Shown: one piece after another, positions 1-64,000 of the stretch
Layout: every line of letters starts with the position of its first letter
How positions within the stretch are numbered: position 1 is the first letter of the stretch
From: Eukaryota sp. TZLM1-RC
Lineage: Eukaryota; Protista; Metamonada: BaSk clade
Length of the DNA: 64,000 nt
Reading direction: 5' to 3'
Assembly (NCBI GenBank): GCA_040285825.1
Contig: JAUPSS010000004.1
Location: 434,001 to 498,000 of the forward strand
The notes under the pieces: generated by a model
What the model saw: only the letters and a program-made list of their open reading frames with translations
Databases searched by the model: none
Told to the model about the DNA's origin: nothing
Made by a program: the position numbers and the translations under genes

Positions 1-1985
1 ATGGCGTGTGGTTTGTTATTGAGCTCTTAGAAGAGTTGATCAAAAATTGTACATAAGGCAAATTTTTGGACCACAGGTCGTAGGCGTTGAAGTCTACGAG
101 CAATCTCAGCAGGTTTTGCAGGATGTCCTTGTTTCGGCGTTCTACCATGCTGTTGGGCTGAAAAAATTCTGGGAATTGTCTTTGACACCTTTATGCCCAA
201 AAATTTGCTCAATTCGTCGAAGACAGCCTTGGAAAATTCGGGTCCATTATCACTGTGTATTTGAAATGGGATGCGAAAAATGGCACTGACTGTCAAAATT
301 GATGCATCTGCAGTAAAATTGGCATTTATTGCTTTTAAAGTGACAATAATCGTGAACCTAGAGAAGCTGTCAATCAATACAAGGATGTGTTTGTGGCCTT
401 TTGGATCTTCTTGAAGAGGACCAATGACGTCGTCGTTGACACGAGCTAAGGCTTTGTCAGCCTACAATAAACCGGATGGGGGATCGTGCAGTTTGGGAAC
501 TGGCTTAGTTTTCTGACAGGAGTGCCATTCGTTGACGTGCTTGTTCATGTCAGTGAGCATGTTTGGCCACCAATAATCACTGTTTCTGTGCTTGTTCAGG
601 CATTCAGTTTTGCTTTGGTGGTCTTTTTGCAAAGGTCTGTGCAACAAGTTGAAGGTGTCCTTAATAAGTGATTAGGGAATCACAATTTTGTTGTGAGTCA
701 TATATAAATCAAGATCATTATTATGCACACAGTTGTTGAAAAAGTGGTCTTTGGAAACTATGGCAAGCTTCTGTTTGAACTTATCCTACAAAGCCATGGT
801 TCAAAAATAAGAAGGTCGTTGGAACAACGTTCTTTGAGGACCATGATGATGTGTTCAAGTCTTCAATATAGTATCTTTCCTTTTCAGTTCCATCAATTTT
901 ATCTACGTTAAACATTGAATGGAAATTTGAAGACGTTTGATGGTACAAATGATTGATCTCATGATGGTTCGTAGGCAAAAATATTCTAGACGACATGTTT
1001 GCATGAACAATATAGCATAGAGTTCCTTTTGGTTAGTTAAACCAGTTCTTTTGACTGTTTGATAACAAACAATTGAAGAAACTGATTGGCCTACACTTTT
1101 GGTTGATTAAAGGTGCACCGGGGTCTTTGACAGGTTCAGTTTGACTCCGAATGACTCCACCAACAGCGATATAGGATGCATCGCAACTTATCAGAACTTG
1201 ATTTTTCAATGGAGGTAAGTTGAGAGGCATGTGCATTGCTATCAATTGTTTGATCTGAGTCAGGAGTTTATAGTGCATGTCGGTCCATTGAAGGCGTTGT
1301 GTTCTGCGTTTGGATTTAACGTTTTCGTTGTTCCCCTCCTCATTCTGAATCAGTTTGATGATAAGAGCAATGAGCTCAAATACATGTAGCAGCCATTTTT
1401 TGACAAAGTTGACTGATTCTACAGGGTTGCCGACGTCCTTCACCGACTTTGGTCTAGCAAGATTCAACAAAGATTCGGTCTAAGTAGGATCTATTGTCCT
1501 TGTTTTGTTCTGAAAAACACTGCCCAATATCTTTATTGGGTGTTTAGACGACACGAGGTGGCGCTTTGCAAATCCCAAGGATACTTTTTCGGATCTTGCT
1601 TGCTCAAGGTTATGCTTGAGGTGGTCGTGGAATTCGTCAAAGGTTGTACCTATGGCTATTTTGGCATCTATGCAAATGAATAATCTTTCTTCAGAGAAGT
1701 TGTCAGTCATGACGTTTTGGAAATCAACAGGGAAATTCTTGAGGCCGTAAGCTGCACGTTTGACCATGATGCTTTTGCAGGGAATGTTCAGGACTGTTTT
1801 CTGCCAGTCCTTTTTAGCATTCTTCAGTTCCCAAAAAAACTTTGGAAAGATCAAAAGTGGCTATATAGTTCGCTTGGGAGAGAAAAAATAGCACATTCGT
1901 TCAACAGGGGCTCAACAGAAATTATGTTGGCGTTAACTCCTTTGTCGTTCATAAAGGTGATGTATCCAGTAGACAGAATGCGTTT
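1..1985 (-). mobile_element. Degenerate Ty3/Gypsy pol fragment (RT, RNase H, integrase); same family as the intact element at 42408-49809
   Basis: ORF pieces KRAAYGLKN, ISCDAS, YWWPNM..CQKTKP and IHSDNGPEF are colinear with 43250-45420, but have many stops, frameshifts and internal deletions. Confidence 0.92.
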
Positions 1986-2099
1986 CAAGTCAATGATCCC
2001 AATGCTAATGTACTTGCTGTGAATGGTGATAAAGTTCCCTTCTTGGTGGAAAAGAAATAGAAAAGAAATAGTTTACATTGATTTACTGTCCTATATATA

Positions 2100-2700
2100 T
2101 AGGTTTGCTCACTGGGAGAAAGTTGATCTTTTGCTTTAAGAGATGATTATTCACATTTTCTATCATTATGTCTAGTTTATAATGTTTTGATTTCAATAAA
2201 TTTGTTTGTATTTTTGACTTCTGAATTAATGAAATGTTCGTTAGAAGGATTACGAGGGTGTATGGACATAGTATCTAAAATGGTAAAACTACCATTTAAG
2301 CTGAGAACAACCATATCACCTCTTGTCAGACCCATAGAAGTTCTTTTGTAGCGCGTACTATCAATATTAGAGCCATCCAGAATTACTTTTGATTGCAAAA
2401 CCTCTGAAAAGAAATCTACTCGATATAATTCGGACATGACGAAATAATACAATTACAATATTGCAAAACATAATTGTTCTACAAAATCATTATTTTCCAT
2501 CTTGTGTTAAAAAGCAATGACGATTTGTACTTCCAGGATGAGGAAGCTATATGAACGTACATCAACAGCGCCTTTAAAAACCTTCAAATGTCCTATGTAG
2601 ATTTCGTGACCGCTATAAAATGATTTCAATTTCAATTCTCTCAATACTGTTTTTAGACCATCTTTGGTTTTTTCTTAAACCTTAAATAAATGATCCAAAT
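2100..2700 (-). mobile_element. Non-LTR (RLE-type) retrotransposon 3' remnant
   Basis: TRGDMVVLSLNGSFTILDTMSIHP resembles the RGD..D restriction-like endonuclease motif seen in the other copies. Confidence 0.6.
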
Positions 2701-2915
2701 TTTGTATGCCAAGACCAATTCCCAATAAACTGAATGATCACATTATTAACCCCTTTAAAAAGTACCCAAGCCCAATTGCGTTGCAGATGACCAATATGAT
2801 GGCTGCAAAATCTTTGACACTGTTGGTAGTAACTGAATACACAATGACGATATTTGCATCAGAAATTATGCCATGAAGATCAAATGCATTAGTCTGGGTA
2901 GAGATCATTGGTCCT

Positions 2916-3900
2916 TCAACTGAGAGAAAGCAAAGCATCAGAAACCAACTTCAACAACCATTGAAAAATTGAAAACATAATTCTATTTTGCCAAAACGAT
3001 TTGTTGAAATTTTTGTTAATTCTTCTCTTTACACTCATTTCAAAATCTTCCAAAGAACATAAAGCCGTTGGTGCAAGTGAAGCAAAAGGAGAAAATACAA
3101 ATATACACAAAAAGTATTTTGCATGCTGTTGGCCGGACAATTTCAACAAAGCTTCATTGTGTTTTTTGATTTTGAAATTTTCAGCACTGGAAAAAGGATT
3201 ATGAATTTCAGAATTAGCAAGCCTTTTTTTGAGGCATCACAAGGATCAACAGACATTACGTCCAATCAAATGAAGCTTCCATCTAATCCAGGTAATTTGA
3301 CATCACCTCTTGTATTCTTATAAAAATCATCTTCAGTATCAAACAGATTTGACAACAGAGACTATGAGACTTACACATACAATAAAATTAGTCTCTTACA
3401 GCATCATGAACCTTGCTTCTAAAAGTAATAAAGTGTTTACAATTTAACAAATGAGTAATTGAAATTTTTCGAGAACAATTACACATTAAATTATGAGTAA
3501 ATTAATCAGGCCAAATAAGGGTAAGAAATCTCATATTCAAAGTCCAAGCAAAATCAGTTATGAGAGTACCATAAATTTGAAGGATTGTTGTTACTAAGGC
3601 ATAAGATGTACTATCACACATATTTTGTAAAAGATTTGAAAAAGCGGGTTTCTTTTTCTTGGACATGCCATGTCTAACATCAAATTCCAAGCTTTGAAAA
3701 ATCTTTGACAATTTTTGTTGAAACTTAAAAGAATTAAAAAGAGATCGGTTCGTAATTTCCTGAATTGATTGGCGAAAACATTTAGTTCAAATTTGTGGTG
3801 GCAATCTATCGAGTTCCCCAGATAACTCATGCAAATATGGACTGCAATTGGAATTTACCAAAATTAACCAACAGAAGAATGTTAATTAGAAACTAATTCC
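2916..3900 (-). mobile_element. Non-LTR RLE remnant ('LANSEIHNP' family)
   Basis: Homologous to 49811-50630 and 15120-15590; FWQNRIMFSIF terminus. Confidence 0.8.
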
Positions 3901-3904
3901 ATTC

Positions 3905-4400
3905 CCTTATAAATAGAACAATTTGGTTTTGCAAGTAAACACGATGAAAATTCTCCCAGTCTTTTTGTTGACAACTACATTCAAATACTCAAGGAAAACC
4001 AAAGCAGCCTTATCCCTACGATACGAACAGGGAACAAACAAGGGGACATAAATATCATTGGACATGAGCGTTTTTTCATTGACAGTACAAATGGAATTCG
4101 GCAAGTTATCAATTTTGTATTTTTCATCAGCACGGACAAGAAAAGAGTCCACAAAGAGAAGGAATTTGAGTTACCTAAGCAGCAGAAGAACTATTACAAA
4201 CGACTGGTAATATTTGCGAAAGCGGTATTTTGAGTTTTGACCAAGCCAAGACTTACTTCATGACCCAAGCTTTCGCAGTAATAGATCTTGTTGATAATTT
4301 GGAAAAAACACGGAATACCATTGTTAATGGACAAATTACCTTATTCAAATCGAATTGGATTTAGGCAAAAATTAGATTCACTCAATAATTTAGAAAATGT
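3905..4400 (-). mobile_element. Non-LTR RLE 3' remnant (second family)
   Basis: EKYKI..YVPLFVP..AALVFLE..VNKKTGRIF; homologous to 33730-34070. Confidence 0.65.
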
Positions 4401-4816
4401 AAATCATATTTTAAAATCTTGACCCCTATGATGCTTTTCATATTGTTTAAGGAAATGCCAAGATTGATGTAAATAATGACGACTTTCCTGAACTTTGCGA
4501 TCAATTTCTTTCCATCGCAGTTAAAACAATAATTTAACATAGAATTCATTTGTTCCACAATCAGTTTCTGCTGCGCAGCAAGATCGCGATCAATCCTCTG
4601 TTCCTTGGTTTATTCAATTGTTTTAATCATACAATTGAATATCATCATGCAAAAATCCCTTCTTAGATGTGTATTTAGATTGTCTCTATTAAATTTGCAA
4701 TTCAATAAAGGATTCAAAATAATTATCCACCACAACAACAAATCAAATCATTTGTCAATCTCATTGTGGTGTGATTTTCCTCATTTCCCACATTTTCTTG
4801 AAACAAACACATTTTC

Positions 4817-7048
4817 ATGGAGTTCGGCTACAGTCAGAATAACTGTTCTCTCCAGGATCAATCTATCTCTTTATGTTGTCCCACGAACCCTCTTCCCCAG
4901 CTCATACCTGATTCTGTGGACACACATCAATCAAAATGCCCAGGAACAGTAGATAATGTTTCTTACATAAGCTTTCCTGACTTTGCTCCAGTCTTTCCCA
5001 ACCATCATCATTCGTCACAGTGTGCCCATTCTTTTTCCAATTTTGTCAATCGCGAGTCAGGGGTTAAGTGTGTTTCTGTTGGTGATGGACACACACTTCT
5101 CCTCACCTATTCTGGTGAGGTTTATAGCTGGGGGTGTAATGATGTAGGTCAAGTTCTTTTTGGTGGACCTAGAAACATCACGTCACCAATCAAACTTCCT
5201 TTATCCAACATTGTCACCATTTCTGCTGGATATAAAAACTCTTTTGCCGTCTCTGTTGGAGGTCAGTTGCATTATTGGGGGAGGTATCATGACAGCAACA
5301 TCAATGTAGAAAGTTCTTCCAATAAGTGGAATGAATCATCACTGTTTTTGACTTTGAACTCCCCGTATAATATTAAGGAGCTTTATGCTGGTCGTAAGCT
5401 CTCCTTTGCTTTAACGTACGAAGGCCAAGTTGTTAAGTGGTCAGAATGTCAACCATTGGAACTGATTGAAGGCATAAGTAATGTTATTTTCATTTCTGTT
5501 TCTGATGAATCTTTTGTTGCAATTGATGGAAATAGTGATTTTTTTCTTTTCCACAGGAACAGGGTTGTTAATAACTCTGTATCTGTTACAAAATTACCAG
5601 TCACCCAGCATATAACCCCTAAAAAGTCATCCGAATGTTCATTTTTGTTTGATCGTGGTTGTCTTTTTGTTATCGATATCAATGGTGATGTTTGGCAGTT
5701 TGCTTGTGGTCCCAGTACTTTTTTGGAACCAACCAAAATAGAGAAATTGTCTCATGTGATTTGTATTTGTGGATACGAATATTACGAATATGATTCTGTT
5801 TACGCTGCTTTAGATCTCAATGGTAAGGTTTTTGTCTGGGGCTGGTTGTGCAAAATGAGTGACTTTTATGAAAATCAGCGGGAGCCTAGATGTATTGAAG
5901 CTTTCACTAATATAGAAGGTATTTCAGTAGGTGATGACTTCCTTCTCGCCTATAACAAAAACACTGTTTGGGCTTGGGGAAGGAACGATAAAGGTCAATT
6001 AGGTACAGGTGATTTGATTGATCGACCACAACCTGTCAAAGTATTAGGGTCTGAAATACTTGGCGCTTTTCATTATCCAAAACAACCGTTGGATAGAATG
6101 TTTAGTGGTCTTATTAAGCTTGTTTATTGGGAATTTTTAGGGTATTTGCAGAAGCTCTTTGGTAATCATTCATATGTTAAAGCAAGATTTTACACCAAAT
6201 GTGGTATTAGTAAAAGAGTAGCTCAATGTGCCCAAGAAGTCTTCAATGATCATCCAATTCAACGCAATCTTTTGTTAAAAAATCCTCAAGATTTAGATTT
6301 AAATGAAAATATTTGTGATTTACAATTGCGATTATCTACTGATTATAATGGTCCTAAAGTAATTAATAATAGAATTAAAAAACTTGATTTGTACTATGGT
6401 AAGGTTCGTTATAATCCACAATTATTATTTTTGTTCCCAAATGTTGAGGTTTTAACACTTGGTCAAAGATCAATTCCTCAGCCAATTTTTTCATTAGACG
6501 TGGCACATTTGTCAAATCTTCACACTTTAGAACTCAATTGTCCCTTTGTCGCCCAACAGTTACCCACTTCACTAGTGAAGATATCGCTCAATCATTGTCA
6601 CTTTTGGGTTAATGATTTAAGCTATCTTACATCATTAAAAGAATTGGTGGTATTATCTTGTGATATTTCAGATCAAATATTGGAAGGAAAGTTAGCTTTA
6701 CCTCCGTCCTTAATTTCATTAGCTATATTAAGCCCAGTGAATATTCAAGTATCATTTCCAAGATTAAAGGAGTTAGTAATTCGGGATCTTTACAATGAAC
6801 TTAATGGTGCAACTGAACAAAACTTTCCTTGTTTAAAATTTATTCAATTGATTAAACCTGAAAAACACTGCCTGTTGGGTTCTCCATTAGCTCCAACAAA
6901 GTTCATTAATCATGGTTTAATTAAATCTATTAAATTATTCAAGAATGAATATTTAGTTGAATTATCTTGTTTTCCATGGTTTATTTTGTATCCAACTGAA
7001 AGCTATTTGGTTGATATTTTTTGCGAATATTTAGATCAAAATGAATAA
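4817..7048 (+). CDS. RCC1-repeat protein with C-terminal LRR-like region (743 aa)
   Basis: RCC1 motifs VSVGDGHTLLLTYSGEVYSWGCNDVGQV and ISVGDDFLLAYNKNTVWAWGRNDKGQLGTGD; C-terminal LxxLxxLxL repeats (LSNLHTLEL, LTSLKELVV, FPRLKELVI). Confidence 0.85.
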   Translation: MEFGYSQNNCSLQDQSISLCCPTNPLPQLIPDSVDTHQSKCPGTVDNVSYISFPDFAPVFPNHHHSSQCAHSFSNFVNRESGVKCVSVGDGHTLLLTYSGEVYSWGCNDVGQVLFGGPRNITSPIKLPLSNIVTISAGYKNSFAVSVGGQLHYWGRYHDSNINVESSSNKWNESSLFLTLNSPYNIKELYAGRKLSFALTYEGQVVKWSECQPLELIEGISNVIFISVSDESFVAIDGNSDFFLFHRNRVVNNSVSVTKLPVTQHITPKKSSECSFLFDRGCLFVIDINGDVWQFACGPSTFLEPTKIEKLSHVICICGYEYYEYDSVYAALDLNGKVFVWGWLCKMSDFYENQREPRCIEAFTNIEGISVGDDFLLAYNKNTVWAWGRNDKGQLGTGDLIDRPQPVKVLGSEILGAFHYPKQPLDRMFSGLIKLVYWEFLGYLQKLFGNHSYVKARFYTKCGISKRVAQCAQEVFNDHPIQRNLLLKNPQDLDLNENICDLQLRLSTDYNGPKVINNRIKKLDLYYGKVRYNPQLLFLFPNVEVLTLGQRSIPQPIFSLDVAHLSNLHTLELNCPFVAQQLPTSLVKISLNHCHFWVNDLSYLTSLKELVVLSCDISDQILEGKLALPPSLISLAILSPVNIQVSFPRLKELVIRDLYNELNGATEQNFPCLKFIQLIKPEKHCLLGSPLAPTKFINHGLIKSIKLFKNEYLVELSCFPWFILYPTESYLVDIFCEYLDQNE

Positions 7049-7169
7049 ATGATTAATAATTCTTCTTTGAAAGCACTTGAATCAGGAATTTTATTTATTT
7101 TTACTATTACTATTATATATTACTATTTTTTTCTTCCTTCCTCTACATAAAACCGTCTAACTTAAATCC

Positions 7170-9251
7170 TTGCGGAACCATGATCCTTGTTTTTATTCTT
7201 TCTTGTTGATGCCTGAACCAGTATCCGATACCAATGGAGTCAAAAGAAAGAATGATAGAAAACAAGATGTCGAAGACCTCTCCACCCCTCCTCCTCAACC
7301 TCTTCTCTCTTCAATTTGGGACAAAAAATTTCTGATGAAAATGAAGTTTGTTCAAAAACGAAGACACGCTCTTAGAGATGCTCAAATTGTCGACAACAAG
7401 GACATAATGCTCGAACCTGTCCCAGTGTTGGAAAAAATGATGTGGCAAATTCTGAAACAAAATGCAAAAGAAAACTTATTAGAAGAACAGAATCTAAGGA
7501 AAAACCAATAAATGAACCTCCATAAGTTGTTGCAAAACCAGCCAACGATCGAATCAAGCACAAAGTTTGCAACAATTGTGGCTCTTCTTTTAGGAAATAT
7601 GCAAAAGGTGAAACGGCTGGTCGATGATTGAAATGTCGAACAGTCTGATATTATGTATTCTCCGATACAAATACATAAAGCAATTCATTCCTCAAAATGT
7701 AGTGAATTTGCTATAATTTTAAAAGAAAAACCTTTTTTTTTCAATACCTTTGGGAATTTTTTGGTTCTGATTGTGCTCCTCTTGAACAAAATATCGTAAA
7801 TAATTCTTAAAATTTAACTAATATAGCACCGAGAAAACAGTCATCTAAGAATATGAGTAAAAATTTTGAAGACAAATGCGTTGATAACAAATGGTCTAGG
7901 GCTTTGTCCGCTTTAAGTCCCGGAGTTAAAGCTCCCAGAAAATACTTCATCCATTGGAAGACCCAATAATGGATAAAAATTTTGAACGGAACTTATTGGG
8001 AAACTTATCCATTGATAACAACAGAGGTATTTTCGGTGATAAAAAAGAGACCACGCGGTAAGTCTGCCGGACTTTCTGGTATTTCTATTGATCATGTAAA
8101 AGCCGCAATTATTTCTTCAGAGGATGGTCTTGTTCTATTGACCAAATTTTCCAATAGAATATTGACTGGTCAACTCAAATATCCAGAAGAATTAAGAAGT
8201 TCTCGTTTGACTGCACTTGTCAAGAATTCAAAAATGGATTTTCGTCTTATTGCAGTCTCTGAGAGCTCACAAAATAATTTTTCTGCTTGCTGCTTCAGCA
8301 GGTATGATGAGAAAGCAAAAAAATTTTTATTACCCTTTCAATATGGAATTAATACCACTGATGGAGTCTCTTCAGCGAAATTTGCTACTGATGTTTTATT
8401 TCGCCAAAATGAATCCAATGTTTGTATGTCATTGGACTTCAGTAATGCATGCAATTCACTCAGTTGTCGCAGTATCCATGGTTCTCTATTGCAATATATG
8501 CCGGAATAAATGCCGTATTTTCAATCAACATATAGCAAAAATTCTAATTTTCATTTTGGTAATTCCATTTTGGCTTCATCAAGTGGTGTAAAACAAGAAG
8601 ATCCGTTAGGACCTCTTTTGTTTTGTTTGGCCATTCATCATATTTTATTGCAAATTCAAGAGATGTTTCCTTCACTAAAAATGATTGCATATATGGATGA
8701 TGTTGTGATTATTGGTGATTTAAATATTGTGAAACAAGCAATTGTATGTTTTAAAGAATTATTTACCAAAATTGGTCTCCGACTTAATTTACTTAAATGT
8801 GTTTTGTTATCGAATTCTCCAGTTTCCACAATAGTTGATGGTATTGAAATTCAAGCCAAATTATATTCAATTGATACTATTCGTCATTTGGGTTCGTTTT
8901 TAGGAAATAATGATGAAATTACCAAAAAATTGTCTGAAAGGTTGAACTCAATATCCGATAAAAGTGACCGAATGATGACTTTAGATATACAGAAACACAT
9001 CAAATTTACCATTATAAGACTGTGTTTTAGTTCCAATTTTAATCATATATTTCGATCTAAAAATCCTCTTGTCACTAGGCCTTTGGCTCAGAAGTATAAT
9101 GAATAACGTGCAAAAGTTCTGTCTCAGTTACTGGCATGTAAAATTTTTCAAATTCCAGACCATGCTTACCTTAGTCCACATTATGGGGGTTTAGGGTGGA
9201 CGAAAGCGTCTATTCTTACCTCCTGCGCTTTTGTTGATGGATGCAGAAATG
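7170..9251 (+). mobile_element. Non-LTR retrotransposon family A, 5' half with RT (CRE-like clade), degenerate, cut at 9251 by a hAT insertion
   Basis: RT motifs RLTALVK..RLIAV, QYGI, SLDFSNA, GVKQEDPLGPLLF, AYMDDV; colinear with the minus-strand copy at 28440-29636. Confidence 0.92.
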
Positions 9252-10077
9252 TAGAGTTGGGCAAAGGTCGACTCGAAATTTCGAGTTGCGACTTCACTCG
9301 AACTTGACTCGAAATCTGGTATCAAATCTAGTTTTTGTTCAATGTATGTTTCCTTGAATAAAAGACGTTAACTTAAACACCGTCTTAATAAGCTTTCTGA
9401 GGGTTTTTCTTGCAGTGTTTGTCCTCTAAACACCAAAAAGAGTCATCAAATCCTGAATCACTATGGTGTGTATAAGTTTTTCTACGATGGGCGTGTCATT
9501 GAAGAGCGTCGTGTTTGTAATCATTGCCTTGAACAAACTTATGCCCTTTCAACATCAGTTTTTGTTCTTATTCCACACTACGCTGAGAAACACCTTAATT
9601 TTGACACCTCTCCCCCTGAAGCGGATCTACAACCTCAGCCAGCTGTCACCAATTACTTAGAACAATAATTTTCGTTTCAGTTGTCTCCTACACAAAAGCA
9701 TACGTTTGAAAATCTACTTGTGGATGTCTTCGCGTGTGACATTGTACCTTTTCGGCTGATAGAATCTCTTAGATTCATTTCTTTGTTCCGTTTTATTCTT
9801 GGTAAAAAGAATCAACTTATTAGTAGAAAAACATTGTAAGACGCATTCAGGACGCATATATTAGGAAAGCAGAAGTCTTGATAGACATGCTGAGATATGA
9901 AGCTGACAGTTTTACTACTGACTTATGGACTTCTCTTAACAATTTCCCGTTCATAAGTTTAACGGTTCATTTCATCACAGCCGCATTTGAACAAAAGTCC
10001 ATTGTGGCAGATATGAAAGCTTTTGCATATCCTCACAACACCGAAAGGATTGCTTTTATTATGAAAAAGATGCTGGA
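9252..10077 (+). mobile_element. hAT DNA transposon 5' fragment (left TIR, BED finger, transposase N-terminal part)
   Basis: Starts TAGAGTTGGGC exactly where homology to family A stops; subterminal ACTCGA repeats; BED finger VCNHC..HYAEKH; hAT motif FTTDLWTS..FISLTVHFI. Confidence 0.85.
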
Positions 10078-10700
10078 TAGGGTTGGGCACTGGGTTAACT
10101 TAGTCCGTTAACCTTCAACCAAACTAAGTTTTAATGCACTAAAGACTGAAATTTCTTTAGTCTAGTTTTAGTGCGACTAAGACATTTCATAGTTTAGCTT
10201 TAGCACATTATTTATTCAAAACCTAAGTTAACTTGCACTACACTAAAAACAATTAAACACATAAATTTCAAGTGATCTGATACTGCAAAATTCAGGAATA
10301 GGAGAAATCAGTTTCAACTTTAAAGACCATCGGTTGAATATATACACTTTGTACCCTTTCAACGATGTAATCAGGTGATAATTTCCCAAACCCCACCAAA
10401 TTACCCAGAACTGATTCACCAATCAAAGCATCGGATGATGATTACAACCACGAGCACTAGTGGTACTCAGATTGAGCTGACATCGCTTTGTCCTGGACAA
10501 ACATGGCATGGCCACAAACTTTTCTACGTCGCTGATGATAAAAAGTACTGCCGTCTGTGCCGAAAGCTCGCTCCAGTGTCAGTGAAAACTTCCCAATCGT
10601 CGCTTAAATACCATCTTCACAAGGACTCTTGTCAGTAACTGTGTCAACAATAATCAAACCCAGCTGACGTGATAATGATTTTATATGCAGCAATTCCAAG
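10078..10700 (+). mobile_element. Second hAT 5' fragment nested in the first
   Basis: Starts TAGGGTTGGGC; subterminal ACTTAG/ACTAAG repeats; BED finger YCRLCRK..SQSSLKYHL; right boundary uncertain. Confidence 0.7.
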
Positions 10701-10989
10701 GAATTGAAAAACATGAACAAATGTATTCATTATTGAATACGATTGTGTTAATTGTAACCATAATGTCATATGTATTAGGGATTTAAGAGGACCTTTAGTA
10801 CAGTTTAGATATTTTTACAATTAACTTGTCTCAATGACCTTGTAGATCAACATTTGGTGAAGAAAATCTTGGTTCAATGAATTTTGTCCTATTAATTATG
10901 AGTTTATTTCGTTAAGTGTGTTAATTTAATAAATGTTGATTATAGTAACTTCTTGAAACAATGGCGTAAATAATTGCATACCAGAAGTA

Positions 10990-12440
10990 CTTTTCATAAC
11001 AAATTTACTGCGTTTTTTGTTTTCTAGGATGTTTGTTAGGAAATGTTGATGCAATTACTTAAACTCTCAACGACATTGTTGCAAAAATTGATACTGAGCT
11101 TCAATTGATTTCTGAATTAGAAATTCAAAAACATATTTAATTTTTTATTTTAAAAATTTGTTACTCCGGAAAAATTACTCACTTGTTGAGGTCGACAGCA
11201 CCTTCATTGTCTATCGATCTTTGCCGATGATTTAATCAACTTCGTGCAACTTTCATTGCTTCCCTATTAGAAGTGAATCCTGAATAAATTCGAGCCCACT
11301 TGCTCTTTTCTTCACAATTTTGGTTGTGTTGGCTATACCAAATCTTCAATTCGTTGTCAAATAGCTTTTGTTGGTGGCGACAAAAAATTTATTCCTGAAT
11401 TTCTTAATCGTTTCCCTGTTCATTTGTTTAGTCCATCATTTTCAAAATATTTGTATGAACTTGATATTGCCATTAAAAAATTGCACCACAAATTTGGGGT
11501 CTATGTTTTCCCGACTCTGTTCAAGAGATTCCTCCACGAAATTTAGTTAATTTCAGGTATTGTGTGAAGAGGCTTCAACAAAAACTGACAGTAATATTTG
11601 AAGGCTTGGATTATGAAGTATGTCTTGGCATGGTCAAGCAAAAAATCCCGCTTTTGCAAATTTTTGATTGGATGTTTGCGATAGTTCTGCTTCTTGTTTA
11701 ATTAATCAAGTACCAAAAATTTATGGTTTGTTTCTCAATGACCCTTACTTTTTATTATCTATGCGTCTTCGATCTTTTAATTGGCCTGATAATCTTTCTC
11801 ATGGATTAATTTGTAAATGTGGAAAGTCTGTCACTCCCAACCATTTATTTAATTGTAATCGCTTTATTACTTCTAGAGATCAAAAGTGCATGATGCAGTT
11901 CGTGATCAGCTCTATCGTATGTTTAAGTCCTACAAGATTAAATCTTTTTTAGAACCTTTGCTTTCTAATCTGGCTGATGAATCTGACAGAAGTTCTTCTG
12001 GTGACAGCCGTGGTGATGTGCTAGTTCCCGGACTTGATGGATCAATGATCGATCATTATTGATGTCAGATATACTGATGTATCAAACAACTCAAATGAAA
12101 AACTGGCACTATCTTATAATTCACCTTTACCTAGAGCCGAAGAAGCGAAAATTATTGAATACACAGAAAAATGAATAATTTGAATAACTCAATACCTTCT
12201 TTGTCCTTTTGCTTTTTCTTTATTTGGAACCTTGGGTAAAACTGCGTTACCTATTGTCAAAAATAAAACTGGAAGCATAATGGACCGAACCTTTTGGTAA
12301 AACAGAATTGTATTTTCTATTTGTAAGGGCATGTATAACCTTGTTTCTAATTCGTTATTATCACTATGGAAGTTTAATGAAGAAAATGTTATAGGTAAGT
12401 TTTCAACAGTAGATGTGGAGCTTGATTTTAATTTTTTTTA
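10990..12440 (+). mobile_element. Non-LTR RLE remnant, family B
   Basis: CKCGK..HLFNC..HDAVRD zinc knuckle and RGDV..IIDV endonuclease; near-identical to 34180-35200. Confidence 0.85.
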
Positions 12441-12775
12441 CAATTGTGTTTGAATATACTATGTATAAAACAAACATCATCAAACCTCTTCAGTTCACTT
12501 CTCCCATGCTCTATTAAATAAAATTATCTCTATCTTTTACCCGTCTCACATGCTAACACATTATAACATTCAGCTGGTGCATATGCCTTACAGCAACACT
12601 ACTGTGATCTCAAATAATAAGATCAAAATAGTGGAACAAGATTTTCATAGTCTACAGTCCACAAAAAAATGAGTTAGAGAATGGACATTTAAATTAAGAA
12701 ATTTCTTTCTGATCAAGAAAGAATGTGCTTTTCATCCGGCTGAAGGTAACAAGCATTGAGAAAACAATAGATGAA

Positions 12776-14854
12776 TCAAAGTGTGGCTTTATCGGTGGTT
12801 AAATAGCCATAGTCAGTTAGAATTGTGCTGTAGCAAGAATCATCTCCAAGAGTGTCAAAGCATGAAGAATAAATATCACCAAGATGTAAACAATCTATTT
12901 GATTCGAATCAAAACCTGTTGATGTATCTATCATTGGCCGTGGGAGATTAAATTCACGTGCAGGTACAGGTATGTCAACCCTAATTAAGGTAAAATCCTC
13001 ACCAGAAGTAAAAGAAAACTTCCCATTTAAAAGACAGTCAGTAACAATTATGGATTTGGTTAAAAAACCACTAAAAGTGACCCCGGTATCTGATAGATCA
13101 GAAGAAGTGACATGGCTAGACGCACAAACTAGACAAGCAAGTTTTAATTGCAAATCACCTTCAACCACTTCATTCCAAATACCTGCTTTGATTACTGTGT
13201 TTTTGGGCGAAAAAGTGATTGAGTTTGTGATTAACTCACAAAGAAGATCAATTGCCGCGAAAGGAGTTAAAATAGAAGTCTCAGAAGGGGCAGTGTAACT
13301 ACAGTCTTCACGTACCAAAGTATCTGACCAAATGTTAGGGATTCCAAAATCAACAAAAACAACATGATGGGAAACCTGGGGTCTAGCCTTGAGAAGTGTA
13401 TCACAATTACAAACAAGTTCCACACTCGAATTAAAAGAAAGATTCTGTTCGAATGTATTGATTCTCGAATAAATTTTTGACTTTAACTTATTGTAGTCAA
13501 TACTCCTCCAGCTATTGGATACATTAGCAACACAAGATCCTTCTTCTAGAAGATAAGAAAACTCTTCAAGATTTTGGTGAATAACAGGAAGTATGTTGTT
13601 TTTTACATAAATGAGATTAGAACAATTAAATTTCGAAAAAAGAGAAGAGTTTTTAATTGCAAGATGGCAGTCCTGTTCAACAACTTTAAGCCATGTAGTC
13701 ATTAGTCCAAGATAATCTTTTGAACTTTTGATAAGACTTTCGGACACAATTAACTTCTTCATATTGCTTTCCAACTGGAGAAACTCAGCAGATTTCACCT
13801 CTTCAGGAGCACAATTGATAATGATACTACAAAGCGTACTTAAATGTATATTGGAATCAACAATAGATAAAAATCGTTCATAATTGGAAATAGTGGTTGA
13901 ACTCCGTGTGTCCGGTTTAGTGTTAAATTTGAATCCCATATGGTTCATCGCTGCAACACTTGAATCAATATCATCTCTTTGCCAATCCATTTTGGAATCA
14001 ACCTTTGGAATGTAGTCTCCAAACCATGGATGTTGAAGGGCTTGTTTAGCAGTCAGGCGCAGTGACGGATCGGCATTGAGGAGCCCAAGTATTAAATCCT
14101 TGAGTCCTTCATCAACTGGAATATGAATTTCAGTCTTCCCTGCAGCATAATCTTGAATCTCATGGAATAACTCCATTCTAGAAGCGGTTTGGGTCCATGG
14201 CGATACACCAAAAGCAAGGATATAGAATGTTACTCCTGTTGCCCAGCAATCTATAACTGGATCATTTTGATATTGTTTCGAAGTCTCCAAAGAGATAAGC
14301 TCTGGGGAGAGAAACAAAGGGGATCCCCTCAACAGTTTGTCAGAAGTGTCGTCAAAAAGAGTGGATACTCCAAAGTCACTGAGAACAACACGTCTACTCT
14401 TGTGGAAACACTTTTCCAAAGTCCGTGCAACAAGAATGTTTGAAGGTTTGATGTCACGATGAACAACACCCTGTTCGTGTATATAACACAATCCGAAAAG
14501 GATTTGGTGGAAAATGTCTTGTAGTGATTCAACGTTAAGGTTTAGCTTAACTTTACCGATATCAGAGTCTTTCAACAGCGCCCAATCACAAAACTCAAGC
14601 ACAATGTAAACAGTATCTGATGTGCCTTCCACCACGTCGTATAGTCTACAAACATGTGGGTTGTTGAACTTTTTGAGGAACGCTATTTCCCTACGAAAAG
14701 AGGACTCAGATGTATTAGAAGTTTTGGAGACATTCATGACCTTTACTGCGACCTCAAGCAATGTCTCGTTATTGTATCCATAGTAAACCTTACTGTAAGA
14801 ACCTTCTCCGAGAAGACTGACCAATGTGTATTTTTGAAGACCATGAGCGCTCAT
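12776..14854 (-). CDS. Ser/Thr kinase (CAMKK-like) fused to a C-terminal degenerate histidine-kinase ATPase (HATPase_c)-like domain
   Basis: LGEGSYSKV, VAVK, HRDIKPSN, DFG, GSPLFLSPE, DCWATGV; first ATG at 14854; C-terminal ELITNSITFS / SDTGV / LLNGKFSFTSG..IP. Confidence 0.85.
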   Translation of the reverse strand: MSAHGLQKYTLVSLLGEGSYSKVYYGYNNETLLEVAVKVMNVSKTSNTSESSFRREIAFLKKFNNPHVCRLYDVVEGTSDTVYIVLEFCDWALLKDSDIGKVKLNLNVESLQDIFHQILFGLCYIHEQGVVHRDIKPSNILVARTLEKCFHKSRRVVLSDFGVSTLFDDTSDKLLRGSPLFLSPELISLETSKQYQNDPVIDCWATGVTFYILAFGVSPWTQTASRMELFHEIQDYAAGKTEIHIPVDEGLKDLILGLLNADPSLRLTAKQALQHPWFGDYIPKVDSKMDWQRDDIDSSVAAMNHMGFKFNTKPDTRSSTTISNYERFLSIVDSNIHLSTLCSIIINCAPEEVKSAEFLQLESNMKKLIVSESLIKSSKDYLGLMTTWLKVVEQDCHLAIKNSSLFSKFNCSNLIYVKNNILPVIHQNLEEFSYLLEEGSCVANVSNSWRSIDYNKLKSKIYSRINTFEQNLSFNSSVELVCNCDTLLKARPQVSHHVVFVDFGIPNIWSDTLVREDCSYTAPSETSILTPFAAIDLLCELITNSITFSPKNTVIKAGIWNEVVEGDLQLKLACLVCASSHVTSSDLSDTGVTFSGFLTKSIIVTDCLLNGKFSFTSGEDFTLIRVDIPVPAREFNLPRPMIDTSTGFDSNQIDCLHLGDIYSSCFDTLGDDSCYSTILTDYGYLTTDKATL

Positions 14855-15119
14855 AAAGTGAAAGAGATTGTTTTGTGAATGACACACAAAAACACGTGTT
14901 AATCCCTTTTGATTTGTTGTTATCCACAATTTGCCACACACTCTTTTCTTGTGCCATTAGGTGCATCAACACATTACTTTCTTCAATTTTTCACATATGT
15001 TCAATCTGTCTACATAAAATTTTCATTAACTTCTATGTTGATTTTTTGCCAATTTGATTAAAAACCAGTAAATCAACGTCTAAATCATCCATCTCTTTAA
15101 AAACCAAAAGACTAAATGC

Positions 15120-15590
15120 AACTCTGTCATTGTGAGATCCCAGCGAATACATTACATCAGAGACAATATTCAACATCCCGTTAAAAATAGAAAATTTTGC
15201 CAAAGCAATCATTTGAATTTTCTGTTAAATCTTCTCTTTACAATCGTTTCATAATATGCCAAAAAAAATTTTAGCCGTTGGAGCAAGTGAAGCGACACTA
15301 GAAATAGAGAAATACAAATGGATACAAATTGTTTCTGCATGCTGTTGACTGGACAATTTGAACAAAGGTTGATTGTATTTTTTGATTTCGTAATTTTCAG
15401 CAATTGAAATAGGATAATGAATTTCAGTGTTAACAGACCTTTGGTTTGAGCCAATTCAAGGATCAACGGTCATTGCATCCAATATAATGAAGCTTCCATC
15501 CAATCCAGGTAGTGAGACATCAGCTCTAATATTTTTTTAATAAATCATTTTCAGACTGAAGCAAATTTCACATAAGAGGTTCCAAAAAGA
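15120..15590 (-). mobile_element. Non-LTR RLE 3' remnant ('LANSEIHNP' family)
   Basis: Homologous to 50130-50600. Confidence 0.75.
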
Positions 15591-17721
15591 GTGCTTTAGA
15601 TAATATGATTTGGATATTGAATATTACACAGAATTTTAGTTCAATAAAAATACTCACATTGTTACTCAGTGATCGGAAACCACCATGTGGTTCAATTATA
15701 CCACTATGTGGACCAGGCGGTGGCACATAGTGTGTGGGAAAAATTCTGAACCTTGATACTTTCTCTCCCAATAATCCTGCCCTCTCTTGTTGTCACTAAC
15801 CACTCATCTCATTTCTCTTCACATGATCCCCTTGTATTAGATCGATTCAATGTTTTTGCATGTGCCATGTTCTTATCACTTTTACTTGCTTGTTCGTGTA
15901 ATCTTCTCTCCACACACCTCGCACTCCTCTCGCACGCACCTTCTACTTTTCCTTGCTTAAAGTCAATATTTTCTCCTTCAGGGGAATCGAACGCTCGACT
16001 ATTGGGTTTCGTATCGCACCGTATCGCACCCAGGAATTGATCTCAAACATGACACTATCTGTATTCGTTTAATTTAATGGTATTTTGACTCAATGGCATC
16101 TTTTCAATCATATTGCTGAAGTATTACTTGGCTACCACCATCCATCAAAACATTGTATTTCATGTTTCTTTGACATCGCCCCGTTTAATTTTTAATTTCA
16201 TTTAATTTTTTTTATTGTCTGTTGACTACAATTGTTTTATTTTTTTGAATCACTTGACTCAAGTCGGAGAATGCAGTCAGTTTTGTTAGCTAGCTTGATC
16301 ATCTGTGTTGCATTGTTTCTGTATTTGAATAACAATGTAATTCAACAAATGACGCCAACTAAATATAATGTATTTTTAGGTGCAGTTTCAATCACATAAG
16401 ACATTTGAATTCCACAAGCAATCGTTCTCATTGATCTGATCAGTGATTTGTTTTTTAATGATATTACCTCTGATTTCATTGATTTTATTAAGAATTTAAT
16501 AACAATTGTCCATTTATTTATTATTCACTGCAATTCTCTTTGATGGTCTAGTTATTTCAATCTCTTCAGTTATTTATAAACAATTAGTCTTTGCATTAGG
16601 AGTTTTCATTGGTTTTTAACCAACCAAGGTTTTTTGCTTTTATTTAAAATTGGTTAAACTAACCCAGTCCATATTTTTGAAATTGCTTTAGGAGAGTTTT
16701 TCCCTCATTTTTCAGCAGGATTCGAACCCAAACAAGACGCTATTTGTTTCCATTTGCTCTATCATTATATCATCATTAGCATAATTGGTCTTTTCTAGGT
16801 CAGATTTCCATAAATATCCACTGAAACGAACATTGAACTTTCTTTCATTCTTTATTGACAGCATTTATGATTTTCATTTTTGACGTGTTCTACAATTTAA
16901 GGCTTGTTAAACCAATTATTCTATTGAATTATAAAGCTTTTTCAAGTATTTGTTAAATAATCTCATCATTGAAGATGGTTGTTTATTATTGACTAATTTC
17001 GTGTTGAAGTCTATATGAAATTCACCCTATTTGTCAGTAAGTTTTGTCAGGTTTGATTTCAGAATTAGTTATTATTCTCTCAAATGATTGTTTTTGTTCT
17101 CATTTGTTGTGTATTTTTCGTTGCCATCTTTTTGCTATCTCAATTTTTTGACCTAATTGTACATTTTCTTTAGCCAGTTGTTGTTGGCACCAATTCTGGT
17201 CTCTTGATTTGTTACTAGTCATGGTTTTATAAGAGTTTACTGTATTGTATTTCCATTGCTATCTATTGATTTCATTATAGTTACTGTTTCATATTGACAG
17301 AATTTTTTTCAAAAGTCTCTACCAAACATTGAGAGTAATTCTCTTTATTTAGGGTCTCTAATCACAAATACATAAACGACTGAATCATCTTTATTCAATC
17401 AGTTATGTCACTGTTTGAGCTTGATTAATGTCAGGAAAGTTCTAGTTACATGTGTCTGTTTAGTGTACATGTTTTGGATTTTTTAAGGTTTTATTCATGC
17501 AACAACCTTATTTATGAATTAAATTGAAGGTTTTCTTTACTGCAAAGAATTTGATTCAACTGTACTTTATTTGATCAGCTTCATTTCAATCTTTACGGTA
17601 TTTTTTGATCAGGAATTATTTTGAAATATCAAAGTTAATATATTCTCGCCAACTGTAATAATTGTTTCAGACTGTTGTTGTTACTGATTAACTATCTTGC
17701 TAGACAGATGAGGAATTTACA

Positions 17722-17734
17722 TGATGACGTGGCA
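17722..17734 (+). promoter_or_regulatory. Recurrent TGATGACGTGGCA (CRE/G-box-like) motif
   Basis: Exact 13-mer also at 18680-18692, and reversed at 35802-35814 and 56803-56815; 10-nt partial at 21497-21506. Confidence 0.55.
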
Positions 17735-17837
17735 CTTGTTCAAAAACAAGTATTTCTATTAGTAAATCTCTTTTTCTCTCTTTACTTCTTTGGTATTTCT
17801 GCCTAACGGCATCAATAATTATTGGCCCTCATTGCAG

Positions 17838-18590
17838 ATGAAATCTACACACGTACCACATCCGTCCCTTGCTTCTATGGAAGTGGATGATGTTCTGTTG
17901 TTCCTACAACAGTGGAAGGTGTACTCTTCTGTTACACCGAAAAAGGACCTTGTTCCAGCAAGGCTCCTCGTTGACCCCTTCTTGTTAGAATCATTGGTTC
18001 TCACAAGACCTGGGGTCGATTCATCCGATGAGGTGTTTCTGGATCATTTAAGATCCTCCACCTCGTTTTCCTCGTACGAGGAATTCAACTTGGTGATGTC
18101 TGAGTTGAAGGTTGATGTCCGTAAGGGCGACGTCCGTGAACGTATGTCCTGCTACCTGAGACGTTTTCTTCAGGCGAAAAGCAGGGCTTCCGGACTAAAA
18201 TTGCCTGACTCAGCCTTCATGATCAGATTCGCCAAGGGTATTCTTCCATTAGGACTGCAGAAATCTCTGATTTCTCGAATTCGGGATGAGGTATTCCCCG
18301 ATTTTCCTACATTGGTAAATACCGCAGAGGATGAACTACTTGATTGCACGCGAGTAGCTTCTTGGAACAGGTCTTCAAAGACTGTTTATGAAAATACCGA
18401 CTCTGTGCGTCAAGCTGGTATGAAGTCTCGTTCATCCCATAGGCCTCGCAATTTGACTGAAGGGACATGTTTCAAATGTCACCAGAAAGGTCATCTAGCT
18501 CGTGATTGCCCCTCAAAAGTTAAGCACGAAGTCAATCATTTACGCCACGTGCCTCAGTATCTCACAAATCCCCTTTCTTCATTATGCTAA
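17838..18590 (+). CDS. gag: Gag protein (250 aa) with CCHC zinc knuckle
   Basis: Intact ORF between the LTRs; CFKCHQKGHLARDC; capsid-like YLRRF..FAKGI. Confidence 0.9.
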   Translation: MKSTHVPHPSLASMEVDDVLLFLQQWKVYSSVTPKKDLVPARLLVDPFLLESLVLTRPGVDSSDEVFLDHLRSSTSFSSYEEFNLVMSELKVDVRKGDVRERMSCYLRRFLQAKSRASGLKLPDSAFMIRFAKGILPLGLQKSLISRIRDEVFPDFPTLVNTAEDELLDCTRVASWNRSSKTVYENTDSVRQAGMKSRSSHRPRNLTEGTCFKCHQKGHLARDCPSKVKHEVNHLRHVPQYLTNPLSSLC

Positions 18591-18979
18591 ATGGTTCACG
18601 AAACTGTTGAAAGAAAATGGGAAGAAGGAGTGTTGTTGTTACTGATTAACTATCTTGCTAGACAGATGAGGAATTTACATGATGACGTGGCACTTGTTCA
18701 AAAACAAGTATTTCTATTAATAAATCTCTTTTTCTCTCTTTACTTCTTTGGTATTTCTGCCTAACGGCATCAAGACTGCTCTTAAGTCAAGTCTGACTAA
18801 CGTATTCAGTTTCTTCTTTCTGACATGCTTTACCCAGTACCATTTTTGTTATTTTCAAGCTCATACCAAAGAACTGAATCAATCTTGGAATATTTTAGTG
18901 ATAAGGCCATTTTTTATTTTTCATCAAGAAAATGACTTCCTTGTTTGAACCAATGTGAGCAAAGGGCAATATTGGGCGA

Positions 18980-20150
18980 CAGTTTGGACAGCTGACCACG
19001 GTGGACCTCCTGAAAGGCATTGCACACGTCAAACTTGATCAATTTTACAAAAGATTGGCCAATGTACTACGAATTGACTGAACAATAGCCTCGCTTCCAG
19101 AGACCTATACTCCATATTGATTTGAATTAATCCAAAAATCCATGTTTAATTTTGATAGTACAGGAGGAGGATTACTGTTCCGCGAGAGAGGACTCTCCTT
19201 AGATGGAGGATTTCTCTCCTTTTCAGAAAAGACTGCTAACATTATGGCCATTCAAGCCATTAACTAATGATGCTGTTAATGTGATAAACAGAAAAACTGT
19301 GGATTTCACGCTTATTGCATAAAATTTCATTTTTACCAATCTTTCACCACTTCACAAAAGAAAATCTTTACTGACAATATACCAGAACATAACCTCACAT
19401 TTGTCAAGGTTGATTTCAACTTATACCTCTTCAAAGCTTTGTTAACTCAGTTAAAAGTTCTTTTACAAACAGGCACAACTCAATGATCTCATGGTTACTG
19501 AAGTAACTCACTTTTTCATCAGATATTATAAGGACACATTATGAGAGCAAAATTTTCCTCTTCATCCAGAGGCCGAACTCTAAGTACAATTCAAAGGAGT
19601 TACTTCAGGAACTTACAGAAACTGTCCTCAATGACACAATGAAGAAAAGGATCACTGGTGCAGATGAAGGCCAGGTTGCTTTTTGTGTAAAAGTAAAGCC
19701 TCGGAATATCAACAAGGCTGAATACAAGACTACTTTTATCAACGAACAAAACGAAATTGAAATTAATACAGCCATTGTAGATGATCTTAAAGGAGCTAAA
19801 TCTATATGCTGTACAAAGTGCTTGAGCCACATGGCCACACAAATGTACCAAAGGGCACAGTACTGTCGTGATCCCTGTTGATTTGATACCATTCTTTTCC
19901 CCAGTAGATGAGTCTTCGTCCGTTTGCACAGAAGATCGACATACTAATGCTGATTGTATCACCCAGTATGTATCGATTCGAATGATCAAAATGGATGCTG
20001 CTTCAGTGGACTAAGAACAGAGTTCCTTCGTGATTTAAACTATTTTATTGAAGGCACTTTTATTTAGTCTCCCAGAAAAACTAGATTAAGTGCTGCATTA
20101 AAAGCTAATTTCAAAAGGGTAAATGCGCAGAAGACCCTCATTTCAGTTCT
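18980..20150 (+). pseudogene. Decayed ORF of unknown protein within the repeated unit
   Basis: Coding-like composition with scattered stops; longest piece 19639-19881; no family recognised. Confidence 0.3.
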
Positions 20151-20253
20151 CCCTGATATTATATAGTTTTCAGTTTAATATAGTTCTTTTAGATGAGAAT
20201 TGTAGTACATTAGTTATTTTGATAAATATATTGATAATTAAATCAACATTTTT

Positions 20254-20622
20254 TTAAAGAACACATTGACCTTCTCCGTTAATATAATGAGAAACATAAA
20301 ATGTGCCATTGTTCCATCCAGCATGCGTAAACAACTGGCGACAATCTACATTCATCTGTGGTAAAACTGTCTGAAGTATATCAAAACAAGACCAATTGTG
20401 ATCATCGCGACATACTTTTTGTGTAAAATTTCTCACTTCATGACGTGAAATCTTGAAAAAAGCCTCAATTGGATTGCTTTCGGGACAGTAGGCCTGTAGT
20501 ATATAATAACGTAAGCCAGCTTTATGTACCCCTTGAGCCAGATCGGGTGAAATTTCAATTTTAAATCCATCGAATAAGATTATAGATCTAGGTCCACCAT
20601 TAGTAAAGCAAAGTCCAGAGGA
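20254..20622 (-). mobile_element. IS630/Tc1-type DD34E transposase, C-terminal fragment
   Basis: Manual translation GPRSIILFD-(34 aa)-E ending in AYCPESNPIEAFF, equivalent to the YSPDLNPIE motif; N-terminal part lost at the 20622/20623 junction. Confidence 0.8.
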
Positions 20623-21584
20623 CTAACGGCATCAATAATGATTGGCCCTTCGTATTTCAGATGACTGTTCCCTCTGTCAACCACCCGTCTCTTTCTTCTA
20701 TGAAAGTTGAGAATGTTCTTTGTTCCTACAAGAGTGGAAGATCTATTCTGCTGTGACTCCTAAAAAAAAGCTTGTTCCAGCAAGGCTCTTGGTCGATTCT
20801 TTTCTGTTAGAGTCCCTATCTGTTCAGAAATCCGACGTCTCTTCCAGTGACGATGTTCTTCTTAGACATCTACAATGCGTCATATCGTTCGCCACGTACG
20901 AAGATTTTAGTCTGGCTATGCCAGAACTGAAGCTTGATGTCCGTATTGGTGACGTCCAAGAACGTATGTCTTGTTACCTGCGACGTTTCCTCCAGGTAAA
21001 GAGTAAGGCTTCCGGACTGAAGTTACCAGACACAGCTTTTCTGAATCGATTTGCCAGAGGAATTCTTCCCGTAGGTCTTCAACGTTCTCTTCTAGCGAAA
21101 ATTCGAGATGATGTATTTCCAGATCTTCACTCTCTTGTCGAAACCACTACTGATGAGCTGTTGGACTGCTCTAGGGTTGCTTCATGGACTCGTGGTTTGA
21201 AAACCTCATTTAGTGATGTGGCTGGTACTAAAACGAGGTTCTCTTGGCGCTCTCAGGATTTAAAAAATCAGTCGTGCTTCAAGTGCAACAGACCTGGACA
21301 CATCTCCCGCGATTGTCCAACTAAAAACAAACATGAGGTGAATTATGTGTGTCACACAAACGATGCACCAAAGAGGTTAACAAACCCCATATCTTCCCTC
21401 TATTGAGCCAGTACTGTATTTGTCTTCAGAAAAATGGGAAAAAGTAGTGTTGTTGTTGAACTCAAATTGAATTAGTAGGTTTCTATGTATTTCGACTGAT
21501 GACGTGATACTCATTTATGAATCAGTTTTATTAATAAACTCATATTTCTCTCTCCTTCGTGTGTTCATCTGCCTAACGTCATCA
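20623..21584 (+). mobile_element. Second, diverged Gag-only LTR element with truncated 5' LTR
   Basis: Last 12 nt of the 5' LTR (CTAACGGCATCA) at 20623-20634; PPT AAAATGGGAAAAAGTAG; 3' LTR 21448-21584 (TGTTG..CATCA). Confidence 0.9.
20661..21406 (+). pseudogene. gag: Gag with a 1-nt frameshift near 20720
   Basis: Homologous to 17838-18590 throughout; CFKCNRPGHISRDC. Confidence 0.85.
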
Positions 21585-23209
21585 GATTAATTCAAATCAA
21601 TATGGAGTATAGTTTACTGGGAGCGAGACTATTATTCATTCATTCGTAGTAATCTTGGCCAATTTTTTGAGAAATTGATCAGTTTTGACGTGCGCAATGC
21701 TTTTCTAGAGGTCCACAGTGGTCAGTTCGCCTTGGAGAATGACCAAAATTGACCTTGGCTCACATTGGTTCAAACAAGGAAGTCATTTTCTTGATGAAAA
21801 ATAAATAATGGTCTGGTCACTAAAATATCCCAATATTGATTCAGTTCTTTGGTATGAGCTTGAAAATAACAAAAGTGGTACTTGGTAAAGCATGTCAGAA
21901 AGAAGAAACTGAATACGTTAGTCAGACTTGACTTAAGAGCAGTCTGAAACAACTAGTGAAGTCTCTGAGAATATATTAACATTGATATTTCAAAATAATT
22001 CCTGACCAAAAAATACCGTAAAGATTGAAATGAAGCCGATCAAATAAAGTACAGTTGAATCAAATTCTTTGCAGTAAAGAAAACCTTCAATTTAATTCAT
22101 CAATAAGGTTGTTGCATGAATAAAACCTTAAAAAATCCAAAACATGTGCACTAAACAGACACATGTAACTAGAACTTTCCTGACAATAATCAAGCTCAAA
22201 CAGTGACATAACTGATTGAATAAAGATGATTCAGTCGTTTATGTATTTGTGATTAGAGACCCTAAATAAAGAGAATTACTCTCAATGTTTGGTAGAGACT
22301 TTTGAAAAAAATTCTGTCAATATGAAACAGTAACTATAATGAAATCAATAGGTAGCAATGGAAATACAATACAGTAAACTCTTATAAAACCATGACTAGT
22401 AACAAATTAAGAGACCAGAATTGGTGCCAACAACAACTGGCTAAAGAAAATGTACAATTAGGTCAAAAAATTGAGATAGCAAAAAGATGGCAACGAAAAA
22501 TATACAACAAGTCAGAAAAAATAACAATCATTTGAAAGAATAATAACAAATTCTGAAACCAAACCTGACAAAACTTACCGACAAATAGGGTGGGATTCAG
22601 TTTGACTTTACACGAAATTAGTCAATAATAAACAACCATCTTCAATGATGAGATTATTCAACAAATACTTGAAAAAGCTTTATAATTCAATAAAAAAATT
22701 GGTTTAACAAGCCTTAAATTGCAGAATAAGTCAAAAATAAAAATCATGAATGCTGTCAATTAAGAATAAATGAAAAATCAAAGTTGGCTTCAGTTGATGT
22801 TTATGGCAATCTCAGAAAAGCCCAATTATGTTAATGATAATATAAGATAAGAGCAAATGAAAACAAATAACGTCTTGTTTGTTTTCGATTCCTGCTGAAT
22901 GAAATATGAGGGGAAAAACTCTCCTAACGCAATTTCAAAAATATGGAAAAACGAATTTGAAATTACTGAAAACTCAACTTAATACTGAGTTGGTTAAAAA
23001 AACAATCAAAACTCCTCATTCAAAGACAAATAGATTGTAAATACCTGAATAGATTAAAATAACTAGATCGTCAAAGAGAATTGCACTGAATAATAAATAA
23101 ATGGACAATTATTATAAAATTCTCGATAAAATAAATGAAACCTGAAATAATATCATTAATTAGCAAATCACTGATCAGATCAATCGCATGAATTGCTTGT
23201 GGAATTCAA
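21585..23209 (-). repeat. Right arm of the long inverted repeat
   Basis: Reverse complement of 16405-17672 plus 18773-19132. Confidence 0.92.
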
Positions 23210-23699
23210 TTGTGAAAGAATGAGCACTGTGTTGTTTAATGTCATGCATGTTAAGTAGAATGAAAAGAATTAACAAAAAGTAGGATTGTGTAAACGATGA
23301 AGGGGGGTTTGAGTAGTATAGTAGTCAAACATAAAATGTATACCCAGTGCTCTACAGTCTATGTCTTCAATGATACTGCAACAGAGGAACAGTTTTTTTC
23401 AGTTCCTAACGTACATTTGTAGAAAAGTAGGTAATTTAAAATGGGGAAAGGAAAACACCTGTGTCAAAGTCAATGCTGATCGAGCAATATAACGAACACT
23501 ATGAATGGATTGGTTAATTGTAGAACTTAGACTGTGTTTTGAACGAAATGGATTGGCAGATGAAGTTTTATCATTGTCTACTGGTTGACAAAATTGGAAT
23601 TGAAAACGTATACATTTCGTTGAACTGGTAACTCTGCGTCAAATTGATTCACATAAGTGCACGTTGATGTTAATTAAAATAATTTTTTTAAATAAGGAA

Positions 23700-24617
23700 C
23701 TATAATGAACTCAAATCCATGATGTGTGTAGCTCCGCTGTTTCAAATCAAGATCTTCACTCATTGTTATGGGAAAAGGGTATTTGTGAAAACCATTCATC
23801 AGAATTTTCACTTTTTGTAACCATTGTACCACAAAGAGTTGGACTCTGTGGGATGAATGAACCTTTTGTAACAAAAATAGAGATCATATTTGAATATCCC
23901 AATTAATCAATTATTATCAAAAGAATATTGTAATTGTTCAAATTCACCACAGCTCAATTTGTACCATGCTCTGAATCGTTTTAAATTGATAACTTATCGT
24001 TCTTCATTACACGATGCTGTTAGAAAGACTGTTTTCAATATGGCACAAATTGCAAAAATATGGTGTATCAAAGAGCCTCTGCTGAAAGAAACACTTTCTC
24101 TAAATAATTTTGGTTCTGATGATAGAGGTGATGTATATTGTGATTGGACTGATAATTCTGAAGCTATTGTTGACTTTGTCTCATGTAAAGTTGCAATTGA
24201 TACTTTGGTTCACAGAAGAAAACTTAATCCTGTGAGTGCTCTGGATTTTACAGCAAAAGAAAAACATAGAAAATATGATAAAGATATTCAAGAAGCTAAT
24301 GCTGGTAGAAATACACAGCTCGTTTTTATTGCTTTCCCATTTTCGATAATTAGAAGATTATCAGTTGAAGCAGAAACCTTTTTGAATGACTTCCACAAAA
24401 TGGTTCAAGAAAAAACAATGGAAAGATTTGATATTTGTTTATGGCGTTCTCGAATTCAATTTGCCATTATTGATAGATTACCTCGGTTTTTCAATCGAAT
24501 GAGAGGTGCTTTCGCTAGACAGCAAGTAGATCAAGATTTTGTAGAGGACAACTTGTTTCAATGATATTCGTCTCTTTAGTTATGAATTGATTTAATCAAG
24601 TGTGCTTGTTCAATAAA
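23700..24617 (+). mobile_element. Non-LTR family A 3' fragment (zinc knuckle + RLE)
   Basis: HDAVR, DDRGDVYCDW..AIVDFVSC, KEKHRKY; ends at AATAAA. Confidence 0.9.
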
Positions 24618-25238
24618 CGTGACAACTTAGTTGTCTCATTTCCAAAATTCCAAATCTTTACGTTCTAATGTCAAATGACCATCAGTGCACAACTGCCCTA
24701 AGAATGTGGTGTGTTTCTTGGTCGTATAGTGTGCCAAATGATGTGATTTGTCGTTGTGGTCAGCTTATCAATCTGAATCATTAATTTGATTGCAAATTTA
24801 ATATTACATATGGATGCAGTTGAAGATGTAGAGACATACTATATGCTATGTACAAAAGTCACCACAATCAAATTTTTGTTGAACCTCCTGTGCGTAAGTT
24901 GTCACCTGATTTTTCCTGTGTGATCATTCGAAATAATAGGAATTATTCGAGAATAGCATATCAAGGGAAATGTGGTCAAAATGACTCCAACGTGGTGTGA
25001 TCTATTATTACTGAGCCACACGGTGAACCTTCCCAATGTTCAGATAAAGATATGTTTGAAATCCGGAGTGACCATAGAAACAGCCACTATTCAAAACTCA
25101 ACCAAATAAATTAACCAATACTGTTACCTACTACACACTTCTACCATCTGAATGATGTGGAAATTTGGTCATTGACTGGTGCACTGATTCATTAAAAAGT
25201 TGAATTTGAATTACCCAAAAAAAGGACTTATTCCTTGA

Positions 25239-26484
25239 ATGCAGGTTCTTATCCTTTATGGACTTCTTGCTACTCTTACTTCATTTCTCTGCTCCCTTTT
25301 GGAAGCCTCCTTTTTATCAGTTCCTCCAGTTTACATCGAGGGTCTCCGTAATGGCGATTCCAAAAAACCAAAACACAAAGTCTTAGGCGAAAAGGCCCAC
25401 CGCATGCAGGAAAGACAAAACCGCTCTCTTGCAGCCATCCTCACCTGCAACACCATTGCGAACACTATTGGTGCTACTGGCTTTGGTGCGGAAGTGGAAA
25501 ATAATTGGCCAGGTGCCCGTATCTACAACATTCCTGTTTCCATCATTGCCGCGACCATATTCACTCTCACGGTCCTTTTCTTTGCGGAAATCCTTCCTAA
25601 AACCATTGGTGCTCTTTATCACAAGGCTCTTCTCTCCTTGACAGTCAAATGTATAGCCCTTATGACCTTCCTCGTCTTTCCTTTAGTATGGCTTTGCGAA
25701 AGTGTCAATAAATTATTCAAAATCCCAGTCGCCAGTGCTGTCAGTAGAGATGAGATTTTTACTATGGTTAAGCGATGCTCTGATGGTGGTGATATTTCTC
25801 AAAAAGAAGTGGGTATTATTAAACATTTATTCCTACTTCGCACTACTAAAGTTTCAGACATCTGCACTCCCCGTACTGGTATGATTCTCTCCTCTCCTCA
25901 CCATAGTCATTACTGGTTTTCCTGCCCATTTTACCGTTCGTCAAGCTCTAGACACGAAGGCATTTGTTCAATTTTCCAGAGTTCCAGTTTTTAGGTCATT
26001 TCCTGACGACTGTGTGGGGTATGTCGTCTCATCAGCATTGTTGAACAAGGCAGCAGTGGGAGAGTATGATACCTCAGTGGTATCGTTGACTAGGGAATTG
26101 TTGCCTATTTCGGAACACTTGTCGGTTGCGGAAGCTACTGATCAGTTTTTAACCTCTAAACAACACATGATGAGGGTCATTGGTGATTTTGGTGAAACTG
26201 CTGGTTTACTCACTTTTGAAGACTGTCTGGAAACTTTATTAGGAGTGGAGGTGGTGGACGAAATGGACATTGTTGTCGATCTTAGAGACTACGCCAAGAA
26301 ACTAGCAAGAGACAGAAGCATACGATTGAAAAAATCTACAATTACAGTGCCCGAAGAGCCGGCGCCAGTATCTGAGACTTTGATGTCTCATGCTGAAAGT
26401 AGGCGTAATTCAACTGTAAATGGTGATGTCAATGTAATTTTTGAAAGGGATGGTAATAGTGGATCGGAAAGTAGGTCGGCTTAG
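25239..26484 (+). CDS. CNNM/CorC-family (DUF21 + CBS pair) metal transporter; exons 25239-25878 and 25907-26484, 405 aa
   Basis: SFLCSLLEASFLS, LAAILTCNTIAN, FAEILPKTIGA; splicing restores TPRTVI..FSRVPVF..DCVGYV; GLLTFEDCLETLLGVEVVDE. Confidence 0.92.
25879..25906 (+). other. 28-nt spliceosomal intron
   Basis: GTATGA..CTCACCATAG; removal joins the two ORFs in frame and restores conserved CBS motifs. Confidence 0.88.
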
Positions 26485-26599
26485 GTCGGATTTTGTTTTA
26501 GGATGTTTGTGGATTTTATTATTTTTTATTTTATTAATTGTGTATTTTTTTAACTTTCTGTGATTTCATTTAAAACAAAATATAAATTGAATTTTTTAG

Positions 26600-26960
26600 C
26601 TTGTGTTTTTGAATTGTTTTAATATAACGTGATATTGTAATGTGCAAACCTCAGAGCTTTCAAAATCATTTTAGGAATTGTTGTGAAAATAATAGAAATA
26701 ATAGGATTCAACCACAAACTGCGATCAAAACGCTTATTCATTCTTCTTTTTACAAGATTTTCAAAATCATCAATAAAATTCATGGCAGTTTTTCCAAGAC
26801 AACCATACAACTATATAGCAAATGGGCAAATTTGGTAATCTACATGGCAAACTTGTTTCAATTCTTTCAAAGGATTTACATATTTCTTCCGTTTGTGCAA
26901 TTCTGAATCGTCAAGAGGGGATACTTTGGATTCTGGCATTTTTCAAGGCATTTTTTTGAA
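26600..26960 (-). mobile_element. Non-LTR RLE 3' remnant, family D
   Basis: YGCLGKTAMNFIDDFENLVKRRMNKRFDR; homologous to 32770-33100. Confidence 0.8.
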
Positions 26961-27049
26961 AGTGAAAACAACCAAAAAATTCAACAATTAAATCAATTGA
27001 TTATGGATCAAAAACACAAATTAGTTGAGTTAAATAATAAAAAAATGGT

Positions 27050-29940
27050 TTACTTGGCAGAGTTGATGAATTACACCAAGAAAATTGTCAACGTCAAGCC
27101 AAAAATGATTTATTTCAAGGTATTTTCCTAAATTCCAATTATGGAATATCAGTAGAAGGGTTCAAAAATGGTATTAATGGTGAAGAAAGTTTTGTTGTTC
27201 TACTCAAACAAAATTTAAATGCAGCTCATGTTGCAGCCATTGCTGCTTGTCTTGGAGAAAATCAGCATTGAAAAATACTTAATCTTGCAAGTAAACTCAA
27301 TTTATTGAATTTGCACACTTGATTAAATTAAATCATAACTAATGGGACGACTATCATTAAACCAAGATTTCCTCTACAAAATCTTGATTTGCTTGCTGTC
27401 TAGCTAAAGCTTCTCTAATTCGATTGAAAAACCGCGGTAATATATTAGTAATGGCAAATTGAATCCGTGAACGCCACAAAAAAATATCAAATCTTTTCAT
27501 TGTTTTTTCTTTCACCATTTTTTGGAAGTCATCCATAAAAGTTTCTGCTTCAACTGATAATCTTCCATTTATCGAAAATGGGAAAGCAATAAAAACCAGC
27601 TGTGTATTTCTATCGACATTTGCATCTTCAATTTCTTTATCATATTTTCTATGTTTTTCTTTTGCTTTAAAATCCAGAGCAGCCACAGGATTAAGTTTTC
27701 TTCTGTGAACCAAAGTATCGTTTGCAACATTACATGAGACAAAGTCAACAATAGCTTCAGAATTATCAATCCAATCACAGTATACATCACCTCTATCATC
27801 AGAACCAAAATTATTCAGAGAAAGTGTTTCTTTCAACAGGGGCTCTTTGATACACGATATCCTTGCAGTTTGTGCCATATTGAAAACAGTGTCTCTAACA
27901 GCATCATGTAATGAAGAACGATAAGTTATCAATTTAGAGCAATTTAGAGCATGGCGCAAAGTGAGTTGAGGTGAATTCGAACAAATACATTTTTCTTTTG
28001 ATAATAATTGGTTAATGGGGATGTTCAAATATAATCTCATTTTTGTTACAAATGCTTCATTAGTGGCACACAATCCAAATCTTCGTGGTACAATGGTTAC
28101 AAAAAGTGAAGAATCTGACGTCTTGTTTTCACAAACACCCTTTTCCAGTAACAATGAGTGAAGATCTTGATTTAAAACAGCCGAGCTGCAAATATTATTA
28201 TAAAGATCTTTTTCATACATTCCAGTCAATCTTTTCTGTAATGTTCGAAGAGTGTACTTCAAATTTAAAACATTTTTTTCTGGAATATTGCCATTGAATG
28301 ATTGGGGAAAACATCGACCCCATTTTTCTACATCAATTCTTGAAATTTCTTGATTTAATGCAAAAACAGTGGAACTTTGCGTTGTCATCAATAAATCTTC
28401 CCAATCTGCAAATCTTTCGGAAAACTCAAAGATTGCATTTCTGCATCCACCAACAAAAGCACACGAGGTAAGAATAGAAGCCTTCGTCCACCCTAAACCA
28501 CCATAATGTGGACTAAGGAAGCATGATCTGGAATTTAAAACATTTTACATCCCAGTAATTGAGACAGAACTTTCGCACGTAACTCATTAAACTTTTGAGC
28601 CAAAGGTCTAGTGACGAGAGGATTTGTAGATCGAAATATATGATTAAAATTGGAACTAAAACACAGTCTTATAATGGTAAATTTGATGTGTTTTTTTATA
28701 TCTAAATTCATCATTCGGTCAATTTTGTCAGAAATTGAGTTCAACTTTTCAAACAATTTTTTGGTAATTTCATCATTATTTCCTAAAAACGAACCCAAAT
28801 GACGAATAGCATCAATTGAATATAATTTGGCTTGAATTTCAATATCATCAATTATTGTGGAAACTGGAGAATTCGATAACAAAACACATTTAAGTAAATT
28901 AAGTCGGAGACCAATTTTGGTGAATAATTCTTTAAAACATACAGTTGCTTTTTTCACAATATTTAAATCACCAATAGGCACAACATCATCCATATATGCA
29001 ATCATTTTTAGTTAAGGAAACACCTCTTGAATTTGCAGTAGAATAGGATGGATGGCCAAACAAAACAAAAGAGGTCCTAACGGATCTCCTTGCTTTACGC
29101 CACTTGATGAACTCAAAATGTTGTTACCAAAATGTAAATTAGAATATGTGCAATAAGTTGATTGAAAATATGGTATTAATTCCGGCATATATTGCAATAG
29201 AGCACCATGGATACTGCGACGACTTAGTGAATTGAAAGCATTACTAAAATCCAATGACATGCAAACATTGAATTCATTTTGACGAAATAAGACATCATTA
29301 GCAAAAATCGCTGAAGAGACTCCATCTGTAGTATTTATACCATATTGAAAGGGTAATAAAATCTTTTTAGCTGTTTCATTGAACCTGCTTAAGCAACACG
29401 CAGAAAAAATATTGTGTAAGCTCTCAGAGACTGCAATAGGACGAACATCCATTTTTGAATTTTTGACAAGTGCAGTCAAACGAGAACTTCTCAATTCTTC
29501 TGGGTATTTGCGTTGACCAGATAATATTTGGTTGAAAAATTTAGTCAATAAACCAAGGCAATCTTCTGAAGAAATAATCGCGGCTTTTACATGATCAATA
29601 GTAATACCAGAAAGTCCGGCAGACTTACCACGAGGTAAGTAACAATATCAATAACACGGGTGCGATCGCACTCGCTGAATCATTAGAAGTTAATTCAAAA
29701 ATGGAAGATCTTTGGCCTGGATAAAACCACATCACCCATATTGGTTGTAAAGCTTTGGCTGATGCTTTGGTAGTTAATTTTACATTAAAAAAATTTTGGC
29801 TGGATCAGAACCCTATTGGTGACCAAGTTATTCAATACCTTGCTGAAGCTTTGAAGTTTAATAATTCATTGGACACTCTGTGGTTAGACCAAACTAATTG
29901 CACCCCAATAGGAGTTTTTGCTCTAACTCAAGCTTAAAGG
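27050..29940 (+). pseudogene. RNI-like LRR gene disrupted by a non-LTR insertion (pieces ~27050-27294 and 29637-29940)
   Basis: Removing the insert rejoins ILNLASN-NINNTGAIALAESLEVN; later repeats LDQNPIGDQVIQYLAEALKFNNSLDTLWL. Confidence 0.8.
27295..29636 (-). mobile_element. 5'-truncated non-LTR family A element (RT + zinc knuckle + RLE) with target-site duplication
   Basis: GVKQGDPLGPLLF, AYMDDV, HYGGLG, RGDV..IVD; TSD AAGTAA at 27289-27294 and 29637-29642; two frameshifts. Confidence 0.93.
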
Positions 29941-30899
29941 TTAATCCAAAACTTGAAATACTTCGTCTGGACGACAACACTATTGTTTTTTAAAAAGAAA
30001 GTATTTTTATATGAATTTTTATTTTCACCGCTGAAACAATAAACAAAAAAACTAGAACTCGAAAAAAGGATTTTTAATGAACTAAAATTCTGTCTAATAT
30101 TCAATATCCTTATAAACCACAACAAAACGCATAATTTACAACAACAAAGACCAAATTAAATCAGTATTCATTTTCCAATCAAATTTATGATAAATTTGCC
30201 TTCGCCCTAGTGATATTGTTTTGTTTCAATTATACTTCAATTCCAGCATGTTGAGAAAGAACTTGAACAAACGCATTCACTCTGCATCAACTATTTTGTT
30301 TGAATTTAAATAAATCCAAAAAAATCTATTATTTTCTAATAAAACATTTGTACAGGTTTACAGCTCCATTAATTGTAATAATATTGTTTTGCAACTATAT
30401 TTGTCCCAAGTTTTTATGTACCCTTAAACCATCACATAAAACAGCAAAACCTTCATCTCTAGTATTGTTGTGAAATAACAAGCAAATAATTTACACAATT
30501 TTCCTTTACATCGAGGAGTAACTATACATTATCATGGTTTTTTTGTTTGAAGGGAACAAATGAGCACCAATTTCCAGTTCCTGAAAAATTTTCATTTATT
30601 TTTCAAACAATTCAAATTAATTCACAGATAATAACTGAACTGATTGAAAAACAAACAATTTTTATTCAAAACTCTTCCAAATCATTGTTCTTATTCTTCG
30701 TTTGATTTGCAAATGTACATATTGAATTAAATTTAGGTGTATTGTTTGTATTTTTTTCATTCTTTATTAATTCATAACAACGACAACTAATCAACAAACT
30801 TCAAATTCTAAATCTCCATACCCCAAGTCAGCAAGGTGATGACTTCGAATTAGTTCAGGATTGCAATTAATTAAGGATGCAAAAATTTTCTGGTTCAAC

Positions 30900-32283
30900 G
30901 AAAACTGGTTCAAAGAGTGGCAAAATCACCTAAAAGATTTGGAGAACTTGTTTTTTAAAATGTGAGTTGTCTTACCCGAGTTACAAATTTAAGATAAAAT
31001 ACTTACTACGTTTCTCTATTGCAAATGAAGAAATTGTATCAAGTTCAGAACCCAATTTAAGGAATAGTTTATTGAACACCTCAGTAATTTTGAAAAAAAT
31101 TTTCCAAGCCAGCAACTAGGAAACGAAAAGCATCTGAGGAATAGTTTACTAAAGGAATTTCAACAGGATCAATAGTTAAACTTATTTACATTTTTCATGA
31201 GGAGACAGTTGTCGGGGTTGAGGAAAAGACCAATATTTCTGTAAAAAAGTAAAGCTTCAAAGCAATCCCATACAAATCATTTAACGGACCAATAATTGAG
31301 ATATCATTCATATATCCTGCTATTTTCAACATTGAATAACGTTTACTGAAATGAAACAAAAACTTGTGAATTGATAAACAGAACAGTAGTGATAAACCAA
31401 GGGAATCACGTTGCTTAACTGCAGAAAATGAGAATAGAGTATAAGATTCATAAATTAGTTTACTGAATTTGCCATAATATAAACAAAAATAGCTGGAATT
31501 CTAGAAATTCTTTTTGGACAACATCATAAACTGCACTTCGATGTACAGAATTGGAAGTATTCTTAAAATCAAAATTATAAAAGTAATTCTGATCATTAAA
31601 ATTAAAAAATAAATCAGAAATCAAAGCAGCGACTAAAGCAATATCAATTGTTTCAGTTGCAACTTGGACAGGTGCTGAAAATTTTGCATCCTTTGAAGCA
31701 ACACTATTGAAAACAATTACAGCATTGAGAGGAGTGATTGAAAAGCCAATGGCAATAGGACGAAATTCTTCTGGTTTCTTACCATTTCTATGTTTCATCA
31801 AGGCAATCAGGCGCGCCGCTAGTGATTTAGACGGAGGAGTGGTTTTAAAGCAAACTTAATTTTGAAGAAATTCTGCAAGATTATCACAAATTTCTGAAAC
31901 CCTTCTACAAGCGGATTTCAAAACACCAAATGAAATACCAAATAGACCTGCCACTTAACCTTTGGGAAGATGGTTGATATCAGTCTGTACTTCAGTTGAA
32001 TTCAAGGGAGCATCAGTCCAAAACTCACAAATTTACAACAGAAATTCTCTACAGGGTGAAGTATTGTCAATTTCCCCACTCTGTGGTCTACCACGTGGCA
32101 AGGTAGGTGGACCAAAAAAATTGATATTTTCTGGACTAATATTGACCACATCAGTCTTCTAAGAGGTAGTTTTAAATGTATAAAGATGGTCTTGTTGGGC
32201 AAAGAGGTTGTTGGAGAGAGAACCAGGTTGGTAAAAGGAAAGTCATTGTGGAGGTTGTTTAACTTCGGTCTCTTTAACCACTG
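30900..32283 (-). mobile_element. Degenerate non-LTR RT region (different family)
   Basis: KPEEFRPIAIG, NFDFKN..NSVHR and decayed later RT motifs. Confidence 0.75.
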
Positions 32284-32289
32284 TTGCAA

Positions 32290-33170
32290 CGTTTTATTGT
32301 TCGACTCAGCACGGCTAAGCAAGAAGACCGTGTTATTGCAAATTTTTTGATTGATTTGAAGGAGAGTTCATCTGTAGTTTTGCTGAACCAAATTCCCCAG
32401 ATTTTAGGTTTGTTTTTAAATGACGACCATTGGACTACTGCAATGAGAATGCACAGTTATTTATGGCCCTGCAAGTTGTTCAATGATCTTTATTGCAAAT
32501 GTGGAGCTGATTTGACATAATCGCAATGATTTAATTATAATAGATTAATTTCTTATCGTTCCACTCTGCATGACGCTGTGAGAAATAAAAGTCATGCAAT
32601 GTGCATTATTCATCATTGGATCATTTGTAGAACCGTTGTTGAGGTCTCTTGATATAAATGAAAATTTAAGAGATTCAAAATATAGAGAACGACGTGCTGA
32701 TGTTGTTATGCCCTCTTTTGATGACTTTTTGAATGTTGATGATGTTTTAGCGGTGGATGTTTGCAAGAAAAATGCCTTGAAAAATGCCACAATCCGAAGT
32801 ATCCCCTCTTGATGATTCAGAATTGTACAAACGGAAGAAATATGCAAATCCTTTGAAAAAATTGAAACAAGTTCGCCATGTGGACTTCCAAAATTTTCAG
32901 ATTTACTATTTCTTTGTATGGACGTCGTGGAAGAACTGTAATGAATTTTATTTATGATTTTGAAAATCTTGGAAAAAGAAGAATGAATAAGCTTTTTGAA
33001 CGCCGTTTGTGGTTAAATCGTATTGTTTTTACTATTTACAAAGCAATTCCTGAGATGATATCGAAATCTCTGATGTCTGTCAGTGCACATTACGAAAACA
33101 TTGCTGTTGTACGGTTTGATGGTATGGAAACTTGTTTTGAAGACTTGATTTTTTAGAATAAATTAATAAT
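32290..33170 (+). mobile_element. Non-LTR RLE 3' remnant, family D
   Basis: CKCGA..HDAVRN, RRADVVMP, LWLNRIVFTI. Confidence 0.85.
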
Positions 33171-33729
33171 TGATATATTCCAAAAAAAATTCAACATCAA
33201 AAGAGGACATAAGGGTTTTAGGTTTTTCTGCTTTTTGAAGCACCTTAGAAACTTGGGCAAGCAGATTGGTGGTTCTTTGTTCAAAACATAGAGGCTTCGG
33301 GGAGGGGTGGGAAGTCGTCGTTCAGGAGAGTGGTGACGTCTACGTTGGTGGTCATATCGTTCACAAGTAATATTTTTTAGGACAACGAACAGGTCAAAAT
33401 GGGTATTAAAGATATTTGTTTACTGTTCTCACTAATCAATGCTCACCAATACAATTCACCACCGACAATAGACTACCTTGCTTTGTGCATAAAGTAAGAG
33501 AAGTAATGGCGAGAAAGCAAGAAGATCAGGATTTTGCAGAGCAAATCTTGGTTGAATCAATTTAGTCCACTTAGATCTGATTGTACTTATTAGAAAAAAT
33601 TTTGTTCATGGAATAAACGAACTTTAAAACACAACCAAAATTTTAACTTGTACTTTCGCCTACAAAATAATTCCACAATTAAAACTTATCCTATTAATTT
33701 ATCAAAACACGAATACAAAATCATCAAAT

Positions 33730-34070
33730 ACACATTTAAAGCTCCACATCCTCAAAACCTGAATCCGCTGCATCGAAACAATTAATAACTAAAGATTCAG
33801 AAAATTTACCAAAAAAAAGAAAGTGGATCAGAAATTAATTTCACCATTCCCTTATAAATAGAAAGTACAATCCTGTTTTGCCAGTAAACACGACTGGAAA
33901 CTCTTCTAGTTCTTTCCTTCACAACAACATTAAAATCCTCAAGGAAAGTCAAAGCAGCCTCACCTAAAGATCTTGAGCCAGGAAAAAGCAAAGGGACTTT
34001 CATTATATTGGGCATGAGAACCTTCATTGACAGAAGAAATAGGTTTCGCGTATTTAGCAATTTAACAACG
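33730..34070 (-). mobile_element. Non-LTR RLE 3' remnant
   Basis: SLGEAALTFLEDF..YWQNRIVLSI. Confidence 0.75.
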
Positions 34071-34179
34071 CAATTAAATGACGGACATCTTCCTCATTCA
34101 CTTGAACAGCAACTCCTTTTTTATTAAGCTCCGTAATGTTATTCACAATGGAGCTAACATAGCGAGGAAGAGCTTTCGA

Positions 34180-35205
34180 TATAGACTACAAGATTTTGCA
34201 CAACAAATTTGGTGTCAATATTTTCCCGACTCAGTTCAAGAGATTGCTCCACGAAATTTAGTTAAATTCAGGTATTGCGTGAATAAGCTTCAAAAATCGA
34301 CAATAATATTTGAAGGCTTGGATTATGAAGTACGTCTTGGCATGGTTAAGCAACAAAATCCCGCTTTTGCAAATTTTTTACTGGATGTTTGCGATAGTTC
34401 TGCTTCTTGTTTAATTAATCAAGTACCAAGAATTTATGGTTTGTTTCTCAATGACCCTTGCTTCTCATTATCTATGCGTCTTCGATCTTTAATTTGTCCT
34501 GATAATCTTACTCATGGATTAGTTTGTAAACATGGAAAGTCTGTCACTCCAACCCATTTAGTTGATTGTAATCAATTTATTACTTTTAGATCAAAAGTGC
34601 ATGATGTAGTTCGTGATCAGCTTTATTGTATTTTTAAATCCTCCTAGATTGAATCTTTTTCTAGAATCTTTGCTTTCAAATTTCGCTGATGAATCTGACA
34701 GAAATTCTTTTGGTGACAGCCGTGGTGATGTGCTAGTTCCCGGACTTGATGGATCAATGATCATTATTGATATCAGATCTACTGATGTATCAAACAGCTC
34801 AAATAAAAAGCTGGCACAATCTTATAACTCACCTTTACGAAGAGCCGAAGAAGCAAAAATTATTAAGTATACAGAAAACATCAAAAATCTGAATTCCAAC
34901 TCACATACTCAATACATTTATTGCCCTTTTGCTTTTTCTTTATTTGGAAGCTTGGGTAAAACTGCGCTATCTTTCTTGGATGATTTCTCATCTATTGTCA
35001 AAAATAGAACTGGAAGAATATTTGACCGAACCTTTTGGCAAAACAGAATTAGTATTTTCTATTTTTAAGGGAATGTATAGGTTTCTAGCTCGTTTTTATC
35101 ACTAGAAAAAATTTATGAAGAAAAAGCTGTAGGTAAGTTTTCTATAGTAGATGTGGAGTATGAGGAGAGTGATTTTTAGTTTTTTTTATAAATTTGTTTG
35201 AATAA
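34180..35205 (+). mobile_element. Non-LTR RLE 3' fragment, family B
   Basis: HDVVRDQLY, SRGDVLVPGLDGSMIIIDI, FWQNRI; ends at AATAAA. Confidence 0.88.
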
Positions 35206-35289
35206 AATATGTATCGAAAAAAAAATCAATAAAGAATTCTTCCAAAGCAGATTTTTTTATTAACATTTGTAGTGCATGAAGGTACTACC

Positions 35290-35748
35290 ATTATAACAGA
35301 TGTGAGATCCACTGATGTATGTAATGATTCTTTTATTCCAATGGCTCAATCAAAATATAACCCTTAACTGTTTCCGAAAAAGCCAAAAATGACAAATACA
35401 AAGCAAAATTGTTATCCTTGAATGCAAAAATCGCATACTCATTATGTCCTTTGTCCATTTGCAGTTTCCCTTCATGGCACGCTTGGACTTCTTGCTTTGT
35501 CTTGTCTGGATAATTTTGTTGAAATTGTGATACAACGTACTGGAAGAGGTTTTGACAAGAGTTTCTGGCAAAGCAGAATTGTTTTCTCAATTTTCAAGGG
35601 TGTTGTTCCCTTATTATCTTAAGCTTTGTTATCTCTTGGACGCGTTTATGAAAGAAAAACCTCCAGTCAATTCTTCTTGGCTGACTTGGGTGAAGACATA
35701 GAATTTTAACCTGGTCGTATAGTTTGTTTTTTTATTGGAATAAATAAA
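35290..35748 (+). mobile_element. Non-LTR RLE 3' remnant (further family)
   Basis: CPFAVSLHGTLG..FWQSRIVFSIFKG; AATAAA end. Confidence 0.8.
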
Positions 35749-35872
35749 AACCTATAAACAAATTTGTAGTTCAATCTTTTGTTTTATATATTTTTCATAT
35801 TTGCCACGTCATCATGACTCACCAACTTTTCAACTTCATTTCCCCAATTTAGCGTTAGTTTCCACTCTCTAC

Positions 35873-37467
35873 AAAACTTACATGTTGTGTGATCAACACC
35901 CCGCCAATGGTCCATGAAGGCCCGTTGATGCTTTTGCTGTAATGTCATTGCTTCTGCTACATCTCATTGGTGCTAACTACTTGCTGAACCTGCGATCGTT
36001 GTCTCTTACCACTAGATTATGACTGGTCGCCTTATCTCTCCCTTTCCTTCATCTCTCGTCTCTGATCTCATACCCCTATTTCCAATGGCTAAATGCCACA
36101 TCGTGTCGAGTCATCACCGCAGCGTTTTTTCTTGCCGAATCTGTGCCGTATTCCCCAAGTTCTTTTGTGTCGGCCGACATAAGCAGTGCTTCTTCACCCT
36201 TTCCCTCTCAGTTAAGCTTTTTTATTTCAGTTTTTGTCAGTTACCTCTATGTCCACTGACTCATATATCTTTGCAATAATTTTACCTATATTACCACACT
36301 TAAAGTGGTTGTTGTTCTTAACTTTTCCAAGACATCTCTTGCTGAATGTTGAAGCTTTTGGTCATCTCGTCTCTGTCATTCTGCTTCGTTGTACCACTTT
36401 TGGTAGTTGTTTCTATCCAAACAATGGTAGGTTTGAGCCACCCTTATTCGATTGATTTAATCTCTTTGGGAATTGTTTTTTAAGAAGTGATTTACATTTC
36501 AATTCGTCTTTTTTAGTTTCAAATCATTATTTAAAGATTAATTCCAGATTAATTTGCTTTAATGATTGTGACTGTGTTTATAATGTACATTTTTCTCCTA
36601 CGTTGCAAACAGAAACTCTTTCAAAGCTTATCTAGCAAAGGACAGCACTTCTTAATGAATGAATAATGGACACATTCATCGGCTCTTTGGATGACATTCA
36701 CAAGGTGAGGAGAGGAGAGGTGTTGGATGAAGGTGAAAGCTCTCTCTACTATTGCGGTCGTAGTTTAATTCTTATAAGCAAAAACTCTTTCAAAGCATAT
36801 AACTTTGTTCAGGGTGGACTCTTTCTTTTGACATTAATTAAAGGAAACCCGCATAATTTTCCAATAAACTCAATTGTTGAATTATTTGGTCAATATTTGG
36901 TCTATTTGAGGGATCATTTGACGTGTATTGAATAACCAAATTTTTCACAACTTCCCGATCGATCGGAATAGAGACGGGAAGATGATCGTAGTCGCTTCAA
37001 GAGTCGTTCGAGTCTACCCAGTTGAGAACGACGGACTTGGCCATTTGTTGAGCCAGAAGCTATGTTAATTGGTCTTGGTTTAAAGAAACCTTAATATTTT
37101 CAGTTGTTAAACTTCCAAACATCACCATTAATGTCAATTACAAATAGACAATAATCCTCAATTAAAAAGAGCCTTGGAATGGTTCTTTGGGAGTTATGTA
37201 ATTGGTTACTGGTATTTTGGTGAATTTCACCTCTTGTAGAAATATCACCATAACCCTATTACTTCCAATGCAGTATATTTGGGGGTAAATGCCAATAAAG
37301 CCAAATTTGAGCATTTACAAACAAGGTGTTTTCAGGCTTTAAATCACCATGAATGACAGATTTAGAATGAATGGAATTATTTTCCATTAGCTTTTAAAAA
37401 CTTACATTAATCATTGGTTTATTATTGGATTTTTGATGAGGTGTTGATCACACAACATGTAAGTTTT
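35873..37467. repeat. Perfect 28-bp inverted repeat (35873-35900 / 37440-37467) around decayed gene fragments
   Basis: AAAACTTACATGTTGTGTGATCAACACC and its exact reverse complement. Confidence 0.85.
37085..37460 (-). pseudogene. Chimeric decayed fragments: protein-kinase catalytic loop and RCC1-family piece
   Basis: Manual translation SIHSKSVIHGDLKPEN (~37330-37378); FTKIPVTNYITPK..DINGDVWKF (~37110-37230) matches the 4817 gene. Confidence 0.65.
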
Positions 37468-39534
37468 AATTTAACAACTGTTTATTTCTAATTTTAGGTT
37501 TTAAGGTTAGTGAAAAAGTTTGCATTTGTTTGCATTGCATTTGAGTTTGGATCAAGCTAATTCAGCAGAAATAGTAGGTGTTTTGTATTTTTTAATCCAT
37601 CTTATACAAAAGAAGTCACCTAATTAATCAAGTGGTTGAGAAGGTGATTTCCTTTTTAGTGAATTGGATGTTTTGAAATATAACAATTAGTAATTGTTTC
37701 GATTATTGTTTTTTTGGTTCAATAAATCTTTAGTGTATTTTAATCAGTGGTCATTTAAATAAAACAGCATCCCCTAATTAACAAGAAGCCTTGAATTTTG
37801 ACTTTCGCCTAAAAATTAAATCAACTTAAATCAATTCGTAGACTTTCTCTGGCTTGACCATTATAATGTGTGTGAGCTGGAAGAAGGTATCCAAATTTTG
37901 CATCGTGACTAGTTAATACTTTTTGCTTTGCCCCAATTGTAGAATTTCAAAGATATTTGTTTAAAATTGTTGCTATTCAGACTGAGTCATTTTGTATCCA
38001 TTATCTAAACAGAGTTTTATGTACAAATTTGCTTGTTTTTCTCCGTAAATGTACTTTGAATTTTCTACCAATTCAATTTCAAAAAATCTAGACCAGATTC
38101 TCTTGTTATTTGTTTATTACTACACATTTTCTTATTATCTGGTACTTATAATTTTTCATTATCAGGTTTGTTCATTTCACCAAAATAATAAATTTCCAAA
38201 AGACCAATTTATATTGATTGTTGAAGAATTTTTGTTTAACAGAACCGATTTGTTAAAGCCTTTATTTATTTATCAACAATTTCCATAATTTTGTAACAAA
38301 TTCTATTATATTTAATTTAGAGGTCTCCAAATAACTTCATTGTTTTAAAACACAGATGAAGTATTACATTTGGTTTTTGAAGACGCTTTTTTGTAAATTT
38401 TATTCTTCTTTTTTTAAAAGTAGTGAAATAGCATCTTTGAATGGTTTTCATCAGAACTTGTATTGGTTCTGCAACGATTTTATCTTTCTATCAATATTCC
38501 CTTGAAACTATATCACAATTATTTGACAATTATTTTATTTTATTGACAATTATTTGCACAGAGTGAACAATGTATCAGTGTTGCTCCTTGTGTATGATAA
38601 ATTTAGATTCAATAGACTATTACGGTTATTAAGGCTTTTTCATAAAAGTAGAGAATCCATGGTGAAAGAGCATTGAAAGAGTATTGAAAGTGAAAGCGTT
38701 AGTGGCAGAGGGCAATACTTTTGATTAGGCTCCTAATCATCAATAGGATTTCTAATTAGTGTCCAATTTAATAATGTGAGTGAATTAATCAGAGGATATT
38801 GAAGTTAAAATTCTTCCATAAACTACAGGCACAAAATCGAGAAAACAATTGTTAAATATTTATATACAACAAACGGTGGTAAAAAAAGAAATTAGTTTTG
38901 TGTATTTGTGAAAAGCGTTGAAAACCATTTGTAATGTCAAACATAGTCAGAACTGCGTAAAATTGAATTGGCAATTAATTGATCAACCAAAATTCGTACC
39001 AATCAATAATTGCAATTATTGCAATAAATTGGCAAAAATTGGCAATTTTCAGTTGTAGTAAAAGTGTTGGAATTTCTGTTACCAAGTAAAAACAAATTTT
39101 TTTGAAAACTATTTTTTCTAGTTCAAATTCACTAAGACTGTTGGTTTGGTACGTCTTCGTCTAAGTCATTCCAATGAGTAGTACAAATCTCTCTGAAGGC
39201 CAGAAGATCCCATAGAGAGCTATTGTATTTAAGAAAAAGACAGACATTGGCATTGGTGTTAGAAAGTGAATGCCGATGCATTGTACGGGATTCCTTTACG
39301 TATATGACTCTGCGTATCTATTTCAGTGAAGAAGAGTAGACATAGGTCCTTTCGACGCGTTGGAAGAACCATAAGAGTGGAAGTAAATGCCAAGGTGGTT
39401 CAGAGATGAAAGAATTTTCTCTATTGCTACCAATATTATGTTCATATGTATCAAAAATAAGCATTTATTGGGTGTGACAGTTTAATAGAAACTTAAAGTT
39501 TCTCTTTTTACCCATTCGATTCCCAACACCACGA

Positions 39535-40422
39535 ATGCATCTTTCACCACAGTTACATCTTCTCAGCCCTGGCAACAACACTCTCAACCTTGACGAAGCC
39601 AGAAAGTTCTTTTCCAGTGATTTCAAACTACATGATGGATCTGACCTACTTTTTGATTGTGTGGACGGTCGCAATGATCTCTCTGGACGGATGGGTGCTT
39701 TTGGGGGCAACCTAGGTGAGTTCATTCTCGCATTGCACTGTGTTCAGTTACATCAGCCAGTTGAATCAATTCAAGTTTTCGATTTAATGAAAGATTACCT
39801 CAATTGTGGCCTTCCTCTTTACTTTCACAGTGATGACCATCATACCAAACTTGTTGTCAATTCTTTGCACCAGTTAGGACATCATGACGTTGATCCATCC
39901 AACCCTAGAGATAACGATAAGCCTGTTCTTCTTGATTATCTATCTGACCCTGACTACTTGGGATGTGGCCATATTAAGGCCATTCTGTATGATGCTGCCT
40001 ATGGAGCTGATCAATGTATGGCAAAGGAGTCCATCCGGAGCTTCTACAAATTGTTATGGAACTCACATCCACGTTGCCACTATGAAGAACTACAAGGCCA
40101 ACATCAAGAGAATGGTGTGGTAATTGTTCACTCCTCCGATCTGTCGGCAGTTCCTACCATAAGGTTCAGAACATCCAACAATAGTGTTTTTGTCTTTCAT
40201 TGTGATGCTGTAGCTATTCTAAGGTATCAAACAGCTTCTTTTTTTGCTGATTTGTTCAATCTTAACCGTGATGTTTTGTTTCATGATATTGAAGATATGG
40301 GCCAGAAATGGGCTAATCTAACACTTGACGTACTAGCCCCAGGATTGTCTTTGTTTGAGCTGGATGTTGAGCATGAGTTTGAAGAAGAATGTGATACAGT
40401 TATGTGTCAAGTAGCGTGCTGA
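39535..40422 (+). CDS. Carbonic anhydrase-like protein, zeta (cadmium CA)/beta fold, 295 aa
   Basis: C42 in CVDGR, GG, H98 in HSD, C144 in GCGH and LQGQHQE..VIV follow the order of the CDCA1 motifs CVDGR / PGG / HGD / GCG / GxHxE. Confidence 0.7.
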   Translation: MHLSPQLHLLSPGNNTLNLDEARKFFSSDFKLHDGSDLLFDCVDGRNDLSGRMGAFGGNLGEFILALHCVQLHQPVESIQVFDLMKDYLNCGLPLYFHSDDHHTKLVVNSLHQLGHHDVDPSNPRDNDKPVLLDYLSDPDYLGCGHIKAILYDAAYGADQCMAKESIRSFYKLLWNSHPRCHYEELQGQHQENGVVIVHSSDLSAVPTIRFRTSNNSVFVFHCDAVAILRYQTASFFADLFNLNRDVLFHDIEDMGQKWANLTLDVLAPGLSLFELDVEHEFEEECDTVMCQVAC

Positions 40423-40629
40423 TTTAGATGTTTTTAGTTGGGCTAGTTTATCGAATCCCATTTGTATAAATCTTTTTGTTGTGATTCATATCGCCTGCTT
40501 TACTTCACTCACACTCATGTTTGGCAAGTTCAATTTTTTGGATTTTGCAGCAATTTAGAACAATTCTTTGGAAAATGGAATTTCCAAATTTTTTTGGTCT
40601 TCAATTTGAATCAACATTGTATCATTTAC

Positions 40630-41130
40630 TTTTAAGAAATTTCAAAAATTGATGTAGAAAAATGGGGTCGATGTTTTCCCCAATCATTCAATGGGAATAA
40701 TCCAGACAAGAATCTTTTAAATTTGAAGTACACTCTTCGAACATTACAGAAACGATTGACTGGAATGTATGAAAATGATCTTTATAATAATATATGCAGC
40801 TCGGCTGTTTTAAATCAAGATCTTCACTCATTGTTATTGGAAAAGGGTGTTTGTGAAAATAAGTCATCAGATTCTGCACTTTTTGTAACCATTGTACCAC
40901 GAAGATTTGGGTTGTGTGCCACTAATGAAGCATTTGTGAAAAAAAATGAGATTATATTTGAATACCCCATTAATCAATTATTATCAAAAGAAAAATGTAT
41001 TTGTTCGAATTCACCTCAACTCACTTTGCGCCATGTTCTGAATTGTTCTAAATTGATAACTTATCGTTCTTTATTACATGATGCTGTTAGAGACACTGTT
41101 TTCAATGTGGCACAAACAGCAAGAATATCG
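40630..41130 (+). mobile_element. Non-LTR family A internal fragment
   Basis: Near-identical to the reverse complement of 27855-28350. Confidence 0.9.
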
Positions 41131-42555
41131 TTCAATAACGCATCATATTTGTCTCATTTACAAACCTCAGCCTTGTCCACATGACCATTAGAACTAATTA
41201 AGACATCATCAAGGTAAAGTGAAGCAAAGAATTCAACAGTAGTAAAATCAACAACAGGGGAGGAATCCACAAAAGGAGATATTAAATCACGACGACAGGA
41301 ATCAAACAATTGATTATCACTATAAAGCAGATTTGTTCTCACTCTTCATTCTACTGTCAACTCTCACCTTTTCAATCTACTGCAGACCTTGGTGTCCAAA
41401 ATGTCATTGGTCAGTTATTGTCATTCAATGGATGAATTATATTCAGAACATTTATCAAGTTTTGCTTTAAGGTTTACAATATAGTGTTTGACAACAGTTT
41501 CAAACTTTATTCAATTGTGTGGAGTGTGCATGCATTATGAATTCTTGGATAAACGGAAAACTAAGAACCAGGGCTTTAACATAAAGAACAAGAATGATTA
41601 GACAGAAGTCAATCACTTTCAAGATAAACAGGTGATGACATGGCATCACATGATACAGTAAACTAATAACTACATATCTAATAATTCACTACAATTGGTT
41701 GCTAAAGAAATGCCGATTCATATACAAATATTGTGCTTCATCTCAATGCCAGCAAATCATTCCTGATTGGTTCTTCTCAGGATCTTGTGATAAACGATTC
41801 TGTTGTTTCTTTTACTAATTATAATAGTGATGCTTTCAAGTTTCTTGGTTACTGGGCAGGAAATGTGCCTCGAAATTCTGAAAGAATAACAAGCTTTCTT
41901 GGAAAATATGAAAATTGAACTTGATTCAATTTCTTAGATTTAGACAAACATATTAAATTTTTATGCTGAAAATTTGCTTTACTGGAAGAACAATCCACAT
42001 TTCAGGGGTCTTTTGATTTTGTTGTAACATTAGATTTTTGTCGTTCCTTTAATTCATTGAGAACAGCATTTTTTGCTGATTTATTGGTTGTAAAACCACG
42101 AAAGTTGTAAAATCACTTATTTTTATACAGCAAAATTTGTATCAATCAGTATTTTTGGGTGGAGACAGGAATTTTATATCATGAATCGTGTAATTCCTGA
42201 AGATTCTCATTTTTTAGTTTCCAGTTGCAAAACATACTTCAATGAGTTATCTTGTGAACTCGATAAATTGCCAACACACATCCGGACCAAACGTTTTTCC
42301 AAATCAATTCAAGAAACTCCAAACCGACCTCTTTTTAGTTTGCAGTTTTGCTGTAAAATGCTTCAACAAAAGTTGTCAAAGATTTTTGAAAGCTTGATTT
42401 TGGACTTTGATGGTCTTGGCTGTTGGTTATTGTTTGACATACAATGTAGAGTAACAGAAGTGTAATTTATAACGAAGAGGAATTGTATTCTCTCTTCTTA
42501 AGCTAACAGGCGGAATACTAATAACTAAACTATTAACTATAAATACTATTCAAGA

Positions 42556-45550
42556 CTAACACTGCCTTTTCCTCTCTTTCGAGCGACGAGCCCTGGAAGC
42601 TCTAGTCACAGGAGGTGAACTAATAGAATTATTACGCTTCTTGGGAGGAGCGGATTTAGTACGGCGACGTGCTTTTGAAGTCTTGATAAAGTCTTTATAC
42701 GCGGCAGTATTTTGGACTGTAGACACATGCTCAGTGGTGATCTCTTTTCCTGGCCATTGCACTTGGCAAAAGTCACCTTCCTGACTGAGCACTTTTTCAA
42801 TGATGTGTTCTTCGACATCACCTGCAGCGACCCAGGAGTGGAACTCATCGTTGGTGGGCAAGCTGGAGTGCCAGGGAGCTAAGTGTTTGACGCTAGCTTG
42901 GACAATCGTACCTGTGCAGAGATTCTTAATATTCACAGACGAATTGGATACGATTTCAGTAATTAGGAAGGGTCCTAAATAGTCTCCATGAAGCTTAGCG
43001 GAAGAGCCAGATGCTCTCAATACCAATTGACCAACTTCAAAAGGGTTTGGAGTTGACGATCTTGTTAGCTTGGAAGCTTTGGAAGCTTGATGGTGTGCTG
43101 CCTTTTCCTGTTTCTCTTTCAATCTTCGAAATTTAGATTGAATTTCTTGAATAAAAGATGACTCGGACGTCGAGCTTTCAATGATTTCAAGGATTTTGCC
43201 AGGGTCTGATCTGGGAGACACATCTGAGCCAAAGATCACTTGGTATGGAGTGTGGTTGGTTATTGAGCTCTTGGAAGAGTTGATCAATAATTGCACATAA
43301 GGCAAGTATTCAGACCACACATCGTAGGCATTGAAGTCTACGAGCAATTTCCGTAGGTTTTGCAGGATGTCTCTGTGTCGGCGCTCTACCAAGCCGTTGG
43401 ACGGAGAAAACCTAGGTATTGATTTTGACACCTCTATGCCCAAAAATTTGCTTAACTCGTCAAAGACAGCCTTGGAAAATTCGGGTCCATTATCGCTGTG
43501 GATTTGAAATGGAATACCAAAGATGGCACAGATTTTCCAAATTAATGCATCTGCAGTAAGATTGGCATTTATCTCTTTTAAAGGCACGATGATCGTGAAC
43601 CTAGAGAAGCTGTCGATAAATACGAGGATGTATTTGTAGCCTTCTTGATCTTCTGGAAGAGGACCAATGACGTCGGCGTTGACGCGAGCAAAAGGTCTGT
43701 CAGCCCACAATGAACCGGTTGGGGGGACGTGCAGTTTGGGAACTGGCTTAGTTTTCTGACAGGAGGGGCATTCTTGGACGTGCTTATTCATGTCGGTGAG
43801 CATGTTTGGCCACCAATAATCGCTGTTCCTGAGCTTGTTCAGGCTTTCAGCTTTGCTTGGATGACCTCCTTGCAGAAGTCCATGCAACAAGTTAAGGGTG
43901 TCCTTAATGAGTGATTTGGGAATCACTATCTTGTTGTCGTGAGTCATATATAAATCAAGATGATTGTTATGAACACAGTTGTTGAAAGAGGGGTCTTTGG
44001 AAGCTACGGCAAGCTTCTGTTCGGACCTAATCCTACAGAGCCATGGCTCGAAAATAGGCAGGTCGTTGGAACATCGTTCTCTGATGACCATGATACGTTC
44101 GAAGTTGTTTAAGTCTTCGATGTAGTATCTTTCATTTTCTGTTCCATCGATTTTATCAATGTAAAATATTGGATGAAAATTTGGAGGCATTTGATGGGAC
44201 AAATGATTGATCTCTTGATGGTCTATAGGCGGAACTATTCGAGACAACATATCAGCCCAGAAGTTATCTTCCCCTTTGGTATGTACCAAATCGAAGCAGA
44301 ATTCAGAGAATATGGGTAACCATCTTGTTACAATTCTGTTCTTCTCAGGAGCCGTGAACATGTAGGTAAGGTTTTGATGGTCTGTGAATATAACCAGTTT
44401 CCTTCCTTTCAAGTAGTTTTCAAAACCACTTTGAGTTAACATGAGTAGGATAGCATAGAGTTCCTTTTGGTTTGTCGGCCAGTTCTTTTGCGAGTTGGTT
44501 AACAACCGGCTGAAGAAGCTGATAGGCCTACATTTCCTGTTGATCAGGGGGGTACCGGGGTCGTCGACTTGTTCGATTTGTTCCCAAATGACGCCGCCTA
44601 CAGCAATGTCGGATGCGTCGCAACTAATTAAAATTTGGTTTTCCAGCGGAGGTAAGCTGAGTGGCATGTGCTTTGCTATCAGTTGTTTGATCTTTTGAAG
44701 GAGTCCGTCGTGCATGTCGGTCCATTGAAGGCGTTGCGCGCGGGGTTTGGGTTTAACTTTGGAGTTATTTCCAACCTTCTTAGTCAATCTGATGATGGGA
44801 GCGATGAGCTCAGATACCTGAGGAAGCCATTCTCTAATGAAGTTGACTGATCCTACGAGGCTGCGGACGTCTTTGATTGTCTTTGGTCTAGGTAGATTCA
44901 ACAAAGATTCAACGCGAGTGGGATCGATAGTCCGTTGTTTGTTTTGGAAAACACTGCCCAGTATCTTTATTGGGTGTCTGGAAGACACGAAATGGCACTT
45001 TGGAAGTCCCAAGGAAACTCTTTTGCATCTGGCTTGATCAAGGACGCGACGGAGGCGTTCAATGAATTCGTCAAAGGTTGAACCTATGATTATGATGTCA
45101 TCTATGTAAATGAAGACACCGTCTCCAGAGAAGATGTCAGCCATGACGTTTTGGAAAACGGCTGGGACATTCTTTAGGCCAAAAGCTGCACGTTTGAACA
45201 TGATGCTTTTGCCAGGAATGCTCAGGGCTGTTTTCTGCCAATCCTTTTCGGCAATCTTGAGTTGCCAAAAGGCTTTGGGGAGGTCAAGGGTGCCTATGTA
45301 GTTCGCTTGGGAGAGAAATACCAGCACATCGGAGATCCTTGGAAGGTTGGGCTCAACAGGAATGGTGTTGGCGTTGACTCCGTCCTTGCCACTATAGTCA
45401 CCGGTAAGGCGGGGCTTACGGTGATCTGGGTAGACCACTAGACAGACAGGGGAGCTGAACTCATGGTTCGATGGGACAGCAAATCCTGAGTCTACGAGTT
45501 CGTCGAAAATTTGGTTAGCGACCTCTAGCCTGGCTGGATTCAGGGTCCTG
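42556..45550 (-). CDS. pol: Pol part: RT, RNase H, integrase, GPF motif, degenerate chromodomain
   Basis: LDLPKAFWQ, FGLKN, YIDD, CDAS, TDHQNL, HHCC finger, DVIGP, SDNGPEF, NGLVER, GPF. Confidence 0.95.
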
Positions 45551-48500
45551 GGGGTCTTCTAACTCTGACGTCTTCGTTGTAGAAGTTGATTTCCATGGGA
45601 GGGCAATCAATACCTTCAGCATGAGGCTTGAGGGTAAATACGTCTTCGAACTCCTTCAAAGTTTGAAGTAGGGACTTCTTGAAATGGTCGTTGTCGAGGT
45701 TGATGGTACAACCAGATGAGTTGATGTGTTCCAACCAACGTGTGGAAACGTTGACGACTTCCGAAGCTTGTGATATTCGATGATCGAATTCAGCTTCAGG
45801 TAATAGTAATGTGCGACAGGCGTCGTCCATTCTAATATAAATGCCCTTGTTGTTCATCAGCCCAAGGTGACTCAACAAGTCAGCACCAATGAGAATGGTC
45901 TCATGTCCAGGAACGATGCTGAACTTGTGTTTCACGTGTACAATCTGGGTAACACTACCTAGTCTAATGCTAAGGGTTCCAGAAGCAGTACCAAGGGACT
46001 GTGAGGTAGTTCCATCAGCAATCTTGTATGAAATGGTTTCGTTGGAACGTGCCATGTTACAATTACTGATGACGTCTTCCGTGACTACTGAGCATGTTGC
46101 ACCAGAGTCAATTATGCCTTTAACTTCGACATTGTTGATCAAGAAGTTTAATTGTAGGCAGTTGTGATTCATGGATTGTACCATAAAAATTGTATCAGAA
46201 TCATGTCCATTTAAGTCGGCTTGTTCTGAGAAGAAGTGAGCCTGACTGTTGAGTGTCTTGGTAGGTTCCAAGTTGGCAAGTGGATTGATAAGAGAATCTT
46301 TCCATGCTGAACTTTCTGTGTGTGGTTGTGTTGTTGTTGTAGGGGGTATGGTTTCTAAAGTACATAAATAGTGACGGGAACGTTTATTGTAAGAAGAGCC
46401 TCTGCCTCTGCCGCGAGTACCTCTTCGACTACGGAAACCAGGACCTCTAGAACTTCTACCTCGAGCTTGTTGTTGAGCTTGTTGCTCTCTCCATTTCTTG
46501 CTCCTTTGGCAGTCTTCACTGGGGCACCTTTCGGTCGGATGGCCCTTTTTCTTACAGAAGTTGCATTGGACATCAGCGGCCTGGGAAGACGATTGTGGTA
46601 GGCTTCCTCCTCTCTTACTTTGTTTTGGGCGTTTACCTGGACCAGAACCTCGTGGTCTGGGGATGTCAGGTGGGGAGGGAACGACCATGGGAGGTCGGCG
46701 AGAGGCCTGCTGGTGAGTTAATTGGTTCTGATAGGTGAAATCGACATGGTTCAGTTGTTCCATGAACGATCTGGCGTTACAGAAATTCTCGTATTCAATT
46801 TGGAGAACACTAAAGAATTCGCCAAGGGTGTGCCCATCGCATGAGTAGTGGGAGGGAGAGGACCAGATCCTGAGGAGTCTGTCTCTGATAGGGATAATTT
46901 CTACGCTTTCTAAGACATGAGTAGCAACTACCCAGTCTGGAAGTCTATCAGCTGGAGGAGTGGAGCTTATGGAGAATGTTCTCAATTGTTGAGAGATGCC
47001 CCTAAATTCTTGGATGGCGGTGGAGCGAGTCAGAACTCTGCCTATGTTGACCATGAAGTCAATCCATCTATTGCCATAATCTCTTTCCGACCAGTCCATG
47101 TTGGTTGCGAGGAGAGCTCGATTAGCCTCATCCAGTCTGCTGAATTGGGTTCTTCTTAGAATTTGAGCCCAAATGATGCGTTCATCTCTTGAGGTAGGAA
47201 CCGTGGGAGAAGAGATAGCTAGGTGAGCACCTTGGTATCGTAGCGCATTTAACACCTCGGGGGTGACACATTCAGCGAGGCCTCGGGGGTTGATCCTCAT
47301 GGCTTGACGGAACAAGTCCCATTCGTGAACTGGTTCTCCAGTGATGTTACCAAAATACTCATCGATCGGTGGTTGGGAACCTTCTCTAGCTAGTTCTAAT
47401 TCTTCACGTAGTCTGGCAACTTCGTTAGCTAGAGCTATCTGGGCTGGATCCTCAACGTTACCTCTCGTTTCTCTTAAGACTCGGTCGGTACGACTCCAGA
47501 GAATGAATTTGTTGACAAACTTTAGGAGTTTATCAGCGTCTCTCAAATCACAAGCCTCAAGATATGGACGTTTAGGACGGTCCCTACGTCTGTCATCTCG
47601 GTCTCTTGATCCCATCATTGAAGAGAGGAGAAGGCTACTTTCGTATGTGCCCGAGAAAGGTGAATGATGTGAGGAAATGGAGGATGTTGAACCTGTCGTG
47701 GAAGGTGTAGGTAGGGGTTGAGGAGCTCGACTGACGGGAGTGATGGGAGCAGGTACTGCATCAGAAGATGTGGTGGGGGTGGGTGATTCACTGCTCACAG
47801 TGGCAACGTCGTCGTCAGCTTGTTCCATAGCAGATTGGTTGGGGTTAGAGGTTTCCGTGATAGGAAATGAATCAGTTTCCATAGGAGGTTGTGGTGATTC
47901 AGGAGGTTGAGCGGAGGAAGATGGAGCTTCACTCTGTTGAGGTTCAGGGGAAGGTACTGTCTCTTCAATCTGGGCTGGAACCTGATAAGAAGAGATCGCT
48001 GGTTGAACCAAGCGTGTTTTCTCTATACGGCCTTCTACCATTACCCACTTTAACATCCTGGATTCTATGCATCCAGGGAAAACGGTGACGAGCTGGAGGG
48101 CTCTTTGAAGATTACCTGATCTTCTGTGGTCAGGACCACAATATGAAGCTATATGGTCAGGACGTCTGTCGTAAAGAAAGAGTCTTTCACCATATGTGGT
48201 TTCGGTAAACCACCACCCTGTTCTATAATCTCTGTCGATAAGGATATCGAGAGATGCGTTGTACCCAGGGCTGAACCTAGGGTATGGGCAAGGGTTGTGA
48301 ACATTTATGAAGAGGTTGTCTTCATCTCCAGCGAAGCGTCTGAATACTCCTTCTCGAGTAGTTCTCATGAACCTAACTCCGGGTCTTGGTTCGTGAGTTG
48401 GTTCTGGGTCATTCCTGGAGGTTTCTGGGGTGATCCTTTCGTCGGTAAGAAATGGACCTATTCTGGGAGAGATCCATAATCCTAAGTCGTTCTCGACTTT

Positions 48501-49688
48501 GGGACCGTAGAAAGGAGGCCGTTTGTTGCTCATCTCCGTGGGAGGGATGGCTTCTGGATCCTCTGGAATGACTCGTGAGTCCCTATATCTAGCGTAAGGG
48601 TTGTGCTGACGGGAAGCACCATGATGAACACTCGAGCTAGCGTGGGAGCTAGTTTGGGAAGGGGTAAGTCGAGCAGGTGTAGAGGATGTTCCTCTTCTAG
48701 CTTCAATCTCTCTGTCCAATCTTTTTCTGTGTTCCCAGTTTCGTTCTTCTTGGAGAAAACGCTCTATATATTCTTTAGAGACCTCACCAGGAATTTTGTC
48801 AATTTCAGAAGAAGGTGCCGTGGGAGGGACCTGATGTTGAGGTAGAGGGGAGAATTCCTTGGGAGGTTCCTCGTACTCAACCAAATCTGAAAAGATTTGT
48901 TCGTACCTTTTCCTTTGCTCTTCGGAAAGAAACGAAGGAAGGTTCGAAAGGCTAGGAATGGAATCACTAGCCTGGTGAGGGGAAACAGACAGATTATTAA
49001 CTCCTCTTACTGTTGATGTAGTAAGAGGAGATCCTGAAGTTGAGACAGCAGGATTTTGGATAGTTCTCCTAACGGTTGGAACTGCAGGGAGAAGCTGTTG
49101 AGAGTGAGAGGGTGGAACCTCAGAACTGGATGGAAGGGATGAAGATGGTACTTCAATGGCCTTCTTAGAGGAGGAAGAGGGTTGGTCTTCCAATCCTTCT
49201 TTTGCAGTGAGAGAAGGTTGAACAGTCTCTCTGCTCTGAGTAGAAGGTGAAGGTGGTACTTCCGAACTTCTTCCAGGGAGGGGAGAAGGTGGGACTTCAG
49301 ATGCCCCCAATTGCGAAGGTGGAAGAGGAACAACGGAATCCTCTACGTCCTCGTCGTCGTAGGAGACCAACGAAGGACTTCTTCCTTCCGAAGGGACGGA
49401 ATCCTTGGGAGGGTTGTCTCCTTCGGCAGGAACAGAATCCTGAGGAGGGGAGCTTCCTTCCATGGGAACGGAATCCTCTGGAAGGGAATTGTCTTCCTTT
49501 GGGGTGGAACCCTCAGGGAGAGTTGCTTCAGGAAGCGCAGAAGCTTCAACCGAAGAAGGAGGCACGGAAGCAGGGTCTGTGGTTAGTGGTGAGGAAGAGG
49601 GACCAGTCTCTTCCTCAAGGATCCTACGCTGAGCCGGGGACGACCCAATACGTATTGATGGTCTTGGCTGTTGGTTATTGTTTGACAT
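45540..49688 (-). CDS. gag: Gag-protease part of the polyprotein, with very long N-terminal extension
   Basis: CNFCKKKGHPTERC knuckle; aspartic protease IIDSGAT..ILIGADLL; frame broken at the C5 run 45550-45554. Confidence 0.92.
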   Translation of the reverse strand: MSNNNQQPRPSIRIGSSPAQRRILEEETGPSSSPLTTDPASVPPSSVEASALPEATLPEGSTPKEDNSLPEDSVPMEGSSPPQDSVPAEGDNPPKDSVPSEGRSPSLVSYDDEDVEDSVVPLPPSQLGASEVPPSPLPGRSSEVPPSPSTQSRETVQPSLTAKEGLEDQPSSSSKKAIEVPSSSLPSSSEVPPSHSQQLLPAVPTVRRTIQNPAVSTSGSPLTTSTVRGVNNLSVSPHQASDSIPSLSNLPSFLSEEQRKRYEQIFSDLVEYEEPPKEFSPLPQHQVPPTAPSSEIDKIPGEVSKEYIERFLQEERNWEHRKRLDREIEARRGTSSTPARLTPSQTSSHASSSVHHGASRQHNPYARYRDSRVIPEDPEAIPPTEMSNKRPPFYGPKVENDLGLWISPRIGPFLTDERITPETSRNDPEPTHEPRPGVRFMRTTREGVFRRFAGDEDNLFINVHNPCPYPRFSPGYNASLDILIDRDYRTGWWFTETTYGERLFLYDRRPDHIASYCGPDHRRSGNLQRALQLVTVFPGCIESRMLKWVMVEGRIEKTRLVQPAISSYQVPAQIEETVPSPEPQQSEAPSSSAQPPESPQPPMETDSFPITETSNPNQSAMEQADDDVATVSSESPTPTTSSDAVPAPITPVSRAPQPLPTPSTTGSTSSISSHHSPFSGTYESSLLLSSMMGSRDRDDRRRDRPKRPYLEACDLRDADKLLKFVNKFILWSRTDRVLRETRGNVEDPAQIALANEVARLREELELAREGSQPPIDEYFGNITGEPVHEWDLFRQAMRINPRGLAECVTPEVLNALRYQGAHLAISSPTVPTSRDERIIWAQILRRTQFSRLDEANRALLATNMDWSERDYGNRWIDFMVNIGRVLTRSTAIQEFRGISQQLRTFSISSTPPADRLPDWVVATHVLESVEIIPIRDRLLRIWSSPSHYSCDGHTLGEFFSVLQIEYENFCNARSFMEQLNHVDFTYQNQLTHQQASRRPPMVVPSPPDIPRPRGSGPGKRPKQSKRGGSLPQSSSQAADVQCNFCKKKGHPTERCPSEDCQRSKKWREQQAQQQARGRSSRGPGFRSRRGTRGRGRGSSYNKRSRHYLCTLETIPPTTTTQPHTESSAWKDSLINPLANLEPTKTLNSQAHFFSEQADLNGHDSDTIFMVQSMNHNCLQLNFLINNVEVKGIIDSGATCSVVTEDVISNCNMARSNETISYKIADGTTSQSLGTASGTLSIRLGSVTQIVHVKHKFSIVPGHETILIGADLLSHLGLMNNKGIYIRMDDACRTLLLPEAEFDHRISQASEVVNVSTRWLEHINSSGCTINLDNDHFKKSLLQTLKEFEDVFTLKPHAEGIDCPPMEINFYNEDVRVRRPPGP

Positions 49689-51144
49689 ACAATGTAGAGT
49701 AACAGAAGTGTAATTTATAACGAAGAGGAATTGTATTCTCTCTTCTTAAGCTAACAGGCGGAATACTAATAACTAAACTATTAACTATAAATACTATTCA
49801 AGACTAACAACTTGACTTGGCCAAGAAAAAGAATCCCGCTTTTGCAAATCTTTTACAAGATATGTGTGACAGTACTTCTTCTGCCTTTGCAACAACAATT
49901 CCTGAAGTTTATAGTACTCTCTAACTCATTCTGCTTGGACTTTGAATATGATTTCGTTCCTTTTTCTGACCTGATAATTTACTTCATAATTGAATTTTTC
50001 AATGTTCTCAAAAAATTACCATTACTCACTTGTTAAATTGTAAACATTTTATTACTTTTTGAAGCAAGGTTCATGATGCTGTAAGAAACCAATTATACTG
50101 TATGTGTAAGTGTCATAGAATCGAATTTTTTTTGGAACTCCTGTTGTCAAATCTGTTTGATGCTGAAAATAATTTTCATCAGAACAATAGAGGTGATGTT
50201 ATATTACCTGGATTAGATGGAAGCTTCATGCTATTGGATGTAATGTCTGTTGATCCTTGTGATGACTCAAATGAAAGGCTTGCTAATTCTGAAATTCATA
50301 ATTCACTTTCACATGTTGAAAATTTCAAAATCAACAAATACAATGAACCTTTGTTCTAATTGGCCAGTCAACAGCATGCAAAATACTATTTGTATCCATT
50401 TGTGTTTTCTCTTTTTGGTTCGCTTTCTCCAACGACTATACGTTTTTTGGAAGATTTTGAAATGATTGTAAAGAGAACTTTTAACAGATTGTTGTGGCAA
50501 AATAGAATTGTGTTTCCTATTTTCAAGAAGATGTTGAAGATGTTTTCTGATGCTTTGCCTTCTTTTCGTTCTCACTATGAGGGAGAAGCATCTAGTTGTT
50601 TTGTTTATGGAGAAATGGATTATTGAGATGTTTATTTATAAGTCTTCTGATAAATAAATATAAACGAAAGAACCTATCTTATTATCTAACCTGCATTGGC
50701 CACAATCCTCCAATTGTTCATATCTAAGTGTGATGTTTCCTTTATAAGATTTGTCTGTTATAAAAAGTCAGCAATCAATGATGTTGATGCTGTATGGTTA
50801 GACATTGTACAGAATAGAGATAAAAGATGAATGTATTTATTAAATTTCACTGGCCCTTATAAAGGCCGTCACAAGTGAAGTCTATAGTAGACTAATTGTC
50901 CACAGTGCAACAATATCCTTTTTTGTTATGCTTGAACTGTGTTTCAAAAAATGTAATTTCGGTGTAGTTCCTGAAGTTGAACATCATGAAATTCCCGATG
51001 ATGTTGGGCTCTAACCATTATCCATAGATTGGAAAAATTCGATCTTTAACCAGCAGTATATGGATAGAAGTGCGGCTGGCCAAAAATGAATCTTCTTGAT
51101 TTGCACCTAATCACACTTCAAATCAATAACTCAGATCGTGCACA

Positions 51145-52911
51145 ATGATCATCACCAGCTCACAGCTTGAAACACTACTTAAAAACCTTCAAGATGTTCC
51201 ATCTATTCGAGGGATCCGCAAGTTTTCTCAGATCCTTTACTCTGTCTGTCATGCCACTGATGAAGTCTCTGAAGAAGAAGACTCTCTCCCAGTACTACTT
51301 GACACTGCTGATGACCACCAAACTGTCATCATTTTTGCTCTTACCCATCTGCGTCATATCTTTGATACTCTCCTCTCCACCACCACAGACCACACTTCCT
51401 CTCCCAAATGGCCCACTCTACAACGTCCCATTAAGCTCATTATTGCCAGTATCACTCACTTTATCGCATCTCTCACCAACTTGGGCAACTCTGACATCAT
51501 CAATATCGTTCTCCTGGGAGCTTCAACCCTTTCCCCCTTCTTTGCCCAGTTTCCCAACCTTGCAAAGGTAGCGGTGGCTTCATCATTGAAACTATGGACA
51601 CAAGAACCTGATCGTAAATCATCATTAGAAGAACAAGATCAGTTTAACAGGTCTGGAGCTTCTTTACCTGCATTTCAATTTCTGTCTTCTCTGGTCAAGG
51701 AGTTCACATCATCTAGCTCAGAAATGGCGGTCAAAATTCTACGGAGGTCTATAGAAGATTACCTTTCAGTTGCACGTTTCACTAGTGATTCTTCACAAAA
51801 ATTTCACAAATTTTTACTGGACACTCTCACTGATCTCTTCTCAAGTTGTCCTTCCCAATGCACTTATCCTTCTTTATTCTATTGCATTAGAGAGGCGGCA
51901 AGAGTGTTAAGGGGTGCGGTCATCAGTAGGAAAAACCATGGGAAAGCTGTTGTTGGAAAAGATAAATTTTATTCAAAAGGAAAGAAGTTGACCCAATCAG
52001 ACCTACGTCAAAAGGCACTTTCGGCAACCCAATTTGCCAGATTGAGGTTTTTAACTAGAATTGTGGGTGAGCTCGTTTCTAAAAATTTGGATGTGTCAAA
52101 TAATCCTGGTGATTTTGCCTTGTTATTACAACCAATTTTCTCAATACTTAATGGGACTGCTTCAATTGCAAATTCACCATCCACTTTTCCTGCACGGTTG
52201 TTAGCAGTAGAGCTCATTATTGACTTGTCAATCAAAACTGACACGTACTGTCACGTTATTTCATTGTTAACCCCTATCATAGAATCACCTTCCATAACAG
52301 GAAAGTTGAGTCCTACTCCTAAGAATTCAAATTTTGTTAATGTCGAGCTAACTCTTAAAGCAAGCGAAGGTATGGTTGGGACTCTTTTACTTGCCCAACC
52401 AGTTTTGGAAAAAACCACTAATTTGATTAAAAAGTTTGCTTATTTTTATAGGTCAAATCCCAGCTTTCCAGAGTTGCTATTTGCAGTCATCTCCAGTGGA
52501 AAATTAGCTTTAAAAACTGCCAATAGGGCTTTATTTAGTGGTATTAGTGATTTAATTGATGAATTAACTGTAAATGTGGGGTATATTCGGAAAAATAGAA
52601 GTTTAATTGATTTTCCCATGACGTCAGAGGATTCTTTGAAGAAATTCATTGACTCTGAAGCTGAGAAGTGTCCATTAGGCAAGGTTTTGCAGGTTAAAAG
52701 GATTAAAAATGAGTCTCAAGAGGTCAAAATAGAAAGTCAAAAATCTAGGAAATCCCGAGAAAATGATGTTAAAAAACCAAGACTTACAATCACAGATATC
52801 GAAGTCAATGTTAATTCAAATAAGGAAAAGGAACCAAGTATTCAAGAAGAACAGGTAAGGGATCTGGTTTTATCTTCTGATGAGGATTGTTATGTGTCTG
52901 ATTCAGAATAG
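51145..52911 (+). CDS. NOC2: Nucleolar complex protein 2 homolog
   Basis: Helical protein with Noc2-like YPSLFYCIREAARVLR, FPARLLAVELIIDLS..TYC and SFPEL; charged tail. Confidence 0.72.
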   Translation: MIITSSQLETLLKNLQDVPSIRGIRKFSQILYSVCHATDEVSEEEDSLPVLLDTADDHQTVIIFALTHLRHIFDTLLSTTTDHTSSPKWPTLQRPIKLIIASITHFIASLTNLGNSDIINIVLLGASTLSPFFAQFPNLAKVAVASSLKLWTQEPDRKSSLEEQDQFNRSGASLPAFQFLSSLVKEFTSSSSEMAVKILRRSIEDYLSVARFTSDSSQKFHKFLLDTLTDLFSSCPSQCTYPSLFYCIREAARVLRGAVISRKNHGKAVVGKDKFYSKGKKLTQSDLRQKALSATQFARLRFLTRIVGELVSKNLDVSNNPGDFALLLQPIFSILNGTASIANSPSTFPARLLAVELIIDLSIKTDTYCHVISLLTPIIESPSITGKLSPTPKNSNFVNVELTLKASEGMVGTLLLAQPVLEKTTNLIKKFAYFYRSNPSFPELLFAVISSGKLALKTANRALFSGISDLIDELTVNVGYIRKNRSLIDFPMTSEDSLKKFIDSEAEKCPLGKVLQVKRIKNESQEVKIESQKSRKSRENDVKKPRLTITDIEVNVNSNKEKEPSIQEEQVRDLVLSSDEDCYVSDSE

Positions 52912-53099
52912 GTTTTTAGTTTGGTTTGTTTATTTAATTTCGAATTGTTTCATATCTTTTTTTCATAAATTTAGTCTTTGTTTGAAGTTTTTGAAGGATT
53001 ATTTTTTCCAAAGATGAGATCAATTTAAATTTATGTAGTTTTAATAGGCGAACAAACACTGTAAAAGAGGCAACTTTACGTTAAAAAGAATTGTTTAAC

Positions 53100-53880
53100 G
53101 AAGGTTTCGGCTATGTGCCTATAATGAGCCTTTTGTAACAAGAATGAGAACATATCTGAATATACCCATTTGCCAACTTCTATTAAAAGAAACATGTACT
53201 TGTTCTAATTCACCACAGCTCACCTTAAATCATGGTGTGAATTGTTCTAAATTGATAACCTGTCGTTCTTCATTACATGTTGCTGTTAGAGACACTGTTT
53301 TTAATATGACACGAACTGCAAGAAATTCGTGTATCAAAGCGCCTCTACTGAAAGAAACAGTGTCATTAAATAATTTTGGTTCTGATGACAGAGGTGATGT
53401 ATACTGTGATTGGATTGAGAACTCCGGAGTTGTTGTTGATTTTGTCTCCTGTAATGTTGCAAATGACACTTTAAAGGTTTAAAGAAGAAAACTTGATCCT
53501 GTAGATGCTCTTCAATTTAAGGCCAAAGAAAATCATAGAAAATATGACAAAGATATCGAAGAAGCTAATGGAAAGAAACAGACAAGTTCAAACAGTTAAG
53601 CTCAATTTATTCCTTGCCCATTGACTATAAACGGAAGACAGTCAGTAGAAACAGGATTCGTTCAAGAAACGAAGCAAAAATGAAGAGATTGGATATCATT
53701 CTAAATACAATTCGCTTTGATCAATAATTAATATCTATTAATATAATTTCTTTTATCGAATAAGAGAAACAATGGCGAGAGAAGAAGCAGATCAGGATTT
53801 TGCAGAGGAAATCTTGGTTCATTGAATTTAGTCCCATTTGTTCTGATTTAATTTTACTAAGTGTTTTGGTTCAATAAAAT
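53100..53880 (+). mobile_element. Non-LTR family A 3' remnant
   Basis: NNFGSDDRGDVYCDW; AATAAA end. Confidence 0.88.
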
Positions 53881-54065
53881 TATATATCAAAAAAGAACAC
53901 AAAAACATTGAATACAAATAGGTGCTAATGTTGCCATAAGAAAGACTCCGAAGAGATAATTTGATGCCAGATATTTCGATATAAATAGAGGCAGAAGTAT
54001 GAGAAATCTGGCCACAATTTTGAAAATCAAACATTATTTTCTTACATACCGCAACATCCTACTTA

Positions 54066-54647
54066 ATGGAAGACGACTGGGAAGCTGTCCAAGTTGACGA
54101 ATACGGTGTCTCTAACACTACATCTAAAAAACCTCAACCAGAAGAAGAAGACTCTGACATTCCTGACGATTGGGAGCTCTCTGAAGAGGAAGAAGAAGAG
54201 GTAGTAAAGGCCACCCACGAAGAAGAAGCTGACTATGAAAGCACTCGTAAGCTGTTCGGTGAGGTAGGTGTTCGTGCTACCGGTGATCCAAATGACGCTA
54301 TTTCCGGCTTCAACCCCATCTCAGCGGCTGACTTTGAAACCCTAGGTACTGCTATTGGCAAGAAATGCCTTGCTTATCACAAGGATTCTCTGAATTTTGA
54401 TACCCTGGTCAAGACCATGCTCAATGTTGCCCTCACGAAACTCGACAGTGAAGCCGTTCGCCGCATAGCAGGTTTTGTTTCGACTATCGCTAACGAAAAA
54501 CTTGCTGCCGAGAAGGCCGCAAAAGGTGGAAAGAAGAAGAAGAGCAAGAAGGTCAGTCTAAAAAAAGAAAAGGTTAATAACCCTATTGACGTGCTTGATT
54601 ACGAAGAGGGTGCTGATTATATTGAGGATGATTATGGATTTATGTAA
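54066..54647 (+). CDS. eIF3j: Translation initiation factor 3 subunit J
   Basis: Acidic N-terminus with two DDWE motifs; FNP..DF; ANEKLAAEK..GKKKKSKK; C-terminal DDYGFM. Confidence 0.88.
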   Translation: MEDDWEAVQVDEYGVSNTTSKKPQPEEEDSDIPDDWELSEEEEEEVVKATHEEEADYESTRKLFGEVGVRATGDPNDAISGFNPISAADFETLGTAIGKKCLAYHKDSLNFDTLVKTMLNVALTKLDSEAVRRIAGFVSTIANEKLAAEKAAKGGKKKKSKKVSLKKEKVNNPIDVLDYEEGADYIEDDYGFM

Positions 54648-55145
54648 TTTATAAGGTGTTTTTAATTTAGCATTGTATTCTTTTATCTGTGTGGTTTTTA
54701 ATGTGGTTTTTTGTGAAGGTTATAAATGTTTTAATTGATTTTAATGTAGATTATTATTTCAATAACAATGACAAAAACAATTTAAATGATGTGCTTTGAA
54801 AGTAATAGAGGTAAGGAGTGATCATTTATTTGATTGAAGCTAATTGTGTGGTAACCAAATGGATTGAACACTTGATGTAATCTAACCCTAACCGTAACCC
54901 TGTCCAAACAACAACTCAATATTGAATGTAAATTGCTCCTTACAATAAAGGTATTTGAAGAGATTCAAAAAAGAAAATCAAATGTTTATTAATCAAATTT
55001 TTGTGGCAAAAAGTGGAAAACTAGAACATATTAGATAAAGTTACAAATAACAAAATAAAAAACAGAAAAACGTAATAATTCGATAGATAAATTCAAAAAA
55101 ACTGCTGAGGTCTACATAAATCAAATAAATTCACCGCAATTACCA

Positions 55146-55565
55146 CTAGCCTTTTTTATCTTTTGCCATATATTCTCTTAATTTACCCCCAAAGGTCACA
55201 TGCAGCAAGTGTCGCTTTTTGGGGAAAGACACCTTGGGATTCTTTAAAGTATTAATTATTCTTTGTGATTCATTGGCTTGTTCCTTTGTTGGTCTTCTGT
55301 ATTTAAGGCCCAACTCCAATTGGTGAATCGCCCAGTTCTTCTCCTCTTCAAATCTGACCATGGCTTCGGCCTGAGGGTTTGGTGGATTAGGAGCGGTGGC
55401 TGGGGGAGAGGGTGTAGTGGTCAATGTTTTGAGTGCATCTTCTGGTATTTGGACTGTTGAAATGACATTGGAAAGATTTGATGCTTGGTCAGAGGCCGCT
55501 TTCCGCTTGATTTGCTTCATGCGATGTTGGCGATTGGCTGCTAGGATAGCTGCTGTGGAAGACAT
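55146..55565 (-). CDS. UPF0488/C8orf33-like (DUF4615) protein
   Basis: FEEEKNWAIHQLELGL..KEQ..TLKNPKVSFPKKRHLLHVTFG..M. Confidence 0.75.
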   Translation of the reverse strand: MSSTAAILAANRQHRMKQIKRKAASDQASNLSNVISTVQIPEDALKTLTTTPSPPATAPNPPNPQAEAMVRFEEEKNWAIHQLELGLKYRRPTKEQANESQRIINTLKNPKVSFPKKRHLLHVTFGGKLREYMAKDKKG

Positions 55566-55689
55566 TTGCGTAATGTAAGTACTGCTCTTTTGATGAAAGG
55601 TGAATTTCTAACGATATCTGATGCAAATTTCTTTTGAATAGACCTGAAAATGAAGATGAAAATACTTTTGGGAAACGCCGTGCTGATTT

Positions 55690-56160
55690 ATTACACCAGG
55701 GTCTGATGGTGTGATAAAAGTTGTTGATGTTTCTAAGCATTCAGCAATTGATTTTGCCAATAAAGAAACTCCGCTCTGCTTTGCTGAAAAGAGCAAAATC
55801 AAACAGTACTATGGGCCCTTATCTCAGCTAGGATGTGTTGAGCATGTCAAGTATCAGCTGGTTCCATTTGCAGTTTCTCTTTTTGGTAACATTGAAATAT
55901 CTGGAATTAAATTTCTCGAAGGTTTCAGAAGTTTAATAAAAGAAAGAGCGGGAACAGAATTGAACTTCATTGTTTTGGCACAACAGAATTGTTTTCAGTA
56001 TTCTTAAAGCAATTCCCGAAATGATAACCAAAGCACTGCTACAATTAGGATTAGAGTATGAGAATCGCAAATTGAAGAGGTTTGATGATGTTGATGTGTG
56101 TATTGAGGATATTGGGTTCTAGTTTTTTGTTAAGTTGTTTTGTTTTCGTTTCAAAATAAA
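55690..56160 (+). mobile_element. Non-LTR RLE 3' remnant
   Basis: VVDVS..AEKSKIKQY..VPFAVSLFG; AATAAA end. Confidence 0.78.
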
Positions 56161-56899
56161 AAAATTAAATAGAAAAAAACAAGTTTCTTGTAGAAAAAAT
56201 CAGATGCAATTCAGGGTTCCCTCCAATTCTTACATTTTTGATAGGATGCTCGGCGTAATTTAGATCTTCCTCTGTATATGACGATCAAACAAAAATTAAA
56301 ACAGCAACAGCACAATACGCGTACAGGTACACAATCCATGAAATAACAGTCATGTGGAAGGTCTCCGAAATGGTTCTGGTCTTTCATTGAGGAAATGTTG
56401 ACTTATTACTATCTCAAGCTGATTCCTGGAGTCCCTCGACCACATTATCTGACATTCAAGGAAAATAAACTTATCGTTATTCACCTTTCCATAATCATGG
56501 TGAACCTTCTTGTGGAAAATCTTACACCAATTGACTTTGGCTGAGTTCGTATACTCATCCCCGATCTGTGGCATTTTCAAAGTGTTTTTGAATCTATTTC
56601 AAAAATCTCTGTCTTCGTGATTTGATAGATTTGCGCAGATGACCACTGTCACCTGTTCCAAACCAAATTGTCGTTTCTCTCTTGAGTCTAGTACAATACA
56701 TGATGTTGAAATCACCTGATTTTCACTCTTTAGAATTCCGACAATTCTCATTGTTGGCTCCTCGCCATAGTTAGTTGTTTGTCTTTTACAGTAATCACGT
56801 GATGCCACGTCATCACGTATTTATCTAGATTGTTGTTTTATTTCATTTGATTATTTCCACCTTTGTAATAAACACCCCGTCTTCCTGTTTATTACCTCG

Positions 56900-59800
56900 A
56901 TGCATCTCCATACTAACCCAACAGTAATTACTGTGGCCCATAAGAGTAATCCAAGCCTGGTCGCTCCAATCCTACGCAATGCTGACCGCACTTCCTGTGC
57001 TCGCTTTGCCAAAGAATTGCGTGACTTCGCTATCCGTATGTTCCTGTCCCGCCCCGTCTCTTCAACTAATGTTCAGCTTTCCCGACGTAGCTTTCGTTCC
57101 TCTCGCCGCTCTACTCGCCGCGAAGAACCCGTCGAAGTAGCTCTGCCCGACGAAGAATCCAATCCCGTCGAAGAAAACCCTGAAGAAGAAGTAAACCCTG
57201 AAGACGTCCAATACAATCTCTACGATTCTATTGATGAAGCCCCCGAACCGGAATCTCTTGACTTGTTCTCCGAAGATGATGAGAACCCAGAAAACCTGTA
57301 TGAGCTTGTGGATGCTCATAACCCTGTTGCTGACGCTGAAGCCCTGATGTTACAATACATCCCTAGATGTATCGCCCCTGAAGTTCTCGATACATTCCTA
57401 ATAATCCACCAGATTTCCCCTAGAAAACCCAAGAAGATTCTTAAATATATCCTGTCCTGTACCAAGATAGAGGATACAGCCCAAGCCTACAAGCTGTATG
57501 ACCGTGTAACCCTGAACTTAAACTGCCGAGATGCTGAAGAGGCCATTTCGAAGTATACCCGTGACTTTATGAGAGTAACCCGGTAGACCCCTACTCTGCA
57601 GAGCAATAGCCAAGCTCTTACCCGTAAATTCCTGAATGGAATCCGTCCTGAACCTTTGAGAAGGTTATTGAAGTCTGAAGCAGAAGACTTCCTTATCTCC
57701 TCTATCCCCGAAATCCTAAAGCGTTTAACCGATCTCTTGGCTGAATATCATAGACCTTATTCCAAACATTACCAGCTATTTGAAGATAGACTAGCTAACA
57801 AGTATTCTGGAAATCCTAATCGAAGAAGGAATAACCAAAGGTCCCGAAGAACTCCTATTAGGAGGTATGTAACTCCGAACCAAGAACCACGAAGCACTGG
57901 AAGTAATGCTTCCCGATCTACTCAACCGCAAGCCCGTACTGATCATTCTAGCAAATTTCCCCTTTCTGAGACCATTTGTAACTATTGCAAGAAACCCGGA
58001 CATGTAGTCCGCGATTGCCCTGACCCAAACTGCAAATTGAGCCAAGTTAACAAGAAGAAACCTTATAAGAATCCAAAGAACCCTACTCACTTTAGAACTC
58101 ATTCTACCCGTAATAAGACTCAATCGAATTCTATTGTCGAATCCATTAAGGAAGGATTGAAAGAAGACTACTCGATCGACGAAACTTATTATTTTTGTAC
58201 TGTAACCCACTCCAGCTCATCTGACACTGAAGATTTAGCTTATAGCGTATCATTAAACCCTCTTTCAATAAACTCTGATAGCTACGCTGAAGACACTTCA
58301 ACCTCTCCTAGCCTTAATACCTTTCTCTCCGACTCCAACTGCTATGATCTGGACGATGTGTTTGAAAATCTAGATTTTATCCTCCCTGGCCGAGATTTCC
58401 CCTCATTTGAAGACTCAACGTATGTTGAACCTAACAAACCACAGGTTGCCAAGCAGAAGACACCCTCTTTTCCTGCTCGTTGTGCTAGAAACAAAGTACT
58501 GAAATCTACTCGGGCAGCCGCGATGCAGGACGAAAGGGTGAGCTCCTGTGAAGCTTCTGTCGTTAAAAAGGTAACTGATTCTTCACTAACTTCCAGTGAT
58601 TCTTTAGAGACTGATTTGCCTCAGATACATGACCAGAGGAAAGCCCTGAGGGATAACATCCATGATTTCTCGTTGGAGAGAGCAAGTTCTCACCTCGATT
58701 CTGATATGGCCCTCCTGGACGCTGACTGTGCACAACGACCTGGTCCATCTGATAAAAACTCATCTCTCGAAGAATCTTCTGAAAGTTCTATAACTGAATC
58801 TGCAAATACGTTAGTCGCAGCTAAAATCTCCGCCTCTGCTCCTGCCTGTCTAATAATCCCTGATAAGTCTAAGATCTCTTTCAGGCTGAAAGAACTGAAT
58901 CAACCTATGGACAAAAACTTGTTACACCTGAAGATATTTACCAAACCTGATCACTTTCTGTATGGTATGGTTGACACTGGAGCAACCGTATCCTGTATTT
59001 CCGAAGAACTCGCTGAAGTAGCCAAGCTCCACATTGAGAACCAAACCACCTCTTTAAGTTTAGCGGATGGAAAGCTAATTGATGTTAAGCTAGCCAAAGG
59101 AAGATTTGCCTTCATGTTAGGAGGAACCGCTAAACTAACCTATGTAACCTTGAGACTCTGTCTATTACCCTGTCCCAACAACTTTATTCTCGGTTGTGAC
59201 GCCCTGAAAAGCCTTGGTTTATTCACTGAAGATTTTCTGATTATTAATCTTTCAACCCACAACTTACAGATTCAAGAAGATGAATCTATTCCTGACTGTT
59301 TCCTACCTGATTCCCAGAACGTTTGCTCTCACGATGACCTATCTGATACCTCGACTGCCCCTGAATTCGTCCAAGCTTTAAGTGACGAACTATTAAAGAA
59401 GTTACCTGACATTGAGAAAACCAGCTTCAATCTCAATGATACTGCCCTGTCCGTAGAAGTTAAGAAACTACTGCTTAAGTTCCCTGATATTTTTGCTAAA
59501 CTACCCGCTCCTGAAGGAATAAAATGTGAACCAATGAAGTTAGAATTCTATGATGAATCCTCAATCGTTAGTAAGAAAGCAAGATTCTTACCACCAGACA
59601 AGCTAAAGATTGCTAATGAAGAAATTGATACCCTACTGAAGAACGGCGTTGCTGTCCCATATGATGGTTCATTCGCCTCACCAATCCATCTTGTTTGTGC
59701 CCCTGGCAAGGCACCACGATTAACAGGAGATTATTCAGGACACAAAGGTATTAACGATCTAACCATCCCTGTCCCTGCTGACTTACCAAGAATTACAGAT

Positions 59801-62662
59801 GTCTGTGCCTTCCTGTCTTCCGCCACCTATGTCGCAACTCTAGATCTCCCCAAAGCCTTCTGGCAATTGAATCTACGACCAGAGGATCAACCCAAGACTG
59901 CCATCGTTATACCTGGAAGGAAGGTAATGTTTACCCGTGCCGCTTTCGGTTTAAAGAATGTACCAGCCATCTTCCAAAACTTAATGAGAAAAATATTCGA
60001 TTGTGACGAAGTTTTTATCTATCTCGACGATATAATCGTAGCTGCTGAAAACAAAACAGATTTCTTGAACCGCCTAGAGTATATATTTATGAGAGCCCGA
60101 GACTACTGTGTCCGAATTGGCCTTCACAAGTGCGCCTTTCAGACCAAAGACTACCCAATTCGTGTATTAGGAACTATTTTCGAGAAAGGAACTCGAAGAA
60201 TCTGCCCCTCTAGAATAGTAAAGCTGAATAAAATTCCAATCCCAACTTCCGTCCCAGAACTACGATCTTTTGTAGGTGCAATCAACTTCGTTCGAGATTG
60301 GTTACCCGCAGTAAGCACTGAACTCGCCCCGCTCACTGAACTGCTGAAAGGATCTCCCCGCAAGATACTCTTGAACCAACAACAGATTGAATGCTTTCAG
60401 AATATTAAGAAGTTGATATCAAATAGCGTGCCACTAGAGCTTCCCGATGATACTTCTCAAATATTAGTCTCTACTGATGCTTCAGAGAAAGGCATCGCCG
60501 GCATTATCTGGAAAGAACTTTCCCCTTCCGAACCTGGAACCTGTCTTTCAGAAAGAAATTTAGCCCCTCTATCTTTTTATTCCAGGATTCTCACCCCTTC
60601 CCAGCAACGATGGTCTACTTTACAGAAGGAATTATTCGCCATCGTAATGACCTTGAACCAGCCAAACCTGTCGTCTTTCTTGCAAACTAAGCACCTCACT
60701 TTGTTTTGCGATCACAAAAATTTGTCCTACCTATTCTCTTGCCCTGACTCCAACCGTGTAGTTCTCCGCTGGATCCCTGTATTGCAGTCCTTCTCATTTG
60801 ATTGTGTACACGTAAACGGACCAAATAATCATTGGGCTGATTATTTATCGCGGTCACTCCCTAAGAAAGAAGAAAAACCTGAAAAGAAGAAAACGAAGAC
60901 CAGAAGTGCTAAAGCAAGTGCGAAGGTAAACTCCTTGATCTCTATCGAAGACGGGAAGACCCCCTTCTACCAAGTTACCAGTTATGATCCTGAAGAACAC
61001 TACAGAGGACTCCCGGCTAGATTACGAACTGCTTCCTACCTAGAGGTGGCTTCATATTATAACCCAGATTGTCGCTCCTTACCTTGTCCATGTCAAGCCG
61101 GACATGGTTTCCACTATTGCCCTGGCGAGGTACGTTTCTGTGAAGTTGTTAACGATAAATATTATACTGAAGTAGGAAACCGTAACCCTGACACCATGCT
61201 TACCCATATCAAGGAACCAGTATCACCAATCATAGTCAATATCAATGTTTCACAAGCCGTTATCCCCATTGTCCCGATCCCTCTTATCTGTTATGACGCT
61301 AAGACCCTTCTATACCCTCCAAACTTGATCTTCCCCTTTTCTCCAATCGGAACCTATTTCAACTTCCATGCCATTGACACTCCACCTTCATGGTATTCCC
61401 TTAATCGTCGCGACGCCAGAAGACTCTTGACTGCTACCGCCCGTCGTTCCGAATCAGACCCATTCGCCATTCTTAACTCCCTGGAACATTTTTCTTCACT
61501 CGATCGTAGGGACATCGATAACATTCAAAATGGATCCTCTCCTTATCATTTTATTCTCTCTACTGACATATGCTTTATTTATCAACATGTGTTTCCTCTT
61601 TCCAAGTCAAAAGATCCTTACGCCTCTGTCGCTCATATGCACCCTGATACCCCAATTCATCCAAAGATCCATAATCGTTCTATTCCGATAGCCGATATCA
61701 TCCAACATGGAAACTGGAATAACCGCCTTTATTTTTATGACCCAACTCTCCCTGCTCGCTCTTATCTCCCTGAAGTGATTCCGCCTAATGCTTTCTTCAT
61801 AAAACTTAATTGCTTCCCTGCCTGTGTAACCTTAGGACAGTTAATTAACAATATCGACCCCCTGCATCTAGCTCCCCTGCCACTCGAGATGATTCCCTAT
61901 ACTCCTGATCACGCCTCCGATATCTCCTTTAACCTAGAAACCTTATTTGTTAATGACGATTTATATAAACTCACCGAGAATGATATCCTGACATTACCTA
62001 TTAACGAATTCTTAAGATTTGGAATCTTGAATCCCAGCCAACGAAGTTCAATTCCTCTCTCTAGGTATAGCCTCCAATTCTACGACGAAATCTACGAAGA
62101 AGTCTTGTATTCTCCTTTCCTCAGCTCCCGATCCTGGTGCGACGCCGATATAGAACATGAACTAGAAATGCAAGATTTGATAGGAGATGAAAACGCCGGA
62201 TCATCCATCCCCTGTTATATCCCTCCTCCTATTTTTGGTGCCGCCGTTAACTCTCACCGACTGCTACAGCTTCATAACTTTTCCTCCGAGTTCATTCCCG
62301 ACTATCTAATGTACCCTTTATTTGTTTACATCTATCATTATTGTGATGATGGTAATGCGTGCCCCCATCCCGTGGTGACTTACCAATATTCTTACAAAGA
62401 AGTGGAAAATAGTTCTATTCCAAAACAACTACTTACTCCCGTCCCTCGAAATTTTTACCTTTCTTCGAAACTCAACTCATGCAATACCTGCCCACACGTA
62501 GATAGTATTCTCAGATCCTTGCTAGACGAACTCTCGTTAGCTAATTACATACGAACAACCAAGCCTTTAGACACCATACCCTATAACTTTAAGATCGCTT
62601 TCTATGATAAAGAACTCCAAGCCGTAGTCCTCTTCCAGACAGCTCCCCGACGGAACTTATAG
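56900..62662 (+). CDS. gag-pol: Gag-Pol polyprotein (in-frame TAG at 57584-57586) with knuckle, protease, RT, RNase H and a large unknown domain
   Basis: ORFs 56900 and 57656 share a frame; CNYCKKPGHVVRDC, VDTGAT, LDLPKAFWQ, YLDD, TDAS, CDHKNL, WADYLSR. Confidence 0.92.
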
Positions 62663-64000
62663 TAAAGAAATGCACTCCCTCATTCCATTCCCAGACCCTG
62701 ACCAGTCCATTGAACCAGTTTGCTCTATTGTCAATGTGACCACGAGATCTCAAGTTCCCCAAGAAGAAACTGAAGAAGACACTCAAGAAGTTGACCCTGA
62801 ACCCAACACGCCTGAAACAACTTCATCAGACTTCATCGACCAGAACTCTGCCCACTCTCCAGCCGAAGCCTTCTTAAGAAAGATATTTAATGAACAAAAG
62901 AAGTTGTTAGATGATGACGAACTTTTCTCCAACTGTGTAATTGACGAAAAGACTGGCTTAAAACTAACTCCAGATAAGAAGATAATCATTCCCCCTTTGA
63001 TGATCCCTGAAATACTAAACCACGTTCACGGCTCTACTGAAGCAGGACACCCAGCCTTGATGAACGCATGGAAGTCGTTAAGAAATTCTGACTTTTTCTG
63101 GCCTTTCATCAAACGAGACTTAGAACAACATGTCCGTCAATGTATTCCATGTCAAAAGAATTCAACTGTACCCAAAACCCAAATCTCCTCTTCCGGCTCA
63201 CTGACTCAATCCCGTAGACCCTTCGAGTATCTCCATTGTGATACGATAGGTCCTATCTCTACTGACTCTCGCAAGAACAAATATGTTCTACATTTCGTAG
63301 ATGCTTTTTCTAAATTCAGTATCTTATGTCCTGTACCAGACATCAAATCCATCACTGTAGCTGATGCCATCCTCTCTAACGTATACGCAACCTTCGGTGC
63401 TCCCAGAGCAATTCATTCTGATAACGGAACTGAATTTTGCAATGCCGTTTTTGACTCTCTTTGTAAGTTGCTCAATATCACCCACTCTACGTCCATTCCG
63501 CATTTTCACCAGTCGAATGGTTTAGTTGAACGCCAACATCGTATCATCCTACAGAACCTCAGGAAGGTACTTTTAGACTTTGTCGATTATGACAATTGGT
63601 CAGACTACCTTCCATTTTGCCAGATAATCGCCAACAGTACTTTCAGAAAATCCCTTAATGCCTCTCCCTACGAACTCATCTTTGGCTCTGATACCTCTCC
63701 CCGACTGCTTCCTGTCGAAGTAACGAAATCGTTAGAGTTAAGACCCGATCAGCCTGATGTCCCAAACTATATGTCTTCCCTGTCCAAACTTTCCCTAACT
63801 ATCAAGGAAAAGTGGAATTCTGTCGCAAACAACACTCCTCCCTCTGACATTTTACCTGAACCTAAGTTCAAGCCTCAACCTGGCTCTCGAGTCTTTGTCC
63901 TCCGAGAACACCCTAACAAGCTCCATGGTCATTTCGCTGGACCTTATATTGTTAAAAAGATAATTTCCCGTAGTTCCCTCATGGTAGAAAACCCAATAAC
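62640..64000 (+). CDS. pol: Integrase (frameshifted continuation, open to the window end; absent from the ORF track)
   Basis: Manual translation VNVTTRSQ..HVHGSTEAGHP..CIPCQK..HCDTIGP..HSDNGTEF..NGLVERQH..GPY. Confidence 0.92.

Follow-up and report, generated by a model that had tools for sequence, protein, structure and literature searches.

Ty3/gypsy LTR retrotransposons of Skoliomonas and of several other eukaryotic lineages carry a short palindrome at the boundary between the 5' LTR and the internal region, which is the position of a primer site. This palindrome keeps a narrow register to the terminal CA of the LTR, and its two halves change together from one element family to another. 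Judging from these sequences, we hold with moderate confidence that the palindrome is a tRNA-independent priming site, which would be used through the pairing of two element RNAs. The relatives from Carpediemonas and from environmental samples, the positive control for self-priming and the pol tree presented below are new to this work.

LTR elements and junction palindromes in the window

The window, that is, the whole stretch of 64,000 nucleotides that was analysed, comes from TZLM1-RC, which is Skoliomonas litria, an anaerobic free-living metamonad of soda lakes. We found four compact Ty3/gypsy elements in this stretch (A, B, C and D). Direct LTRs bounded by TG..CA, a 4-bp target duplication and a polypurine tract preceding the 3' LTR are present in A and B, and the Pfam domains of A follow the order protease, RT, RNase H, integrase. 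The pol protein of A shares 91-98% identity with proteins of 'Eukaryota sp. TZLM1-RC'. The element family is multi-copy, and DNA contigs from a second organism hold the same family too.

Element A, on the minus strand, is complete and young. Its 5' LTR (49656-49809, 154 bp, TG..CA) contains a TATA-like box and the ATG of gag (49688-49686), and its 3' LTR (42408-42561, minus strand), which is 100% identical to the 5' copy, holds the pol stop codon within its first bases. A 4-bp target duplication, ACTT (42404-42407 and 49810-49813), lies outside both LTRs, and, read on the element strand, a polypurine tract (42562-42585, minus strand) immediately precedes the 3' LTR. The coding region (42556-49688, minus strand) comprises a gag-protease ORF (45540-49688) and an RT-RNase H-integrase ORF (42556-45438). 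Element B (17673-18772, plus strand) is also complete, with LTRs of 142 bp and 99% identity (17673-17814 and 18631-18772), a target duplication AGAC and a polypurine tract at 18619-18630. This element encodes Gag alone and is therefore non-autonomous. Element C belongs to the B family, with approximately 73-79% identity to B; it is decayed and 5'-truncated, and nearly all of its 5' LTR is gone. Element D starts at about 56.7 kb on the plus strand and continues past the window edge; its coding region (56900-62662) consists of gag (56900-57586) and a protease-RT-RNase H ORF (57656-62662), and the Pfam domains protease, RT and RNase H are all found before the window ends. A fifth fragment, of the A family, occupies positions 1-1896 of the window and lacks the 5' end.

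In the preliminary description, every one of these four elements was said to have a palindrome of the form CA-N8-TG that begins with the terminal CA of the 5' LTR. This holds in four of four cases, with three perfect palindromes and one mismatch in the decayed element C. The palindrome of A, CAATACGTATTG (49646-49657, minus strand), lies within the gag reading frame, and the terminal CA of the 5' LTR supplies its first two bases (49657-49656, element strand). That of B, CAATAATTATTG (17813-17824, plus strand), likewise runs from the terminal CA of the 5' LTR and ends up 14 nt upstream of the gag ATG. In D the palindrome is 14 nt long, ACAGTAATTACTGT (56921-56934, plus strand), and is located within the open frame that starts at the ATG at 56900; the LTR end of this element, at 56923, was deduced from one LTR, and two relatives, L004 and L090, share the same end (..CCAACA). 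The junction of C, CAATAATGATTG (20633-20644, plus strand), has one broken pair. In A and B, LTR pairs and target duplications define the LTR ends and leave no doubt about the register. The N8-TG part is internal to the element, as the 3' LTRs of A and B run into the flank instead.

The window contains 26 perfect 12-mer palindromes, versus approximately 20 in shuffled sequences. Three of the 26 begin with CA, and all three are found at LTR junctions. Thus, the total number of palindromes is ordinary, and the significance of those at the junctions lies in their position and register. A chance origin of the junction palindromes was considered and ruled out by register and covariation. A coding constraint was rejected as well, since the frame in which the palindrome is read differs among A/L002, L001 and D/L004, and in B the palindrome precedes the first gag ATG.

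Conservation and covariation of the palindrome

Relatives were collected as pol matches and fetched with their DNA. Seven further elements, from three Skoliomonas genomes, have a palindrome at the junction, which is perfect in six of the seven. Two of them come from Skoliomonas GEM-RC, namely L001 (CAATGATCATTG; LTRs of 93-94 bp, 100% identical) and L006 (CAATTATAATTG, with a second junction, CAATAATTATTG, at the same locus), and one, L002, from Skoliomonas TZLM3-RCL (CAATACGTATTG, as in A). The remaining four belong to TZLM1-RC: L004 (ACAGTACGTACTGT), L005 (AACAATGAATTCATTGTT, of the form CA-N10-TG and 18 nt in total), L090 (ACAGTAATTACTGT, as in D) and L089. The last of these, which was sampled from the protein cluster with the most members in the search (71 sequences) and has 100% identical LTRs, shows CA followed by TTAATTAA and AG; its core can be read as 8 perfect nucleotides, all A/T, or as a 12-mer with one A.A mismatch. 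Target duplications of 4 bp were found in L001, L002, L004-L006, L089 and the Carpediemonas element L008. In nine Skoliomonas junctions the LTR end is fixed, either because an LTR pair and a 4-bp target duplication define it or because a relative has an LTR with the same end, and in all nine the terminal CA forms the exact start of a perfect palindrome. The tenth Skoliomonas element, L089, is the exception to this start.

Outside Skoliomonas, the element L008 of Carpediemonas membranifera has identical LTRs of 89 bp, a target duplication ACGT and the palindrome AAGTAATTACTT directly after the CA. At least three environmental elements carry a junction palindrome too. In L007, which encodes a pol protein 35% identical to that of A and includes a chromodomain, the junction reads ACAGTAATTACTGT. 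The two others are on metagenome contigs: in L022, AGTAATATTACT begins one base after the CA, and in L050, AAAGAATTCTTT takes in the terminal A, one base earlier than the Carpediemonas register. The source of L007 is a sediment metagenome that also contains Asgard archaea. Relative to the base after CA, the register across lineages is therefore -2, -1, 0 or +1, and within this range the palindrome is conserved across metamonads and unidentified eukaryotes.

Among young copies, the palindrome is kept in A, L001, L006 and L008, all with 100% identical LTRs; L089 has equally identical LTRs and a weak core. In addition, the gag-only element B retains the palindrome, and the broken pair is that of the decayed copy C.

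Covariation was assessed in an alignment of eleven junctions of the 12-nt class, which includes C and L003, the latter from a contig without a 3' LTR. Eight cores are found in the Skoliomonas register: ATACGTAT, ATAATTAT, GTAATTAC, ATGATCAT, GTACGTAC, ATTATAAT, GTGATCAC and ATGAATTCAT. In this alignment 97% of the cells are paired, and the only two unpaired cells belong to the decayed copy C and to L003. Both sides have changed in three of the six pairs (A-T/G-C, A-T/G-C/T-A and A-T/C-G), and a one-sided change was found in none of the six. Pairing falls to 22-53% when the partner is slid by 1-3 columns, and not one of 500 shuffles was as good as the observed alignment. These results substantiate the compensatory change among cores that had previously been suspected, in the form of Watson-Crick covariation. 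A host primer would be unable to track such variation between families.

Palindromes are typical for dimeric proteins, and cores of the TAATTA type resemble homeodomain-type sites. It is therefore conceivable that the junction is a DNA-level site for a dimeric protein, such as a transcription factor, the integrase or another element protein, or that it has some other non-priming function. We regard this as improbable. The half-sites change together between families, giving at least eight cores, which is the signature of base pairing and not of one conserved protein specificity; moreover, a protein site would leave the fixed register to the LTR end unexplained.

Every palindrome has a self-complementary centre of 4 nt (ACGT, AATT, GATC, TATA or ATAT). 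This fits the pairing of two molecules, because a hairpin within one molecule would not need such a centre. Predicted monomer hairpins range from 0 to -4.7 kcal/mol, and predicted homodimers from -9.6 to -21.5 kcal/mol, apart from that of L089 (-3.8 kcal/mol). The primer duplexes predicted for Tf1-type control elements, from -5.7 to -16.4 kcal/mol, place the homodimers in the same range.

Known primer types and the pol tree

Primer sites of the tRNA type lie approximately 0-5 nt from the LTR and are complementary either to the 3' end of a tRNA, which gives TGG, or to an internal tRNA segment. Judged from the element sequences, that is, from the position of TGG and the variation between families, the palindromic elements have no site of this kind. 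The first TGG had been described as distant from the LTR, and indeed none occurs within 8 nt of the LTR in any element. A TGG overlaps or follows the palindrome end in A, B, C, D, L002, L004, L006b and L090, several of which share TGGCC[CT]T, and a host tRNA could be thought to prime there, with trimming of the 8-10 extra bases and with the palindrome being incidental or accessory. This explanation seems to us highly improbable. No TGG comes after the palindrome in L001, L005, L006a, L007, L089, Carpediemonas, L022 and L050; the sequence following the palindrome diverges past 7 nt even between B and C, which belong to one family; and the stretch is coding in A, D, L002 and L004. Priming at TGG would also leave 8-10 extra bases beyond the CA (the integrases known to us trim about 2 bases) and would not explain the covarying palindrome. 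No conserved tRNA-like sequence was found after the palindrome across the families, and ARAGORN returned no tRNA genes in the window or in L001-L008. With the palindrome in the position of the primer site and no conserved tRNA-like sequence after it, the earlier claim that it replaces the tRNA primer-binding site is well supported.

The other established possibility is classical self-priming of the Tf1/sushi type, in which a single transcript folds back and pairs its own first ~11 nt with the site. The preliminary description had seen no Tf1-like complement in the LTRs, and our search agrees, as no LTR segment beats shuffles in nine elements; on a wider count, a Tf1-type complement is absent in these nine plus two further palindromic elements. 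Only in the LTR of D is there a run of 10 nt, counting G-T pairs (p ~0.03); it lies upstream of promoter-like motifs, and on reading the LTR of L090, which has the same palindrome as D, no such run was found. As a positive control, the same script was applied to Ty3/gypsy relatives from a metagenome scan. It detected perfect complements of 11-13 nt, starting 2 nt after the CA, in seven environmental relatives (L013, L038, L044, L047, L058, L065 and L072), and these were equalled by at most 1 of 200 shuffles. Since the control loci show the published Tf1/Tj1 arrangement, the negative result in the palindromic elements is meaningful. A Tf1-type complement at the palindrome was consequently rejected, being absent while the positive control works. 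In favour of fold-back priming, the nearest relatives sampled from metagenomes have such an arrangement and group next to the palindromic elements. With no significant complement in any of the nine LTRs, and with the run in D placed where it is, we give this explanation hardly any credence.

The relationship between both kinds of element was addressed in a tree of 27 pol sequences (771 columns, trimmed), obtained with a quick IQ-TREE run under LG+G4, with a FastTree tree as second. The sample was picked by similarity to A, and the tree is unrooted, without a tRNA-primed outgroup or named reference sequences. Tf1-type self-primers form one clade with 100% support, and the rest of the tree consists of palindromic elements; P0012 and P0015 carry no primer-type label in the IQ-TREE tree. 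Among the palindromic elements, those of Skoliomonas form a clade with L003/L007 (100% support), and the other groups are Carpediemonas, L050 with L016, L014 and L027, and L022 with L031, the LTR ends of L003, L014, L027 and L054 being putative. L022/L031 is sister to the Tf1-type clade with 97% support. On this unrooted tree without named references, the palindromic elements stand beside and not inside the Tf1-type clade. A single change of primer type suffices on the unrooted tree, and FastTree is in agreement.

Self-primers of the Tf1/sushi type include Tf1 of S. pombe, Tj1 and the Tcn1 clade (PMC4600332, PMC6317226). The palindromic elements resemble them in lacking a tRNA site, in having a short element-encoded sequence (~11 nt in the self-primers) beside the 5' LTR, in duplex energy and in their pol proteins, which are mutual neighbours in the sampled tree. 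They differ in two respects. The partner of a Tf1-type site is the transcript's 5' end, encoded in the LTR, whereas the palindrome pairs only with itself; and the former begins 2 nt after the LTR, whereas the latter overlaps the terminal CA.

Another likeness is offered by the Conserved Hairpin Site of fungal GalEa Copia elements, where a short palindrome, the final base of the 5' LTR being part of it, replaces the tRNA site (Donnart et al., 2017, PMC5445492). No U5 complement was found for that site, and its mechanism was left unexplained (PMC5445492). Both palindromes occupy the primer-site position, take in the last base or bases of the 5' LTR and have similar cores (TGATCA, TAATTA). However, GalEa is a Copia element, with integrase before RT, and the elements described here are Ty3/gypsy, with integrase after RNase H. 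GalEa also has a second complementary 9-mer, 12-41 nt downstream, with which the site forms a hairpin containing a conserved A/A mismatch; in our elements there is no second arm, as no downstream partner beats shuffles in nine of them. Phrase searches of the literature for a palindromic primer site returned no precedent besides PMC5445492.

The palindromes can also be compared with the dimer initiation site of HIV-1 SL1, which sits in a hairpin loop, and with the Ty1 PAL (PMC3592414), which are likewise self-complementary sequences of the 5' region able to pair genomic RNAs. Those sites are apart from, and additional to, the tRNA primer site, whereas the palindrome described here occupies the primer-site position. 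This comparison raises the main rival to our reading, namely that the palindrome is purely a dimer-initiation or packaging signal, as in retroviruses or Ty1, and that priming relies on something else, such as an unrecognised RNA, a bipartite site or some different mechanism. Dimer-initiation sites do look like this, being perfect palindromes with a self-complementary centre, intermolecular pairing is favoured over hairpins, and the sequence gives no sign of a 3'-OH being made at the palindrome. We nevertheless find this alternative unlikely, because known dimer sites are found downstream of a separate primer site and are not in a fixed register with the end of the LTR. In every lineage, the palindrome described here begins at the terminal CA or no more than one base away from it, and the sequence beside the LTR shows no further conserved candidate for a primer site. 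A link between dimerisation and priming is known from Ty3, in whose bipartite primer site paired initiator tRNAs bridge two RNAs, linking dimerisation to the primer complex. The Ty3 arrangement is tRNA-dependent, whereas no tRNA-like site was found in the palindromic elements.

Proposed priming from paired RNAs

The reading we favour, that the palindrome, of 12-18 nt in Skoliomonas litria, is a priming site used by two paired RNAs, follows from three considerations. Because the starting point of minus-strand synthesis determines where U5 ends, pairing of the primer has to take place inside the palindrome or beside it. Variation of the site from family to family implies that the primer is element-encoded. 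Finally, the site pairs with sequence of the sense strand, and its only complement in the element is the site itself; the partner must thus be a second copy of it on another RNA. We propose that the palindromes of two co-packaged transcripts would form a short RNA duplex, in which one strand may be cut, inside the duplex or at its edge, by analogy with the RNase H cut in Tf1. Extension of the new 3'-OH, with the partner RNA as template, would then start minus-strand DNA at the LTR end. The formation of this duplex in particles, the cut with its position and enzyme, and priming by the cut end are all inferred. The primer of Tf1 is made by an RNase H cut in an RNA duplex. In addition, Tf1 has reportedly been found to prime in trans between co-packaged mRNAs, in a study by Haag and colleagues from 2000 (cited in PMC7235257).

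In the Skoliomonas register, a 3'-OH located after N8 would give DNA starting with TG opposite the terminal CA. The cut between N8 and UG put forward in the preliminary description fits this register and is not universal. One cut rule cannot hold for all elements, because the palindrome starts elsewhere in Carpediemonas/L089, L022 and L050; in Carpediemonas and L089, the 3'-OH would need to be at the palindrome end. Two points speak against dimer priming: a long R-U5 primer makes the termination of plus-strand strong-stop DNA a problem, and the L089 duplex would have just 8 bp, all A/U, at -3.8 kcal/mol. On the other hand, priming from a second copy of the site may account for how the palindrome evolves. 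The plus-strand copy of the primer would bear the mirror image of any mutation in a half-site, and repair of the heteroduplex could give a symmetric double mutant. Such mirror-image copying followed by repair would explain why fully compensated cores alone are seen.

Annotation tools that demand a primer site of the tRNA type would be expected to cope badly with elements of this kind. Skoliomonas is culturable and has young, complete elements, which makes the model directly testable; A and the gag-only B, of 1.1 kb, are the obvious candidates. Priming of reverse transcription is a defining step in the life cycle of retroelements, and the only modes that are understood, to our knowledge, are priming by a tRNA, whole or half, and self-priming of the Tf1 type. 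That many families from several protist lineages share a covarying palindrome at the LTR end points to a solution without any host RNA, one that may tie genome dimerisation to initiation. We tentatively suggest, at somewhat less than even confidence, that this is a third general route to minus-strand DNA besides tRNA and Tf1-type fold-back priming. Genomic RNAs would pair via a palindrome at the U5 boundary, one or each priming the other, and dimerisation would thus be coupled to initiation. This route would be of ancient origin and widespread among the Ty3/gypsy elements of protists, including those of Skoliomonas, Carpediemonas and uncultured eukaryotes from marine and sediment habitats; in evolutionary terms it would lie next to Tf1-type priming, and it would have a convergent counterpart in fungal Copia elements. 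If true, the GalEa hairpin site of fungi would be explained as well.

Junction palindromes in relatives of the window elements

We found a perfect fold-back of 64 nt at the end of the metagenome contig Ga0209086_10008138 (L014:7201-7264), whose centre is the palindrome ATTAATTCGAATTAAT of the boundary between the 5' LTR and the internal region. The LTR end is followed by ATTAATTCGAATTAAT and then by the reverse complement of the same LTR end. This order is the one predicted for one strand extended on a partner via the palindrome. The fold-back could equally have arisen at the palindrome as an artefact of assembly or library preparation.

The palindrome is weak in L089 (8792-8935), a TZLM1-RC locus representing the largest pol protein cluster of our search (71 member sequences). 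The LTRs of this element are 100% identical, with the target duplication GAGG. Only an 8-nt core, TTAATTAA, is palindromic, immediately 3' of the CA, and the 12-mer carries an A.A mismatch. This mismatch is reminiscent of the conserved A/A mismatch in the Conserved Hairpin Site of the fungal GalEa elements (PMC5445492).

Seven environmental Ty3/gypsy loci (L013, L038, L044, L047, L058, L065 and L072) bear the textbook Tf1-type signature, in which 11-13 nt of the LTR are complementary to the site that lies 2 nt beyond the CA. These loci serve as a control set for the Tf1-type complement. A further locus (L023:1-10603) holds two full copies of an L022-type element in tandem with one LTR in common (repeat unit of 5.48 kb, 99.9% identity).

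Repeats and LTR motifs of the window

The insertion site of element A lies in a copy of a different dispersed repeat, whose family has the motif ATCCCGCTTTTGCAAAT (42380-42407 and 49810-49860; compare 11579-11665 and 34291-34377), and related sequence without the insertion is present in contigs from sequencing runs. A further family has three copies, 78-87% identical (23719-24587, 40787-41131 and 53146-53848).

LTR families that are otherwise unrelated have in common the U3 motif GATGACGTGGC (17723-17733 and 56804-56814), reverse-complemented in D and followed after ~10-30 nt by a TATA-like box. Shorter matches occur in the LTRs of the TZLM1-RC locus L005 (GATGACGTG) and of L001 from Skoliomonas GEM-RC (ACGTGGC). 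The motif probably serves these families as a shared promoter or enhancer element.

Element B

Element B (17673-18772) is a complete gag-only element of 1.1 kb. Its LTRs are intact, and it retains the target duplication, the purine tract and the palindrome. The element is non-autonomous, and its mobilisation must come in trans.

Follow-up and report, generated by a model that had tools for sequence, protein, structure and literature searches.

Cargo carried between RNase H and integrase is already known from retroviruses and LTR retrotransposons. Non-primate lentiviruses encode a dUTPase at this position, as an extra protein that is a proteolytic product of Gag-Pol (PMC4531489). Plant Tat elements and the oomycete elements Archon and Chronos are Ty3/Gypsy retrotransposons with an added domain beside their native RNase H (PMC5348765), and the DAM-LTR elements, Ty3/Gypsy elements of unicellular eukaryotes, carry captured cargo, placed in one clade between the reverse transcriptase (RT) and integrase (10.64898/2026.05.21.726589). 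At the level of function, an analogy is offered by the VANC proteins, accessory proteins that VANDAL transposons encode and that relieve host silencing with family specificity (PMC6719617).

Here, we describe a Ty3/Gypsy-type element that carries about 600 amino acids of no known family at this junction, found in a 64,000-nucleotide stretch of DNA (the window) from Eukaryota sp. TZLM1-RC. The host is a free-living anaerobic protist. It is a skoliomonad metamonad isolate (PMC11603281). The insert is new in sequence, not in position. The lentiviral dUTPase is viral, spans about 130 aa and belongs to a known enzyme family, whereas this insert sits in an LTR retrotransposon of a protist, spans 530-600 aa and gave no dUTPase match in Pfam, NCBIfam or PHROGs. 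It is about four times longer than the added domain of Tat, Archon and Chronos and, unlike that domain, which is a second RNase H, it has no RNase H match by Pfam or profile. The Asn-Pro-Pro catalytic triplet of the DAM-LTR cargo occurs in none of 17 insert rows, which also lack a Dam family match. As VANC proteins are separate genes of plant DNA transposons with no observed sequence link to the insert, any likeness to them would be functional only. A further comparison is provided by the short-linker Ty3/Gypsy elements of the same protists (the window element 42407-49809 and 12 others), which have the same domain order and a related RT but a spacer of 103-123 aa, against 607-637 aa in insert-bearing relatives. 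We found no earlier description of the insert sequence in the accessible literature on Skoliomonas retrotransposons and on gypsy/LTR elements of free-living metamonads, where the supplements of one preprint (10.1101/2023.05.03.539051) could list repeat families.

The insert and the element that carries it

The features of the element are as follows, in window coordinates.

56900..60853 (+): gag with CCHC knuckle, aspartic protease, RT and RNase H, Ty3/Gypsy-type, in one frame (Pfam)
60854..60925 (+): Lys/Glu-rich linker after RNase H, in all subfamilies (sequence comparison)
60926..60937 (+): VNSL, candidate N-terminal protease site by its motif; in short-linker relatives the sole motif of this kind is at this place
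60926..62729 (+): insert, about 600 aa from site to site, no known family (open for 571 codons from 60920, up to a 1-nt shift)
60920..61309 (+): N-terminal part specific to subfamily A, aa 1-130, with CxxLPCPCQxGHGFHYC at 61070-61120 (profile against subfamily B, probability 0.1)
61379..61906 (+): shared core 1, aa 154-329, with LSTD, DxxQxxNxNxRxYF, YLP, NA, TLG and HLxPLP (A against B profile)
62285..62587 (+): shared core 2, aa 456-556, with invariant H473, Y474, D477, C481, C524 and H526; candidate single metal site (A against B profile)
62630..62636 (+): 1-nt frameshift private to the window copy (relatives' proteins, X1 contigs)
62718..62750 (+): VCSIVNVTTRS, candidate C-terminal protease site by its motif, followed by an acidic linker
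62874..63998 (+): integrase with H2C2 zinc domain and rve core, continuing past the window end (Pfam)

The plus-strand frame 57587-62662 encodes the CCHC knuckle, aspartic protease, RT and RNase H, followed by 580 residues without a Pfam family; integrase coding continues one frame over, from 62628 onward. Both the order gag-protease-RT-RNase H-integrase (Pfam) and the closest PDB sequence matches, the Ty3 RT entries 7q5b and 4ol8, place the element in Ty3/Gypsy; its 3' end lies outside the window. After WADYLSR (60833-60853) and the Lys/Glu-rich linker comes VNSL (60926-60937). The first-pass annotation had estimated about 570 open codons after RNase H, which agrees with the 571 measured. The frame is free of stops until a TAG at 62660-62662, and the other five frames carry 30-49 stops each over the insert. 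The short linker that it had ascribed to the related element at 42408 was also borne out, as the spacer from RNase H to the integrase His is 119 aa in element 42407-49809.

Pro, Tyr, Ile and Asn are abundant in the insert. Its net charge is -22, whereas RT-RNase H has +7 and the integrase +6, an acidity that fits protein binding better than nucleic-acid binding. The initial description of the insert as Cys/His-rich does not hold: its Cys content (2.6%) equals that of RT-RNase H (2.6%; integrase, 3.0%), and its densest 20-aa stretch of Cys and His was equalled in 11% of 2000 shuffles. The His content is 3.6%, compared with 1.5% in RT-RNase H and 4.1% in the integrase. The three clusters singled out at first, CRSLPCPCQAGHGFHYC at 61070-61120, HYCDDGNACPH at 62336-62368 and CNTCPH at 62480-62497, do lie where they had been placed, but in the first one the next Cys follows seven residues on and not three. 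The highest 19-aa Kyte-Doolittle value in the insert is 1.2-1.75, with no segment clearly membrane-spanning, and neither an envelope-like signal nor a membrane anchor was found in it.

The frameshift reported near 62635 is seen at about 62630-62636, but it is no feature of the family: LPR(Q/S/R)L(P/L)D is read in frame across the junction in all five of the other subfamily-A proteins that extend over it. Over 62573-62755, a contig of run X1 is identical to the window, and a second has a loose end at 62637 that joins in the read-through frame; the runs including X1 represent one sample, possibly the window's own source. RNase H, insert and integrase start are in one predicted frame in ten relatives (P0004, P0005, P0013, P0019, P0020, P0033, P0048, P0064, P0068 and P0069), so the shift is most likely a real lesion of the window copy, and a programmed frameshift is rejected, given the in-frame read-through of the relatives. 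In P0068, one uninterrupted frame extends from gag as far as the integrase core. The frame of the window copy is also broken by a TAG in gag (57584-57586); position 57584 is A in contigs of run X1, and P0004 has Lys at that codon. With this gag stop and the frameshift before the integrase, the window's copy is dead.

A Ser/Asp-rich spacer of about 290 aa (58190-58900, +), without a family match, separates the element's zinc knuckle from its protease, and subfamily B has one too. A perfect 12-nt palindrome lies at the gag start of both Gypsy elements of the window, at 56922-56933 (CAGTAATTACTG) and 49646-49657 (CAATACGTATTG); the two elements have the same palindrome after the 5' LTR. In element 42407-49809 (minus strand) it marks the inner edge of the 5' LTR, the expected position of the primer-binding site, and the gag frame begins upstream of it. 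This young copy has identical LTRs of 155 nt each and a very long gag region, rich in Pro and Ser, which takes up about 1400 aa ahead of the RT and contains 36-nt repeats. Its protease and RT frames are split by a frameshift near 45550. Several broken copies of a non-LTR retrotransposon lie at 7970-9106, 23881-24564, 27357-29647, 34078-35068 and 40636-41184, where the RT, Cys/His and restriction-like endonuclease motifs were judged by eye. The window also contains two relics with gag only, at 17766-18590 and 20711-21406.

Relatives, divergence and conserved cores

Relatives were gathered by homolog searches, an exhaustive phmmer search and cluster look-ups, and are known as gene models (predicted proteins), not from their DNA. 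A profile built from 17 insert rows matches 25 of 76 rows, although a single locus may be represented by more than one row. Three of the 25 are the window's own, which leaves 22 other predicted proteins in three subfamilies; the presence of the insert in other copies, which had been proposed as a check, is thus established. All of them are predicted proteins of Eukaryota sp. TZLM1-RC. Outside this isolate, the homolog searches, phmmer search and cluster look-ups returned no relative of the insert; with the single window protein as query, phmmer against 1.84 billion representatives gave 8 matches, all from TZLM1-RC. Subfamily A comprises the window, P0004, P0005 and fragments (78-93% identical), while subfamilies B1 and B2 are about 50% identical mutually and 24-29% identical to A.

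In a quick tree of RT-RNase H, the insert-bearing elements form one clade (aLRT 100) of 16 among 45 rows. The insert is seen in 11 of the 16 and the other 5 stop short of the junction; none of the 29 rows outside the clade matches the insert profile. The spacer from RNase H to the integrase His was measurable in 17 of 61 rows and spans 103-123 aa in 13 of them and 487-637 aa in 4. In P0017 (subfamily B2), nearly the whole insert is missing in frame with both flanks kept, and several other relatives' proteins are missing parts of it, which may reflect decay of the copies or splicing in the gene models. A nested transposable element finds no support, with the same in-frame junction in three subfamilies, no mobile-element domain and no flanking direct repeat of at least 25 nt in a search that covered direct repeats.

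Adjoining the clade on the tree are three elements of a second isolate, GEM-RC1 (aLRT 94, unstarred), two of which have their own long inserts between RNase H and integrase: that of P0047 (aa ~800-1210) has several CxxC/His clusters, and that of P0026 (aa ~450-790) has a coiled-coil-like stretch and an acidic region. Against the TZLM1-RC insert family, both score within the shuffle range in profile comparison, so the sequences suggest either that the junction took up cargo more than once or that the cargos diverged past detection. An LSSDL/LSTDL likeness between the TZLM1-RC and P0047 inserts also fell inside the shuffle scores.

Two lines of evidence describe how the insert evolves. In contigs over the insert, 27 of 40 listed differences are synonymous, against 23-31% expected, and 25 fall at third codon positions among the 40 of 44 differences listed. 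The crude pN/pS of 0.14-0.21, from this small variant set of one sample and 40 of its 44 differences, agrees with the purifying selection that was to be checked. Between subfamilies, the insert diverges fast: the window's element is 83% identical to P0068 and P0048 in RNase H, 52-57% in the integrase N-terminus and 29-32% in the insert, a divergence that may also reflect relaxed constraint.

Despite this, 56 columns are invariant in the 10 full rows across the three subfamilies, and two cores are shared. Core 1 was matched between A and B profiles with a probability of 99.7 (E 6.5e-26), and its invariant polar residues are N186, S214, T215, D216, R253, D259, Q262, N265, N267, R269, N290, N297 and H316. 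Core 2 was matched with E 2.6e-4; its score of 34.8 exceeds those of all 30 column shuffles, of which the highest was 24.6. H473, C481, C524 and H526, all in core 2, are invariant in all 10 full rows. The proposed zinc binding thus keeps a candidate basis in these four residues alone but loses its most striking one, since the first cluster is confined to one subfamily: CxxLPCPCQxGHGFHYC is present only in 6 subfamily-A rows, and 9 subfamily-B rows have a different cluster, CxxxCxxxxxCxH, elsewhere.

The identity and possible role of the insert

Database searches did not connect the insert to a known family. Pfam, NCBIfam and PHROGs gave no match over it, and Pfam in particular no mobile-element domain. 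The PDB searched by sequence gave 0 matches with the single window protein, and the alignment query matched only RT, knuckle and integrase. Metagenome contigs, viral contigs and phage records contained no relative, so that the host or viral homologs that the first-pass annotation had thought worth seeking did not appear among them. The ESM Atlas gave a best value of 0.76 with the window's insert and nothing usable for core 1 of P0048. AlphaFold2 reached a pLDDT of 30.3 with the single window sequence and 34.4 with a 16-row alignment led by the P0048 insert. Both models are unusable, which makes the fold searches uninformative: those with the pLDDT 34.4 model gave nothing usable, the model being too poor to inform on the fold.

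Profile comparison gave no support for an origin of the insert by duplication within the element (RT, RNase H, integrase, gag or protease), nor for an internal repeat. In agreement with the novelty first proposed, sequence gave no match to a known RNase H: Pfam found none in the insert, and the profile probability against the elements' own RNase H was 0.1-0.6. Reading LSTD as the STDAS start of an RNase H was likewise not supported, in a profile test that lacks fold-level power. RNase H and integrase share a fold. As a control, these two scored a probability of only 0.7, so the test is blind to kinship at the fold level. NPP, P-loop, GxGxxG, FxGxG, HExxH and deaminase patterns are absent from all 17 insert rows; HNH-like, 2H and AlkB patterns do find matches, in part or all of the rows, but are not specific enough to carry weight.

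The flanks bear on whether the insert leaves Pol. AKVNSLI and IVNVTTRS had been named as its cleavage-site-like boundaries; both are where they had been placed and are cleavage-like by motif. Of 13 short-linker elements, 9 have the motif [IV][NKCAGST][SAHT][LIMV] in the 35 aa that follow RNase H (background 0.14). Of 10 insert-bearing rows, 9 have it a short way ahead of the first integrase helix (background 0.23), at 29-51 aa in the rows with a recognised helix anchor, with P0013 counted for its equal offset from RNase H. The pattern was written after the flanks were seen, and the rows represent three related groups. At the N-flank the motif is present in subfamily A and in 0 of 8 subfamily-B rows, which have LC[CHY][MT]M there. 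Motifs of this kind can mark protease sites. Release of the insert from Pol is plausible on these motifs, and the lentiviral dUTPase (PMC4531489) sets a precedent for a product cut out here. Probably, the protease encoded by the element frees the insert, which then travels in the particle in numbers equal to Gag.

We favor the reading, with a probability of roughly 0.4, that the insert is a selected, lineage-restricted Gag-Pol module that is released by the protease, borne in the particle, non-enzymatic and bound to a host factor. As intact relatives have no gag-pol frameshift, their single frame would produce the insert one-to-one with Gag. It would then be packaged in the particle and freed at both flanks by the element's own protease, and the released insert would bind a host factor and could thereby shield the element's RNA, particle or new cDNA from host defence. 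The putative metal site of H473, C481, C524 and H526 would be a structural feature. Fast divergence and acidic charge may fit the binding of a host protein, and host-factor binding with counter-defence is suggested because the insert diverges faster than the enzymes, has subfamily-specific parts, is acidic, contains no screened catalytic motif and belongs to a junction whose cargo differs between isolates. It is tempting to extend this reading, although we consider the extension doubtful, to a swappable cargo bay: the RNase H-integrase junction of the TZLM1-RC clade would accommodate protease-released counter-defence proteins, the insert would be a new fold, delivered in the particle at one copy per Gag and disarming a metamonad defence against retroelements, and the GEM-RC1 sisters would carry unrelated proteins.

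The strongest rival, possible though less probable than host-factor binding, is a captured and strongly diverged enzyme or pseudo-enzyme (of nucleotide metabolism, nucleic-acid modification or a nuclease type) that aids reverse transcription in the particle. It stays strong because core 1 is dense in invariant polar residues, like an active site, and because the cargos described at the junction are enzymes or enzyme folds: the second RNase H (PMC5348765), dUTPase (PMC4531489) and Dam (10.64898/2026.05.21.726589). The profile test that scored RNase H against integrase at only 0.7 is blind to fold, and the pLDDT values of 30.3 and 34.4 leave room for an enzyme fold. The absence of Pfam, NCBIfam, PHROG and PDB sequence matches and of the catalytic motifs screened for argues against it, as does an identity of about 30% between subfamilies, against 83% in RNase H, which is loose for an enzyme that matters.

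We regard as rather improbable that the insert is an integration-targeting or nuclear-delivery module, held with the integrase as an N-terminal extension or partner and steering insertion sites. The insert does directly precede the integrase and has a candidate metal site, and the N-flank motif of subfamily A lies where short-linker elements have their RT/integrase boundary motif, so a single cut would leave the insert on the integrase. However, 9 of 10 rows have both a second cleavage-like motif and an acidic low-complexity linker between insert and integrase, the insert itself is acidic, and the integrase tail could itself target: in P0064, P0069, P0022 and P0048 it has a segment, followed by a basic patch, that is weakly chromodomain-like (E 0.015 against the Pfam-positive tail of P0041) and is possibly a degenerate chromodomain.

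A structural or chaperone part of the particle without a host target (a scaffold, an assembly aid or a factor for cell-to-cell spreading) would agree with the single gag-pol frame of P0068, which would yield one insert per Gag, and with a soluble insert, given that no 19-aa segment is clearly membrane-spanning. We judge it quite unlikely, as short-linker relatives of the same layout multiply without the insert, including the copy in the window with identical 155-nt LTRs, and the insert has no envelope-like signal or membrane anchor. An inert passenger or nested sequence, kept open only by the downstream integrase, can account for the stop-free frame that any insert at this junction must keep, for the proteins that lack parts of it and for a richness in Pro, His and Tyr that tracks C-rich strand bias, but it is highly improbable in view of the synonymous excess, the 56 invariant columns in 10 full rows of three subfamilies, the constant junction and the lack of flanking direct repeats of at least 25 nt.

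The stable gain of new domains by LTR retrotransposons has been described as rare (PMC9289625), and the cargos that we found described at the RNase H-integrase junction are recognisable enzymes; here the cargo is 530-600 aa without a detected relative. The isolates are in culture (PMC11603281), so the role of the insert is open to experiment. If the insert is an enzyme, it would be one missed by current profiles. If, as we favor, the insert is set free to interact with the host, its partner would give a lead on how metamonads control retroelements.
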